From Mustelus asterias (taxonomy: Eukaryota), in NCBI RefSeq assembly GCF_964213995.1, contig NC_135804.1, forward strand, positions 69,440,001 through 69,504,000: DNA of 64,000 nucleotides, in the 5' to 3' direction. The position numbers and the translations under genes were made by a program. Positions within the stretch are counted from its first letter, which is position 1. Every line of letters begins with the position of its first letter. The notes under the pieces were generated by a model. That model saw nothing but the letters and a program-made list of their open reading frames with translations. It had not been told where the DNA came from and ran no database searches. Shown here piece by piece: positions 1-64,000 of this stretch.

Positions 1-604
1 AAACAATCTGCAGCTGTAAAAATGATGACTTGAAAAGTCGCTGAAGACGCTTTTTCAATTTCAGTTCTGGCCGCTTATCAACATTTACAAATAATGCTTT
101 CCTTGTAACGATCTTCGTTTCTTTTTTTCGCTGGTCCGCGTCCTACGGGAATAGCACTTATTCCCTCATTTCAAACTGAGTTATTTACGATTGTTATTGC
201 GTTTTACTGATCTGCTAATCGTTATGATGATGCAACATATTTCGGAAGGTGCTGACTTATCAACGTGAAGCTGTGACAGTCACGCACAGAGCACTTTCGA
301 AAATTGTGCAATTTGCTTTTGAGAAAAGGTAAATGTAAGGAAGCCTTTATCAGAAGCAGAAGTGAAAAAAACAAATAAACCGATCATCACGCAATTCTGT
401 CCGTCAATAATTCTATATTTTCGGCGATAATTCATTGTCGTGAATGTTAACTTAAACTTATTCTAAACCAGACCAAAGAAACCATTGATAATATTATACA
501 AGAGATAGAATAGTGTGATGCGCAGTAAGAAAAACAGATTATGTTAATTGTTCCAGGAACGTACATTTTACAATTTCACCAAGTATGGCAGGTGAGAACC
601 TATG

Positions 605-2272
605 ACAGGTGAGAATCTAGAAACTATCATTATCACGAAAGACGTAGTGTCGGGCAAGTAAATGGTGCTAAAGCTAGACAAGTCTCCTGGTCCTGATGGA
701 ATGCATCCCAGGGTATGAAACGAGATGGCGGGAGAAATAGCAATTGCACTCGTGGTAATTTACCAAAATTCGCTGGACTCTGGGGTGGTTCCCGCAGATT
801 GGAAAACAGCAAATGTGACACCATTGTTTACAAAAAGGAGGTAGACAAAAGCAGGTAACTATAGGCTGATTAGCTTAACTTCTGTAGTAGGGAAAATGCT
901 TGAACTATCATCAAGGAAGAAATAGCGAGTCATCTGAATATAAATTGTCCCATTGGTAAGACGCAGCATGGGTTCATGAAGGAAAGGTCATGTTTGATTA
1001 ATTTGGTGGAATTCTTTGATAACATTACATGTGCAGTGGACAATGGAGAACCTGTGGATGTGGGGAATCTGGATTTCCAGAAGGCATTTGACAAGGTGCT
1101 GCACCAAAGACTGCTACAGAAGATAAAGGTGCATGGTGTTACGGGTAATGTATTAGCATGGATAGAGGATTGGTTAACTGACAGAAGGCAAAGACTGGTG
1201 GGAAATGGGTGTTTTTCTGGTTGGCGATCAATGACTAGTGGTGTGCCACAGGGATCAGTGTTGGGACCGCAATTGTTTATGATTTACACAGGTGATTTGG
1301 AGTTGGGGACCAAGTATAGTGTGTCAAAATTCGCAGATGACACTAAGATGGGTGAAGGGCAAAGTGTGTAGAGGGCGCTGAAAGTCTGCAAAGGAATATA
1401 TTTAGTCTAACTGAGTGGGGGAGGGTCTGGCAGATGGAGTACAATGTTGGTGAATGTGAGGTCATCTATTTTGGTAGGAATAACAGCACAATGGACTATT
1501 ATTTAAATGGTAAACAAATTGCAGCATGCTGCTGTGCAGAAAGACCTGGGTGTCCTTGTGCAGGAATCTCAAGAAATTGGTTTGCAGGTGTAGCAGGTAA
1601 TTAAGAAGGCAAATTGAATTTTGTCCGTCATTGCTAGATGGATGGAGTTTAAAAACAGCGAGGTTATGTTGCAGCTGTAGAAGGTGCTGGTGAGGCCACA
1701 CCTGGAGTACTGTGTACAGTTCTGGTCGTCTCCTTACTTGAAAAAGGATATACTGGCACTGGAACGGGTGCAGAGGAGATTCACTCGGTTGATTCTGGAG
1801 TCGAGAGGGTTGGCTTATGAGCAGAGACTGAGTAGACTGGGGCTATCCTCATTTGAATTCAGAAGAATGAGGGGAGATCTTATAGAAACATAAGATTATG
1901 AAGGGAATAGATAAGATAGAAGCAGGGAAGTTGTTTCTACTGGCGGGTAAAAGTAGAGCTCGGGGCCACCCCTCAAAATAAGGGGAAGCAAATTTAGGAC
2001 TGAGTTGAGGAAGAACTTCTTCACACAAAGGGTTGTGAATCTGTAGAATTCCCTGCCCAGTGAAGCAGTTGAGTCTACCTCATTGAATGTTTTTAAGGCA
2101 AGGAAAAATGAATGTTTGAACAGTAAAGGAATTAAGGGTTATGGTGAGCGGGCAGGTAAGTGGAGCTGAGTCCACAAAAAGATCAGCCATGATCTTATTG
2201 AATGGCGAAGCAGGCTTGAGTGGCCAGATGGCCTACTCCTGCTCCTAGTTCTATGTTCTTATGTCCTTATGT
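605..2272 (+). mobile_element. CR1 LINE, 5'-truncated and degenerate (RT half of ORF2 plus 3'UTR)
   Basis: ORF fragments [29 protein letters not shown] and [13 protein letters not shown]; several stops; (ttcttatg)-type tail at about 2250-2272. Confidence 0.93.
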
Positions 2273-2892
2273 AAGCATTGTCACATTCAATGTATCTCGG
2301 AAAATTGGTTACCATTCCGATCAGTCTTTGTATCCAAAATGCGATTTTATTAAACGGATTATCTATATAGTCGACCTCTTGAGTGCAATTTAAAGAGAAG
2401 TTATTGAATAGCATTCAATTCTCTCAAGTAATATACTGTGGCACTGCAGTATATTAATATGCAATAATAATATGCTCTTATAATATGTCGCAATTCCAAC
2501 GTTGACTGAATATGTAAATAATCACATGTTTGCTCACCAAGCTTCAGAAGATCATCATCGCAATTCTATTATTGGCAACTACTGACAGGATGTAACCACA
2601 TCATTTGCCTACTAATCTATTCAGGTCTAAAAATTAAAACGTTGTAGGTATATTTAAGCCTAATAGATTTAGAAAATAAAAAACAACGATAATCTTCTAT
2701 TCTAAAATCAAGCTTTATATCCAGCTAGAATAAAGAAGTACATTACTTGTGCCTAAATTAAAGCCTCTTCGATATTTGACACATATCTCTCGCCATATTT
2801 GCCTTTTTCTTAATTAAATTGCCTCGGACATTTGGGTTTACAGTAGCGTTTGTGTTTTTTTTACTCTGGTAGCTGTGTCAGCACTTTTAATG

Positions 2893-3960
2893 TCAATCCG
2901 CTGAAGTAAATAACTGTGTGTATACGATACACAGAACGGAAAAAAACCCGTCAACACAATACAAAGTGCTCGTAGCATTCTTACCGAAATAAACATGCAT
3001 TAAAGCATTCTTCATTGAAATCGTTATTTTACTTCTCCACTGTTCCATGGGAAACTGTTTATTTTCAAAAGTCTCTGCGCAAATTATGTAACATCCCTTC
3101 TGTGGACTTGGACAGCCTTGTACAGACACATTAACGTTTACGATCAATGCCAAGATCAACATGAACATTATTGCAATCCCTTGTGGGATTGATGTTCCCA
3201 CAGCACCCAGCCATCCTAATAGCCATGCACCCATGGTAAACAATGACGGTTGTTTACGTTTCTGCGCCTCTGTCCTGCTGTGAGCAGCGAGAATAGTTAT
3301 GTTTTCTGTACTATCTGGTATGTAGATGCAACACTCTGAAACAATCACTGCACATGTCCCACCTCTCTCTGACAAAACATAATCCAATTCCAATCGATGC
3401 TGAAACACCATATTACGCATGACAACCATCTCATTGTTTATTGCAATTAGGACAGTAGCTGTGTCATTGGCTACTTGTTCCAAAATGGAGCATAATATAA
3501 AAAATTGCCTTAGCCACTCCACAGCTAGGAAACAGTACGCCAAAGAATCGTTCTCTTTATGAAATTGCCCGTCGATGTCTTGGCAAGGAAATACTTTTCT
3601 GAGTGTGCTATACGTATGGGAGCACACATCCAAGTTAACACGACCCCTTCCCTCGGATAGGGAACCAAGGATATGCTCTAGTTCCACAGATCGAATAAGT
3701 ACCATTGGATGTTTGGGTAAGTATTGCCTCCTTTAATCTAATCGGATATGATATATGACTGGTCCCTTTTGGGTGAACTCTGGTAGACCCGACTGTTTTG
3801 ACCCACATTGTAGTTGCATTAACTTACACCTAAATTCTTCCCGGGGCCTTTCAAATTCTCCACACAGTAAGTCCCCTTTGGTTTCGGTTTTGACTGTTTC
3901 AAAATCAGATTAGGAACTGACTTCTTTAGCTAATGGACAGGTGTGCACCATCTCAAATAG
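2893..3960 (-). pseudogene. env: Endogenous retrovirus env remnant (gamma/epsilon-type TM subunit and part of SU)
   Basis: Heptad region, immunosuppressive-domain-like QHRLELDYVLSERGG, CX6CC motif (CAVIVSECC, 3328-3354) and a hydrophobic anchor. The furin site RHRR (3569-3580) and fusion-peptide-like FFGVLFPSCGVA are in a shifted frame with a stop. Confidence 0.85.
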
Positions 3961-5459
3961 CCAATCTTCCCTGCACAGCCCATACTGCTATCGAAATTTC
4001 TCCACATAAAGGTCCTGAACAGTATTAAATAAGATGGCATATATTTAACATAAGAGACATCTACTCTTTTAGTTGATTGGATTACCTACCTCGGTTTCAA
4101 AGTGGATGAATAGGGGTTGCATACCCTCGAATACTAGGCGAAAACTATTAAGACAGCACGTGCGTCGAAGATCGCGATAGAATTGATCTCCTTCCAGGAA
4201 ATGCTCAACTCACATTGAAGGCCCCTGCCGAATGGATCAATAACTATGGCCACGCACACCAGCTTTTAAAATAACATGAACGCTGGAAGTGGGGAGGCAT
4301 GCAGACAAAGGGCTTCAACCCAAGTAAAACAGGCTTCGCAATCAACGGCATGCTCATTCACTTGCACCCGAGCAAACAATTAGTAGTCATTTGTGTGCGT
4401 CACTGTACGGAATTGGAGAAGTGCTATTCCATAGAATTACAGATGGGGTGGAGAGATCACATGTGTTTGCTTGGAGAACGTCGTCAAATGCTGAGAAAAG
4501 ATAGTTACAATTCAACAGAAAAAGCCTAGCAAGCATTTACGATTTGAAGGAATTTTACCAGTGCATCTATAGGCCCCACTCCGGTCAGAGCAAAAGCCAT
4601 TGCTGGGGCTTTTCCTTGAGATATGCCAATGCCTCCTATTGCCTCGGCTAAAGTGCAAAGAGGTGTCTTGCTTCTGACAGCAGACAACTGTACATTCCTG
4701 CATCGGGCGGGAACACAAATCCCTAATACAGTTGTGCTTTGTCACCTCCCACTGCCATATGCCGCCCGGTGACCACTTGTGCCAAAGAAGATAGTGTTGG
4801 TTTTCACAATGTGGAGACCCTGCCTGTCTCAGAAGCCCACATTATGTAATGGACACAAAGCGAGCCATTGCTATTGCAGGTCAGAAAATGGTGCAGTTAG
4901 GCTGGCACTTCGACAAGGCAGAGCAAATGAAGACGTTTATGATGCAGGAATAACATAACGCGCAAAGATGGGAGTGCCATTGTGGAGAGGGTGGAGGAGT
5001 TGGGGGCATTCCTTTGCATCACCCCAGGAGCGATGGCCAGTGCTCCAAGCTGATGCATATCTTGGCCACACATGAGTGGAAATGTTGGCCGGAAAATACA
5101 TCTGGAAGCCTGACATGAAAGAGAAATTGAACATAATTGCGTTTTTGGAAACGTTTCAGACAAAACAAAGGCTCCAATATTGAAACTGAACCCGTGGGAA
5201 TGGACATGCCGTCCGTGGTTGAGCTTCATATAGATTTTGCTGGGCCCTTAATGTGGGAGGGAGATGGGGCGGCGGCTGTCGGGTATCGTACACAATGTCT
5301 GCCTGTTCAGGGACTCCCGACACTGGCAAAACGATGCAACTCTGCCAGCGGCCCTTCAGCAATCGAAGGTACTTGATCCGCAGAAGAAGCGAATGAATTA
5401 GCTGCCCCTCATACTCGGCCATTGCAGGCCCCTCCTTGAGACTCGTCCACAGAATTCGG

Positions 5460-5725
5460 AGGTTACCTTGGTCCAAATGTGGGCATTGAATGTCTCAAGT
5501 TCACAAGCTGGTTTGAATGAAGCCGAAACTGGACCCAGTTGCCTTCCGGAGCTGCATCCACCCTCTTACACAAATGACCGACATGCTTCTTCACTCGAAG
5601 GCCCTGTGCCTCTTGGATATAAGAAACCGGCCCTGACTTCTCCATAAGTCTTCTTGGCAAACAGGATATTCCGGCACCAAATATCCTTTCCAAAACGAGT
5701 TTGGTAATACTAAATTGTGGCACAT
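5460..5725 (-). mobile_element. Inverted Gypsy integrase C-terminal fragment nested in the same pol remnant
   Basis: Minus-strand ORF has GPVSY..EAQGLRVKKHVGHLCKRV; the same stretch occurs on the + strand at about 6690-6750. Confidence 0.65.
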
Positions 5726-5944
5726 GTTCTTAATCCTTGTAGATGTCCACTCCAAGTGGTTGTAGTGTCAGCTCATGTGATCCACCATCACTAAATCTAC
5801 TGCTGATAAACTGAGTTGAATCTTCACTATCCATGGTCATCCTCAAGTGTTGGTAACAGAACATCGAACGGGATTTATGGCTGACAAACTTCCGACTTTC
5901 GTGAAGCATAATGACATCGGTTGTGTCAGGGCGGTCCTCGACAA

Positions 5945-6295
5945 TCATAGAATCATAGAATCATAGAAACCCTACAGTGCAGAAGGAGGCCATTCGGCCC
6001 ATCGAGTCTGCACCGACCACAATCCCACCCAGGCCCTACCCCCACATATTTTACCCGCTAATCCCACTAACCTACACATCCCAGGACTCTAAGGGGCAAT
6101 TTGTTAAACCTGGCTAATCAACCTAACCCGCACATCTTTGGACTGTGGGAGGAAACCGGAGCACCCGGAGGAAACCCACGCAGACACGAGGAGAATGTGC
6201 AAACTCCACACAGACAGTGACCCGAGCCGGGAATCGAACCCGGGAACCTGGAGCTGTGAAGCAGCAGTGCTAACCACTGTGCTACCGTGCCGCCC
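5945..6295 (-). mobile_element. tRNA-derived V-SINE (HE1-like), full length
   Basis: Pol III A box (tagcacagtgg) and B box (ggttcgattcc), V-domain core, CR1-like 3' end with (ttctatga)n tail; interrupts the Gypsy integrase. Confidence 0.9.
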
Positions 6296-6762
6296 AATGC
6301 TGCCTGAAATCGGTTGGAGGAGAGAGCCGTGAAGATATGAATCGTTTCTATTAAGAAGCAGGCTTATAGACTGTTGCTATTTGGATTTTCAAGCATTTGC
6401 TGCCCTGCAGCACTCCACTTCATTTCACCACTGGGGTCACGTTTGCAGGACTGCTAATGGGTCAGTGGCTGCGTACTTGCTTAGACATAATGTTCGCCAA
6501 CTGTCGAGAAGGGAAGAGGTTAAGCAAGCCTCTCAGAAAGAGTACCATGACTCTCAGAAAGAGTACCATGACTCTCAGGAAGAGGACAGTCCTTTAGTGT
6601 TGATGACCTCGTTTTGAAAAGGAGTTTTGGTCGCGGAACTTCCTGCGTGTCAAGAAGAGTCGTAGAGAAGACAAGTCGGTTTTGAATGTTCTAGAGGCAC
6701 AGGGCCTTCGAGTGAAGAAGCATGTCGGCCACCTGTGTAAGAGAGTGGAGCATTCTTTCGAT

Positions 6763-6863
6763 GCCTTCTCTATGAAAGGTACGTGTTGTCTGTATAGCGC
6801 GCAAGAAACAATACTTTTCACTGTATGTTCATACATGAGACAATAATAAATCAAATCAAATCA
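6763..6863 (+). mobile_element. 3' tail fragment of a Rex1/Babar-like LINE
   Basis: Same 3'UTR and (aaatc)n tail as the RT-bearing copy at 28645-31503 and the copy at 20080-20462. Confidence 0.65.
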
Positions 6864-7117
6864 AGTGGGCCCAGTATTGGATTGTACATGGATCGAGGTC
6901 CAGGAGCGAAATGGTCCGCGTGGTACCTGTTGAATCTTGAAATTGTGGTTTCTTCAACTGTTTTAGCAGATTTAAACAAAATAATGGCAACATGCTCTTG
7001 ACACATCGACCGGATGTTACACTTCATTGTGATTATTGAATACGTAGGCAACTTCGCGTTGTTGTAAACCAAAAGGCAGTTCAGACTCTGTTGCTGTGGC
7101 TCATCGACTGGTTAAGA

Positions 7118-7166
7118 ATGTTGTCAAGTGTGGTGTGCTTCTCTGTTCTGGCGCTCATTTTCACAG
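7118..7166 (+). pseudogene. Probable signal-peptide exon of the Ig-superfamily gene
   Basis: ATG-initiated hydrophobic MLSSVVCFSVLALIFT ending at a weak phase-1 donor (G|GTTCCA), 163 bp upstream of the V exon. Confidence 0.5.
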
Positions 7167-7329
7167 GTTCCAGTTCATTTTCGATGCGGGTTGCTTATTA
7201 AATCGCGCAATTACCAAGCTGTTATTTAATTCATCATGTTTTCTTGTACGGGGACAAATTAAGTAACTCACTAAACCCCGCGCTTTTTATCGCACTATTG
7301 CTCCGGACGAATTCGGTTTTGATTTTCAG

Positions 7330-7653
7330 TAGGCTCTGGTCAATCTGTGGTGAAAGTAACTCAGCTACCTGCGAACGTGAGCAAAAACAAGGGTACAAAT
7401 GTCTCCTTTCATTGCTCGCTGCCTTTCTTTCAAGACGGTCCGGCTGTGAGTATACAATAGTGGAAACACGGTGACAACCAATATATACGTACAAAAGAAA
7501 ATGGCCGAAAAGTAACTGGATTCAAGACAACATTCAGTGGTTTCCTTCAGATCAACAATGTGATCGTGCAAGACGCAGGGGTATGCTATTGCACTGTCAC
7601 TCATCGAGACAGTATTGCTGGTAATGGGACGGGCTCCAATTTATCTGTACGAG
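7330..7653 (+). pseudogene. Ig V-set exon with germline-joined J-like segment (SIRP-like receptor), one in-frame stop
   Basis: Acceptor ttttcag| and donor G|GTAGGT, 324 bp, phase 1-1. Reads VKVTQLP..NVSFHC..IQ*WK..GFLQINNVIVQDAGVCYC..IAGNGTGSNLSVR, with TAG at 7458-7460. Not shown in the ORF track. Confidence 0.88.
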
Positions 7654-8291
7654 GTAGGTTTGGATGAAATGAGATTGAGATCCACAATGAATAATTCGCA
7701 CGTCAAAGCATGTCTCGATTGTGCGTCGAATATTTTAGAATGGATCCTAGCAGGAGGCTTTGTTACGGTTTATTGGGATTTGGATGTCTCTAGCTAGGGC
7801 AAAATGTATTCGTTCATTCCCAATCCCCTTGTGCTCGGTTTTTTATAAAGATAGTTAAGATTAAAACACATTGCACTGGGCCTTCGTTCTCATATAGGCC
7901 AGAACAAGCAACGATGAAAGCAGAACCACCGGTTCAGCCACATACGCAGTTTCTGATTGTTTCATATGTATATATTCACATTGCAATAATTATGACAATT
8001 GTTTCCTCTAAGTGAAATTACAGTTTTCTATCCAGCAGCAAAAAAAAAACACATGGACTCCGTATGCAGTTCATTTACTACTGTCATTCATGCGCTGATA
8101 ATTTGAATTTAGCGTCGCTATTGCCATTGCTTTCATAGATCTATTTCTTATGATAAATGCACTGCACAGTCGAGATCCATGCTCAGCACATCTGCAAAGC
8201 AGTACAGTGTTTTCGAAAAAAGACCGAAACAGCAGAGGGACTGTTAAACTTTTTCGAAGTAAAGCATTATCTCTTACCTTTTATTTCATAG

Positions 8292-8603
8292 TTCCACCAA
8301 CTCCGCTGAAAATTAACTCTCAGTATCCTGAAAATGAATCATCCGCGCCTCCTGCTATTCTATGCTCAACGTCTCCATTTTACCCGAAGAATATCAATTT
8401 CACTTGGTACAAGGATGGCACTAAAGCTAGAGGAATGGTAAAGACCATAATTGAATCCAAGACTGATGGACTATATGAAGTTTCTAGTCGTTTGCAAGAG
8501 ACGCAGTCTATCGAGTTAGGAACGATGGACACCTGTCTGGTGACCCACAGCACCCTTCAAAGTTCAGCGTCCGTCACTCACATTGTCACCAATCCCAATA
8601 GAG
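8292..8603 (+). pseudogene. Ig C1-set exon, frame open
   Basis: Acceptor tttcatag| and donor G|GTAAGC, 312 bp, phase 1-1. C1 motifs ILCSTSPFYPKNINFTWYKDG, DGLYEVSSRL and TCLVTHSTL; the usual YxC reads DTC. Confidence 0.9.
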
Positions 8604-8789
8604 GTAAGCATTCTGATAGAGGAATATAATTTCAGAGCACATGCAATCTGGCATATCAATGCCGGTTCTTTGGAGAAAAAAAATGCGTCATTTGGTCCCA
8701 CGCCACAGATTTGCTTTAAATTAGTTTGCTTCAAACGTATCCTCAAATGTCTTTTGTGAAAAGTTATAAGTTCATTGTTTTTTTTAAAA

Positions 8790-9497
8790 TGTGCATGAGA
8801 CGCAAAAACCCAGTCTGCAGGTGCAATAGGTGATCAAGAAGGCAAATGGGATGTTGGCCTATATCGCAAGGGGGATAGAATATAAAAGTAGAGATGTTTT
8901 GCTGCATCTGTACAGGGCATTGGTGAGGCCGCAGCTGGAATACTGTGTGCAGTATTGGACCCCTTATTTGCGGAAGGATATATTGGCCTTGGAGGGAGTG
9001 CAGAGAAGGTTCACCAGGTTGATACCAGAGATGAGGGGTGTTGATTATGAGGAGAGACTGAGCAGATTGGGTTTGTATTCGTTGGAATTTAGAAGGCTGA
9101 GGGGGGATCTTATAGAGACCTATAAGATAATGAAGGGGCTGGATAGGGTAGAGATGGAGAGATTCTTTCCACTTAGAAAGGAAACTAGAACTAGAGGGCA
9201 CAGCCTCAAAATAAAAGGGGATCAGTTCAGGACAGAGTTGAGGAGGAACTTCTTCTCTCAGAGGGTGGTGAATCTCTGGAATTCTCTGCCCACTGAAGTG
9301 GTGGAGGCTACCTCGTTGAATATGTTTAAATCACGGATAGATGGATTCCTGATCGGTAAGGGAATTAGGGGTTATAGGGATCAGGCGGGTAAGTGGAACT
9401 GATCCACTTCAGATCAGCCATGATCTTATTGAATGGCGGAGCAGGCTCGAGGGGCTAGATGGCCTACTCCTGCTCCTATTTCTTATGTTCTTATTGT
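8790..9497 (+). mobile_element. Young CR1 LINE 3' fragment
   Basis: Uninterrupted 190-aa ORF2 C-terminus (8830-9402), then 3'UTR and (ttcttatg) tail. Confidence 0.93.
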
Positions 9498-10492
9498 TCC
9501 TAAAATTTCCTGCATCTTCCGAACAATCCATGGAAAAGCGTTCTTCTCAAATTCAATTTATTTTAGACAAAAAAAATCTACTTGACTGCGGCTTATATAT
9601 GCAATTTAAAAAGTATACGTGTATTTGCTCTCCATCGAAATTAGTCGTAACTCCGATTCATTCTTTCAAGTTGCATTTACGCTTCCCTGATGTAATGGGA
9701 AAATCATAGTGTCTCATATCTCTCAAAGTAACTAGAGAGGTTGAGCCCTTCCAAAGTCCTGGTCATTCTTGTCCTATACTGCCTGAGGTGAACTGGCGAT
9801 TATTGTGTTTAATTGTTCAGCGAAGAACTAAGTAATCTCTGACGTTTGGCATAATATTTTGCGTTTTCTGATTTAATAAAGTCACTATTTGTAAAATTCA
9901 ATTAATCCCAGAATCATCCCTAAGAAACTTACGGTCTTGTTTGCCACGCCCAAAGACTCTGTATGTGGAGCCTTACATTTTATTGCTTTTGGCTGAAAAT
10001 AATCCCTTTTTGGCTATAGGTGCACTTCATTATTTTCTCCCCAAAAATCCAATTTTCATTATTACTCGTATTACATTGCACCTATATCTCGTCTGTTCAT
10101 GTTGGCAGTCTTGTTGTACTATTGTGAAGTTTGCTATTGTTGTGCACGCTGCATACCAACATTAATATAATTTCTATGATCCACTAACTTCGAAATTGTA
10201 CTCGATATTTCCCAGTCTGTGTCATTGAGTTTTTCATATCAAGCATTGTGTCTCTCAATTATGGCGGCTGAAGATTGGGGTCCTGACACAAAAGATGGTC
10301 TTTATAAATAGCTGCTCAGTTTGCAGTTACCAATAGCCCAAAAACAAAAATTCTCACACACGCAACCTCTCCCCCTCACTGCCCCCACCCCGCCCAGAGG
10401 AAACATTAAATCAGGTCTTGATTTAGATAAATTGCAATGTAAATTTGCCAACTATACCTCCTCTCCAAGCACCGTTTTCCGTAGTCTCATAC

Positions 10493-10550
10493 TTCCTCCA
10501 TCTCCACTGAAAATTAGCTCTCTGCAAACTGTCACTGATTCATCTCTCTA
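10493..10550 (+). pseudogene. Truncated remnant of a second C1 exon with a dead acceptor
   Basis: tcatac|ttcctccatctccactgaaaattagctctc aligns with tcatag|ttccaccaactccgctgaaaattaactctc at 8292 (PPSPLKISS vs PPTPLKINS). AG is changed to AC and similarity is lost before a C-rich tract. Confidence 0.6.
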
Positions 10551-12748
10551 TATTGCTGTTATTTTCGAGGAATCTCCCTCCCCCCCAATCCGCCCCCCCC
10601 CCCTCCCCCGACACACACGCCATTCCCCACCCCAACTCTCCCCACCCCCCACCCCGGCCAATCCCCGAAGAATGTCAGATACCATTTGAATAAGAATGTC
10701 TCCAAAATTACAGTAGATATAAATAACATTGCTCAACTAATAACCAATGGGTCATAGGGAACTTGGTTTTGCAATGTTCCCACCGTATCAATTTTGTGCT
10801 TGCTTATGGCTTTCTGGAAAATTATATTATCCTCCATATTTCAGCCACGGTCCTCACATTGTCACGTATATGGATGAAAACAAAATCTTGCCGGTGCTGG
10901 AAATATGAAATGAAAAGCACTAAATGCAGTATAAATTCATTGGGTCTGGCCAGGATCAGTGGAAAGATGCAGAGTTAGCGTCTCGGGTCTAAAAATCCCT
11001 TCTGCAGAATAGTTTTGTAGGATGCTGAGTTTATCCAGCATTTTCCATTTTCATGTCACTTATCCTTACATCCGTAATGCACTTTGAATGAATTGTAGAA
11101 ATATTAAGCATGCTCAATCCGTATAACCATTGTGCTTTTATGAAAGAGGAGTCTAATTTATTTTCTCAGGGCAGCTTGTTCCTATTCATTCTGCAAATGT
11201 AAACTCTTAAGACATGTCTTTACTGGAAATGTATACATCAACTGCTATTATCATTCTTTCAGGTGGATTTTGCCCACCGTCCACGACAGCATGGTTTTTC
11301 TCCTTTACTTTGTATTTGTTGACCATTTATTTTTGCTATATGACATTGGTTTACCTATCCGCTATCCGTGCAGGTTGTTGCACCACACTCCCGCCATTGG
11401 ACGTCTGCCTGTGTCTGTTATTAAATTTAACAGCCTCCTGATCTTATTTGCTCTAATTGCAAAAGCGGTGCTTCTCCAAACTCATCAAATCACTGCAGTC
11501 ACACATTTCCCTAAATCTCTGCTCTGCAACTCCGTCTGCTCTCATCCCTGCTAAACGTTGATGCCGATAATGGTACATATCAGCGCAGCAGAATAACAAC
11601 GCGTGATTTGTCAGCGCTTAACACGATTTCTTGTTTTTCTATTTATCATCATCTACAGTCTAGAAATCTCTGAGACATCCAAAAGCACCTTAAAGTCTTG
11701 CCAACAAAAGCTCTGGAAAATTCTCCCTCCGTTTATGGTGTGTGTTACCATTCCTGCGTTTGATTTGTGTTATCCTGCAGTCCGCAACTCTCCCTACCTT
11801 TGAGAACAAGTTAGCATCCCCAAAATTGAATCAGCAAAATTCCGACTTTCAAGTAAAACATTCATCATCATGCTGATGCCTTGGGGGTTCCAGTGCAGAG
11901 CACTCTCGTGTCGCATATAAAAACAATGGTGCTTCACCAATTTCTATCAGCCATGAATTAGCTGCTGATGTGAAAACGGAAATTCTTCGTCAGAATTTCA
12001 TCATGTGAGAAGAGGGTTTGCGCTGCTGTCAGACTATTAACGAGACGAGAGACCACGATTCACCGATACTGAAAGTAATGTCCTTGTATGGCGTCTCATG
12101 GGTATCGTCCACTTTCTTAAAATCAACTGTCATTCTCCTCACACTGACACATTTCAACTCTGCAAAAGGACGTTGTGGTTGGAGTATGCAGTAAAGTCAT
12201 TGCTAAATGGTAGAAGCCCATCTAGACCAAGATCGTGGAATTTTCTGTTTCCAGTTCTGTCGTTCCATTTCCCGGAATAACTTTCGAAAACACTGGTCCT
12301 TCATGGCCAATATTTTATCTGCATCAAATTACTTGTCATGGGAAAGAGCCCTGTTCCCTTGTCCATTGAAAATAACATTTGCTTGGAGAAGTTGCATCTG
12401 TTTGCTCCACAGCTGCAGTCCTCAATCAATACTTCCTCTTTAAATATTCTCGAATGCCATGAACAGTAGCTGTAATGTATTTCTATTCTATGGTTCATGA
12501 TTCCTTAGTCGACTTTTCTTCGGTCCAAGAAAGATCGACCATAGCTATTCAATGTTGACATTTATTTTCTTATGCTTATTACCTCGTGCAAAATAAAAGT
12601 GTTTCGGATTGGGGACAGTAGATTGAGATGAATAGAAAACTGGCTGGCGCACAGGAAACAAAGAGTTAGAATAAGCTGGTCTTTTTCCGAAAGTAAGAAG
12701 TTTAACAACACCAGGTTAAAGTCCAACAGGTTTATTTGTTAGTAAAAG

Positions 12749-12793
12749 CCACACAAGCTTTCGAAGCTCTAAGCCCCTTCTTCAGGTGAGTGG
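12749..12793 (-). ncRNA. Minimal type I hammerhead ribozyme motif in PLE pseudo-LTR
   Basis: Reverse complement is CCACUCAC-CUGAAGA-A-GGGGC-UUAGA-GCUUC-GAAA-GCUU-GUGUGG. Confidence 0.72.
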
Positions 12794-13698
12794 GAATTCT
12801 GTTCACAAACAGAGCTTATAAAGACACAGACTCAATTTACATGAATAATGGTTGGAATGCGAATACTTACAACTAATCAAGTCTTTAAGAAACAAAACAA
12901 TGGGAGTGGAGAGAGCATCAAGACAGGCTAAAAGGATGTGTATTGTCTCCAGACAAGACAGCCAGTGAAACTCTGCAGGTCTACGCAACTGTGGGAGTTA
13001 CAAATAGTGTGACATGAACCCAATATCCCGGTTGAGGCCGTCCTCGTGTGTGCGGAACTTGGCTATCAGTTTCTGCTCAGCGACTCTGCGCTGTTGTGTG
13101 TCGCGAAGGCCGCCTTGGAGAACGCTTACCCGAATATCAGAGGCCGAATGCCCGTGACCGCTGAAGTGCTCCCCAACAGGAAGAGAACAGTCTTGCCTGG
13201 TGATTGTCGAGCGGTGTTCATTCATCCGTTGTCGCAGCGTCTGCATAGTTTCCCCAATGTACCATGCCTGGGGACATCCTTTCTTGCAGCGTATCAGGTA
13301 GACAACGTTGGCCGAGTTGCAAGAGTATGTACCGTGTACCTGGTGGATGGTGTTCTCACGTGAGATGATGGCATCTGTGTCGATGTGTTCTCACGTGAGA
13401 TGATGGCATCTGTGTCGATGTATTGATAGCCAAGTTCCGCACACACGAGGACGGCCTCAACCGGGATATTGGGTTCATGTCACACTATTTGTAACTCCCA
13501 CAGTTGCGTGGACCTGCAGAGTTTCACTGGCTGTCTTGTCTGGAGACAATACACATCTTTTTAGCCTGTCTTGATGCTCTCTCCACTCCCATTGTTTTGT
13601 TTCTTAAAGACTTGATTAGTTGTAAGTATTCGCATTCCAACCATTATTCATGTAAATTGAGTCTGTGTCTTTATAAGCTCTGTTTGTGAACAGAATTC

Positions 13699-13743
13699 CC
13701 ACTCACCTGAAGAAGGGGCTTAGAGCTTCGAAAGCTTGTGTGG
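13699..13743 (+). ncRNA. Minimal type I hammerhead ribozyme motif in PLE pseudo-LTR
   Basis: CUGAAGA and GAAA cores, stem II GGGGC/GCUUC, palindromic AAGCUU stem III, stem I CAC/GUG. Confidence 0.72.
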
Positions 13744-14867
13744 CTTTTGCTACCAAATAAACCTGTTGGACTTTAACCTGGTGTTGTTAAACTTCTTACT
13801 GTGTTTACCCCAGTCCAACGCCGGCATCTCCACATCACTTTTTCCGAAAGGCAGGCATTGACTGGTGGAGTACAGCAGGGATCGCTTCTAGAAATTCAGG
13901 TGTTCACAATATATGGATGATTGAAATGATGGAACTAAATGCAATATCTCCAAATTTGCAGATGACACAAAACTGGGTGGGAGGGTGGGTTTTGATGGGG
14001 ATAAAAAGATTTGGAAAAATTGATAGAGTGGGCAGATGCATATGGATAAATGTGACATTCTCCACTTTGGCAGCAAAAGTTGGAAGGCAAAATATGATCT
14101 GAGTGGCTTTAGATTGAGAGGGGAATGTACAACGAAATCTGGCTGAAATTGTACATCAGTCATTCAAGATAAGCATGTATGTGCAGCAGGCGATAAATAA
14201 GACAATTTGCATTGTGGCCACCATAGAGAGAGGATGCGATTACAGAAGCAAGCATGTTTTGCTGTAAATATGCAGGGCTTTGGAGAGACAACGCCTGGAA
14301 TACTGTATTCAGTTTCTGTCGCATTATCTGAGGAAGGACGTTCTTGCTACAGAGTGAGTGCAGCGAATGTTTACCAGACATATCGCCGGAATGCAGGGAT
14401 TCACGAATGAGAAGAGATTTATTCGGATAAGAATTTATTCGCTGGAGTTCAAAATAATGAGCAGGAGGAATCTCATAGAAACATTGAAAATTCTAAAAGG
14501 ACTAGACAATATGGTAAATGAAGTGTGGTGTAATGTTGGGGAGCCCATCACCATGGGGAATAGTCTAAAGATACGGGGTAAACGTTTTAACACTGAGATG
14601 AGGAGATGTTTCTTCACCTCGAGAGCGGTAAGCCTCTGCAACTCACTACCAGAAAAAGCAGTTGAAGTCAAAAATATTGCACGATTTGAGGAAGGAGTTA
14701 TATATATGGATCTTGGGGCGAATGAGATCAAAGGATATGGGAGAAGGCCGGATCAGGTTACTGACTTGGATGATCTGCCATGCTCAGAATGAATGGAGAT
14801 AGAGGCTTGAAGTGCCGAATGACCTACTCCTATTCCTGTTATTTATGTATTCTATGCCTGTGTTTAT

Positions 14868-17800
14868 AAAGAACAAAGAACAGTACAGCACAGGAAACAG
14901 GCCCTTCGGCCCTCCAAGCCTGTGCCGCTCCTTGGTCCAACTAGACCAATCGTTTGTATCCCTCCATTCCCAGGCTGCTCATGTGACTATCCAGGTAAGT
15001 CTTAAACGATGTCAGCGTGCCTGCCTCCACCACCCTACTTGGCAGCGCATTCCAGGCCCCCACCACCCTCTGTGTAAAAAACGTCCCTCTGATGTCTGAG
15101 TTATACTTCGCCCCTCTCAGCTTGAGCCCGTGACCCCTCGTGATTGTCACCTCCGACCTGGGAAAAAGCTTCCCACTGTTCACCCTATCTATACCCTTCA
15201 TAATCTTGTATACCTCTATTAGATCTCCCCTCATTCTCCGTCTTTCCAAGGAGAACAACCCCAGTCTACCCAATCTCTCCTCATAGCTAAGACCCTCCAT
15301 ACCAGGCAACATCCTGGTAAACCTTCTCTGCACTCTCTCCTATGCCTCCACGTCCTTCTGGTAGTGCGACGACCAGAACTGGACGCAGTACTCCAAATGT
15401 GGCCTAACCAGCGTTCTATACAGCTGCATCATCAGACTCCAGCTTTTATACTCTATACCCCGTCCTATAAAGGCAAGCATACCATATGCCTTCTTCACCA
15501 CCTTCTCCACCTGTGTTGCCACCTTCAAGGATTTGTGGACTTGCACACCTAGGTCCCTCTGTGTTTCTATACTCCTGATGACTCTGCCATTTATTGTATA
15601 ACTCCTCCCTACATTATTTCTTCCAAAATGCATCACTTCGCATTTATCCGGATTAAACTCCATCTGCCACCTCTCCGCCAAATTTTCCAGCCTATCTATA
15701 TCCTGCTGTATTGCCCAACAATGCTCTTCGCTATCCGCAATTCCAGCCATCTTCGTGTCATCCACAAACTTGCTGATTACACCAGTTACACCTTCTTCCA
15801 AATCATTTATATACATCACAAATAGCAGAGGTCCCAGTACAGAGCCCTGCGGAACACCACTGGTCACAGACCTCCAGCCGGAAAAAGACCCTTCGACCAC
15901 TACCCTCTGCCTCCTATGGCCAAGCCAGTTCTCCACCCATCTAGCCACTTCTCCTTGTATCCCATGAGCCTTAACCTTCTTAACCAACCTGCCATGTGGG
16001 ACTTTGTCAAATGCCTTACTGAAGTCCATATAGACGACATCCACGGCCCTTCCTTCATCAACCGTTTTTGTCACTTCCTCAAAAAACTCCACCAAATTTG
16101 TAAGGCACGACCTCCCTCTTACAAAACCATGCTGTCTGTCACTAATGAGATTGTTTCGTTCTAAATGCACATACATCCTGTCTCTAAGAATCCTCTCCAA
16201 CAACTTCCCTACCACGGACGTCAAGCTCACCGGCCTATAATTTCCGGGGTTATCCCTGCTACCCTTCTTAAACAACGGGACCACATTCGCTATCCTCCAA
16301 TCCTCAGGGACCTCACCCGTGTCCAAAGAAGTGACAAAGATTTCCGTCAGAGGCCCAGCAATTTCACCTCTCGTCTCCCTGAGCAGTCGAGGATAGATGC
16401 CATCAGGCCCTGGGGCTTTGTCAGTTTTAATGTTCCCTAGAAAACCTAACACTTCCTCTCTTGTAATGGAGATTTTCTCTAACGGGTCAACACCTCCCTC
16501 CGAGACACTCCCGGTTAACACGCCCCTCTCCTTCGTGAATACCGATGCAAAGTATTCATTTAGGATCTCCCCTATTCCCTTGGGTTCTAAGCATAATTCC
16601 CCTCCTTTGTCCCTGAGAGGTCCGAATTTCTCCCTGACAACTCGTTTGTTCCTAACGTATGAATAGAATGCCTTAGGATTCTGCTTAATCCTGCCTGCCA
16701 AGAACATCTTGTGACCTCTTTTTGCCCTTCTAACTCCCCGTTTGAGTTCTTTCCTACTCTCTCTGTATTCCTCCAGAGCTCCATCTGTTTTCAGTTGCCT
16801 GGACTTAACGTACGCCTCCCTTTTCATTTTAATCAGATCCTCAATTTCCCTGGTTATCCACGGCTCTCGAATCCTACCTTTCCTATCTTTCCTTTTTACA
16901 GGCACATGCCTATCCTGCAGCCTTATCAATAGTTCCTTAAAAGACTCCCACATGCCAGACGCGGACTTACCCTCGAACATCCTCTCCCAATCAACATCCA
17001 CCAATTCCTGCCTAATCCGGCTATCGTCAGCCTTCCCCCAATTTAGCACCCTGCCCGTAGGACAGCACTCATCCTTATCCATTACTATCCTAAGGTTAAC
17101 AGAGTTGTGGTCACTAATTGTCACATGTTCCCCGACTGAAACTTTGACGACCTGACCGGGCTCATTTCCCAGAACTAGGTCCAGTATAGCCCCCTCTCTA
17201 GTCGGGCTCTCTACATACTGTTCCAAAGAACCTTCCAGTACGCATTTTACAAATTCCTCCCCGTCCGGACCCCCAGCTCTAAGCACTTTCCAGTCTGTGC
17301 CAGGGAAATTAAAGTCTCCCACTACAACAACCCTATTTTTTCTGCACCTATCCAGAATCTCCTGACATATCCTTTCCTCCACTTCCCGTGGGCTGTTGGG
17401 TGGTCTGTAGTACACCCCCAGCATAGTGACTGCACCCTTCCTGTTTCTGAGTTCCACCCACAGCGACTCAGTACATGACCCCTCTAAGTTGTCTACCCTC
17501 TGCACCGCGGTAATATGCTCCTTAACTAATATCGCTACTCCCCCACCTTTTTTAGCCCCTCCTCTGTCTCGCCTAAAACACTTATACCCCGGAATATTCA
17601 GCTGCCAGTCCTGTCCTTTTAACCAAGTTTCCGTCACCGCAACCACATCCAAATTCCGCATAAGCATTAAGGCCCTAAGTTCGTCTGTTTTACCCGTTAC
17701 GCTCCTCGCATTGAAGCAGATGCACTCCAGACCTCCAGGCCCACTCAGGTCATCCTCCTCCAGAGTGCTCCTCTTCTTAGCTAGCCTTGCCCTGGGCCCC

Positions 17801-18260
17801 AGCTCAACCCCAGCCTCAGTATTTACTGACCTCCTGTTTTGTTCCCCACCCCCCTGCCACACGAGTTTAAATCCTGCCGAAACACTCCAGCAAAACTCCC
17901 AGCCAGGATATTTGCTCCCTTCCAGTTAAGGTGTAACCCATCCTTTCTGTACAGTTGCCATCCTGACTTGAAGATTTCCCAGTTATCTATGAATTTAAAA
18001 CCCTCCCTCTTGCACCAGTCCTTTAGCCACGCGTTCAACTGTAGAATCTCCCTGTTCCGAGCCTCACTTGCACTAGACACCGGGAGCAGTTCAGAGATTG
18101 CAACCCTGGAGGTCTTACTTTTTAGCCTAGCACCCAACTCCCTGAATTTCTCTCGTATGACCCCCCTGCTCCTCCTCCCTATATCATTTTCACCAATGTG
18201 TACAATCTCATCCGTTTGACTACATTCCTTTTTAAATATGCTTCCTACCCTCTCGGAGGG
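14868..18260 (-). mobile_element. CR1 LINE with complete ORF2 and the 3' part of ORF1
   Basis: ORF1 SGNH/GDSL esterase motifs VHIGENDI and DGLHLN; ORF2 endonuclease plus RT; (ttgttct)n tail at 14868-14885. Confidence 0.95.
14941..17862 (-). pseudogene. CR1 ORF2 (APE endonuclease plus reverse transcriptase) broken by one nonsense codon
   Basis: The 840-aa and 130-aa ORFs are in the same frame, separated by TAG at 15340-15342. Motifs VTETWL, GDFNFP, LDLVL, SDH, QGSVLGP and FVDD. Confidence 0.9.
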
Positions 18261-19436
18261 TAAGATAATCTTGCCTATCGCATTCATAATGCTCAAAAAC
18301 CAGAATGCAAGTCATGTTTTTCTGTTACGACGTCTCAAAGCTAATTTATAAAACTTGATAAGTCTGTTCATCGAATAAAGCAGGACGTTTGTTATTATGC
18401 CCTGATGTTCCAAAATCGCCAGCATACCGCTATTCAGGACGTTAGGTAAATTCAGTTAAAGCCTCAATTCACATCTCTGTAATCAGCTATGTCGTACAAA
18501 TGTCTTGCACTTCATGAACGGTAGGTGAATAGTTAACGCAAGGATCTTCACCTGGAAATTATTTTGGAATTTCATTTTGAGGTTTACAGCATGTAAACGG
18601 GCCCTTCGGCCCCAGTTGTCCATGCCGCCCTTGCCTTTCACACCTAAACTAGTCCCAAGTTCCCATGTTTGCCCGATATCCCTCTATACCCATCTTACAC
18701 ATGTAGCTGTCGAACTGTCGAACTGCGCCTTTAAAGACAGATGTGTACCACCACGACTACTGCATCTGACAGGTCATTCCAGACATGCGCCACCATCTGA
18801 GTGAAAGAAATGCCCCTGTAAACCCCTTTGTATCTCTCCGCTCTCATCTTAAACTCATGACCTCCTGTTTTAGGCTCCCCTACCTTGGGGAATGATGTTG
18901 ATTATCTGCCTTATCTATTCCCCTCAATATTTTATAGACCTCTATAAGATCACCCCTAAGCCTCAGGTGCTCAAGGGAAAAGAGTCCCAATCCATCCAAC
19001 CTCTCCTTATCACTCAAACCATCAAGTCCCAATAGAGTCATAGAGTAATAGAGGATTACAGCATGAAAACAGGCCCTTCGGCCCAGCTTCTCCATGTCGC
19101 TCTTTCTTAACCACTAAGCTAGTCCCAATTGCCCGCATTTGGCCTATACCCATCTATACACATCTTCCCGATGTAACTTTCTAAATGCTTTTCAAAAGAC
19201 AAAATTGTACCTGCCTCCAGTACTACCTCTGGCAGCTTGTTTCAGACACTCACCACCCTCTGGGCACTTTTGTATCTCTCCGCTCTCACCTTTAACTTAT
19301 GCCCTCTAGTTTTAGGCTCCACTGTTTTTGGGAAAATATGTTGACTATCCAGCTGATCTATGCCGCTCATCATCTTATGGACCTCTGTAATATCACCCCG
19401 AAGCCTCCTTCCTCCAGGAAAAAAATCCCAGTCTAT

Positions 19437-19626
19437 CAATCCAAAGATGTGCGGGTTAGGTTGATTGGCCAGGTTAAAATTGCCCCTGAGATGCGTAGGT
19501 TAGAGGGATTAGCGGGTAAATATGTGGGGGTAGGGCCTGGGTGGGATTGTGGTCGGTGCGGACTCGATGGGCCGAATGGCCTCCTTCTGCACTGTAGGGT
19601 TTCTATGATTTCTATGATTTCTATGA
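19437..19626 (+). mobile_element. 5'-truncated V-SINE (3' half)
   Basis: Begins at caatccaaagatgtgcggg and ends in (tttctatga)n; no A or B box. Confidence 0.85.
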
Positions 19627-20079
19627 AGCCTCTCCGTATAACTAAATCCATCATGTCCCGGTAGCATCCTCGTAAATGTTTTATGCACACTTTCTAGTTT
19701 ATTAATATTCTTTCTATGATGGTATGCCCAGAACTGTACACAGTATCCCAAGTGTGGTCTTACTAATGTCGTGTACAACTTCAACAAGATATCCCAACTC
19801 TTGTATTCAATGTGCTGACCAATGAAATCAAACATGCCGAATGTCTTCTTCACCACTCTGTCCACCTGGTGACTCCACTTTGAAGGAGCTATGAACCTGT
19901 ACCCTAGATCTCTTTGTTCTATAACTCTCCCCAACGCCCCACTATTAACTCAGTAGGTCCTGCCCTCAGCTGATCTACCAAAATACATCACCTCGCATTT
20001 ATTTAAATTAAACTCCATCTATCATTCATTAGCCGATTGGCCCAATTGATCAAGATTCTGTTGCAAACCTAGATAACTT

Positions 20080-20462
20080 TTTTGATTTGATCTGATTTGG
20101 TTTATTATTGTCCCATGTATTAACATGAGACAATTCTTTCTTGCGCACTATACAGACAAAGCATACCGTTCATATAGAAGGAAAAGAGAGAGTGCAGAAT
20201 GCAGTGTTACAGTGATAGCTAGAGTGTAGAGAAAGATCAACTTAATGAAAGGTAAGTCCATTCAAAAGTCTGACAGCGGCAGGGAAGAAGCTGTTTTTGA
20301 GCCGGTTGGTACGTGACCTGGGACCTATGTATCTTTTTCCCAATGGAAGAAGGTGGAAAAGAAAATGTCCGGGGTGCGTAGTGTCGTTAATTATGCTGGC
20401 TGCTTTGCCGAGGCAGCGAGAAGTGTCGACAGAGTCAATGGATGGGAGGCTGGTTTGCGTTC
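20080..20462 (-). mobile_element. Rex1/Babar-like LINE 3' fragment nested in CR1
   Basis: Reverse complement matches about 28990-29350 and carries the (aaatc)n tail. Confidence 0.75.
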
Positions 20463-22459
20463 ACTGTCCACTATGCCACCAATCTTGGTGTCATCTGCAA
20501 ACTTACTAACCATGTCTCATTTTGCAGACACAATTTACCATTCTTTGTAAAGTTCTGGAAGCCTATAATTTGATCGACATGAGAACACAATTTACTTATC
20601 CGCTACAGCTTCTCATCCAACAATTGAAATTCATCACCATATCGTGTTCATTTATAGATATGGCCTACAATTATTTAACATTTATTCATTTCGTATAAGC
20701 TGCAAAACCTACAAATATTAATTTAATTTTATTACTTGACGTAATCGTTTTTTATGACAAAGACTAATATTGTGCACATTAAAAATTAGAACAGCTACTG
20801 CAGAAACATGCCTTAATAATTAAAAGCTAGATTGTGATGTCATATGCTGATGTTAAGGTGACAATTTCATGACTGGTAATGTGACAGTTTTTCACGGGAA
20901 TGCTGTTGGTTACAAAACAAGATAAAGGATGTAGCAGTGGTTAAAATGAAACAAGTTATTCAAACGATTTAACATATCCAAGGCTGTTTTTTTCTCTTTT
21001 CGTTGATTTAGATATTGATGAGATTGTGTGGGTCTTTCATTGGCTTGTGACGCTGGAGGCACAATTTCTTCCTCAGGAGCAAATGTCAAGACTAAAACAT
21101 CTGCCTTGCGATCGAGGGAATAAACAACTAACATGAAAACAGATTACATGTCACACAAAGTTGTTGATCTCGTTGGATGAAGTGGGTACAGTCACTATAT
21201 TGCTGTCTTACCCAATGATCCATTTGATTTCTTCTGTGGGGATCGTCCTATGTCGCACTTATCACGAGTCTGGCTACCACGAAACTATCGATGAGCCAAA
21301 CTGCCATTCCTGGCAGCTCTTGATTGTGCCAAGTTTAAAGTTGCAGCTGTCCTTTTACATGTTAGTATTTAACTGCTGCGCTTGAAGATTAACTGATTTT
21401 AGTTTTATATCATAATTCATACGGGCAGAATTACTGCATTCGGCACATCGAGTCTTCTCTGCTATTCAATTACATCAGAACTGATCTGATATGATAAAAC
21501 TCAACTCCAATTTCCCGCCCATTCTATTAATGCTTTTCCTCATACTGATTAAAAAAGTCGTGTTTCCGTCTCGTGCATATTCAACTTTGATGCACTTTCT
21601 TGTGTCGCCTGTAATATGAAAATTTTGTTACCGTCTTTGTGACATGTAATATCGCTGCTTGGAATAATTGTCAACATAAACTGCTATTTTGTTCATCGTT
21701 GTGGCTCTCTTCTTAGAAAATGTTTGTTGCATAATTAAATTATGAGCTAAGTTAAAGAACTAATGATTCAAAACGTCAAGCATGTTCTCGCAATGTGGTT
21801 TACAGTAACCTACGGTTATAGCTTTGCAAACGGCTTTTCTTCTAATCTGTCCAACCTCCAAAATCTAGCAACAGCGAATGCACCTCGTTCAATTACCTTG
21901 ATTGTGCAGCTGAAACTAACGTTTAATAGGTTGATTGAGTGTTCCGCAGTGTTCCCATAAAAACACATCCAACTAAATTATTATTGAAGATGCATGCGCT
22001 ATAATATAGGTCTTGAGATTGAATAAAATATTGAAGACAACGTTCCCTATGTCAAATTGTTTCCGTTCTGCTAATTTATCAGTAACGAAATACTTCACAA
22101 TTATGCAACAAGTATCGGGTGGGGATTGTATAACATGAAACGAAAATCAGACTTGTTTATAATAATTATCATCAGACTTGCTTATCATAGCTCTCATAAT
22201 TAATTGTAGCCAGAGCGGCACAAAATTCCCCGCCATGGTACGGGAGACGGCCTTTTATCTCCTGGATAATTGTGGAGGAACGGACAAGCAAACTGAAAGT
22301 CACTGTCCATGGCATTCACACGGCTTGGAAAAGGCATGTGCGCGCGCTGAAGTGTCATGTAAAGCCAGGCGTAACTTTTACCTCATGGAGGTAGGAAATT
22401 GCAGTAAACTGTCCAAAATCAGCATGACGTTGACACGTTTTCCGTTAGTCACACATATA

Positions 22460-22839
22460 AATCATAGAATAGAATCATAGAAACACTACAGCACAGAAAG
22501 AGGCCATTCGGCCCATCGAGTCTGCACCGACCACAATCCCACCCAGGCCCTACCCCCATATCCCTACATATTTACCCACTAATAACTCTAACTTACGCAT
22601 CTCAGGACACCAAGGGCAATTTTAGCAAGGCCAATCAACCTAACCCGCACATCTTTGGACTGTGGGAGGAAACCGGAGCACCCGGAGAAAACCCACGCAG
22701 ACACGAGGAGAATGTGCAAACTCCACACAGACAATGACCCAAGCCGGGAATCGAACCCAGGTCCCTGGAGCTGTGAAGCAGCAGTGCTAACCACTGTGCT
22801 ACCGTGCCGCCCCTAACCACTATGCTACCGTGCTACCCC
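22460..22839 (-). mobile_element. V-SINE (HE1-like), full length, with about 26 nt of its 5' end duplicated
   Basis: A and B boxes, V domain and tail; ctaaccactgtgctaccgtgc is repeated with changes at 22813-22839. Confidence 0.9.
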
Positions 22840-23695
22840 ATGCTGTGATTGTGCGTAAGGCTTATATTAAATATAAATAATTTACTAAATTAGCCACTCT
22901 GACTGAGGGAATGATTATTGAAGTTCCTTTCAAAATATTGATATGAGCTTTCTTTTCGATGTCCTCCCTTAGATTTTGGAGTAAGGTTACACACACATCT
23001 GAGCTCGCAAAGATTTGTGCAGGAAACCTCCAGGACCACAAAAATCGGTAGCAATCTCAGTTGGTGACAGTCAATGGTTAATTGTATCAGGGCTATAGTG
23101 ACATTTTAGAATTCGATGTTCTTTTTCCTCTGCCAAATACGACAAGAAGAATGTTCATGAGTAGAAAATGAAGAAATGACATTTACGAGAGGGTTTGGGT
23201 GAGCAACCAAGTAGCTAGTTGGAAACCTGGTTCAGATGGGCATAGGGGTAACATGGGGGCGGGGAGGGGGGTGGAGATGAGAGCAGGGGCCAGTGACATC
23301 CGGCAAGATATAAATGGCAGAGGGATTAGGCAAGATTAGGACTATGTCTGCCTGCACTAGAAGACAGGTAACTTGTTACGCTGAGTATCTGGTTTTCAGT
23401 TGCTAATCGCAAGTCGTTACATGACAGAGACTTTAACATCGGTGGCAGGAAATTGTTTAGAAAAATGTGAGGGACACAATTAATCTCTACATAGAGAGGC
23501 AAGGGGTAGCCAAGAAGTGTCTTCGTGATTTACGTTTGTCAACGGTAAATCGCGTCCATCAAAATGGTTGCATTTTTCGAGGTGGTGAGTCGGTGTGTAG
23601 ATGGGGGCAGGGCAGTTAAGATAGTCTACATGGACTTCACTAAGGCTTTTCACAATGTCCCATATAGGAAAATGATCAAGCAGGTTAGAGTCCAT

Positions 23696-25220
23696 AAGAC
23701 CATAAGACCATAAGACATAGGAGCGGAAGTAAGGCCATTCGGCCCATCGAGTCCACTCCACCATTCAATCATGGTTGATTTCAACTCCATTTACCCGCTC
23801 TCTCCCCATAGCCCTTAATTCCTCGAGAAATCAAGAATTTATCAATTTCTGTCTTGAAGACGCTCAACGTCTCGGCCTCCACAGCCCTCTGTGGCAATGA
23901 ATTCCACAGACCCACCACTCTCTGGCTGAAGAAATTTCTCCTCATCTCTGTTCTAAAGTGACTCCCTTTTATTCTAAGGCTGTGCCCCCGCGTCCTAGTC
24001 TCCCCTGTTAATGGAAACAACTTCCCTACGTCCATCCTATCTAAGCCGTTCATTATCTTGTAAGTTTCTATCAGATCTCCCCTCAACCTCCTAAACTCCA
24101 ATGAATATAATCCCACGATCCTCAGACGTTCATCGTATGTCAGGCCTACCATTCCTGGGATCATCCGTGTGAATCTCCGCTGGACCCGCTCCAGTGCCAG
24201 TATGTCCTTCCTGAGGTGTGGGGCCCAAAATTGCTCACAGTACTCCAAATGGGGCCTAACCAGTGCTTTATAAAGCCTCAGAAGTACATCCCTGCTTTTG
24301 TATTCCAAGCCTCTTGAGATAAATGACAACATTACATTTGCTTTCTTAATTACGGACTCAACCTGCAAGTTTACCTTTAGAGAATCCTGGACTAGGACTC
24401 CCAAGTCCCTTTGCACTTTAGCATTATGAATTTTGTCACCGTTTAGAAAATAGTCCATGCCTCTATTCTTTTTTCCAAAGTGTACGACCTCGCACTTGCC
24501 CACGTTGAATTTCATCAGCCACTTCTTGGACCACTCTCCTAAACTGTCTAAATCTTTCTGCAGCCTCCCCACCTCCTCAATACTACCTGCCCCTCCACCT
24601 ATCTTTGTATCATCGGCAAACTTGGCCAGAATGCTCCCAGTCCCGTCATCTAGATCGTTAATATATAAAGAGAACAGCTGTGGCCCCAACACTGAACCCT
24701 GCGGGACACCACTTGTCACCGGTTGCCATTCTGAGAAAGAACCTTTTATCCCAACTCTCTGCCTTCTGTCTGACAGCCAATCGTCAATCCATGTTAGTAC
24801 CTTGCCTCGAATACCATGGGCCCTTATTTTACTCAGCAGTCTCCCGTGAGGCACCTTGTCAAAGGCCTTTTGGAAGTCAAGATAGATAACATCCATTGGC
24901 TCTCCTTGGTCTAACCTATTTGTTATCTCTTCAAAGAACTCTAACAGGTTTGTCAGGCACGACCTCCCCTTACTAAATCCATGCTGACTTGTCTTAATCC
25001 GACCCTGCACTTCCAAGAATTTAGAAATCTCATCCTTAACGATGGATTCTAGAATTTTGCCAACAACTGAGGTTAGGCTAATTGGCCTATAATTTTCCAT
25101 CTTTTTTCTTGTTCCCTTCTTGAACAGTGGGGTTACAACAGCGATTTTCCAATCCTCTGGGACTTTCCCTGACTCCAGTGACTTTTGAAAGATCATAACT
25201 AACGCCTCCACTATTTGCAT
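23696..25220 (-). mobile_element. Young 5'-truncated CR1 LINE with an uninterrupted RT frame
   Basis: Open ORF 23781-25215 with FADD; (cttatggt)n tail; target duplication gagtccat at 23688-23695 and 25221-25228. Confidence 0.95.
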
Positions 25221-25340
25221 GAGTCCATGAAATCCAAGGCAATTTGGCAAGTTGGAAATCAAAATTGACTTAGTGGCAGAAATCAGACGGTGGGAGTCGA
25301 ATATTATTTTTGTGACTGGAAGTCTGTGTCCAGTGATATA

Positions 25341-25466
25341 ATGATGTGGAGATGCCGGCGTTGAACTGGGGTAAACACAGTAACAGTTTTAACAACACCA
25401 GGTTAAAGTCCAACAGGTTTATTTGGTAGCAAATGCCATGAGCTTTCGGAGCGCTGCTCCTTCGTC
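25341..25466 (-). mobile_element. Mini Penelope-like insertion (terminal tail plus 3' part of the hammerhead)
   Basis: Reverse complement is GACGAAGGAGCAGCGCTCCGAAAGCTCATGG...CCACATCAT; target duplication gtccagtgatat at 25328-25339 and 25464-25475. Confidence 0.85.
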
Positions 25467-26149
25467 CAGTGATATCCTTCTTCCAGTGATATAACACAGG
25501 GAATGGTGCCGGATCCTATATTCCTTTTTGTTCATCAATGATCTAGACAGAAATGTTCCATGTTCATTAAATTGGCAAAGGGCACATATAATAATGGCGT
25601 GGTAAGTAGCGGGGAAGAAAACCTTAGATTACACGGCGATAGAGATGTGCTGGTCAGACGGGCAGAGCTTTGCAAATGCAACAAGAGACATTGTCCGATG
25701 GATATGCATCGGGTGTGGAGACAACAAGACAGGGAGATATCATGCTTACAAAGTCAGAACGGTCAATTGCCTCTTTTAACCGTGGCATGGAACATAACAG
25801 CAGGAAGGTTGTGATGAAGCTCTATCAAACGGTCGTTCGGTCGCAGCTAGAATGAATGTTGTGTGCTCTTCTGGCCGCCATGCCAAAGGACAGATGGGAT
25901 CTCAAAGAGAGGTTGCAGCTGATATGCATTAGGATGTTGCATGGGCTGGAGGGTTTAAACTTAAAGGGAGACTGGTTAGGCTGATATTGTTCTCCATGGA
26001 GCAGAGGAGGTTCATTCGGGACTTGATTGAGGTCTGCAAATTTGAGAAGAACATAGAATCATAGAATCCTGCAGTGTCGAAGGAGGCCATTGAGGCCATC
26101 GGGTGTGCAATGCAAAATGCTTCTGGGGAAATTTGCACTCGAGGTTCTG

Positions 26150-27725
26150 CCTATGGTGGATGAATTAAACAAGCTTTTTTCTTTGGTTTTCACCATAGAG
26201 GACAGAAGTAACATCTCAGAAATAGCTGAAAATCAGTAAATGGGAGGGCTTGAGGAACACAGGGAAATTACAATAACCAGGAAAGCGATACTGAGCAAAT
26301 TGTTGGGCCTGTGGCTTACGAATTCCCGTATCCGGACAGACTTAACACTAATCACATAAATAAATGGCTAGAAAGATGTTCCATTATTTTTTTCCCAAAA
26401 TCCCCAGGTGACACGGTGATACAGTGGGTAGCACTGCTAACTCACAGCGCCAGGGATCTGGTTTTGATTCCCAGCTTGGTGCTGGTTAGGTGCATTGACC
26501 CAAGCAGTCGCCAGAATCTGGCGGCAAGTGGAACTTCAAAGTGACTTCATTGCAGTATTAATGTAAGCCTTACTTGTGACTAATAAATAAACTTTTTAAC
26601 ATTTACATTCGGGAAAGGTTCCATTTTATAGGAAGACAGAAAATGTAACTCCTTTATTCAAGAAGGACAACAGACATAAAACAGAAAACTACACGTCATT
26701 TAGTCAACAACTTTCACAGGGAATTTATTGGAAACAATTGCTAAAGATCGTGGGGACTTGGGGGTAACAATCAAGAAATCAGGCAGAGTCAAGATGGATT
26801 TGTGCAAGAAAAGCCATGCTTGTCCAATTTATTGCCTTTCCCTGCGACATCACAGGGATCGATGATGGCCTTCAACTTCCACAATTTACATATGACTTGT
26901 CTGAGAGGACTGGAGGTTCGATGGCTACGTTTGCTGACGAGGCAAACATAAATAGGAATGTAAATTGTGAAGAGAGCGTAAGGATGCGACGAAAGGCCAA
27001 AATTGGGTTAACTGTTTCAGCAAAACTCTGGCAAATGGAGTATAATGTTGGAACACTTGAAATTGTTCATATTCGCTTGGAAAATTAAAACAATGACAGG
27101 ATGGTGAGAGGTTCCTCGTGCATGAGTCACAAAAGGCTGGTATACTGGTCCAGCAGGTAAACAGGAAAATTAATCGAATGTTCTCATTTATTGTAGGGGA
27201 AATTGATTATGGGAGTAAATACGTTTTGCAGCGCATTCGTGAGACCACATCTGGAGTGTTATGTACAATATTGGTCTCCTTATTTAAGAAAACATGCAAA
27301 TTAGTCAGAAGCAGTTTCGAGAGCGTTTACTGGATTAACTATGAGGAAATGTTCGCATTGTGCTCATGAGTGTTCTGAAGAGTAAAAGACGACTTGATTG
27401 AAATCGTGGGGCGATATCGGCAAGGTGGCTGCCGAAACGATATTTCCTCTTGTCGGAGATTCTAAAACTGGGAGGCACTGTTTTTTTAAAGCATCACCCA
27501 TTTAAGTCAGAGATACGATTTATTTTCCCTGAGAAGTTTGTGAGTCTCTGACATTCTCATCATCGAAAGACAGTAGGAACGGAGTCTTTGAATATTTTAA
27601 GGCTGACCTAGATGACTTCTTGATTAATAAGCCGGTGAAAGATTTTCTAGGGTCAGCCATGTTCTTATTGGTTGACAGAGCAGGGTAGAGAGGTCGAGTG
27701 GTCTACTGCTTCTCCTAATTCGTAT
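26150..27725 (+). mobile_element. Old decayed CR1 with a short tRNA-headed SINE inserted at about 26405-26600
   Basis: TFADEA, WQMEYNVG and RPHLE-like remnants; SINE head acggtgatacagtgggtagcactgct. Confidence 0.6.
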
Positions 27726-28644
27726 ACTGGTTCGTATAAGCCAGTTGGTACGAAAGTTCTCTTTGGGTGCGCTATATCCACGTCATCTGAAGCAATATGT
27801 GGTGCCATTTGACTTATATTTCCTCTCCATCTTTTTCCTCCTGCAGTGAATTGTGTGAGAAACTTAGGGCACAGAATTAATTTGAAAAGCCATAAGTGCA
27901 ATTCGGCAATGTTCAAAGCAAAACAGTTAAAACAATAATCAAAATGCAAAATTAGTCCAGATATAATTTTCTTGCTTTTCGAGTCCAATTACCGCCCATA
28001 TTATTCCATGCATTATTATCCCTTTTGTCACTTAACCATTCTTCCGTTCACTTTGTCGCAGAACCAATCATTTTTTGCTCTCATTCATTCCCTCCCTCCC
28101 ACAAAAGCCCCTGCTTTTACTTATCTTGCATGTTGCAATGCAAGACTATTACATTCATAATTTATTTCAGTTTTGCAGGCAATTAAGCTGAAATATTTTC
28201 ACAGTTTCGCCCTCCACTCGCCTAATAATTCGTTGCATATTTACGATACTTTCCCGCACTTTTTCAATTGCAGCTTGAAAGATTTTTAAAGTTTATTTAC
28301 TAGTGTGACAAGTAGGCTTACATAAATACTGCAATGAAGTCACTGAGAAACCGCTTCCCCCCCCCCCCCCCCCCCCCCGCCATCGCCCCCCACCCTCAGA
28401 GTTTGTCAGTTTAATTGCAAATGTTACGAAAAGCTGAGGATTGGCCATTTGGAAAATGCCTCCGAATATTGAACGGCATTGAGCAATAGGTGGCTTTAAT
28501 GTCCAGTGGGAAAAGAGTGGAAATTGTGCCATTATTAATATAAACTAGATATTACAAAAGTAGAGTGCAGAATAGCACAAGGTGCAATGATGAGATCGGC
28601 ATGTTTTAAATTCTTTGTTGTTCTGGACCACTGTGCGATATGTA

Positions 28645-31503
28645 ACTGAACAAAACGTCAACAAAAAGAAGATTGTCATCGACTTCAGGAAGTGTAAAGG
28701 AGAACATTCCCCATGTCCATCAACGGGGATGAAGTAGACAGGGCAGAAAGCTTCAAGTTTTTAGGTGTCCAGATCACCAACAACATGTCCTGGTCCCCCC
28801 ATGCCGACACTATAGTTCAGAAAGCCCACCAACGCCTCTACTTTCTCAGTAGACCAGGAAATTTGGCATGTTAGCTACAACTCTCACCAACTTTTAGAGA
28901 CGCAACATGGGAAGCATTCTTTCTGGCTGTATCACAGCTTAGTATGGTTGCTGCTCTGCCTAAGACAGCATGGAACTACAAAAGGTCGTGAATGTAGCCC
29001 AATCCATCACGCAAACCAGCATCCCATCCATTGACTCTGCCTACGCTTCCCACTGCCTCGGCAAAGCAGCCAGCATAATTAAGGACACCACGAACCCTGG
29101 ACATTCTATCATCCACCTTCTTCCTTCGGGAAAAAGACACAAAGGTCTGAGGTCAAGTACCAACCGACTCAAGAAGAGTTCCTTCCCTGCTGCTGTCAAA
29201 CCTTTGAATGGACTTACCCTGCATTGAGTTGGTCATTCTCCGCACCCGAACTATGACTGTAACACTACATTCTGCACTTTCTCGTTTCCTTCTCTATGAA
29301 CGGTATGCTTTGTCTGTATAGCGTGCAAGAAACAATACTTTTCACTGTATAGAAACATGGAAACATAGAAAACGACAGCACAAAACAGGCCCTTCGGCCC
29401 CACAAGTTGTGCCGGACATATCCCTACCTTTTAGGCCTACCTATAACCCTCCATCCTATTAAGTCCCATGTACTCATCCAGGAGTCTCTTAAAATACCCT
29501 ATTGAGTTTGCCTCCACCACCACTGACGGCAGCCGATTCCACTCGCCCACCACCCTCTGTGTGAAAAACTTCCACCGAACATTTCCCCTGTATCTACCCC
29601 CCAGCACGTTAAACCTGTGTCCTCTCGTAGCAGCCATTCCCACCCTGGGAAAACGCCTCTGAGAGTCCACTCGATCTATGCCTCTCAACATCTTATATAC
29701 CTCTATTAGGTCTCCTCTCATCGTACGTCTCTCCAAGGAGAAAAGACCGAGCTCCCTCAGCCTATCCTCATAAGGCATGCCACTCAATCCAGGCAACGTC
29801 CTTGTAAATCTCCTCTGCACCCTTTCAATCTTTTCCACATCCTTAATGAGGCGACCAGAACTGAGCACAGTACTCCAAGTGGGGTCTGACGAGGGCCTTA
29901 TATAGCTGCATCATTATCCCCGGACTCCTAAACTCAATCCCTTGATTGATAAAGGCCAGCACACCATACGCCTTCTTAACCACCTCCTCCACCTGCGGTG
30001 CCGATTTTACAGTCCTATGGACCCGGACCCCGAGGTCCTTCTGATCCTTTACCGTACCAAGAGTCTTTCCCTTTATATTGTACTCCTTCATCCCATTCGA
30101 CCTGCCAAAATGGACCACTACGCATTTATCTGGGTTGAAGTCCATCTGCCACTTCTCCGCCCAGTCTTGCAGCCTATCTATGTCCCACTGTAACGTCTGA
30201 CATCCCACCAGACTATCCACAACCCCAGCAACCTTCTTGTCGTCGGCAAATTTACCAACCCATCCCTACACTTCCTCTTCCAGGTCATTTATGAAAATGA
30301 CAAACAGCGAGGGTACCAGAACAGATCCCGAGGGCACACCACTGCTGACCGACCTCCATTTTTAAAAGTACCCATCTATACACACTCTCTGCCTCCTTTG
30401 GGCAAGCCAGTTCTGGATCCACAGGGCAGCCGCCCCTTGGATCCCATGCCCTCTCACTTTTTCGAGAAGCCTTGCTTGGGGGACCTTATCGAATGCCTTG
30501 CTAAAATCCATAGAAACCACGTCTACCGATTTCCCTTCGTCAATGTGTTTTGTCACATTTTCAAAGAACTCCACCAGACTCGTAAGGCACGATTTGCCTT
30601 TGACAAAGCCATGCTGAATATTCTTGAGCATACTAAACCTCTCTAAATGCTCATAAATGTTGTCCCTCAGGATCTTCTCCATCAGCTTACCAACCACTGA
30701 GGTTAGACTCACCGGTCGGTAATTTCCTGGGTTACCCCTATTCCCCGTCTTGAAAATAGGAACCACATCCGCAATCCTCCAATCCTCCGGCACCTCTCCC
30801 GTCGCCATCAACGACGCAAAGATCATTGCCAGAGGCTCTGCAATCTCTTCCCTCGCCTCCCACTAGTAACCTGGGGTACATCCCATCCGGACCCAGCGAC
30901 TTATCTATCTTGATGCCATTCAAAGATTCCAGCACAACCTCTTTGTTAAAGTCCACATACTCAATCTTTTCAGTCCACCGCAAGCCCACAGTCCGTCCAC
31001 CCATGTCCTTCTCCTCTGTGAAAACCGAGGCAAAATACTCATTAAGCACCTCTGCCATTCTACTGATTCCGTACAGATTTTCCCGCCTTCACCTTTTATA
31101 GGCCCTATTCCTTCACGTCTCATCCTTTTACTCATCACATATTTATAGAACGCCTTCGGGTTTTCCTTAATTCTACTTGCCAAGGCCTTCTCGTGACCCC
31201 TTCTGGCTCTCCTAATTTCCTTCTTTAGTCCCTTTCTACAAACCGTATACTCATCTAGATCCCTATCTTCGCCAAGCTCTCTGAACCCTTTGTACGTTTT
31301 CCTTTTCTTCTCGACTAGGTCCCGCACAGCTTTCGTGCACCACGGTTCCTTTAACCTACCAACTCCTCCCTGTCTGCTCGGAACATTGTCCTGTAGAACC
31401 CTAGACAGACATTCCTTGAAAAACTGCCACCTCTCTTCAGTAGATTTCCCCGAGTATACCATTTATGTTAATACACGTGACACTAACAAATCAAATCAAA
31501 TCA
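28645..31503 (+). mobile_element. Rex1/Babar-like LINE 3' portion (28645-29350) whose tail resumes at 31460-31503
   Basis: IVIDFRK..SFKFLGVQITNNMSW..KAHQRLYFL; the 3'UTR cactgtat|gttaatac is split by a CR1; (aaatc)n tail. Confidence 0.75.
29349..31458 (-). mobile_element. CR1 LINE, 5'-truncated and frameshifted, inserted in the Rex-like tail
   Basis: Successive ORF2 fragments 30920-31462, 30362-30826, 29843-30220 and 29437-29868; (ctatgttt)-type tail. Confidence 0.92.
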
Positions 31504-31944
31504 AAAAGAAGGTTCCTTTCATTACTGGACAAAATTCATTGCCCATTATCTCAGTTTTAGCCTGTTTCAAGTGCAAATATCTTCACCCAAGTGGGGGTCA
31601 TAGAGGGAATTGGTCTTTCTCACGTGGAAGGAGAAACTTTGGAGTTTGATATGCTCGGTGAAGATTCGCGTTCTTGTTCTCAAAATAGTGAATGCTGGAG
31701 AAAAAGGAAGGGACAAGAGTGGCATTTTTACTATTTGTAACTCCCACAGTTGCGTGGACCTGCAGAGTTTCACTGGCTGTCTCGTCTGGAGACAATACAC
31801 ATCTTTTTAGCCTGTCTTGATGCTCTCTCCACTCCCATTGTTTTGTTTCTTAAAGACTGGATTCGTTGTAAGTATTCGCATTCCAACCATTATTCATGTA
31901 AATTGAGTCTGTGTCTTTATAAGTTCTGTTTGTGAACAGAATTC

Positions 31945-31989
31945 CCACTCACCTGAAGAAGGGGCTCAGAGCCTCGAAAGCTTGTGTGG
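31945..31989 (+). ncRNA. Hammerhead ribozyme motif, array pseudo-LTR 1
   Basis: CCACUCAC-CUGAAGA-A-GGGGC-UCAGA-GCCUC-GAAA-GCUU^GUGUGG. Confidence 0.75.
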
Positions 31990-32082
31990 CTTTTGCTACC
32001 AAATACACCTGTTGGACTTTAACCTGGTGTTGTTAAACTTCTTACTGTGTTTACCCCAGTCCAACGCCGGCATCTCCACATC

Positions 32083-34731
32083 ATGACTACCATCGACACC
32101 GCAAACTGCCGGCTCCAAGTGGAGAGGATCGCCAAGAAGATCGCGCATATCGACACAGACATCAAGTTTCTACAAAGATGCAAGAAAGCAGACAAGATAC
32201 CGAAAGGACTACAGATCACGAACCCACTCAGGTCAACCTATAACACAGACTTTGCCGTCGCACCTCTCTCACCCTCCTCAACCACCTCATACACCAACTC
32301 TACAGCAAACGCCGCAGCCTGGAAACCAAGATCGAATCCATATTCTCAACTTGCGCTCAGGACGCAGACCAGCTGCGAAACTCTGCCAAGCAGACGAGAC
32401 AAAGGAACTACACCATCTACATGCACACCAAGAACAGGAAACTTGAGAAACTCGGCATCACCACCAGCAGCAACCAAGCCTCCCCCGGTACCACAGTAGA
32501 AAACAGTACCACTGCAGGGAAGTCCATTGTCAACTTGTCCGACTACACACTTCAACCAGATGAAATCGAAGTTCTCAGCCGAGGGCTTAATTTTTGCCCC
32601 ACCACCAAAATAGACCCCATCAGTCTCGCAGCAGACACAGAGGAATTCATCAGGCGAATGAGGCTGAGGGAGTTCTTCCACAAACCCCAAGAGGCCAACA
32701 ACGAACACAATGAGACAGCCAATGAACCGGAACAGCCGACAGAGAGATCCGCAGTGCATCCGAAGAGGAAAGAGTCGAATTGGACTCCTCCGGAAGGCCG
32801 CTGCCCTCGACTTGACATGTATGCCCAAGCCGTCAGGAGGTGCGTCAACACCAAATTCATCAGCCGCACTCACAAGACAGCCCCGAACATCACCCAAGCA
32901 CAACGTAACGCCATCCACGCTCTCAAGACCAACCGCAACATTGTCATCAAACCAGCAGACAAAGGAGGGGCCATCGTCATACTGAACAGAACGGATTACT
33001 GCAAAGAAGTGAACCGACAACTCAACAACGAGGAACACTACAGACAGTTACCTGCAGATCTGACCAAAGAACACACCCGTCAACTCAACACTCTGATCAA
33101 GACCTTTGATCTGGACCTTCAGAACACCCTCCGTGCTCTCATCCCACGTACTCCCCGCGTTGGAGATCTCTACTGCCTCCCGAAGATACACAAGGCAAAC
33201 ACACCCGGCCGTCCCATCGTATCGGGCAATGGGACCCTGTGCGAGAACCTCTCCGGCTATGTCGAGGGCATCCTGAAACCCATTGTACAAAGAACCCCCA
33301 GCTTTTGTCGCGACACGACGGACTTCCTACAGAAACTCGGCACACATGGAGCAGTTGAACCAGGAGCGCTCCTCGTCACAATGGATGTCTCAGCACTCTA
33401 CACCAGCATCCCCCATGACGATGGCATTGCTGCAACGGCCTCAGTGCTCAGCGCCAACAACTGCCAGTTTCCAGATGCAATTTTACATCTCATCCGCTTC
33501 ATCCTGGACCACAATATCTTCACCTTCAACAACCAGTTCTTCATCCAGACACATGGAACAGCCATGGGGACCAAATTTGCACCTCAATATGCCAACATCT
33601 TCATGCACAGGTTCGAACAAGACTTCTTCACCGCACGGGACCTTCAACCGATGCTATACACTAGATACATCGATTACATTTTCTTCCTTTGGACTCATGG
33701 TGAACAATCACTGAAACAACTCTATGATGACATCAACAAGTTCCATCCCACCATCAGGCTCACCATAGACTACTCTCCGGAATCGGTTGCATTCTTGGAC
33801 ACGCGCATCTCCATTAAGGACGGTCACCTCAGCACCTCACTGTACCGCAAGCCCACGGATAACCTCACGATGCTCCACTTCTCCAGCTTCCACCCTAAAC
33901 ACGTTAAAGAAGCCATCCCCTACACACAGGATCTGCTCGGATGAGGAGGATCGCAACAGACACCTCCAGACGCTGAAAGATGCCCTCATAAGAACAGGAT
34001 ATGGCGCTAGACTCATTGATCAACAGTTCCAACGCGCCACTGCGAAAAACCGCACCGACCTCCTCAGAAGACAAACACGGGACACAGTGGACAGAGTACC
34101 CTTCGTTGTCCAGTACTTCCCCGGAGCGGAGAAGCTACAGCATCTCCTCCGGAGCCTTCAACATGTCATTGATGAAGACGAACATCTCGCCAAGGCCATC
34201 CCCACACCCCCACTTCTTGCCTTCAAACAACCGCACAACCTCAAACAGACCATTGTCCGCAGCAAACTACCCAGCCTTCAGGAGAACAGTGACCAAGACA
34301 CCACACAACCCTGCCACAGCAACCTCTGCAAGACGTGCCGGATCATCGACACAGATGCCATCATCTCACGTGAGAACACCATCCACCAGGTACACGGTAC
34401 ATACTCTTGCAACTCGGCCAACGTTGTCTACCTGATACGCTGCAAGAAAGGATGTCCCGAGGCATGGTACATTGGGGAAACTATGCAGACGCTGCGACAA
34501 CGGATGAATGAACACCGCTCGACAATCACCAGGCAAGACTGTTCTCTTCCTGTTGGGGAGCACTTCAGCGGTCACGGGCATTCGGACTCTGATATTCGGG
34601 TAAGCGTTCTCCAAGGCGGCCTTCGCGACACACGGCAGCGCAGAGTCGCTGAGCAGAAACTGATAGCCAAGTTCCGCACACACAAGGACGGCCTCAACCG
34701 GGATATTGGGTTTATGTCACACTATTTGTAA
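32083..34731 (+). pseudogene. PLE unit 1 ORF (RT plus GIY-YIG), two frameshifts, YIDY
   Basis: ATG at 32083; frameshift near 32251; 17-bp deletion at 33923/33924; the catalytic codon at 33675-33677 is TAC. Confidence 0.9.
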
Positions 34732-34935
34732 CTCCCACAGTTGCGTGGACCTGCAGAGTTTCACTGGCTGTCTTGTCTGGAGACAATACACATCTTTTTA
34801 GCCTGTCTTGATGCTCTCTCCACTCCCATTGTTTTGTTTCTTAAAGACAGGCTTAGTTGTAAGTATTCGCATTCCAACCATTATTCATGTAAATTGAGTC
34901 TGTGTCTTTATAAGTTCTGTTTGTGAACAGAATTC

Positions 34936-34980
34936 CCACTCACCTGAAGAAGGGGCTCAGAGCCTCGAAAGCTTGTGTGG
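34936..34980 (+). ncRNA. Hammerhead ribozyme motif, array pseudo-LTR 2
   Basis: Identical to 31945-31989. Confidence 0.75.
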
Positions 34981-35073
34981 CTTTTGCTCCCAAATCAACC
35001 TGTTGGACTTTAACCTGGTGTTGTTAAACTTCTTACTGTGTTTACCCCAGTCCAACGCCGGCATCTCCACATC

Positions 35074-37722
35074 ATGACTACCATCGACACCGCAAACTGC
35101 CGGCTCCAAGTGGAGAGGATCGCCAAGAAGATCGCGCATATCGACACAGACATCAAGTTTCTACAAAGATGCAAGAAAGCAGACAAGATACCGAAAGGAC
35201 TACAGATCACGAACCCACTCAGGTCAACCTATAACACAGACTTTGCCGTCGCACCTCTCTCACCCTCCTCAACCACCTCATACACCAACTCTACAGCAAA
35301 CGCCGCAGCCTGGAAACCAAGATCGAATCCATATTCTCAACTTGCGCTCAGGACGCAGACCAGCTGCGAAACTCTGCCAAGCAGAGGAGACAAAGGAACT
35401 ACACCATCTACATGCACACCAAGAACAGGAAACTTGAGAAACTCGGCATCACCACCAGCAGCAACCAAGCCTCCCCCGGTACCACAGTAGAAAACAGTAC
35501 CACTGCAGGGAAGTCCATTGTCAACTTGTCCGACTACACACTTCAACCAGATGAAATCGAAGTTCTCAGCCGAGGGCTTAATTTTTGCCCCACCACCAAA
35601 ATAGACCCCATCAGTCTCGCAGCAGACACAGAGGAATTCATCAGGCGAATGAGGCTGAGGGAGTTCTTCCACAAACCCCAAGAGGCCAACAACGAACACA
35701 ATGAGACAGCCAATGAACCGGAACAGCCGACAGAGAGATCCGCAGTGCATCCGAAGAGGAAAGAGTCGAATTGGACTCCTCCGGAAGGCCGCTGCCCTCG
35801 ACTTGACATGTATGCCCAAGCCGTCAGGAGGTGCGTCAACACCAAATTCATCAGCCGCACTCACAAGACAGCCCCGAACATCACCCAAGCACAACGTAAC
35901 GCCATCCACGCTCTCAAGACCAACCGCAACATTGTCATCAAACCAGCAGACAAAGGAGGGGCCATCGTCATACTGAACAGAACGGATTACTGCAAAGAAG
36001 TGTACCGACAACTCAACAACGAGGAACACTACAGACAGTTACCTGCAGATCTGACCAAAGAACACACCCGTCAACTCAACACTCTGATCAAGACCTTTGA
36101 TCTGGACCTTCAGAACACCCTCCGTGCTCTCATCCCACGTACTCCCCGCGTTGGAGATCTCTACTGCCTCCCGAAGATACACAAGGCAAACACACCCGGC
36201 CGTCCCATCGTATCGGGCAATGGGACCCTGTGCGAGAACCTCTCCGGCTATGTCGAGGGCATCCTGAAACCCATTGTACAAAGAACCCCCAGCTTTTGTC
36301 GCGACACGACGGACTTCCTACAGAAACTCGGCACACATGGAGCAGTTGAACCAGGAGCGCTCCTCGTCACAATGGATGTCTCAGCACTCTACACCAGCAT
36401 CCCCCATGACGATGGCATTGCTGCAACGGCCTCAGTGCTCAGCGCCAACAACTGCCAGTTTCCAGATGCAATTTTACATCTCATCCGCTTCATCCTGGAC
36501 CACAATATCTTCACCTTCAACAACCAGTTCTTCATCCAGACACATGGAACAGCCATGGGGACCAAATTTGCACCTCAATATGCCAACATCTTCATGCACA
36601 GGTTCGAACAAGACTTCTTCACCGCACGGGACCTTCAACCGATGCTATACACTAGATACATCGATTACATTTTCTTCCTTTGGACTCATGGTGAACAATC
36701 ACTGAAACAACTCTATGATGACATCAACAAGTTCCATCCCACCATCAGGCTCACCATAGACTACTCTCCGGAATCGGTTGCATTCTTGGACACGCGCATC
36801 TCCATTAAGGACGGTCACCTCAGCACCTCACTGTACCGCAAGCCCACGGATAACCTCACGATGCTCCACTTCTCCAGCTTCCACCCTAAACACGTTAAAG
36901 AAGCCATCCCCTACACACAGGATCTGCTCGGATGAGGAGGATCGCAACAGACACCTCCAGACGCTGAAAGATGCCCTCATAAGAACAGGATATGGCGCTA
37001 GACTCATTGATCAACAGTTCCAACGCGCCACTGCGAAAAACCGCACCGACCTCCTCAGAAGACAAACACGGGACACAGTGGACAGAGTACCCTTCGTTGT
37101 CCAGTACTTCCCCGGAGCGGAGAAGCTACAGCATCTCCTCCGGAGCGTTCAACATGTCATTGATGAAGACGAACAGCTCGCCAAGGCCATCCCCACACCC
37201 CCACTTCTTGCCTTCAAACAACCGCACAACCTCAAACAGACCATTGTCCGCAGCAAACTACCCAGCCTTCAGGAGAACAGTGACCAAGACACCACACAAC
37301 CCTGCCACAGCAACCTCTGCAAGACGTGCCGGATCATCGACACAGATGCCATCATCTCACGTGAGAACACCATCCACCAGGTACACGGTACATACTCTTG
37401 CAACTCGGCCAACGTTGTCTACCTGATACGCTGCAAGAAAGGATGTCCCGAGGCATGGTACATTGGGGAAACTATGCAGACGCTGCGACAACGGATGAAT
37501 GAACACCGCTCGACAATCACCAGGCAAGACTGTTCTCTTCCTGTTGGGGAGCACTTCAGCGGTCACGGGCATTCGGACTCTGATATTCGGGTAAGCGTTC
37601 TCCAAGGCGGCCTTCGCGACACACGGCAGCGCAGAGTCGCTGAGCAGAAACTGATAGCCAAGTTCCGCACACACAAGGACGGCCTCAACCGGGATATTGG
37701 GTTTATGTCACACTATTTGTAA
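35074..37722 (+). pseudogene. PLE unit 2 ORF, same lesions as unit 1
   Basis: Same 5' frameshift, same 17-bp deletion (36914/36915) and YIDY (36666-36668). Confidence 0.9.
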
Positions 37723-37926
37723 CTCCCACAGTTGCGTGGACCTGCAGAGTTTCACTGGCTGTCTTGTCTGGAGACAATACACATCTTTTTAGCCTGTCTT
37801 GATGCTCTCTCCACTCCCATTGTTTTGTTTCTTAAAGACAGGCTTAGTTGTAAGTATTCGCATTCCAACCATTATTCATGTAAATTGAGTCTGTGTCTTT
37901 ATAAGTTCTGTTTGTGAACAGAATTC

Positions 37927-37971
37927 CCACTCACCTGAAGAAGGGGCTCAGAGCCTCGAAAGCTTGTGTGG
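37927..37971 (+). ncRNA. Hammerhead ribozyme motif, array pseudo-LTR 3
   Basis: Identical to 31945-31989. Confidence 0.75.
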
Positions 37972-38402
37972 CTTTTGCTACCAAATAAACCTGTTGGACT
38001 TTAACCTGGTGTTGTTAAACTTCTTACTGTGTTTACCCCAGTCCAACGCCGGCATCTCCACATCATGACTACCATCGACACCGCAAACTGCCGGCTCCAA
38101 GTGGAGAGGATCGCCAAGAAGATCGCGCATATCGACACAGACATCAAGTTTCTACAAAGATGCAAGAAAGCAGACAAGATACCGAAAGGACTACAGATCA
38201 CGAACCCACTCAGGTCAACCTATAACACAGACTTTGCCGTCGCACCTCTCTCACCCTCCTCAACCACCTCATACACCAACTCTACAGCAAACGCCGCAGC
38301 CTGGAAACCAAGATCGAATCCATATTCTCAACTTGCGCTCAGGACGCAGACCAGCTGCGAAACTCTGCCAAGCAGACGAGACAAAGGAACTACACCATCT
38401 AC

Positions 38403-40730
38403 ATGCACACCAAGAACAGGAAACTTGAGAAACTCGGCATCACCACCAGCAGCAACCAAGCCTCCCCCGGTACCACAGTAGAAAACAGTACCACTGCAGG
38501 GAAGTCCATTGTCAACTTGTCCGACTACACACTTCAACCAGATGAAATCGAAGTTCTCAGCCGAGGGCTTAATTTTTGCCCCACCACCAAAATAGACCCC
38601 ATCAGTCTCGCAGCAGACACAGAGGAATTCATCAGGCGAATGAGGCTGAGGGAGTTCTTCCACAAACCCCAAGAGGCCAACAACGAACACAATGAGACAG
38701 CCAATGAACCGGAACAGCCGACAGAGAGATCCGCAGTGCATCCGAAGAGGAAAGAGTCGAATTGGACTCCTCCGGAAGGCCGCTGCCCTCGACTTGACAT
38801 GTATGCCCAAGCCGTCAGGAGGTGCGTCAACACCAAATTCATCAGCCGCACTCACAAGACAGCCCCGAACATCACCCAAGCACAACGTAACGCCATCCAC
38901 GCTCTCAAGACCAACCGCAACATTGTCATCAAACCAGCAGACAAAGGAGGGGCCATCGTCATACTGAACAGAACGGATTACTGCAAAGAAGTGTACCGAC
39001 AACTCAACAACGAGGAACACTACAGACAGTTACCTGCAGATCTGACCAAAGAACACACCCGTCAACTCAACACTCTGATCAAGACCTTTGATCTGGACCT
39101 TCAGAACACCCTCCGTGCTCTCATCCCACGTACTCCCCGCGTTGGAGATCTCTACTGCCTCCCGAAGATACACAAGGCAAACACACCCGGCCGTCCCATC
39201 GTATCGGGCAATGGGACCATGTGCGAGAACCTCTCCGGCTATGTCGAGGGCATCCTGAAACCCATTGTACAAAGAACCCCCAGCTTTTGTCGCGACACGA
39301 CGGACTTCCTACAGAAACTCGGCACACATGGAGCAGTTGAACCAGGAGCGCTCCTCGTCACAATGGATGTCTCAGCACTCTACACCAGCATCCCCCATGA
39401 CGATGGCATTGCTGCAACGGCCTCAGTGCTCAGCGCCAACAACTGCCAGTTTCCAGATGCAATTTTACATCTCATCCGCTTCATCCTGGACCACAATATC
39501 TTCACCTTCAACAACCAGTTCTTCATCCAGACACATGGAACAGCCATGGGGACCAAATTTGCACCTCAATATGCCAACATCTTCATGCACAGGTTCGAAC
39601 AAGACTTCTTCACCGCACGGGACCTTCAACCGATGCTATACACTAGATACATCGATTACATTTTCTTCCTTTGGACTCATGGTGAACAATCACTGAAACA
39701 ACTCTATGATGACATCAACAAGTTCCATCCCACCATCAGGCTCACCATAGACTACTCTCCGGAATCGGTTGCATTCTTGGACACGCGCATCTCCATTAAG
39801 GACGGTCACCTCAGCACCTCACTGTACCGCAGGCCCACGGATAACCTCGCGATGCTCCACTTCTCCAGCTTCCACCCTAAACATGTTAAAGAAGCCATCC
39901 CCTACGCACAAGCCCTCCGTATACACAGGATCTGCTCGGATGAGGAGGATCGCAACAGACACCTCCAGACGCTGAAAGATGCCCTCATAAGAACAGGATA
40001 TGGCGCTAGACTCATTGATCAACAGTTCCAATGCGCCACTGCGAAAAACCGCACCGACCTCCTCAGAAGACAAACACGGGACACAGTGGACAGAGTACCC
40101 TTCGTTGTCCAGTACTTCCCCGGAGCGGAGAAGCTACGGCATCTCCTCCGGAGCCTTCAACATGTCATTGATGAAGACGAACATCTCGCCAAGGCCATCC
40201 CCACACCCCCACTTCTTGCCTTCAAACAACCGCACAACCTCAAACAGACCATTGTCCGCAGCAAACTACCCAGCCTTCAGGAGAACAGTGACCAAGACAC
40301 CACACAACCCTGCCACAGCAACCTCTGCAAGACGTGCCGGATCATCGACACAGATGCCATCATCTCACGTGAGAACACCATCCACCAGGTACACGGTACA
40401 TACTCTTGCAACTCGGCAAACGTTGTCTACCTGATACGCTGCAAGCAAGGATGTCCCGAGGCATGGTACATTGGGGAAACTATGCAGACGCTGCGACAAC
40501 GGATGAATGAACACCGCTCGACAATCACCAGGCAAGACTGTTCTCTTCCTGTTGGGGAGCACTTCAGCGGTCACGGGCATTCGGACTCTGATATTCGGGT
40601 AAGCGTTCTCCAAGGCGGCCTTCGCGACACACGGCAGCGCAGAGTCGCTGAGCAGAAACTGATAGCCAAGTTCCGCACACACAAGGACGGCCTCAACCGG
40701 GATATTGGGTTTATGTCACACTATTTGTAA
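38403..40730 (+). CDS. PLE unit 3: 775-aa open RT plus GIY-YIG frame; native start probably 38065 but frameshifted, RT motif C reads YIDY
   Basis: Continuous ORF that retains the 17 bp (39906-39922) missing from units 1 and 2; TAC at 39657-39659. Confidence 0.85.
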   Translation: MHTKNRKLEKLGITTSSNQASPGTTVENSTTAGKSIVNLSDYTLQPDEIEVLSRGLNFCPTTKIDPISLAADTEEFIRRMRLREFFHKPQEANNEHNETANEPEQPTERSAVHPKRKESNWTPPEGRCPRLDMYAQAVRRCVNTKFISRTHKTAPNITQAQRNAIHALKTNRNIVIKPADKGGAIVILNRTDYCKEVYRQLNNEEHYRQLPADLTKEHTRQLNTLIKTFDLDLQNTLRALIPRTPRVGDLYCLPKIHKANTPGRPIVSGNGTMCENLSGYVEGILKPIVQRTPSFCRDTTDFLQKLGTHGAVEPGALLVTMDVSALYTSIPHDDGIAATASVLSANNCQFPDAILHLIRFILDHNIFTFNNQFFIQTHGTAMGTKFAPQYANIFMHRFEQDFFTARDLQPMLYTRYIDYIFFLWTHGEQSLKQLYDDINKFHPTIRLTIDYSPESVAFLDTRISIKDGHLSTSLYRRPTDNLAMLHFSSFHPKHVKEAIPYAQALRIHRICSDEEDRNRHLQTLKDALIRTGYGARLIDQQFQCATAKNRTDLLRRQTRDTVDRVPFVVQYFPGAEKLRHLLRSLQHVIDEDEHLAKAIPTPPLLAFKQPHNLKQTIVRSKLPSLQENSDQDTTQPCHSNLCKTCRIIDTDAIISRENTIHQVHGTYSCNSANVVYLIRCKQGCPEAWYIGETMQTLRQRMNEHRSTITRQDCSLPVGEHFSGHGHSDSDIRVSVLQGGLRDTRQRRVAEQKLIAKFRTHKDGLNRDIGFMSHYL

Positions 40731-40934
40731 CTCCCACAGTTGCGTGGACCTGCAGAGTTTCACTGGCTGTCTTGTCTGGAGACAATACACATCTTTTTAG
40801 CCTGTCTTGATGCTCTCTCCACTCCCATTGTTTTGTTTCTTAAAGACAGGATTAGTTGTAAGTATTCGCATTCCAACCATTATTCATGTAAATTGAGTCT
40901 GTGTCTTTATAAGTTCTGTTTGTGAACAGAATTC

Positions 40935-40979
40935 CCACTCACCTGAAGAAGGGGCTCAGAGCCTCGAAAGCTTGTGTGG
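40935..40979 (+). ncRNA. Hammerhead ribozyme motif, array pseudo-LTR 4
   Basis: Identical to 31945-31989. Confidence 0.75.
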
Positions 40980-41084
40980 CTTTTGCTACCAAATAAACCT
41001 GTTGGACTTTAACCTGGTGTTGTTAAACTTCTTACTATTTTTCTCTTCAAGCAGGGAGGGGCCTTGTGCAACACATCATGGAGA

Positions 41085-43812
41085 AGAACCTAGAACAATC
41101 ATCATCACGAGGGAATAAGTATTGAGCAAGCTATGAGGATTGAAGGCAGGTCTCCAGAGCCTGATGGTCCACATCGTCGGGTCTTAATGGAATTGGCAGC
41201 AAGTTGCAACAGTGGATCTATTGGCTATAACATTCCAAATGTCATTGGAGGCGGAAAAGGTTTCAGTCGAATGGAAAAAGTGCTAATAGAATGCCTTTGT
41301 TCAAAGAACGAGGCAGACAGAAAATAGCAAACTATAGACCAGTTAGTTTAAAATGTGTCGTTGGCAAATTGTTAGGATCGATTATTAACGAAGTAGTAAC
41401 CGGAAATTTGTAAAATCAAATCGCAATCCATCAGGGTCGGCAAGGTTTTATGAAAGGGAAAACATGTTTGACTAATTGGATGGAGATCTTCGAAGACATA
41501 CCAACAAAACCGATAATGGGGATTCAGTGGATGTAGCAAATCTGGACTTCCGGAAGACATTTACTAAAGTTCAGCACACAAAAGGTTAATACAAAAGGTA
41601 AGATTACATGGGATTTGGGGCAAATTATTAGCTCTGGTAGAAGACTGGCGAAACAACAGATAGCATGATTCTGGATAAATGGGTCTTTTTCACGACGGCA
41701 CCATGTAACTTGTGCCTTTCCACAGGGTTCAGTCCTCCACCCACAACTATGTACACATCTTATTAATATTTTGGATGCCGGGCTAGAAGTTTCTATTGCT
41801 ACATTTGCAGATGCCACAAAATTAGATGGGATAGTAAGTTGCAATGGGCAGCACAGTGGCAGAGTGGTTAGCACTGCTGCCTCAAAGCGCCAAGGACCCG
41901 GGTTCAATTGAACTCGGGTCACAGTCTGTGAGGAGTTTGCACGTTCTTCCCGTGTCTGTGTGGGTTTCCTCCAGGTACTCCGGTTTCATCCCAAACTCCA
42001 AAGTTGTGCAGGAGAGGTTGATTGGTCGTGGTAAATTGACTCTGAGAGTTAGGGTGACGAGCAAGGTAAGTAGAGAGTGTTAAGGGGATGGCGCCTGAGT
42101 GGGATTGTCGTCAGTGCAGACTTGATGGGCCAAATAGTCTCCTTCTGCACTGTCGCAATTCTATGATTGCAGTGAGGCAATACGAAATTTACAAATGGAT
42201 ATAGATAGAATATCACAATGCGCCAAAATTTGGCAGTTGGTTATTCACGTAGCTCAGTGTGAGGTTATCAATGTTTGCCAGAAAAATAGAAAGAGAACTT
42301 ATTCTTTGCAAACAGAGAGAAAATTCAGAGTGCTTTGGTACAGAGCTATCCAGATGTCCTCGGACACGAATTGCAGGAAACAATTATGCAGGTACAGCAA
42401 GTAACAAGGAAAACAAATAGCATTTTGGCGTTTGTGGCCGAAGGAAAATAATGCAAATGTCGGGACCTACTGCGGCAACTGTACAATGAAATAATGAAGC
42501 TGCGCTTGGAGTATTGTGTACTCTGTGAACCCATTTGTTCGGGAGGGATGTCGTTGCATTGCAGAAATGTCAGAGCATGTTCACTAAATTGATTCCATTG
42601 ATGACGGGGTTGTCTTATGAAGAGAGGTTGAGCAGTTTAGGTCTATCTTCTCGAGAAATAGAATATTGAGCACAGTTCTATTTATGGTATATAAGATGAT
42701 AAACAGATTTGTCAGGGCAGACATAGACAGAAGCTTTCCAGATGATTGTAAATTTACATAGAAACAGAAAAATAGAAAATAGAAACAGGAGTCGGCCATT
42801 CGGCCCTTCAAGCCTGCTCCGCTATTCAGGTTGACCATGTCTGACTTTCAAAATCAATATCCTGATCCCGTGTTCCACCCAGATCCCTCGATCCCTTTAA
42901 CCCCAAGAGTAATATCTAATTTCTTCCTGAAATCTTTTGGCCTCAATTACATTTCCGTGGTCGTGAATTCCACAGATTCACCACTCTCTAAGTGAAGAAA
43001 TGTCTGCTCACCTCAGTCTTAAAAGTTTACCCCTTATCCTCAAACTCTGGCCCCTGGTTCTGGACTCCCCCACCATCTGAAACACTCTTTCTGGATCTAC
43101 CCTCTCTAATCTTGTTAGATTTTTACAAGTTTCTATGAGATCCCGACCCACTCTTCTGAACTCCACTGAATACAATCCTAATTGACTTAGTCTCTTCTTA
43201 TATGCCATCCCAGGAATCACCCTGGTAAACCTTCACTGCACTCCCTCTATTGCAGTCAGATCATTCGTCAGATAAGGACACCAAAACTGTATACAGTATT
43301 CTCGGTGTGGCCTGACCGACGGCCTGTACAATTACAGTACAGTATCCCTATTCCTATTCTCAAATCCTCTTACTATGGAGGCCCAACATACAATTTGCCT
43401 TCCTCACTGCCTGCTGTACCTGCGGGCTTACTTTCAGCAACTGATGCACGAGGACACCAAGGCTTACTGAATATCCACCTCTCTCAATTTATACCCATTC
43501 AAATAATAATTTGCCTTCCTATTTTTGCTACCGAAATGGACAACCTGACATCCATTTAAAAGGAGATGAGGAGAAATTACTTGTCCCAAAGGGTCGTGAA
43601 TCTATGAAATTCACTGCTGAAGATTGCAGTGGATACCAGGATATTAAGTACGTTTAATTAGGAGATAGAAAGGTGTTTCACTCGTAATGGAATGACGGGT
43701 TGTGGAGAATGGGCAGGGAAATCGTGTTGCGGCCGAGGTCAAATCAACCATTATCGTACTGAATGGCGGAGCTGGCTGTGGTGAATTGCTGTTCCGAGTT
43801 GTTATGTTCTTA
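41085..43812 (+). mobile_element. Old CR1 with a V-SINE (41846-42168, +) and an inverted CR1 fragment (42757-43555, -) nested in it
   Basis: Decayed RT motifs (LDFRKTF, PQGSVL, TFADATK). The SINE has A and B boxes. The plus-strand CR1 end resumes at 43555. Confidence 0.72.
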
Positions 43813-44824
43813 TATAAAACCCTGTATCAGAGAACAAAAGCAGAGTGGGCCTCCGTGATATGAGACGCGAAACCATGATTAACTGCGGATGAGTCTGCTC
43901 GGAAGGAAGAGGAGGTTGCTGCTTTGCTGAAAATTGACCAGTGTCGATGGAACAATATGGTGAAGACAGGAAAGAAAACTTTTTAAAAAGTGTATTCCTT
44001 GCAATGCTGGTAGGTTGTTCCGAGCGAGACTAGCGGGGGAAGTGCTGGAGTTAATGTTTCAGAAACTGCTTCTGTGCCAGTTTACAGGAAATAAACTTTG
44101 TGTGTTTCAGAAATCGATCACAGAAAAGCAATTAGATGACCATTGCACATTCTGCCCTCGCTATTTTGTTCAACGAAAATACGACTGTCCCAGATAGAGC
44201 TTGATGACCAGGTGGGACCGACTAACCATGGTGTTGGTGGAAAATGTCATTTATCAGTTGAAGTGGAGGTTGTGCAATAAGGTAGGTGAGAGTTCCATTG
44301 CGGATTGCGCAAAATGAGCGGGACATCGCCTTTGTGACTACTCACGGATTAACATGGTGGTAGCTGCTTTTACAAAGTTATGGTCCTACGAAGAAGAAGA
44401 AGACGTATGCACACGCGATTTACATTTGCAGGTCACTAGATGCTTCACCAATAACGATATTTCCTGCCGCATACTCGGCATGAGCATGTCACGGATTTGC
44501 CTAGAATTGTTTATAATTCCAATAAATCTACGATAAAAAGGTACCATACCCAAAATATACTCTTTTGTTCAACGGGAAGTTTCTTCCACGTTCCCTCACT
44601 CAACTCTTTCAAGTTGTATTTGAAGCAATTTTGCGGAAGTGCAGGCTATTAGTTTGTGTGTCTCGATGTGCAGAATTCCATGAAAGTTGCTTTAGTCGAT
44701 CGTTTGGTACATACTGCTTGCAGTATTATCTCTCAGTGTTATTCAATTGTGGAACGGTCCAGCACAGACAGATCAAATTCAATCTAACTTGTCGTTATTG
44801 AATCGGTGAAACATCTAACCAGAA

Positions 44825-45021
44825 AGTCCAAAGATGTGCGGGTGAGGTTGATTGGCCATGGTAAAATTGCCCCTTAGTGTCCTGAGATGCATAGGTTAGA
44901 GGGATTAGCGGATAAAATGTGTAGGGATATGGGGGAAGGGCCTGGGTGGGATTGTGGTCGGTGCAGACTCGATGGGCCAGATGGCCTCTTCCTGCACTGT
45001 AGGGTTTCTATGATTCTATGA
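44825..45021 (+). mobile_element. 5'-truncated V-SINE (3' half)
   Basis: Begins at agtccaaagatgtgcggg; ttctatga tail. Confidence 0.85.
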
Positions 45022-47061
45022 AAGCACGATTCACCTAATTTTGTCATGAAACACATTACGCACATCCATACGTATGTGTCCGTAATGCCATGTGCTTCAC
45101 GTTGCCAATGCATTCTCGTATGCGGTACTTCTGTTTTTTTAAATGAATTTTGAATGTTCATTTATCCAGTGAAGTATCTTCAAATAGTCCCTCTGGTACG
45201 ACATCAAATAACTCATTGAGCTAACAGAGGAAACATGTAATTTTAACGATCCAGTTCTGGCCATCGCTTATTAACGTCCGCTTTTCTATGTCGAATGACT
45301 GTTACCGTTGACAATGGTCACCAGTAATATTCCTATAACAGGCATTAGGTTCAGAGGGCATTAAGAGTTGCCAGCTTCTCCTCGGACCAAATGTGTCATC
45401 CTCCATTCCGGGGCACCACTTTTACATCCAGAGACGATTAAAAGACAATTATCGGCGCTTCGACTATCTTCAAACAAGTTTCCCTTAATAGCCTGCGATG
45501 AGCTCCAGGTCTTTTCGAGGTTGCGTTGATTTCTCATGTTATTTTTGCATCTATTTCTGTATTTATGTATCCTTTTCAAGGTCCTATTTTATGAACATAT
45601 ATCTCTTCCTCATAATTTGTTCTGGGATTCAATCCTATTTATATAAAAGCTAACGGATGTCATTGGCTCATTGTTCAAAAATAAGTAATGCCATATTTAA
45701 TTGAAAGAGACGGTCTTGAATGCGTCGTCAGAGGACAGTTCAGAACTAGAGAGACGGCGCAGAAAAAAATGGGCAACGATTTTAACCTGTACTGAAAAGG
45801 GAGAAAATAATCTTGCATGACTTTAACGTACATAGTATTTTTTTAAATATTTAGTATTCATTTTCGACATGCGCGAAACAAATGATCTCTTCTATTCTCT
45901 ATCATAAATAATATAAAACTTCGCTAAAAATGTTTTAACTTGAACGGAAGGTTAACGCATTATCTGTCATGACGTTGGCTAGTGCACTCATAATGTTTAT
46001 GTTTTAACAATGTCGGCGCTAACCTTTTCATTTGGAAAAAGGGTAAGATTTGCAAATTCCCACAAGAGCACTAAAAAGTTATTCGGGACGAGCCACCCAT
46101 TTTATGAACAGATTTAGGATTTGTTTTCCATAATGCAACAGTAATTCTATGCATCTACGGTAATTAATTGTAAATTAGAGGCCCATTATATTAGGCACCA
46201 TTTTGGACAACATTCGTTTCGCGAGGTTTGCACGAGAAAACTTCCATATCTCAGCTGTCTTGAAAAAATAGAGATTGCGAAATAGGGCCCATTATTTGAC
46301 CTTTTTAGTGTGTTCATGAGCTCAGCTGTTCGGGAAGAGTGAAACTAAACTTTCAGCAGGAATTAGCGCAAAATTAATTTGATAATCATAATAAGACACC
46401 AAAGATGAATAAATGAGGCAAATTCCGAAAGCAGCATGAGAGGGACATTGGGATGAAACAATAGAGATGGCTACGCACGTGATTCCCGGGCAAGTAATGA
46501 AGCACATCGCAAATAAAAACGTTAACTAAGGGGCATGCGCGTCCGGTGCGAGGAAACACACACACAGAAAGCAGGCAATATTTTGCGAGTTCGTGAAATC
46601 TGTCTAAAATTGCACGATTTATGCGTGGGTATCAAAATGAAAATTCTGTGCACACAGCTGGCATCGGGATGTCATTTGGAATTCCTCAGAATATTCAGAC
46701 TTTCTCCCAAAATGGAAGCCACAATGAACTTAATACAGGTGATAGAAAATGTACTCTGGAAACATGAACCTTGGAGTTAGTTTTCTGTTCATGATGGTAG
46801 CAGTTCAATGCAAATAAATAGCTAGTTACATTAAGGGTCATTCATTGGAATTCTGTAAAAGACCCAGATCTTATGCTTCAAACCCTCAGAAGCACAAACG
46901 CCACGTGTTTCCTTCAGCATCTGAAGAGAAATTTGATGAGTTTGCATGATGGACATGGCATTCCGTGGGAAATATCAAATTTTTAAAAACGCAATATGTA
47001 AAAGTGTTCAAACAAAATTAAACCGTAGGAAATAAAATCAGTCCAGAGAATCAACAGATAA

Positions 47062-47393
47062 AGGCACGGTAGCGCAGTGGTTAGCACTGCTGCTGCACAG
47101 CTCCAGGGTCCCGGGTTCGATTCCCGGCTCGGGTCACTGTCTGTGTGGAGTTTGCACATTCTCCTCGTGTCTGCGTGGGTTTCCTCCAGGTGCTCCGGTT
47201 TCCTCCCACAGTCCAAAGATGTGTGGGTTAGGTTGATTGGCCAGGTTAAAAAAATTGCCCCTTTGAATCCTAAGATGCGTAGGTTAGAGGGATTATCGGG
47301 TAAAATATGTGGGGGTAGGGCCTGGGTGGGATTGTGGTCGGTGCAGACTCGATGGGCCGAATGGCCTCCTTCTGCACTGTAGGGTTTCTATGA
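47062..47393 (+). mobile_element. V-SINE (HE1-like), near full length
   Basis: A box tagcgcagtgg, B box ggttcgattcc, V domain and CR1-like tail. Confidence 0.9.
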
Positions 47394-48230
47394 TAAATAT
47401 GTTCTGTTTTAAAATTTTAGGAGCGGGTGTGTCCTTAATTTTGAGCTCAATGGGAAGGGAAATACTCATCAGTTTTTACTGTTGAGAAAAGCATGGATGT
47501 TCGGGAACTTCGCGAAATTAATAGCGATCTCTTGAGAAGTATACATATTACAGAGAAGGAGGTGCTGGAAGTCTTAAAGCGCATCAAGGTCGATAAATCC
47601 CCAGGACCTGATGAAGTGTATCTCAGGACATTGTGGGAGGCTAGGAGGAAATTGCGGGTCCCCGAGTCGAGCTATTTGAATCATTGATAGTCACTGCTGA
47701 GGTGCCTGAAGATTGGAGAGTGGCAAATGTTGTGCCTTTGTTTAAAAACGGCTGCAGCGAAAAGCCTGAGAACCACAGGACAGTGAGCCTCACATCTGTG
47801 GTGGGTCAATTGTTGGAAGGCATTTTGAGAGACAGGATCTACAGGCATTTCGAGATGCAAGGACTGATTAAAGACATTCAGCATGGCTTTGTGAGTGGAA
47901 AATCATGTCTCACAAATTTGATTGAGTATTTTGAAGGGGTAACCAAAAAGGTAGATGCAGGCAGTGCAGTTGATGTTGTCTACGTGGACTTTAGCAAGGC
48001 CTTTGACAAGGTACTGCATGGTAGTTGTTGCATAAGGTTAAATCTCACGGGATCCAGGGTGAGGTATCTAAATGGATACAAAATTGGCTTCTTGACAGAA
48101 GCCAGAGGGTGATTGTAGAGGGTTGTTTTTCAAACTGGAGGCCTGTGACCAGCGGTGTGCCTCAGGGATCAGTGCTGGGTCCACTGTTATTTGTCATTTA
48201 TATTAATGCTTTGGCTGAGAATATAGGGGG

Positions 48231-48918
48231 TGCAGACGGAAATGGGCTAATGGACTTTGTAGCACTTAGAGATTTGTAAAAAGCATTGTAGAACTCGTTT
48301 CGTGTTTGTAGAACTTGCTTTCGTGTATCCAAAAACAGATAAGAGAAGCAGCTGTCCCTGCTGCTGTACACAAGCTTATGATTTTCCCACCTAATTATGT
48401 TCAGGAATGTGGCTAACCCAGCCAGTATCTATTTTGTGTTCTTTTATATTATGTACTTCTGTTTAACATGGTGGAGCTTACATGCATACCTTCTGTGATC
48501 GTATAATAATAGATTCATATATATTCATTATATACTATTTATCCTTACCGATATAAATTGTTATATAGACCCCCGTACTTCAGTTAACTTGTTTGTGCAA
48601 ACATATAATCTTGTATGCTGGATAAACAAACCACAGATGTCCGCCACATAGAGGCAACAGAACAGATAGTCGCAGCCTTGAGATGGCTGCGATTACACAG
48701 ACTATGCAAAGGACGGAACCGCCGAGGCAGCAATAATTGTGAGAAAATGCAGACGTGACCGGGGTGAAAATATATGTGTAAATATTTGCTCTTAACTTGT
48801 ATTCGGGGAGAATTCTGGAGAACTGCTTTAGGAATCGAACTTCTCCCACAAGCTTGTGAAAATAAACCACTGTACTTTCACTCATGACTAGTCTCAGAGA
48901 TATTATTTACCTACAACA
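48231..48918 (+). repeat. 5' LTR
   Basis: Starts TG right after the CR1 break, has AATAAA near 48860 and ends ctacaaca; direct repeat of 54168-54764. Confidence 0.85.
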
Positions 48919-48921
48919 AAT

Positions 48922-48939
48922 TAGTGTCGAAACCCGGGA
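48922..48939 (+). promoter_or_regulatory. Primer-binding site complementary to tRNA-Phe
   Basis: tagtgtcgaaacccggga vs TGGTGCCGAAACCCGGGA (vertebrate tRNA-Phe 3' end): 16/18 match, 3 nt after the LTR. Confidence 0.8.
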
Positions 48940-51336
48940 TCTGTTCATGGGTCCGGATGAATGGCCATGACCGGGACACTGGAATAGAATACCGAAGTTA
49001 ACAGGGTGGGTCAAACTACATCTGTCATGAGAGAGTGTGAGCGTGAAAGACGTCTGAACTGAGCACATAGGAACAAGGAGGTAATTGACTCCAACATGCA
49101 GCCCTAGACCGGTTGTTAAGAGGGGAAATCCCCCACGTGATGGTCAGCACCATGAAGTGGGTGTCGAGTCTGGAAAAAGGTTGCCTGAGGTGTAATGTTC
49201 AGACGTGAGTGAGAAAGAGACTGTCTGAGTGATCGTCGGAGTAGAAGGAAAAGCCTTCATGTAAAAGCCAGCTTAATAGTATAAGCTGTGGTGCGGAGGG
49301 ATCTGATCACCCCTGGCAGGTATCACCGGACTCTGATAAGAGCGACCTCGGAGGGGGAGAGCGAGAAGGGAGAATAGAAGACTCCAGGTGGTGAGTATAA
49401 ACTTATCGGTGTTATGGCGGGACAAGGACATTGGGGACCCCGGGATCCCTGATAAAGAATATATGACTAAGAGGGACAAATTCATTAAGCAGATGAGCAA
49501 AAGGGGGTGGGATTCATCCCACCCGCAAGGCCAACAACGGAAATGGTTGGAAAAGGAAAAGAAAGACAGAACTAAGAAAATTGGAGTTTTGTTAGTTCAC
49601 CAATTGGCTGGATGAACTGAACAGGTCTCAGTCTCGGGCAAGAAATGGGCTGATGACAAAGCAAAAATTAAAATGTTGGACGCTTCCACGTGTGTCTGTG
49701 TGTGTTTAACAAAGTGGTTGCGTCGATGTTTGTTGTTGTTGGCTTTAATGTTTTTATTATCCAGCTTTAAATAAAATAACACCTAAAACTACAACCCATC
49801 GTGGCCAGCCCCTCCACCATTTTAAATGGGCTGTCACCAGCTCACCAAAAGAATCAGTGCCCGGGATTATGATGAATTAACCGAGAAATCAAAGCTGTCC
49901 AGCTTGGGCGGGGAGGGGGCGGGGGAGCGGGGGGGGGGGGGGGGGCGGGGGGGGGGGAGTTGGTGGGGGGAAGATAATACACGTAGGAGAGGGATCAGTG
50001 AATGTGGTAATGAGGGAAAGCCTTAAACTTGGGGAATGTTGAAGTAAGAAGTATGAGAAGGACAAAAGAGATAGAGCAGAACAAGAGAGATTGCAAAGAA
50101 CAAGACGAGACTGAGAAAAAGGATTAGAACGGCAAGTCGAACAAAGGAACGATAAAAAACCGGAGGTCCCTCCTGACATATCTGGCTTGCCAAGGTTGTT
50201 CCAAAATACTGATACGGATGAACAGGAGGAGGAGGATTGGTGGAATAGACCCAGTGCCCCACTAGAACCACCACCCTAACCATTATATCCACCTCTGCCA
50301 CCACCAACTCAACCCCTACCCCAGCTTCCACCCCAGCCTTCCTCCAATTATATCGTGACGGACTGAGTCCTGCACACCAGGCGATACTAAAGACAGGGCT
50401 GGTACCTTTTAACAATTATGATGATTTGGAAAGTTGAGCAACGTCTGTAGATAACCACCAGAAATCTAAGGTAGCCGTCATTGCCCCAATGAATGTAACA
50501 GACACCAGCGCCAGTGCCACTGCAAAGACAGAAGCGACTCAAATCAGGTTAAATTGGTTGGTCTGAAGCGTGATAGACCAAAGAGGGGAGTAAAGGGTTA
50601 AAAGAAACAAGCAGGCCCTGACTCTGTATGGCACGTAGAGAGAGAGAGAGGATGTAATTGTGCGATCGAGAGCCTCATGTGGTGGAATAGGGTATAGCAG
50701 GTCAAAGTGAGTTGCTTCTCTGTGTGCGAGTTTAATAAATTACTTGCCCCCAGTTGAAATTTTACGACAGTGCAATTGAGAGCAGGAGCTGTTGAAGCCT
50801 GTTTATTCTTGTGGAGTGTTTGTGACAGGCATTGGATGCAGTGCTTTGCCCTTTGGTTTAGCCTCGGTGGGCCGGGGAAGTGTCAAAAATGTTAAAGATT
50901 AAAGTGATAAGATTTCTTGAATTTACCTCTGTTTTGAGTTGAAATACAGTTTGGAAGAAAGAAGAATAAAAGTGGCCGTGTTAATCAACGTTCTGTATTC
51001 TCTTTGAATGTTTCACTTTCTTTAATGTTTTAATGTTAAGGAAGGATTTAAACCTTGAAAGGAACCATGTGCTCTTTCCTTTGTCTAGAAGTAGAAATTA
51101 TAAGAGAGTTAGTTGAGAAGTTAGGAGAAGAAAATAAGTAATTTTGTGGAGAAGTAGAAAAGCAGGAACAAAGGAATGAGGTGAATATATTGTCCATGAG
51201 TCAGTTTAAAGTATACCAAGTCAGTGAAATACAGTATTAAGGTCCGCAGAATATCGCGATTTATGAACGTCAGACAGTTTAGTATTCTGTAACTGGTTAA
51301 AATTGCCGTTGGAATATCATTTGCCATCTATTGTTC

Positions 51337-52526
51337 AAGGTTGACGAAGGAAGGGCTGTGGATGTTGTCAACATGGATTTCAGTAAGGCATTTGACAAAG
51401 TCCCTCATGGCAGGTTGGTTAAGAGGGTTAAGGCTCATGGGATACAAGGAGAGGTGGCTAGATGGGTAGAAAAGTGGCTTGGCCACAGGAGACAGAGGGT
51501 AACAGTCGAAGGGTCTTTTTCCGGCTGGAGGTCTGTGACCAGTGGTGTTCTGCAGGGCTCTGTACTGGGACCTCTGCTATTTGTGATATATATAAATGAT
51601 TTGGAAGAAGGTGTAACTATTGTTATCAGCAAGTTTGCGGATGACACGAAGTTGGCTGGACTTGCGGATAGCGATCAACATTGTCAGACAATGCAGCAGG
51701 ATATAGATAGGCAGGAAAATTGGGCGGTGAAATGGCAGATGGAATTTAATCCAGATGAATGCGAAGTGATGAATTTTGGAAGAACTAATGTAGGGGGGAG
51801 TTGTACAATAAATGGCAGAGCCATCAAGAGTATGGAAACACAGAGGGACCTAGGTGTGCCACTCCATAAATCCTTGAAGGTGCAAGCAAAGGTGGAGAAA
51901 GTGGTGAAGAATGCATATGGTATGTTTGCCTTTATAGGACGGGGTATAGAGTATAAAAGCTGGAGTCTGATGTTGCAGCTGTATAGAACGCTGGTTAGGC
52001 CACATTTGGAATACAGCGTCCAGTTCTGGTCGCCGCACTACCAGAAGGACGTGGAGGCTTTACAGAGAGTGCAGAGAAGGTTTACCAGGATGTTGCCTGG
52101 TATGGAGGGTCTTAGCTATGAGGAGAGATTGGGTAAACTGGGCTTGATCTCCCTGGAAAGACGGAGAATGAGGGGAGACCTAATAGAGGTGCACAGAATT
52201 ATGAAGGGAATAGATAGGGTGAACAGTGGGAAGATTTTTCCCAGGTTGGAGGTGACAATCACAAGGGGTCACGGGCTCAAGGTGCGAGGGGCTAGGTATA
52301 ACTCAGATATCAGAGGTACGTTTATTTACACAGAGAGTGGTGGGGGCCTAGAATGCGCTGCCAAGTCGGGTGGTGGAGGCAGACACACTGGCATCGTTTA
52401 AGACTTACCTGGATAGTCACATGAGCATCCTGGGAATGGAGGGATACAAATGAATGGTTTAGTTGGACCAATGAGCGGTACAGGCTTGGCGGGCCGAAGG
52501 GCCTGTTTCTTGTGCTGTACTGTTCT
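51337..52526 (+). mobile_element. CR1 LINE 3' fragment inside the provirus
   Basis: 356-aa RT ORF with FADD; same subfamily as 14868-18260; ttgttc at both junctions (51331-51336 and 52527-52532). Confidence 0.93.
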
Positions 52527-53619
52527 TTGTTCGCCAAATATAAAAACACTGCAAAGCTTCAAACGTAGCCAGTTAAGAATTAAACCAAAACGTTTCTAAT
52601 CAACTAACAAGTATGTATTGTACCTGCTTTGATTTTGATTTGGCACCTGTTATTTTCCTAGAGTGCGGGGGTTTTGATCTGGAGCTCAGTTTAAAAATGG
52701 AAACGGCTTAAATTAAAATGGTTTGGATTTCACAGTTATGACGTGTAATGCGGCATGATACAACAGCCGCTCAACGATTATACAGTATAAGCACTGCCAT
52801 ATAGACCCGAAAATAAAATAAAATCCTGAAAAGCCTCAACCAATTTTACATAATATATATTGTGTATTGATAAAAACATAATTCTGTAGGAGAAAAGGCT
52901 ATTTATTCCAAGCTAAATGTTAGTGCTAGGCCTTTGAATGGACTTCTTTGTAGGGAGGGTAGTGGCATTTTGTGAAGTACTGTAATGCGGCGCTTGCGCA
53001 CAAAAAATGACCAAATTAGATATAATGTAAGAGTACATCATATAAAGATCGGAGCTGTATGGCATGTGATTTTAATGGGGAAAGCGATGTTTTTTGATAC
53101 GATTATATACAAATGAATGGATGTCCAGCTGCAGCCAAAGAGCCAGTGCAAAGTGTTATTTCATTCACACTAAGCTTTCTTTGGAAGGGGGATATGTAAT
53201 TAAATGTATAATGCACCAGCTAAAGCCATACAAACATCGGGAAAAATGTGGACAGAGGTATTGCCCACTACACTAATGAGGTTAAGGGCTACCACAAACC
53301 GGACAACCCGATTAACCCCTTATGAACTAATGACAGGACGGGAGATGCAATTACCAGTCGGCATCTTAACAGGTGGGACGGATAAAAGATAAAATCAGGG
53401 GATAGGTTTTGGCACTAAGCACCCAACTAAAAGGGATGCGCAAATTGGTAAAAGGAAATCAGGAAATAAGAGATGCAGAGAGAGAGCTTGAAATGCTCCC
53501 TGACGTCCCAACAACGGGAAGTCACGCCCTAGTGAAAACACTACCCAGAAAACCTGGGTTCGCATCCAACTGGAATAACCTATGAGGTTTTCATCAGTGG
53601 AGACACCTGTGCTGGTGAT

Positions 53620-54167
53620 AGTAAGAAGTCACCTGGTGATAGTGAGAAGTCTCACAACACCAGGTTAAAGTCCAACAGGTTTATTTGGTAGCAAATACCA
53701 TAAGCTTTTGGAGCACTGCTCCTTCGTCAGATGGAGTGGATATCTGCTCTCAAACAGTGCACAGACACAGAAATCAAGTTACAGAATACTAATTAGAATG
53801 TGAATCTCTAAAGCCAGCCAGGTCTTAAAGGTACAGACAATGTGAGTGGAGGAAGCATTCAACACAGGTTAAAGAGATGTGTATTGTCTCCAGACAGAAC
53901 AGCTAGTGAGATTCTACAAGCACAGGAGGCAAGCTGTGGGGGTTACTGATAATGTGACATAAATCCAACATCCCGGTTTAGGCCGTCCTCATGTGTGCGG
54001 AACTTGGCTATCAGTTTCTGCTCAGCGACTCTGCGCTGTCGTGTGTCGTGAAGGCCGCCTTGGAGAATGCTCACCTGAAGATCCAAGGCTGAATGCCCGT
54101 GACTGCTGAAGTGCTCCCCCACAGGAAGAGAACAGTCTTGCTTGGTGATTGTCGAGCGGTGTTCATT
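53620..54167 (-). mobile_element. 5'-truncated Penelope-like element (second subfamily) inside the provirus
   Basis: GIY-YIG C-terminus plus pseudo-LTR homologous to the array but diverged; hammerhead at 53698-53734 with GAAA changed to AAAA. Confidence 0.9.
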
Positions 54168-54764
54168 GTGTATCTAAAAACAGATAAGAGAAGCAGCTGT
54201 CCCTGCTGCTGTACACAGGCTTATGATTTTCCCTGCTAATTGTGTTCCGGAATGTGGCAAACCCAGCTAGTATCTATTTTGTGTTTTTTTATATTATGTA
54301 CTTCTGTTTAACACGGTGGAGCCTACATGCATGCCTTCTGTGATCGTATAATAATAGATTCATATATATTCATTATGTACTATTTATCCTTACTGATATA
54401 AATTGTTATATAGGCCTCTGTACTTCAGCTAACTTGTTTGTGCAAACTTATAATCTTGTATGCTGGATAAACAAACCACAGATCTCTGCCACATAGAGGC
54501 GACAGAACAGATAGTCGCAGCCTTGAGATGGCTACGATTACATGGACTACGTGAAGGACAGAACTGCCAAGGCAGCAATAATCATGTGAAAATGCGGACG
54601 TGACCAGGTGCGAAAATATATGTGTAAATATTTGCTCTTAAGTTGTATTTGGAGAGAAGTCTGGAGAACCGCTTTAGGAATCGGACTTCTCCCACAAGCT
54701 TGTGAAAATAAACCACTGTCCTTTGACTCACGACTCGTCTCAGAGGTATTATTTACCTACAACA
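54168..54764 (+). repeat. 3' LTR lacking its first ~92 nt
   Basis: Aligns to 48323-48918 with roughly 45-50 differences counted by eye (about 8%). Confidence 0.9.
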
Positions 54765-55981
54765 GGAGGCATGGTTCGTAGGTTTGCAGATGACACTAAG
54801 ATTGGTGGCATAGTGGACAGTGAAGAAAGTTATCTCCAATTGCAATGGGATCTTGATCAATTGGGCTGTGGGCTGACGAATGGCAGATGGAGTTTAATTT
54901 AGACAAATGCGAGGTGATGCATTTTGGTAGATTGAACCAGGGCAGGACTTATGCAGTTAATGGTAGGGCATTGGAGAGAGTTACAGAACAAAGAGATCTC
55001 GGGGTACATGTTCATAGCTCCTTGAAAGTGGAGTCACAGGTGGACAGAGTGGTGAAGAAGGCATTCAGCATGCTTGGTTTCATTGGACAGAACATTGAAT
55101 ACAGGAGGTGGAATGTCTTGTTGAAGTTGTACAAGACATTCGTCAGGCCACCCCGGAATACTGTGTGCAATTCTGGCTACCCTATTCTAACAATGATATT
55201 ATTAATCTAGAAAGATTGCAGAAAAGATTTACTAGAATGCTACCGGAACTTGATGGATTGAGTTATAAGGAGAGGCTGGATAGAATGGGACATTTTTCTC
55301 TGGAGCGCAGAAGGCTGAGGTCTTATAGAGGTCGATAAAATAATGAGGGGTACAGATTAGCTAGTTAGTCAATATCTGTTCCCAAAGGGCGGGGAGTCTA
55401 AAACTAGAGAGCATAAGTTTAAGGTGAGAGGGGAGAGATACAAAAGTGCCCAGAGGGGCAATTTTTTCACATAGAGGGTGGTGAGTATCTGGAACAAGCT
55501 GCCAAAGGGAGTAATAGAGGCGGGTACAATTTTGTCTTTTAAAAGCATTTAGATAGTTACATGGGTACGATGGGTATAGAGGGATATGGGCCAAATGCGG
55601 GCAATTGGGATTTGCTTAGGGGTTTTAAAAAAGGAAGGGCAGCACGGAAAAGTTGGTTCCGAAGGGCCTGTTTCTATGCTGGAAACCTCTATGATTCTAT
55701 GACTCTAAACCTGGTGAGGTATGAATCCGCTATTACGTATATCTCACCCCCTGACACTTCCTAAGATTAATTGATATCCAGAAATATGTAGCAAATGTAA
55801 TTCATCCCATACCTTTTGTCCAGTTGTAGTGCTCACTGTCAGTACTCCATATCAATACATGATAGAACCCTCAGATCGTAGAAAAATGAAAGGCAGATGA
55901 AGGCCCTTTCGCCACCTGACTGCCAATTGTTTTAGGGACACAAGCATTTTGTTGTATTCACATGCTCCATTGATATTTGCG

Positions 55982-56270
55982 CAGCATGGTGGCACAGTGG
56001 TTAGCACTGCTGCCTCACAGCGCCAGGGGAGCTGGTTTCGTTTCCCGGCTTGGGTGACTGTCTTTGTGGAGTTTGTAGTTCTCCCCGTGTCTGCGTGGGT
56101 TTCCTCCCACAATCCAAAGATGTGCGGGTTAGGTGGATTGGCCATGTTAAATTGCCCCTTCGTGCCAGGGGATCTAGCTAGGGAAATACATGGAATTATG
56201 GGGATAGAGCCTGGGTGGGATTGTGGTCAGAACAAACTCAAATGGCCTGCTTCTGCACTGTAGGATTATA
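55982..56270 (+). mobile_element. V-SINE, diverged
   Basis: tRNA-like head, V domain with an internal deletion, and tail. Confidence 0.8.
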
Positions 56271-56854
56271 TATCTGATTCTGCACTTAAATGTCTTCGAC
56301 AATTTATCAAATTTCTTTTTGAACACTGTTTCCGCCATCCCTTCACATAGTGCATTGCAGCTCACAATCAGCAACGAGGTCGTATTTTTTTTTAAAACTG
56401 GAGTAATGCACAACTCGCCTCTTAGTTCTTTTCATTTTTACATTGATTCTGTTTCCTTTAACTACATATCTTGCCACGGTCATGAGTTCCTTCCTATTCA
56501 CATGTTGAATACCTCATATACTTTTTGACATTTCAATTAATTCTAACCTCATTCCTCTTTAACCAAAGGACCGTCAGATTCTCCACAAAACCCAAATATC
56601 CCTGAATCCTGGTTTTCTGATAAGTTTTGCTTTGTAATGCCAGCTGGACCCTAATCCATTTCCAGCTCAATGACACTGTTATTTTTTCAGTTGAATACAT
56701 TGGCTCAGTGTTTTTACCTAGTTATATCAGGATAATTTAATTCTGCGATTAACACACTGTTACTACTTTTATCTCGTTCTAGAATTTGATTGAAGTTTTC
56801 TTCCTCCATACTTTTCGCACCTCCAGGCAAGAATGACGTCAATGTAAAGTGAGG

Positions 56855-57788
56855 TCAAGTTTATTTGTTAATCACGAGTCGGCAATGCAATGAAGTTATT
56901 GCGAAAGTCCCCTAGTCGTCATACTCTGGCGCCAGTTCGGGTACACTGAGAGAGAATTTAGCATGACGAATTCACCTAACGACATCTTTGGAATGTGGGA
57001 GGAAACCGGAGAAGGCATTCAGCATGCTTGGTTTCATTGGTCAGAACATTGAATACAGGAGTTGGGACGTCTTGTTGAAGTTGTACAAGACATTGGTAAG
57101 GCCACACTTGGAATACTATGTACAGTTCTGCTCACCATATTATAGAAAGAATATTATTAAACTGGAAAGGGTGCAGAAAAGATTTGCGAGGATGTTACCG
57201 GGATTTGATGGTTTGAGTTATAAGGAGAGGCTGAATGGACTGGGGCGTTTTTCGCTGGAGTGGAGAAGGTTGAGGGGTAATCTTACAGAGGTCTATAAAA
57301 TAATGAGGGGCAGAGATCAGCGAGATTGTCAATATCTTTTCCCAACGGTAGGAGAGTCTAAAACTAAAGGGCACAGGTTCAAGGTGAGAGGGGAGAGAGA
57401 CAAAAGTATCCAGAGGGGCAATTTGTTTTCACACAGAGGATGGGAGTATCTGGAACAAGCTGCCAGAGGTAGCAGTAGAGGAGGGTGTAGTTTTGTCTTT
57501 TAAAAAGCATTCAGACAGTTACATGGGTAAGATGGGTGGAGAGGGACATGGACTAAATGCGGGAAATTGGGATTAGTTTAGGGGTTTAAAAAAAAGGGCG
57601 ACATGGAAAAGTTGTGCCGAAGTGCCTTTTTCCATGCTGTAAACCTTGATGACTCTATGACCCGGAGGAAAGCCACGCAGACGCTGGGAGAATGTACTAA
57701 CTCCACACAGACAGTGACCCAAACCGGGAATTGAACCCGGGTTCCTGGCGTTGTGAGGCAGCATTGCGTACCACTGTGCCACCGTGCC
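56855..57788. mobile_element. Minus-strand SINE interrupted by a plus-strand CR1 3' fragment (about 57011-57660)
   Basis: SINE ggaaaccggag | CR1 ORF2 C-terminus and ctatga tail | cccggaggaaagcc, after which the SINE resumes. Confidence 0.82.
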
Positions 57789-58664
57789 GGAAATCCATCG
57801 CCCCATGTTTACCTTTAAATTAAAACCATATAAATTGGAATCTCTGGGCAAATCATGCAGGGCTTGTGATGACACTGACACGACATATATTCTCATTATC
57901 ACACATCTTACAATTGTATGGGTGGGGAAGCATTGTCCAACTAGCTCATACATTCCAAAATTTACTTCCTCTACCCAACAGGCTGCTCGCCACCGGCTTC
58001 CTTAATTGTGAATATAATCTTCTCTTTGATGGCGCTTTTGGTTGCTAGATTTTATAATTTGCTCCGTCCCATTTTCGTTGTCTCACTTTGAAGCACAGTG
58101 GGACTTGTTTTCATTATGCTGAAGAATTTGCGTGGACAAAAAAAGTCAAAAGACACCGGGAAAGTGTCCTTTTAATGCGATAGGTTTGGCGTGTTCGATT
58201 ATCAACAGTTACTAGCAAATAACTACCGCTTCATAATTAAGGAAACGTGACTCATTTTTAGACTTCAGGTGCAACTTCAAATTGTGAACAACAATGATAC
58301 TTCATGCCCGATATTCATTATATTGTTTCAGAATAAGCATTTCTAAAAATCAGATTCACGGTGCAATCCGAAGGAAAAATGTTATAATACATAACAATGT
58401 TATAATACAATGTTTTAATACATATTATAGTTTGGGAGTAAGCACCCTGTGTTTATTGACGTAAGATGACTTTGCGTATAACTTTACAAGGGAACTATTT
58501 ATTTGCGAATGTGTACATGGCAAATGATGGATTCATTAAATGCATGTAATAATAAATTTACCATCATTTTCCGACTATAAATATGTGATGGAGATGGCCC
58601 TCAGTTATGCTGAAATCCAAAAATTAATGTCGATTGATTTAATTTCATATAGATTGTATCTGAC

Positions 58665-58858
58665 GTCCAAAGATGTGCGGGTTAGGTAGATTAGCCATGC
58701 TAAATTGACCCTAGTGTCAGGGGAATCAGCAGGGTAAATATGTGGAGTTACGGGAATAGGGCCTGGGTGGGATCGTTGTCGGTGCAGACTCGATGGGCCT
58801 AATTGTCGATGGGTCGAATAGCCTCCTACTGCACTGTAGCGATTCTATGATTCTATGA
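58665..58858 (+). mobile_element. 5'-truncated V-SINE (3' half)
   Basis: Begins at gtccaaagatgtgcggg; ttctatga tail. Confidence 0.82.
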
Positions 58859-59152
58859 ATATACTTTTTGAAATAGGAATTTGCATTATGACCTGAATGC
58901 TCAATGTTATAAATTATCCCATCAACAGCCTAATCTCAGACGACTTTGCTACACCCTAGCTTCACCTTCCCTAGTTTCCTTTCCTGCTGTACACATTTAA
59001 ACACACCACACCTAGCTCACATCAAACGCAGTGTTTGTTTGTTAAATCTATAATTTTCATCTCAGGATATGACACCATTTGATCAAATACAGGACCGCCA
59101 TCCAGATCACAAAGGTTTAGGTTCAAGTCCCACTCCAGAGGCATCACAGAAT

Positions 59153-59930
59153 GTGACGTTAATATACCTTCATGAGATTTCTTCAAAACAACATGCTCAC
59201 TTAAGTTCACAGCCTTAGCTGATGTCCATTGTTGCCGGCTTGACTGGAGATGTCCTTTTATTGCTGCTTGAATGGGGATTTGTTTATTTTTACTGGGATG
59301 TTGATGATTCTGCGCTGCTCGGAGAAAAACTGGTTGGCAGGTCAGGTGATTGGACATTTTTCATTTTCATTTTGGCGTTGCATGTATTAGTTTTAGAAGG
59401 GACAGTAAGCTCTCTCTCTCTTTCCCTGGTTTTGTTCATCTGATCATCTGAAAGCAAGGTCTTGCCTTTCTGGAGCGGGGAGTCTGCTGTTGTTGGTTTG
59501 CCTATAGTCCCTGGTGTTTTTGCAAGCTGTTGTGACTTCAAACTGTTCTGAGTCTATCCAGAGAACTGCAGCCTTCACCCAAAGGACTCAATTCCAGTAT
59601 CACGTGAGCATTAGTCTATGTTGAACCTGTTGGGAGGGTTTTGCCTATGGTAAAGGCTTTGTTTGTTTGGGACATCTCCTATACTCGTTGAAGCCCCATT
59701 ATCGTGGTTGTTTTGTGTTGTTTGTAATTGATAGAAGTTATTGCTAATTTTCTTTGCATGCATGGTAATTATATTCTTAAATAAATTTTGTTTGATAAAA
59801 GCTCTCTACTGAGTCATTTGAATTATACCTGAAGTGAAGCATATGTTTATCTTGGCCAAATTCAAGATGCAAAATTTATAATCAAGGCTGGCTCCATAAA
59901 ACACTTGAGTTTCTGACTTGAACCATAACA
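59153..59930 (+). repeat. Possible solo LTR
   Basis: Bounded by tgtgac...cataaca with AATAAA near 59780; no clear target duplication or partner copy. Confidence 0.3.
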
Positions 59931-62900
59931 CAAGTGATCCAAAGCATTAGCAAAGGAGCGCTTCGCTGTTAAACGTGTATGTTTCAATATTAAAGCCAAA
60001 GTTGAGGTTCTGACCTTCCTTCAAATGAAACAATTTATCTCATGATACGATAAGTAAGGTACAAATAAGATATTCACTGGCACCAGCAAGATCGTTTTTG
60101 AATATCTAGCCCATGGTTCGTTTTAATATGTTTGAGACTTTTTTTTAAGCTCAGGGAAGATCAAAGCTGTAACGGGAAAAGTAAAAGAAATGCTCAGTTT
60201 CGAAGATTTCCGGAACATCTGATTGAAATAGCAGTTCAGCGGTTCATATAGCCTTGTTTTATACACTCAGAATAGAAAGGATGGATCCACAAAACATCTG
60301 ATGTGGTCAATCAACAGAAAGAAGGATAGTTGCAAGGAAGAACAGAGCAGGTAAAGTCCCCATGGAGGCGAGTGGAACATTCCTATAGCTTCCATAGTTG
60401 CAATTGATCTATTACTTGCAGCAGGAGAAGAAGGAATACCAAATGTGTGCTGCTCGTGGCAGGCACGCATCTATCTGTTCCGAAACGCAACTGTTCATCT
60501 TAACAGTCTGATTTTTTATCCCGTCGTGATAGTAAAATCTTGCTTTTCCCTTCGTAAACTTTAAATACTTCAAACATTACGAGATGTTGGAAGTCGAGTT
60601 TATAACATCCGATATCCCAATAATCTCGCTGTTCTCGCGAGCACACATCTATCATCATTAAGGAATTGTCAGACCAACATCCAACGTTTATATGCAGAAA
60701 ACTAAAACAGCTTCTTCTTTTATTTCATCCCTTCCCATTTCACTAATAGCACCTCACCTCATCTTTACTGATATCAATAGTCGAAATGTCTTAGATTACA
60801 GCAACAACGATGTAAAACTAGGCACTTAGAAAATAACGACAGGATGGGCGAGAATCTGCCTGGATTTATTGCTTGGGAAGTCATACTTACCGAAGTTATT
60901 TGAAGTTCTCTGATGACGTTCCTAGCAGAATAGAGAATGGGAAACCGGTGGATGTCGTACTATTGGATTCTCAAATGAATTTTGATAAGGTTTCAGATAT
61001 GAAATTAGTGAACAATATCAGAACAGTGGGGGAAATTTAAATTTGAAGTGATGTGAGGGTGGGGGGGGGGTGGCTACAGTCGGCTAAAAACACAGAATCA
61101 TGTGTTTAAGAACACTAAAACAATACTGATTTAAGCATGAATGATCTTAGACTCTCGAGAGCGCTGACAAGGGTTGCCACTATAAAAAACAACTCTAACT
61201 GAATAACAAGTACTTCTCATTTAAAAACATGTGTTTTGAATTTATAGAATGGATGCAGTTTGCTTTTAGAATACATTTTGTAAAATTTCAGCTAACACCA
61301 AGATACAGCAGGGCTTGATGGGATGAGGTTGGAGGCGGGGCCTGCATTCCACAGGGCAATTGTCCCACTGAATGCAGTTTATCAACAGTTATCGGGAACA
61401 AAATAGCTACCAATGCCAGTTTGATGAGTAGATCTATACAGATTAACATTGATGACATAGGGGGTGCAAGGCAACCATAAGGATTTTCTCAGAGTCGGAT
61501 GAGTATCACGTGCGTTTGAGTCGGTGGGAATCATTCGCCCATTTCACTGCCCAGTGTGTTGTGTCACTGGGCAAAGGAGTGAGGGTACATTAGAAATTAA
61601 GGACAAATAAGGTCCCATCAGATGAGGCTACAAAGTGTCGTTGGCTGGAGTTGCTGACAGTGATGATTATTGACTGATTTGTATTAATGTTTACTGGATT
61701 ATGCCCACCAGAAAGGTGAAAATATGATTTTGGAAATGTATAATTGCCCTTGTGGAGGCATTGTTTTCCAGAATGATATTGGGCTGCCCATATTCTCTAC
61801 CTGGTGTGCTGTGCTACTTGACATCATTCTCCCAGTCGATGGTTTGGCCAATAAAGTCAAATCTTAAAATCAGTGCACTGAGTTTCCTGAGTCTCTGTAT
61901 TTGGCTTAAGTGTAGTAATACACAGCCTCAAAATAAAGCCCCCCCGTCAATCATTTGGCACTGCGAGCAGGGTGATATCACTGGCTTCAGGTGGGAGGAC
62001 ACAACGCCTAAATGGGTCTGAGTATGATTAACTGCCACAACTAATTGGAGGAGTCTTGGTCAGGACGTCAAGGCTCTAAGTTGAATTACCCAGGTCGACT
62101 TGAGGACTGTGGAACACAGTGGTACTGAACTGTGGACCGGCAATCAAGGGGTGGCGGGGGGGGGGGGGGGGGGGGGGATGGTGGTGGTGCGTGGATGGAC
62201 ACACGTTACCACTCAGCACAGTGGACCCCGAGTGGTACACGGTCGGGGAAGATGTGCGGAGTGGGTTGCGCTCAGTACAGTCGTCCGACGGTGACACAGG
62301 CCCCGGATCCACTCTGCCCAGCCGAGCCCAGCCGAGTCAGAGTAACCCCCACAACCAGGAAGCACCCGGGAGAGAGGGAGCCGCACCACGATGTGGCGGA
62401 CGTTATCGGCGTCGTGGAGAGGTTGCGCTGAACGAATGCTGCTTAAAATAAGAGAGGGCGCTAGAGAGAGAGCGATTGAAGTCCCTGTGGAGGGGCGCAG
62501 GATTATAGTTAGATTCCTGGGTGGGCTTGAATGGGCTACAAGGGTTACAAAGAGAGGGAGAGAGAGACAGAGAGAAAACTGTGGACAGGCTGTGTGTTCA
62601 GACACTCAGGCCCAATTATGCACAAAGTTGTACCCGTTTTCGGACGTGAAAACTTTGTAAAGTCAGGCGTGAGGCGCGTTGCACAATTCATGCTCGCCTC
62701 TGCGCAGGTTTCCCCCTTCACGAAGGCCTGAAAATGGACGCGATTGGGACCGCAACATAAAAGGGCGTGATGGCCATTTAAATGCATTTGAATGCATTTA
62801 TATTGAATTAATGAGCTATATGCCCAACTTTACCAGCAGTTCACCGTTTACCACCGCGTTCGCCAATCCGAAACAGACATGCTCTCGAAAAGTCCCATTC

Positions 62901-63212
62901 GGGCGCTCCATCAGTGACGGTTAGTGAGGAGGTTACTGTGTCTGACGACTTTCCGCTGCTCACGGATGTCCTTTCATTGCGGCCATTTTCTTTTCTGTGG
63001 TCGGTGGCGGCTCTGCGAGTGTGCGGGAGGTGGAGGGTTGTTGCTCAGCAGCGTCTCCGATGTCGGACTTGCAGCAATGACCCGGGTCTCAGCACTGACC
63101 TCGGGTCTTACGGTTCTGTTGGATCGCCGTGCTCTCAGCAATCTTCCAGCTGAAGGAGGTGCGCAAAGCCCTTGCAAATTCGACTGCTGCAGCCTCTCAA
63201 CTTTTCAAGGAG

Positions 63213-63320
63213 CTGTGGGGAGCATGTGCTGGGAGAATTGTGGAGGGCTGTGATTGTGGGGAGCATGTGGCTGCGGGAATTGCGGGGGTTGTGATTTTTG
63301 GGAAGCATGTGGAGGAATTG
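63213..63320. repeat. Short imperfect ~41-bp tandem repeat (about 2.5 copies)
   Basis: tgtggggagcatgtg...gaattg recurs three times. Confidence 0.55.
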
Positions 63321-63504
63321 GGAGTATGGACAGTGACTGGGGCAAGCAGCATTCCTTAATCTCTACATGTGCTTCCTTCCATTCCACTCCCCTCGTCCCC
63401 CGCAGCCCCCCCCCCCCCTCCCCCACTTTCAGAATGACGAGATGGCTTTTGCAATGCAACTGATAGATCTTGCTGTTCTTTTGGTTGCTGCTGGGGCTGA
63501 GAAA

Positions 63505-64000
63505 CAAACAAGGAACAAAGAACAATACAGCACAGGAACAGGCCCTTCGGCCCTCCAAGCCCGCGGCGCCCCTGGTCCAAACCAGACCATTCTTTCGTAT
63601 CCCTCCATACCCACTCCATTCATGTGGCTATCGAGATAAGTCTTAAATGTTCCCAGTGTGCCCACCTCCACCACCTGCCCGGCAGCGCATTCCAGGCCCC
63701 CCACACCCTCTGTGTAAAAATATGTCCTTCTGATATCCGTGTTAAACCTCCCCCCCCCCCCCCCCCCCGCCCCAGCTCACCTTGAACCTATGACCCCTCG
63801 TGAACGTCACCACCGACCTGGGAAAAAGATTCCCACCGTTCACCCTATCTATGCCTTTCATAATTTTATATACCTCTATTAGGCCTCCCCTCATCCTCCG
63901 TCTTTCCAGTGAGAACAACCCCAGTTTACCCAATCTCTCCTCATAACTAAGCCCCTCCATACCAGGCAACATCATGGTAAACCTCCTCTGCAATCTCTCT
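63505..64000 (-). mobile_element. CR1 LINE 3' end running off the window
   Basis: QRRFTMMLPGMEGLSYEERL, 3'UTR and (ttgttct)-type tail. Confidence 0.92.

Follow-up and report, generated by a model that had tools for sequence, protein, structure and literature searches.

Nested mutations in a three-unit array of a reverse transcriptase-dead Penelope-like element: one insertion perhaps enlarged by stepwise duplication

Introduction

How do three full-length copies of a retroelement, each with the same lesion in its reverse transcriptase (RT), come to lie head to tail inside one insertion? The question is posed by a stretch of 64,000 nucleotides of the Mustelus asterias genome (assembly GCF_964213995.1, contig NC_135804.1, positions 69,440,001 to 69,504,000, forward strand), referred to here as the window and numbered from its first letter, in which a sequence-only reading had recognized a triple array of Penelope-like elements (PLEs) and proposed that a circular or multimeric RNA of the dead element had been copied in trans by a helper RT, with tandem duplication at the DNA level as the alternative. 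Tandem arrays of LTR elements can arise by unequal exchange between their terminal repeats, which leaves n bodies, n + 1 repeats and one target duplication. Tandem PLEs, pseudo-LTR hammerheads about 3 kb apart and a circle model are already in print: passages of PMC4209133 place minimal hammerheads ~3 kb apart in PLEs and propose circles as templates for more-than-unit copies, PMC11167929 draws three tandem PLE repeats, multicopy head-to-tail insertions of non-autonomous PLEs are mentioned in part of PMC8557442, mobilisation in trans is shown in a portion of PMC3846280, and a section of PMC2377424 sees no obvious mechanism for regenerating the pseudo-LTR besides the tendency to form tandems. 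The use of private mutations to tell copies of one template (a star) from successive duplications (a ladder) within full-length PLE multimers was not found in the literature searched, which consisted mostly of non-subscription articles in their main texts.

Results

A threefold array of a Penelope-like element within one target duplication

Four 317-nt direct repeats, starting at 31730, 34721, 37712 and 40720 and spaced by 2991, 2991 and 3008 nt, have three bodies between them (Table 1), and their positions bear out, in the assembly sequence, the three ~3-kb head-to-tail units and four pseudo-LTRs described earlier. The array has exact ends (31730 and 41036) and is enclosed as a whole by one 6-bp duplication, ATTTTT, as judged against an inverted paralogue of the flanks (window 27870-41660) that lies ~1.28 Mb away on the same contig (L169, C4:68.19 Mb; 88-95% identity) and carries the empty site, with one copy of ATTTTT and no array. 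A 9-bp target duplication was ruled out, since the empty paralogue gives 6 bp. Also in the window (12692-13837) is a truncated fold-back insertion of the same family; it has a target duplication, a one-sided tail and, where it turns, a stutter of 35 nt.

Domain searches place RVT_1 (E 1.9e-7) and GIY-YIG (E 5e-5) in the unit 3 frame, and this order of RT and C-terminal GIY-YIG in a single ORF is that of EN+ PLEs; the pseudo-LTR derived from a tandem layout, the optional 30-40-nt tail and inverted copies are also present, as is, in translation, a C-x4-C-xx-C linker of the CX2-5CxxC form before GIY-YIG, which passages of PMC8557442 describe as absent from Penelope and Poseidon. A sequence search of the PDB gave 0 matches. 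The RT, linker, GIY-YIG domain and pseudo-LTRs confirm the earlier call of a Penelope-like element, which by its motifs is classed as Neptune/Nematis-type, a clade assigned from motifs alone under the definitions given in parts of PMC8557442. The EN+ Neptune and Nematis elements described there share with it the single ORF with DKG, RT, CX2-5CxxC and C-terminal GIY-YIG, the tandem-derived pseudo-LTRs, an optional tail of ~37 nt, nearby fold-back copies and a pLTR hammerhead, whereas the array differs from that description in having three full units rather than a partial tandem, in being dead throughout and in having no inverted arm.

All three unit ORFs read RYIDYIFF where the family has RYIDDIFF (changed base at 33675, 36666 and 39657), and all three are frameshifted 168 nt 3' of the ATG by a 13-nt deletion that lies between 5-nt direct repeats. 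The combination of YIDY with a frameshift about 170 nt past the ATG, and with it a dead RT, had been claimed for every unit and holds in every unit; none of them is able to transpose by itself. Units 1 and 2, unlike unit 3, are frameshifted again by the loss of 17 nt after 33923 and 36914, which accounts for the spacing of 2991 as against 3008 nt, and the joint of this deletion has 2 matches genome-wide, in units 1 and 2.

Table 1. Features of the array in window coordinates.
Feature	Position	Strand	Remarks
5' TSD copy ATTTTT, 6 bp	31724..31729	+	single copy at paralogous empty site L169
Pseudo-LTR 1	31730..32046	+	family T at LTR position 129 (31858)
Minimal type I hammerhead motif 1	31944..31989	+	predicted cut after 31983
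Unit 1 body: tail, ATG at 32083	32047..34720	+	
Unit 1 lesions		+	13-nt deletion near 32251; YIDY 33675; 17-nt deletion after 33923
Pseudo-LTR 2 with hammerhead 2	34721..35037	+	alleles 129A, 132C, 269C, 276C
Unit 2 body	35038..37711	+	both deletions as in unit 1, and YIDY (36666)
Pseudo-LTR 3 with hammerhead 3	37712..38028	+	alleles 129A, 132C
Unit 3 body	38029..40719	+	13-nt deletion near 38233; without 17-nt deletion; 8 private substitutions
Unit 3 open frame, 834 aa	38226-40730	+	DKG, RT (RVT_1, YIDY at 39657), C-x4-C-xx-C linker, GIY-YIG endonuclease
Pseudo-LTR 4 with hammerhead 4	40720..41036	+	129A; stops at LTR position 317
3' TSD copy ATTTTT	41037..41042	+	empty-site paralogue L169

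Hammerheads and the 3' end

The four pseudo-LTRs carry the same 55-nt hammerhead stretch without a single difference, with cuts predicted after 31983, 34974, 37965 and 40973 (LTR position 254/255), in agreement with the earlier description of one identical motif per period. It has the CUGANGA and GAAA core, an extra base before G10.1-C11.1, a palindromic stem III stub, an NUH site and a short stem I, and it fits, as had been proposed, the minimal type I motif of PLEs as parts of PMC4209133 portray it, with an extra base between 9 and 10.1, the G10.1-C11.1 pair and a palindromic 15.2-16.2. Among 264 segments, inspected by eye, variants of the motif retain the core; changes in stems I and II compensate each other, and the cut-site base is A, C or U. 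Single-strand folding (z 0.13) gave no stable monomer fold of the hammerhead, as is expected of a dimer-dependent motif, and Rfam returned no hammerhead match for the array motif; minimal hammerheads have low activity even in dimers according to a section of PMC4209133. The hammerheads would be passengers of the pseudo-LTR, and self-cleavage of an array transcript is a prediction.

The position of the array's 3' end, 63 nt past the last cut, had been read as a special clue to its template. This did not survive comparison with the family: in the fetched loci, young LTR segments have two preferred ends, at ~317 and ~355, and LTR position 317, where the array stops, is the first common 3' end, so that an end 63 nt beyond the cut is the family norm. 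In the anole PLE PAc, RT has two internal start sites, a tail apart, on uncleaved RNA, insertion was normal for mutants of the hammerhead, and none of the RNA ends coincided with the cut (PMC11167929). PAc resembles the array family in its tandem layout, in two 3' ends a tail apart, in an AT-rich target with ATT and in a 3' end downstream of the hammerhead cut; it differs in being a Poseidon element that has no CxxC linker and whose RT starts inside the ORF (PMC11167929), whereas the two common 3' ends of the array family fall at or before the ATG.

An abundant family with intact members

The YIDD 30-mer has 5527 exact matches in the 3.68-Gb genome and its YIDY form 73, while the intact 5' junction has 432 and the ORF start 408; among the first 100 of these 408, the array is the only set spaced by ~3 kb. 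We fetched 69 other YIDY loci, 11 YIDD loci picked partly for close spacing and, the C1 pair apart, the first 60 near-full-length loci listed. One 10-kb layout recurs four times (L073/L074 on C20, L087/L088 on C744 and C968), either by segmental duplication or as uncollapsed assembly haplotypes, and L074, L087 and L088, as copies of L073, were left out of the 78-segment comparison below and of later analyses.

Among the 60 near-full-length loci sampled, 16 keep intact the 892-893-aa YIDD ORF from the same ATG, a count that leaves out three ORFs starting elsewhere and the long ORF of L123, which lacks RYID. Potential helpers therefore exist, as the earlier proposal requires. No second full unit was present at any of the 60, and 18 of them combine a full unit with an upstream fragment (mean 388 nt, n = 18); among 17 young loci that have a full unit, a script scored 16 in which an upstream ORF fragment continues past the LTR on the same strand.

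Recurrence of YIDY and the search for the dead haplotype

YIDY arises by G>T and has 73 matches. Two control changes are rarer, with 11 matches for G>T at an adjacent G and 4 for G>C at the YIDY base itself, and since the YIDY change makes the RT motif a short direct repeat, a templated hotspot is likely. Carried by ~1.3% of copies, YIDY occurs in young and old ones (10 and 58 segments, respectively) and sits on long, separate tips of a 117-row tree built with the CpG columns masked; on this scatter, an RT-dead YIDY lineage was rejected. Both inverted arms of one insertion carry YIDY at L078 (C22:61.09 Mb) and again at L049 (C8:126.2 Mb), so the change can be there at landing; the arms of L078 have 5 rare alleles in common and differ at 3 of 1270 bases, and an RT-dead template was possibly moved in trans there.

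The same YIDY-plus-frameshift haplotype at other flanks, which a mobile dead template might have left, did not turn up in the genome search: a 67-nt 3' stretch with two of its private alleles has 3 matches genome-wide, all in the array units, and no second locus was found. The 13-nt junction has 4 matches genome-wide (three here and one on C7) against 432 for the intact form. The C7 locus (L021, C7:46.43 Mb) is the only other one with both the 13-nt deletion and YIDY, at 92-95% identity to unit 3; it shares 0 of the array's other six private ORF substitutions, and of the 38 subfamily-diagnostic sites that it covers, 33 show the older allele or a third base, whereas unit 3 carries young alleles at 42 of 43. 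On these grounds L021 was rejected as a sister insertion, and its two lesions, to judge from the alleles around them, are apparently an independent recurrence, a coincidence given that YIDY is found in only ~1.3% of copies.

A ladder in the array, a star elsewhere

With changes polarised against 78 young segments from 45 loci, units 1, 2 and 3 have in common 7 ORF substitutions and the 13-nt deletion, and 4 of the 7 alter the protein, as in a dead copy, with a small n. Within this shared set, LTR2-4 have A at LTR position 129, where LTR1 has the family T and where A occurs in 1 of 239 fetched LTR segments, and units 1 and 2 only share the 17-nt deletion, 2427A and LTR 132C. Private changes number 8 in unit 3, one of which falls in the stretch deleted from units 1 and 2, 3 in unit 1, 3 in unit 2 and 3 in LTR1 (31783, 31864 and 32006), and the 17-nt deletion is the sole indel between units. 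The array units are nested, as in a ladder, and do not form the star, with LTRs identical 5' of the cut, that marks a single template. One pass round one circle would not give this pattern, since the 17-nt deletion is in units 1 and 2 only and LTR1 differs at position 129. The three LTR1 changes are 4.6 times likelier at the age of the whole insertion than at that of the unit 3 split (Poisson 0.149 versus 0.032).

Comparison of match lists brought out two further dimers in the family. The one on C1 (G000:C1:47,985,9xx-47,995,5xx; L090, L161+L162) is a 1.87-unit head-to-tail dimer with two open YIDD frames and a full inverted arm, and its target duplication encloses the insertion. A set of 6 rare alleles (6-7 locus-private) recurs in unit A, in unit B and in the inverted arm, whose private changes number 6, 2 and 4, respectively, and no allele is common to just two parts where all three overlap; a two-allele haplotype of this dimer was found in a genome search only at its own locus. 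The pattern is that of a star, which shows that nearly two units were reverse-transcribed from one template in one event, and the earlier supposition that more than a unit can be reverse-transcribed in this family finds its support here. The second full dimer, on C4 (G000:C4:67,602,6xx-67,609,6xx; L165+L166), is older, with 69 differences per 3008 and a short inverted arm.

How far the sequence can be trusted

A total of 11 substitutions occur only in LTR1, unit 1 or unit 2; 2 of them are transitions, compared with 253 of 394 family singletons (P 0.002, post hoc), and 6 are A>C or T>G changes, compared with 31 of 394 (P 8e-5, with the grouping chosen post hoc); among the unit 3 private changes, 4 of 8 are transitions. 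The LTR1, unit 1 and unit 2 differences may be consensus errors or the product of local error-prone synthesis, and the former possibility weakens both the clock argument and the LTR1 count: if the 11 differences are errors, units 1 and 2 are identical and their duplication is very recent or false. Suspicion falls less on the 17-nt deletion, on the changes of unit 3 and on 129A, which three LTRs have. No strand bias of A>C changes, as a signature of RT error, was seen in the family (A>C 16 versus T>G 15), and a fixed two-base difference between the upstream and downstream LTRs of young copies was rejected as an artefact of gap placement. In Logan contigs from four runs, compared at 100% likeness with 32110-35100 and 39790-39970, the depth of the family swamps the locus; none of the pieces listed has both adjacent unit 3 alleles or the 17-nt joint, and gaps in this coverage are uninformative.

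Discussion

We give about an even chance to the reading that the array is one dead insertion, later enlarged from one unit to three by stepwise tandem duplication of DNA. It would have started in the family's usual form, namely 317 nt of an upstream unit, a full unit and a 3' pseudo-LTR, inserted by a helper or by itself with RT primed internally at LTR position 317, and the 13-nt deletion, YIDY and six further ORF changes would have been on the template or have arisen in the single unit. Unequal exchange between the two pseudo-LTRs, which offer only 317 bp of homology, would yield a dimer with an internal LTR of the 3' type and an unchanged LTR1; the 5' unit would next lose its 17 nt and then be doubled, either by another exchange or through an assembly error. 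Stepwise duplication is favoured because it yields the nested pattern without an extra event. Its first duplication depends largely on one base, LTR 129, and the eight shared private changes and the uniqueness of the haplotype fit an RT origin as well. As in tandems of LTR elements, the outer 5' repeat is distinct and n bodies accompany n + 1 repeats; unlike those tandems, the array has pseudo-LTRs as its repeats and belongs to a family that also makes tandems by RT.

Possible, if on the unlikely side, is a two-unit product made by a helper RT in one event from an RT-dead template, by way of a circle, of a multimeric read-through RNA or of an RT that jumps back to the RNA it is copying, with one unit later duplicated in the DNA or by the assembler. 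The C1 dimer leaves room for such an origin by showing more-than-unit RT, and its star, with 6-7 shared private alleles, bears a load like the array's 8; since this RT-made dimer is also unique to its locus, uniqueness of the haplotype alone is not decisive. The same-strand upstream ORF fragments (16/17 young loci with a full unit), YIDY in both arms of L078 and L049 and the intact helpers (16/60) point the same way, and unequal exchange proceeds more readily in a 3-kb dimer than through a repeat of 317 bp. Against this stand the extra event needed at LTR 129 (a reversion, a conversion or RT changing between a cleaved and an uncleaved RNA template), the need for a dead source, which is absent from the assembly, and the lack of a YIDY lineage in the 117-row tree. 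What stands of the original proposal of a circular or multimeric dead RNA copied by a helper is therefore the helpers and the more-than-unit RT, whereas a trimer made in one pass is not supported, given the nested changes. On a broader and still doubtful view, which we put forward tentatively, the full-length PLE multimers here might be fossils of more-than-unit RT of one RNA unit, C1 being one and the array having grown from another, made in trans from a dead template.

An assembly artefact strikes us as improbable. The true locus would then hold one unit, and two alleles, one of them with the 17-nt deletion, would have been joined via the pseudo-LTR, with consensus errors added. The error-like spectrum of the LTR1, unit 1 and unit 2 differences, a bias absent from the family, agrees with this, and joining of alleles via the LTR predicts the same LTR pattern as unequal exchange. 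However, many fold-back insertions of this family, 3-6 kb long and with arms 0-1 bases apart, are resolved in the assembly, so that a 3.3-kb monomer should be spanned; moreover, there is no inter-unit indel noise besides the 17-nt deletion, and the C1 and C4 dimers look biological.

That a helper RT made all three units by going round a hammerhead-cut and circularised RT-dead RNA in a single rolling-circle pass, as in the model proposed for PLEs in parts of PMC4209133, is very unlikely despite the one target duplication round the array, the identical hammerheads once per period, the shared lesions and the covarying hammerhead stems across family variants, for the 17-nt deletion and two substitutions of units 1 and 2 are absent from unit 3, LTR position 129 is 5' of the cut and must match in all rounds whereas LTR1 differs, two more full rounds come out at 1e-7 to 2e-4 in an exponential fit of lengths that understates the tail (a weak argument, since C1 and C4 sit in that tail), and the anole PLE did not need cleavage to insert, with no RNA ends at the cut (PMC11167929). 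The array's nested mutations are thus unlike one pass round the circle of that PMC4209133 model, and the array is a poor witness for it, since at least one later step is recorded in its mutations.

The non-LTR retrozymes described in part of 10.64898/2026.07.22.740005 resemble the array in their tandem units with one type I hammerhead each, in being non-autonomous and in their derivation from PLEs; as presented there they are short, non-coding, dispersed repeats (period limit 1000), whereas the array has a 3-kb coding unit and a haplotype at one locus. Dispersed copies of the same non-autonomous unit, expected of a retrozyme or rolling-circle product, were not found for the array in the genome search, although the RT-made C1 dimer is unique as well.

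C1 is the best witness seen for more-than-unit RT and a better lead than the array, and the useful result is a method with its control: private alleles within an insertion separate RT-made multimers (C1, a star) from later duplications (the array, a ladder), as applied here to a family whose young copies run into the thousands and some of whose members are intact. Its youngest subfamily (L106, L112, L116, L120-L122, L135, L144 and L155), marked by a 77-nt insertion at the ORF end, has 0-3 private changes per unit and intact ORFs and is probably active now.

Follow-up and report, generated by a model that had tools for sequence, protein, structure and literature searches.

The 64,000-nt stretch of the Mustelus asterias genome analysed here (the window) carries a Penelope-like tandem array with a small hammerhead motif in every unit, and many genomic copies of this lineage begin exactly at the predicted cut of that motif, which is the new point compared with what is in print. 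The motif itself almost certainly belongs to the minimal hammerheads of Penelope-like elements. As far as the sequences allow a judgement, it is probably a minimal type-I hammerhead with the full mechanism described below, in which a minority of the template RNAs would be cleaved in vivo. With respect to the copy ends we are less confident but lean towards cleavage: about 3,000 insertion arms (1,647 counted, scaled for a filter that allows nine of 16 dinucleotides) may well derive from RNA that had been cut after U17 before it was copied, and would thus represent a base-exact germ-line record. Since both the class of motif and the dimer model were known before, the finding as first noted contributes little beyond a new host genome. 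The very large and young family, however, permits a statistical test of cleavage in the cell from DNA alone.

The motif and its host element

The first array copy of the motif spans positions 31945-31989 of the plus strand. Stem I consists of the 5' arm CCACUCAC (31945-31952) and the 3' arm GUGUGG (31984-31989). The core starts with CUGAAGA (31953-31959) and an unpaired A (31960), followed by the five base pairs of stem II, GGGGC (31961-31965) with GCCUC (31971-31975), which enclose the loop UCAGA. Then come GAAA (31976-31979), the palindrome AGCU from A15.1 to U16.1 (31979-31982), and U17 (31983), and the cut is predicted between U17 and G1.1 (31984). This agrees with the core consensus CUGANGA ... 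GAAA ... UH. The unpaired nucleotide that separates position 9 from position 10.1 is an A in 228 of 234 descriptor matches, a non-random sample enriched by motif searches. Core pattern and sequence identify three further array copies, all identical to the first and on the plus strand, at 34936-34980, 37927-37971, and 40935-40979. An inverted pair of array-lineage motifs has GCUUC as stem II arm and thus two G·U pairs (direct arm at 13699-13743, plus strand; inverted arm at 12749-12793, minus strand). Two more motifs on the minus strand belong to a second lineage. The one at 53694-53738 combines CCAU/AUGG in stem I, GGAGC in stem II, a CUU triplet, and a decay of G12 to A, while the one at 25432-25476 is broken at its 5' side, with the 5' arm of stem I missing, a rearranged core start (CUGGACGA), and a CUC triplet. 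The anchor downstream of the motif is found eight times in the window, namely in the four array copies, the inverted pair, and the 25.4-kb and 53.7-kb copies. The core pattern has six matches in the window compared to 0.30 expected, and none of 100 shuffles contained six or more. A scan of the window against Rfam returned no hammerhead at E values up to 10 and only four weak, unrelated matches. Exact patterns were also counted over the whole genome (3.68 Gb) with the reversed patterns as control. The GGAGC type was found 57,036 times, the core plus tail 101,514 times, and the downstream anchor alone 178,956 times, each versus zero for the control; these are counts of arms, and many insertions carry two.

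The array (31728-41040, plus strand) is built of one 5' pseudo-LTR and three units of 2,991, 2,991, and 3,008 nt, and its motifs are accordingly 2,991-3,008 nt apart. One 9-mer flanks it on both sides (31728-31736 and 41032-41040) and is a candidate target-site duplication. The coding region of unit 1 (32083-34731, plus strand) has its first ATG at 32083, 99 nt past the predicted cut, and comprises a reverse transcriptase, a C-X4-C-X2-C linker, and a GIY-YIG-type endonuclease, with the domain assignment taken from unit 3; it is frameshifted and has YIDY. The open frame of unit 3 encodes 834 residues (38226-40730, plus strand) with a Pfam match to RVT_1 (E 1.9e-07), the linker CHSNLCKTC, and YIDY, and its N-terminus lies in a different frame. 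The Pfam search gave no match for the endonuclease region of this frame, and the GIY-YIG-type domain was identified by eye (VVYLIRC...WYIGET). The motif is located in the 3' end of every unit, where the core begins 213 nt past the stop at 34731. By its sequence context, the motif sits in the pseudo-LTR of a Penelope-like retrotransposon with reverse transcriptase, GIY-YIG endonuclease, and a Neptune-type linker. A reverse transcriptase followed by a C-terminal GIY-YIG domain, the linker, tandem and inverted pseudo-LTRs, and a tail of 30-40 bp are all present. According to the domain layout and the linker, defined in the accessible text of PMC8557442 as CX2-5CxxC between reverse transcriptase and endonuclease, the element would be classified as a Penelope-like element with C-terminal endonuclease (EN+) of the Neptune type.

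All three units have YIDY at the catalytic motif and a frameshift near the start, and therefore the array is dead as a source of protein. The units differ by 7-14 substitutions, and units 1 and 2 have a 17-nt deletion near 33924 in common, which is absent from unit 3. Because YIDY and the early frameshift are shared by all units and the deletion by units 1 and 2, a duplication of an already dead unit at the DNA level appears to fit better than a single rolling-circle copy. The array was also considered as a non-LTR retrozyme, which is described in the available text of bioRxiv 10.64898/2026.07.22.740005 as short non-coding tandem units with a hammerhead in each. This was rejected since the units are 3 kb long and have a reverse transcriptase-endonuclease frame. 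The insertion at 12692-13837 has the usual inverted-arm layout. Where it inverts (13350-13421), 35 nt are duplicated in tandem, and only one of its arms has a tail. PMC3846280, as far as its text was accessible, reports inverted pseudo-LTRs as well as tails and palindromes at the junctions. In addition, the window contains a fragment of a LINE-like reading frame (30920-31462, minus strand). There are also 8-nt tandem tails at 5943-5968 and 23692-23716, which resemble the ends of CR1-type elements.

Copy ends at the predicted cut

A copy was counted at a given base if its match to the array lineage begins there and the two preceding bases do not match, so that nine of 16 dinucleotides are allowed. 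Genome-wide counts were obtained for five positions (-3, -1, G1.1, +1, and +4). The number of copies that start exactly at G1.1 is 1,647. There are 208 copies starting at -3 and 435 at -1, part of the latter being expected from a chance U before G1.1. At +1 the count is 444 with six of 16 dinucleotides allowed, which scaling by 9/6 would raise to about 666. At +4 it is 466, where four more anchor bases were used and the pool is shared with another lineage. Indel variants were absent from the inspected copies at G1.1 (0 of 30, all of them genuine junctions) and at -3 (0 of 20) but were found at +1 (4 of 20) and +4 (6 of 30). The inverted partner arm exceeds the copy on the upstream side by 3 nt or more in only one of 25 cases at G1.1 (one insertion among these being counted on both strands) compared to four of eight at -3 (Fisher p 0.008). 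Since the partner arm is rarely longer, it is the longer copy that stops at G1.1. Of 150 insertions sampled without selection for the motif, five end at -1/0 where about one is expected (Poisson p 0.004). This is the largest single bin among the ends at -60 or nearer, and 17 ends are spread over the remaining 34 positions between -31 and +4. However, 135 of these 150 insertions reach at least 10 nt upstream of the cut, and cleavage is thus not required for most insertions. At the other side, 187 of 209 arms stop 59-70 or 95-105 nt past the cut, matching the two start sites and the tail reported in the accessible part of PMC11167929.

It could also be that the hammerhead fold is real and that the accumulation at G1.1 marks a transcription start or a site where the reverse transcriptase stops or folds back. 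We regard this as unlikely, but it is the alternative to be taken most seriously. Penelope pseudo-LTRs contain an internal promoter according to the accessible text of PMC2377424. Sequence-driven hot spots do exist, because five of 26 distinct loci of the second lineage (L379, L381, L389, L395, and L398) start at +4, where a small hairpin forms a fold-back hot spot. In this lineage six of the 26 loci, obtained from 30 of 4,026 matches, start at 0/-1, where A17 and an AT microhomology blur the distinction between 0 and -1. The older ACGU family has no end peak at the cut: in our reading two of 30 inspected loci (out of 537 matches) start at the site, in a sample of which many are other insertions or indels. 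By hand count, an extra G at -1, which a cap could produce, is present at 38 G1.1 junctions among the first 100 of the list, but the three letters permitted at this position, together with the inverted arm next to it, would give a frequency near this one, and it does not discriminate as a cap signature. Against such an origin of the ends, the peak falls on the single phosphate that had been predicted beforehand from the fold, and the commonest G1.1 junctions have, by eye, at most 1 nt of microhomology. A stop caused by structure should rather occur at stem II, which is stronger and lies outside the five counted positions. The depth is higher downstream of the cut in the contigs of all four sequencing runs analysed out of 22, but it was not used as evidence, since neither ends nor strand nor level can be read from contigs.

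A precedent for reading ribozyme cuts from junctions is the R2 element, whose genomic 5' junctions reflect the cut of an HDV-like ribozyme on the template, as described in the part of PMC3774820 (Eickbush et al. 2013) available to us. The R2 ribozyme belongs to a different class and its cut sets the 5' end of full-length copies, whereas here the cut would set the end of short stubs. No published genomic footprint of hammerhead cleavage in Penelope-like elements was found in a literature search of mainly open-access papers. If the G1.1 peak is due to cleavage, the minimal hammerheads of Penelope-like elements would be active in vivo, for which evidence was previously lacking in this class. Cutting would then give rise to short, dead stubs except where the RNA is ligated again. 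The peak would also provide an activity read-out for every lineage and predict natural variants that are worth assaying.

Proposed dimer cleavage and related hammerheads

In the mechanism that we propose, the cut after U17 would take place only when two copies pair via their AGCU palindromes. Cleavage would be weak, would affect a minority of the template RNAs, and would probably be helped by the protein of the element. Reverse transcription would start downstream of the cut, at a distance of 60-70 or 95-105 nt. It would pass through the motif on uncut or re-ligated templates, giving rise to most copies, and on cut templates it would run off after about 65-100 nt and leave a stub that begins at G1.1. 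The original prediction had already noted that stem III is too short to fold in cis and that two motifs must pair. The former is borne out, as A15.1-U16.1 would close a loop of only 2 nt, and the latter fits the sequence, the covariation of the palindrome (AGCU/ACGU), and the published model. The reading as a dimer-type minimal hammerhead is therefore supported, but it was already known, its architecture having been published in 2014 (PMC4209133). The notion that the tandem arrangement would itself enable cleavage follows the published model, because PMC4209133 and PMC6765202, in their accessible parts, describe the features and the tandem idea, the latter stating that the tandem layout may aid dimer formation. 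A tandem layout alone may nevertheless be insufficient, given the 2,991-3,008 nt between the motifs of the array, an active dimer that is not the fold of lowest energy, and a related element whose protein was needed for cleavage (PMC11167929). In a nearest-neighbour model, which leaves out the contacts of the core, the active dimer has -16.3 kcal/mol with a 3-bp stem I and -19.1 kcal/mol with an extended stem I. Two separate monomers have -25.2 kcal/mol, and the two-strand minimum is a non-productive stem II duplex (-36.8 kcal/mol). In the lowest-energy fold of the monomer U17 is paired in a shifted register of stem I. These modelled energies fit weak, assisted cleavage without proving any.

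The same energies would also suit a motif that no longer cleaves in the array lineage but has been retained as a folded signal for protein binding, dimerisation, or template handling. With U17 the palindrome becomes AAGCUU, and this base may hold the RNA in an inactive pairing. The shifted monomer, the non-productive dimer minimum, the low in vitro activity published for the class (PMC4209133, accessible text), and the proliferation of Naiad elements without canonical hammerheads (PMC8557442, accessible text) speak in favour of such a role. However, the core pair 3-8 covaries, a G at position 17 is found in only two of 234 matches, and the 5'-end peak is seen in the U17 lineage itself, and we thus consider a purely structural role improbable. 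A motif that still cleaves, although weakly, is the reading that we prefer.

Minimal hammerheads in the pseudo-LTRs of metazoan Penelope-like elements have been described by Cervera and De la Pena (PMC4209133), including fish Neptune and Poseidon elements, and as far as the accessible text goes the monomer was inactive and the dimer had low activity. The motif in the window has in common with them the type-I topology, a helix III that is merely a palindrome, the short helix I, G10.1-C11.1, the unpaired base between 9 and 10.1, and a core variant with U3-A8. The tandem spacing of about 3 kb in full elements, the many solo copies, and the presence of several families per genome with compensatory changes are also shared. 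Stem II has five base pairs here compared to 7-8 in the Schistosoma families of that study, and the copy number exceeds 100,000 compared to 2,000-9,000. The part of PMC4209133 available to us reports no in vivo evidence, whereas the genomic 5' ends analysed here peak at the cut. The small hammerhead variants of Penelope-like elements found by Lunse, Weinberg and Breaker likewise show dimer-dependent cleavage and a very short palindromic stem III, according to the summary in PMC6765202. The hammerhead of the Anolis Poseidon element (PAc) needs the protein of the element to cleave (Frangieh et al. 2024, PMC11167929, in the accessible text, as for all following statements on PAc). None of the RNA-seq reads of PAc ended at the cut, and mutation of the ribozyme did not prevent insertion in vitro. 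In both elements the hammerhead is near the junction of pseudo-LTR and ORF, most inserted copies span the cut, and there are two classes of 3' ends, 30-40 nt apart, downstream of the hammerhead. The ORF of PAc begins inside the ribozyme, whereas the first ATG in the array is 99 nt past the cut and the linker is of the Neptune type. Genomic 5' ends were not part of the PAc analysis but were counted here. The function of the Penelope hammerheads is called unclear in the available part of PMC8557442.

Covariation and variant families

The three motif strings quoted in the original prediction are all found in the sequence, and the covariation expected from them was followed beyond the window. From the 234 descriptor matches 21 rows were picked by hand: each recurrent haplotype contributed one row, and older lineages are represented by single copies. 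Three rows of a family with U3-A8 were then added. In these 24 rows, which are related by descent and represent about ten independent events, 96.5% of 288 cells are paired and nine of 12 pairs, including 3-8, have changed on both sides. Without the U3-A8 family 96.1% of 231 cells are paired and seven of 11 pairs changed on both sides. Slid registers as control give 31-46% overall and 34-42% for the 24 rows. Since the rows share descent, shuffle counts do not represent probabilities. Stem II is paired in all cells of the 24 rows, with 10.1/11.1 (G10.1-C11.1) being fixed by the descriptor. U4, G5, A6, A9, G10.1, G12 to A15.1, and U16.1 are invariant, and N7, loop II, and H17 vary, as had been expected for N7 and H17. 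The invariance of the core is partly by construction, because the rows were picked with core-bearing patterns.

The individual substitutions proposed from the window alone hold in part. The paired change of stem I from C-G to U-A is real in the 53.7-kb copy (2.1/1.1), but the 25.4-kb copy carries no stem I pair because it has lost the 5' arm, and given its rearranged core start it was rejected as evidence for covariation. In stem II one double change (10.3/11.3) distinguishes the array type from the 53.7-kb type, whereas 10.2-11.2 is a single change from G·U to G-C. G·U intermediates are abundant: the pair at 10.3 is a G·U in 83 of the 234 descriptor matches, and the intermediate GCUUC arm is present in the inverted pair at 12749-12793 and 13699-13743, two copies that the prediction had not listed. 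The G-to-A change in the core of the 53.7-kb copy, correctly described as decay, is G12A and can be attributed to CpG decay, since it is located in the C11.1-G12 CpG, the most decayed site of the motif (C11.1>T in 15 and G12>A in six of 164 parsable arms). Little follows from the remark that CUU and CUC differ from the usual triplet, since the palindrome fixes C16.2 and H17 is variable (U in 160, A in 55, C in 17, and G in two of the 234 matches); CUU is not unusual here. The 25.4-kb copy lies inside an 892-nt stretch with 96% identity to a locus (L179) whose triplet is CUA. Of 26 copies sharing the 3' tail of the 25.4-kb copy, 23 have A17, two have C, and one has U. Its CUC is therefore a rare change, although an older lineage (rows D1 and D2) typically has this triplet. 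The duplication comprises about 25220-26110 of the window and L179:1032-1922, which are about 60 kb apart.

A search that barred both central bases of AGCU yielded 8,150 matches genome-wide compared to 779 in the control. Thirty of these were sampled and have ACGU (18), ACAU (9), AUGU (2), and ACUU (1). The ACGU copies can be recognised as a second family with the opposite order of the self-complementary palindrome, to which forms derived by CpG decay (11 of 30) are added. A swap of AGCU to ACGU is what an intermolecular helix III predicts, and between families it predicts that dimers form only within one family. In a sister family 46 motifs could be parsed from 132 anchor matches, and the 3-8 core pair is C-G in 31, U3-A8 in eight, and another combination in seven. 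Two U3-A8 motifs are located 3' of a divergent endonuclease frame that is 30-35% identical to that of the window. It is hard to imagine that all this is a chance resemblance in a young repeat with an apparent covariation from shared descent only. In its favour, the rows of the main family are near relatives, conservation is also strong in the downstream flank, and four window copies fold as single strands with energies no different from those of shuffles (z-scores of -1.4 to +0.3, as expected for so short a motif). However, families with almost no detectable flank similarity keep core, spacing, and pairing while carrying the swapped palindrome and the swapped 3-8 pair, and 600 kb of unselected DNA contain 22 descriptor matches versus 0-1 in each of 20 shuffles.

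The divergent Penelope-like family is found on the minus strand at L245:3001-5534 and L242:3081-4107. Its protein is 25-35% identical to that of the window, and it has a U3-A8, ACGU-type hammerhead about 380-400 nt past the endonuclease frame. At seven further loci (L405, L406, L429, L430, L151, L159, and L211) 3' ends of the main family are joined to the older ACGU family. The joins are at one pyrimidine-rich spot just downstream of the motif of the ACGU family, which suggests a preferred target site.
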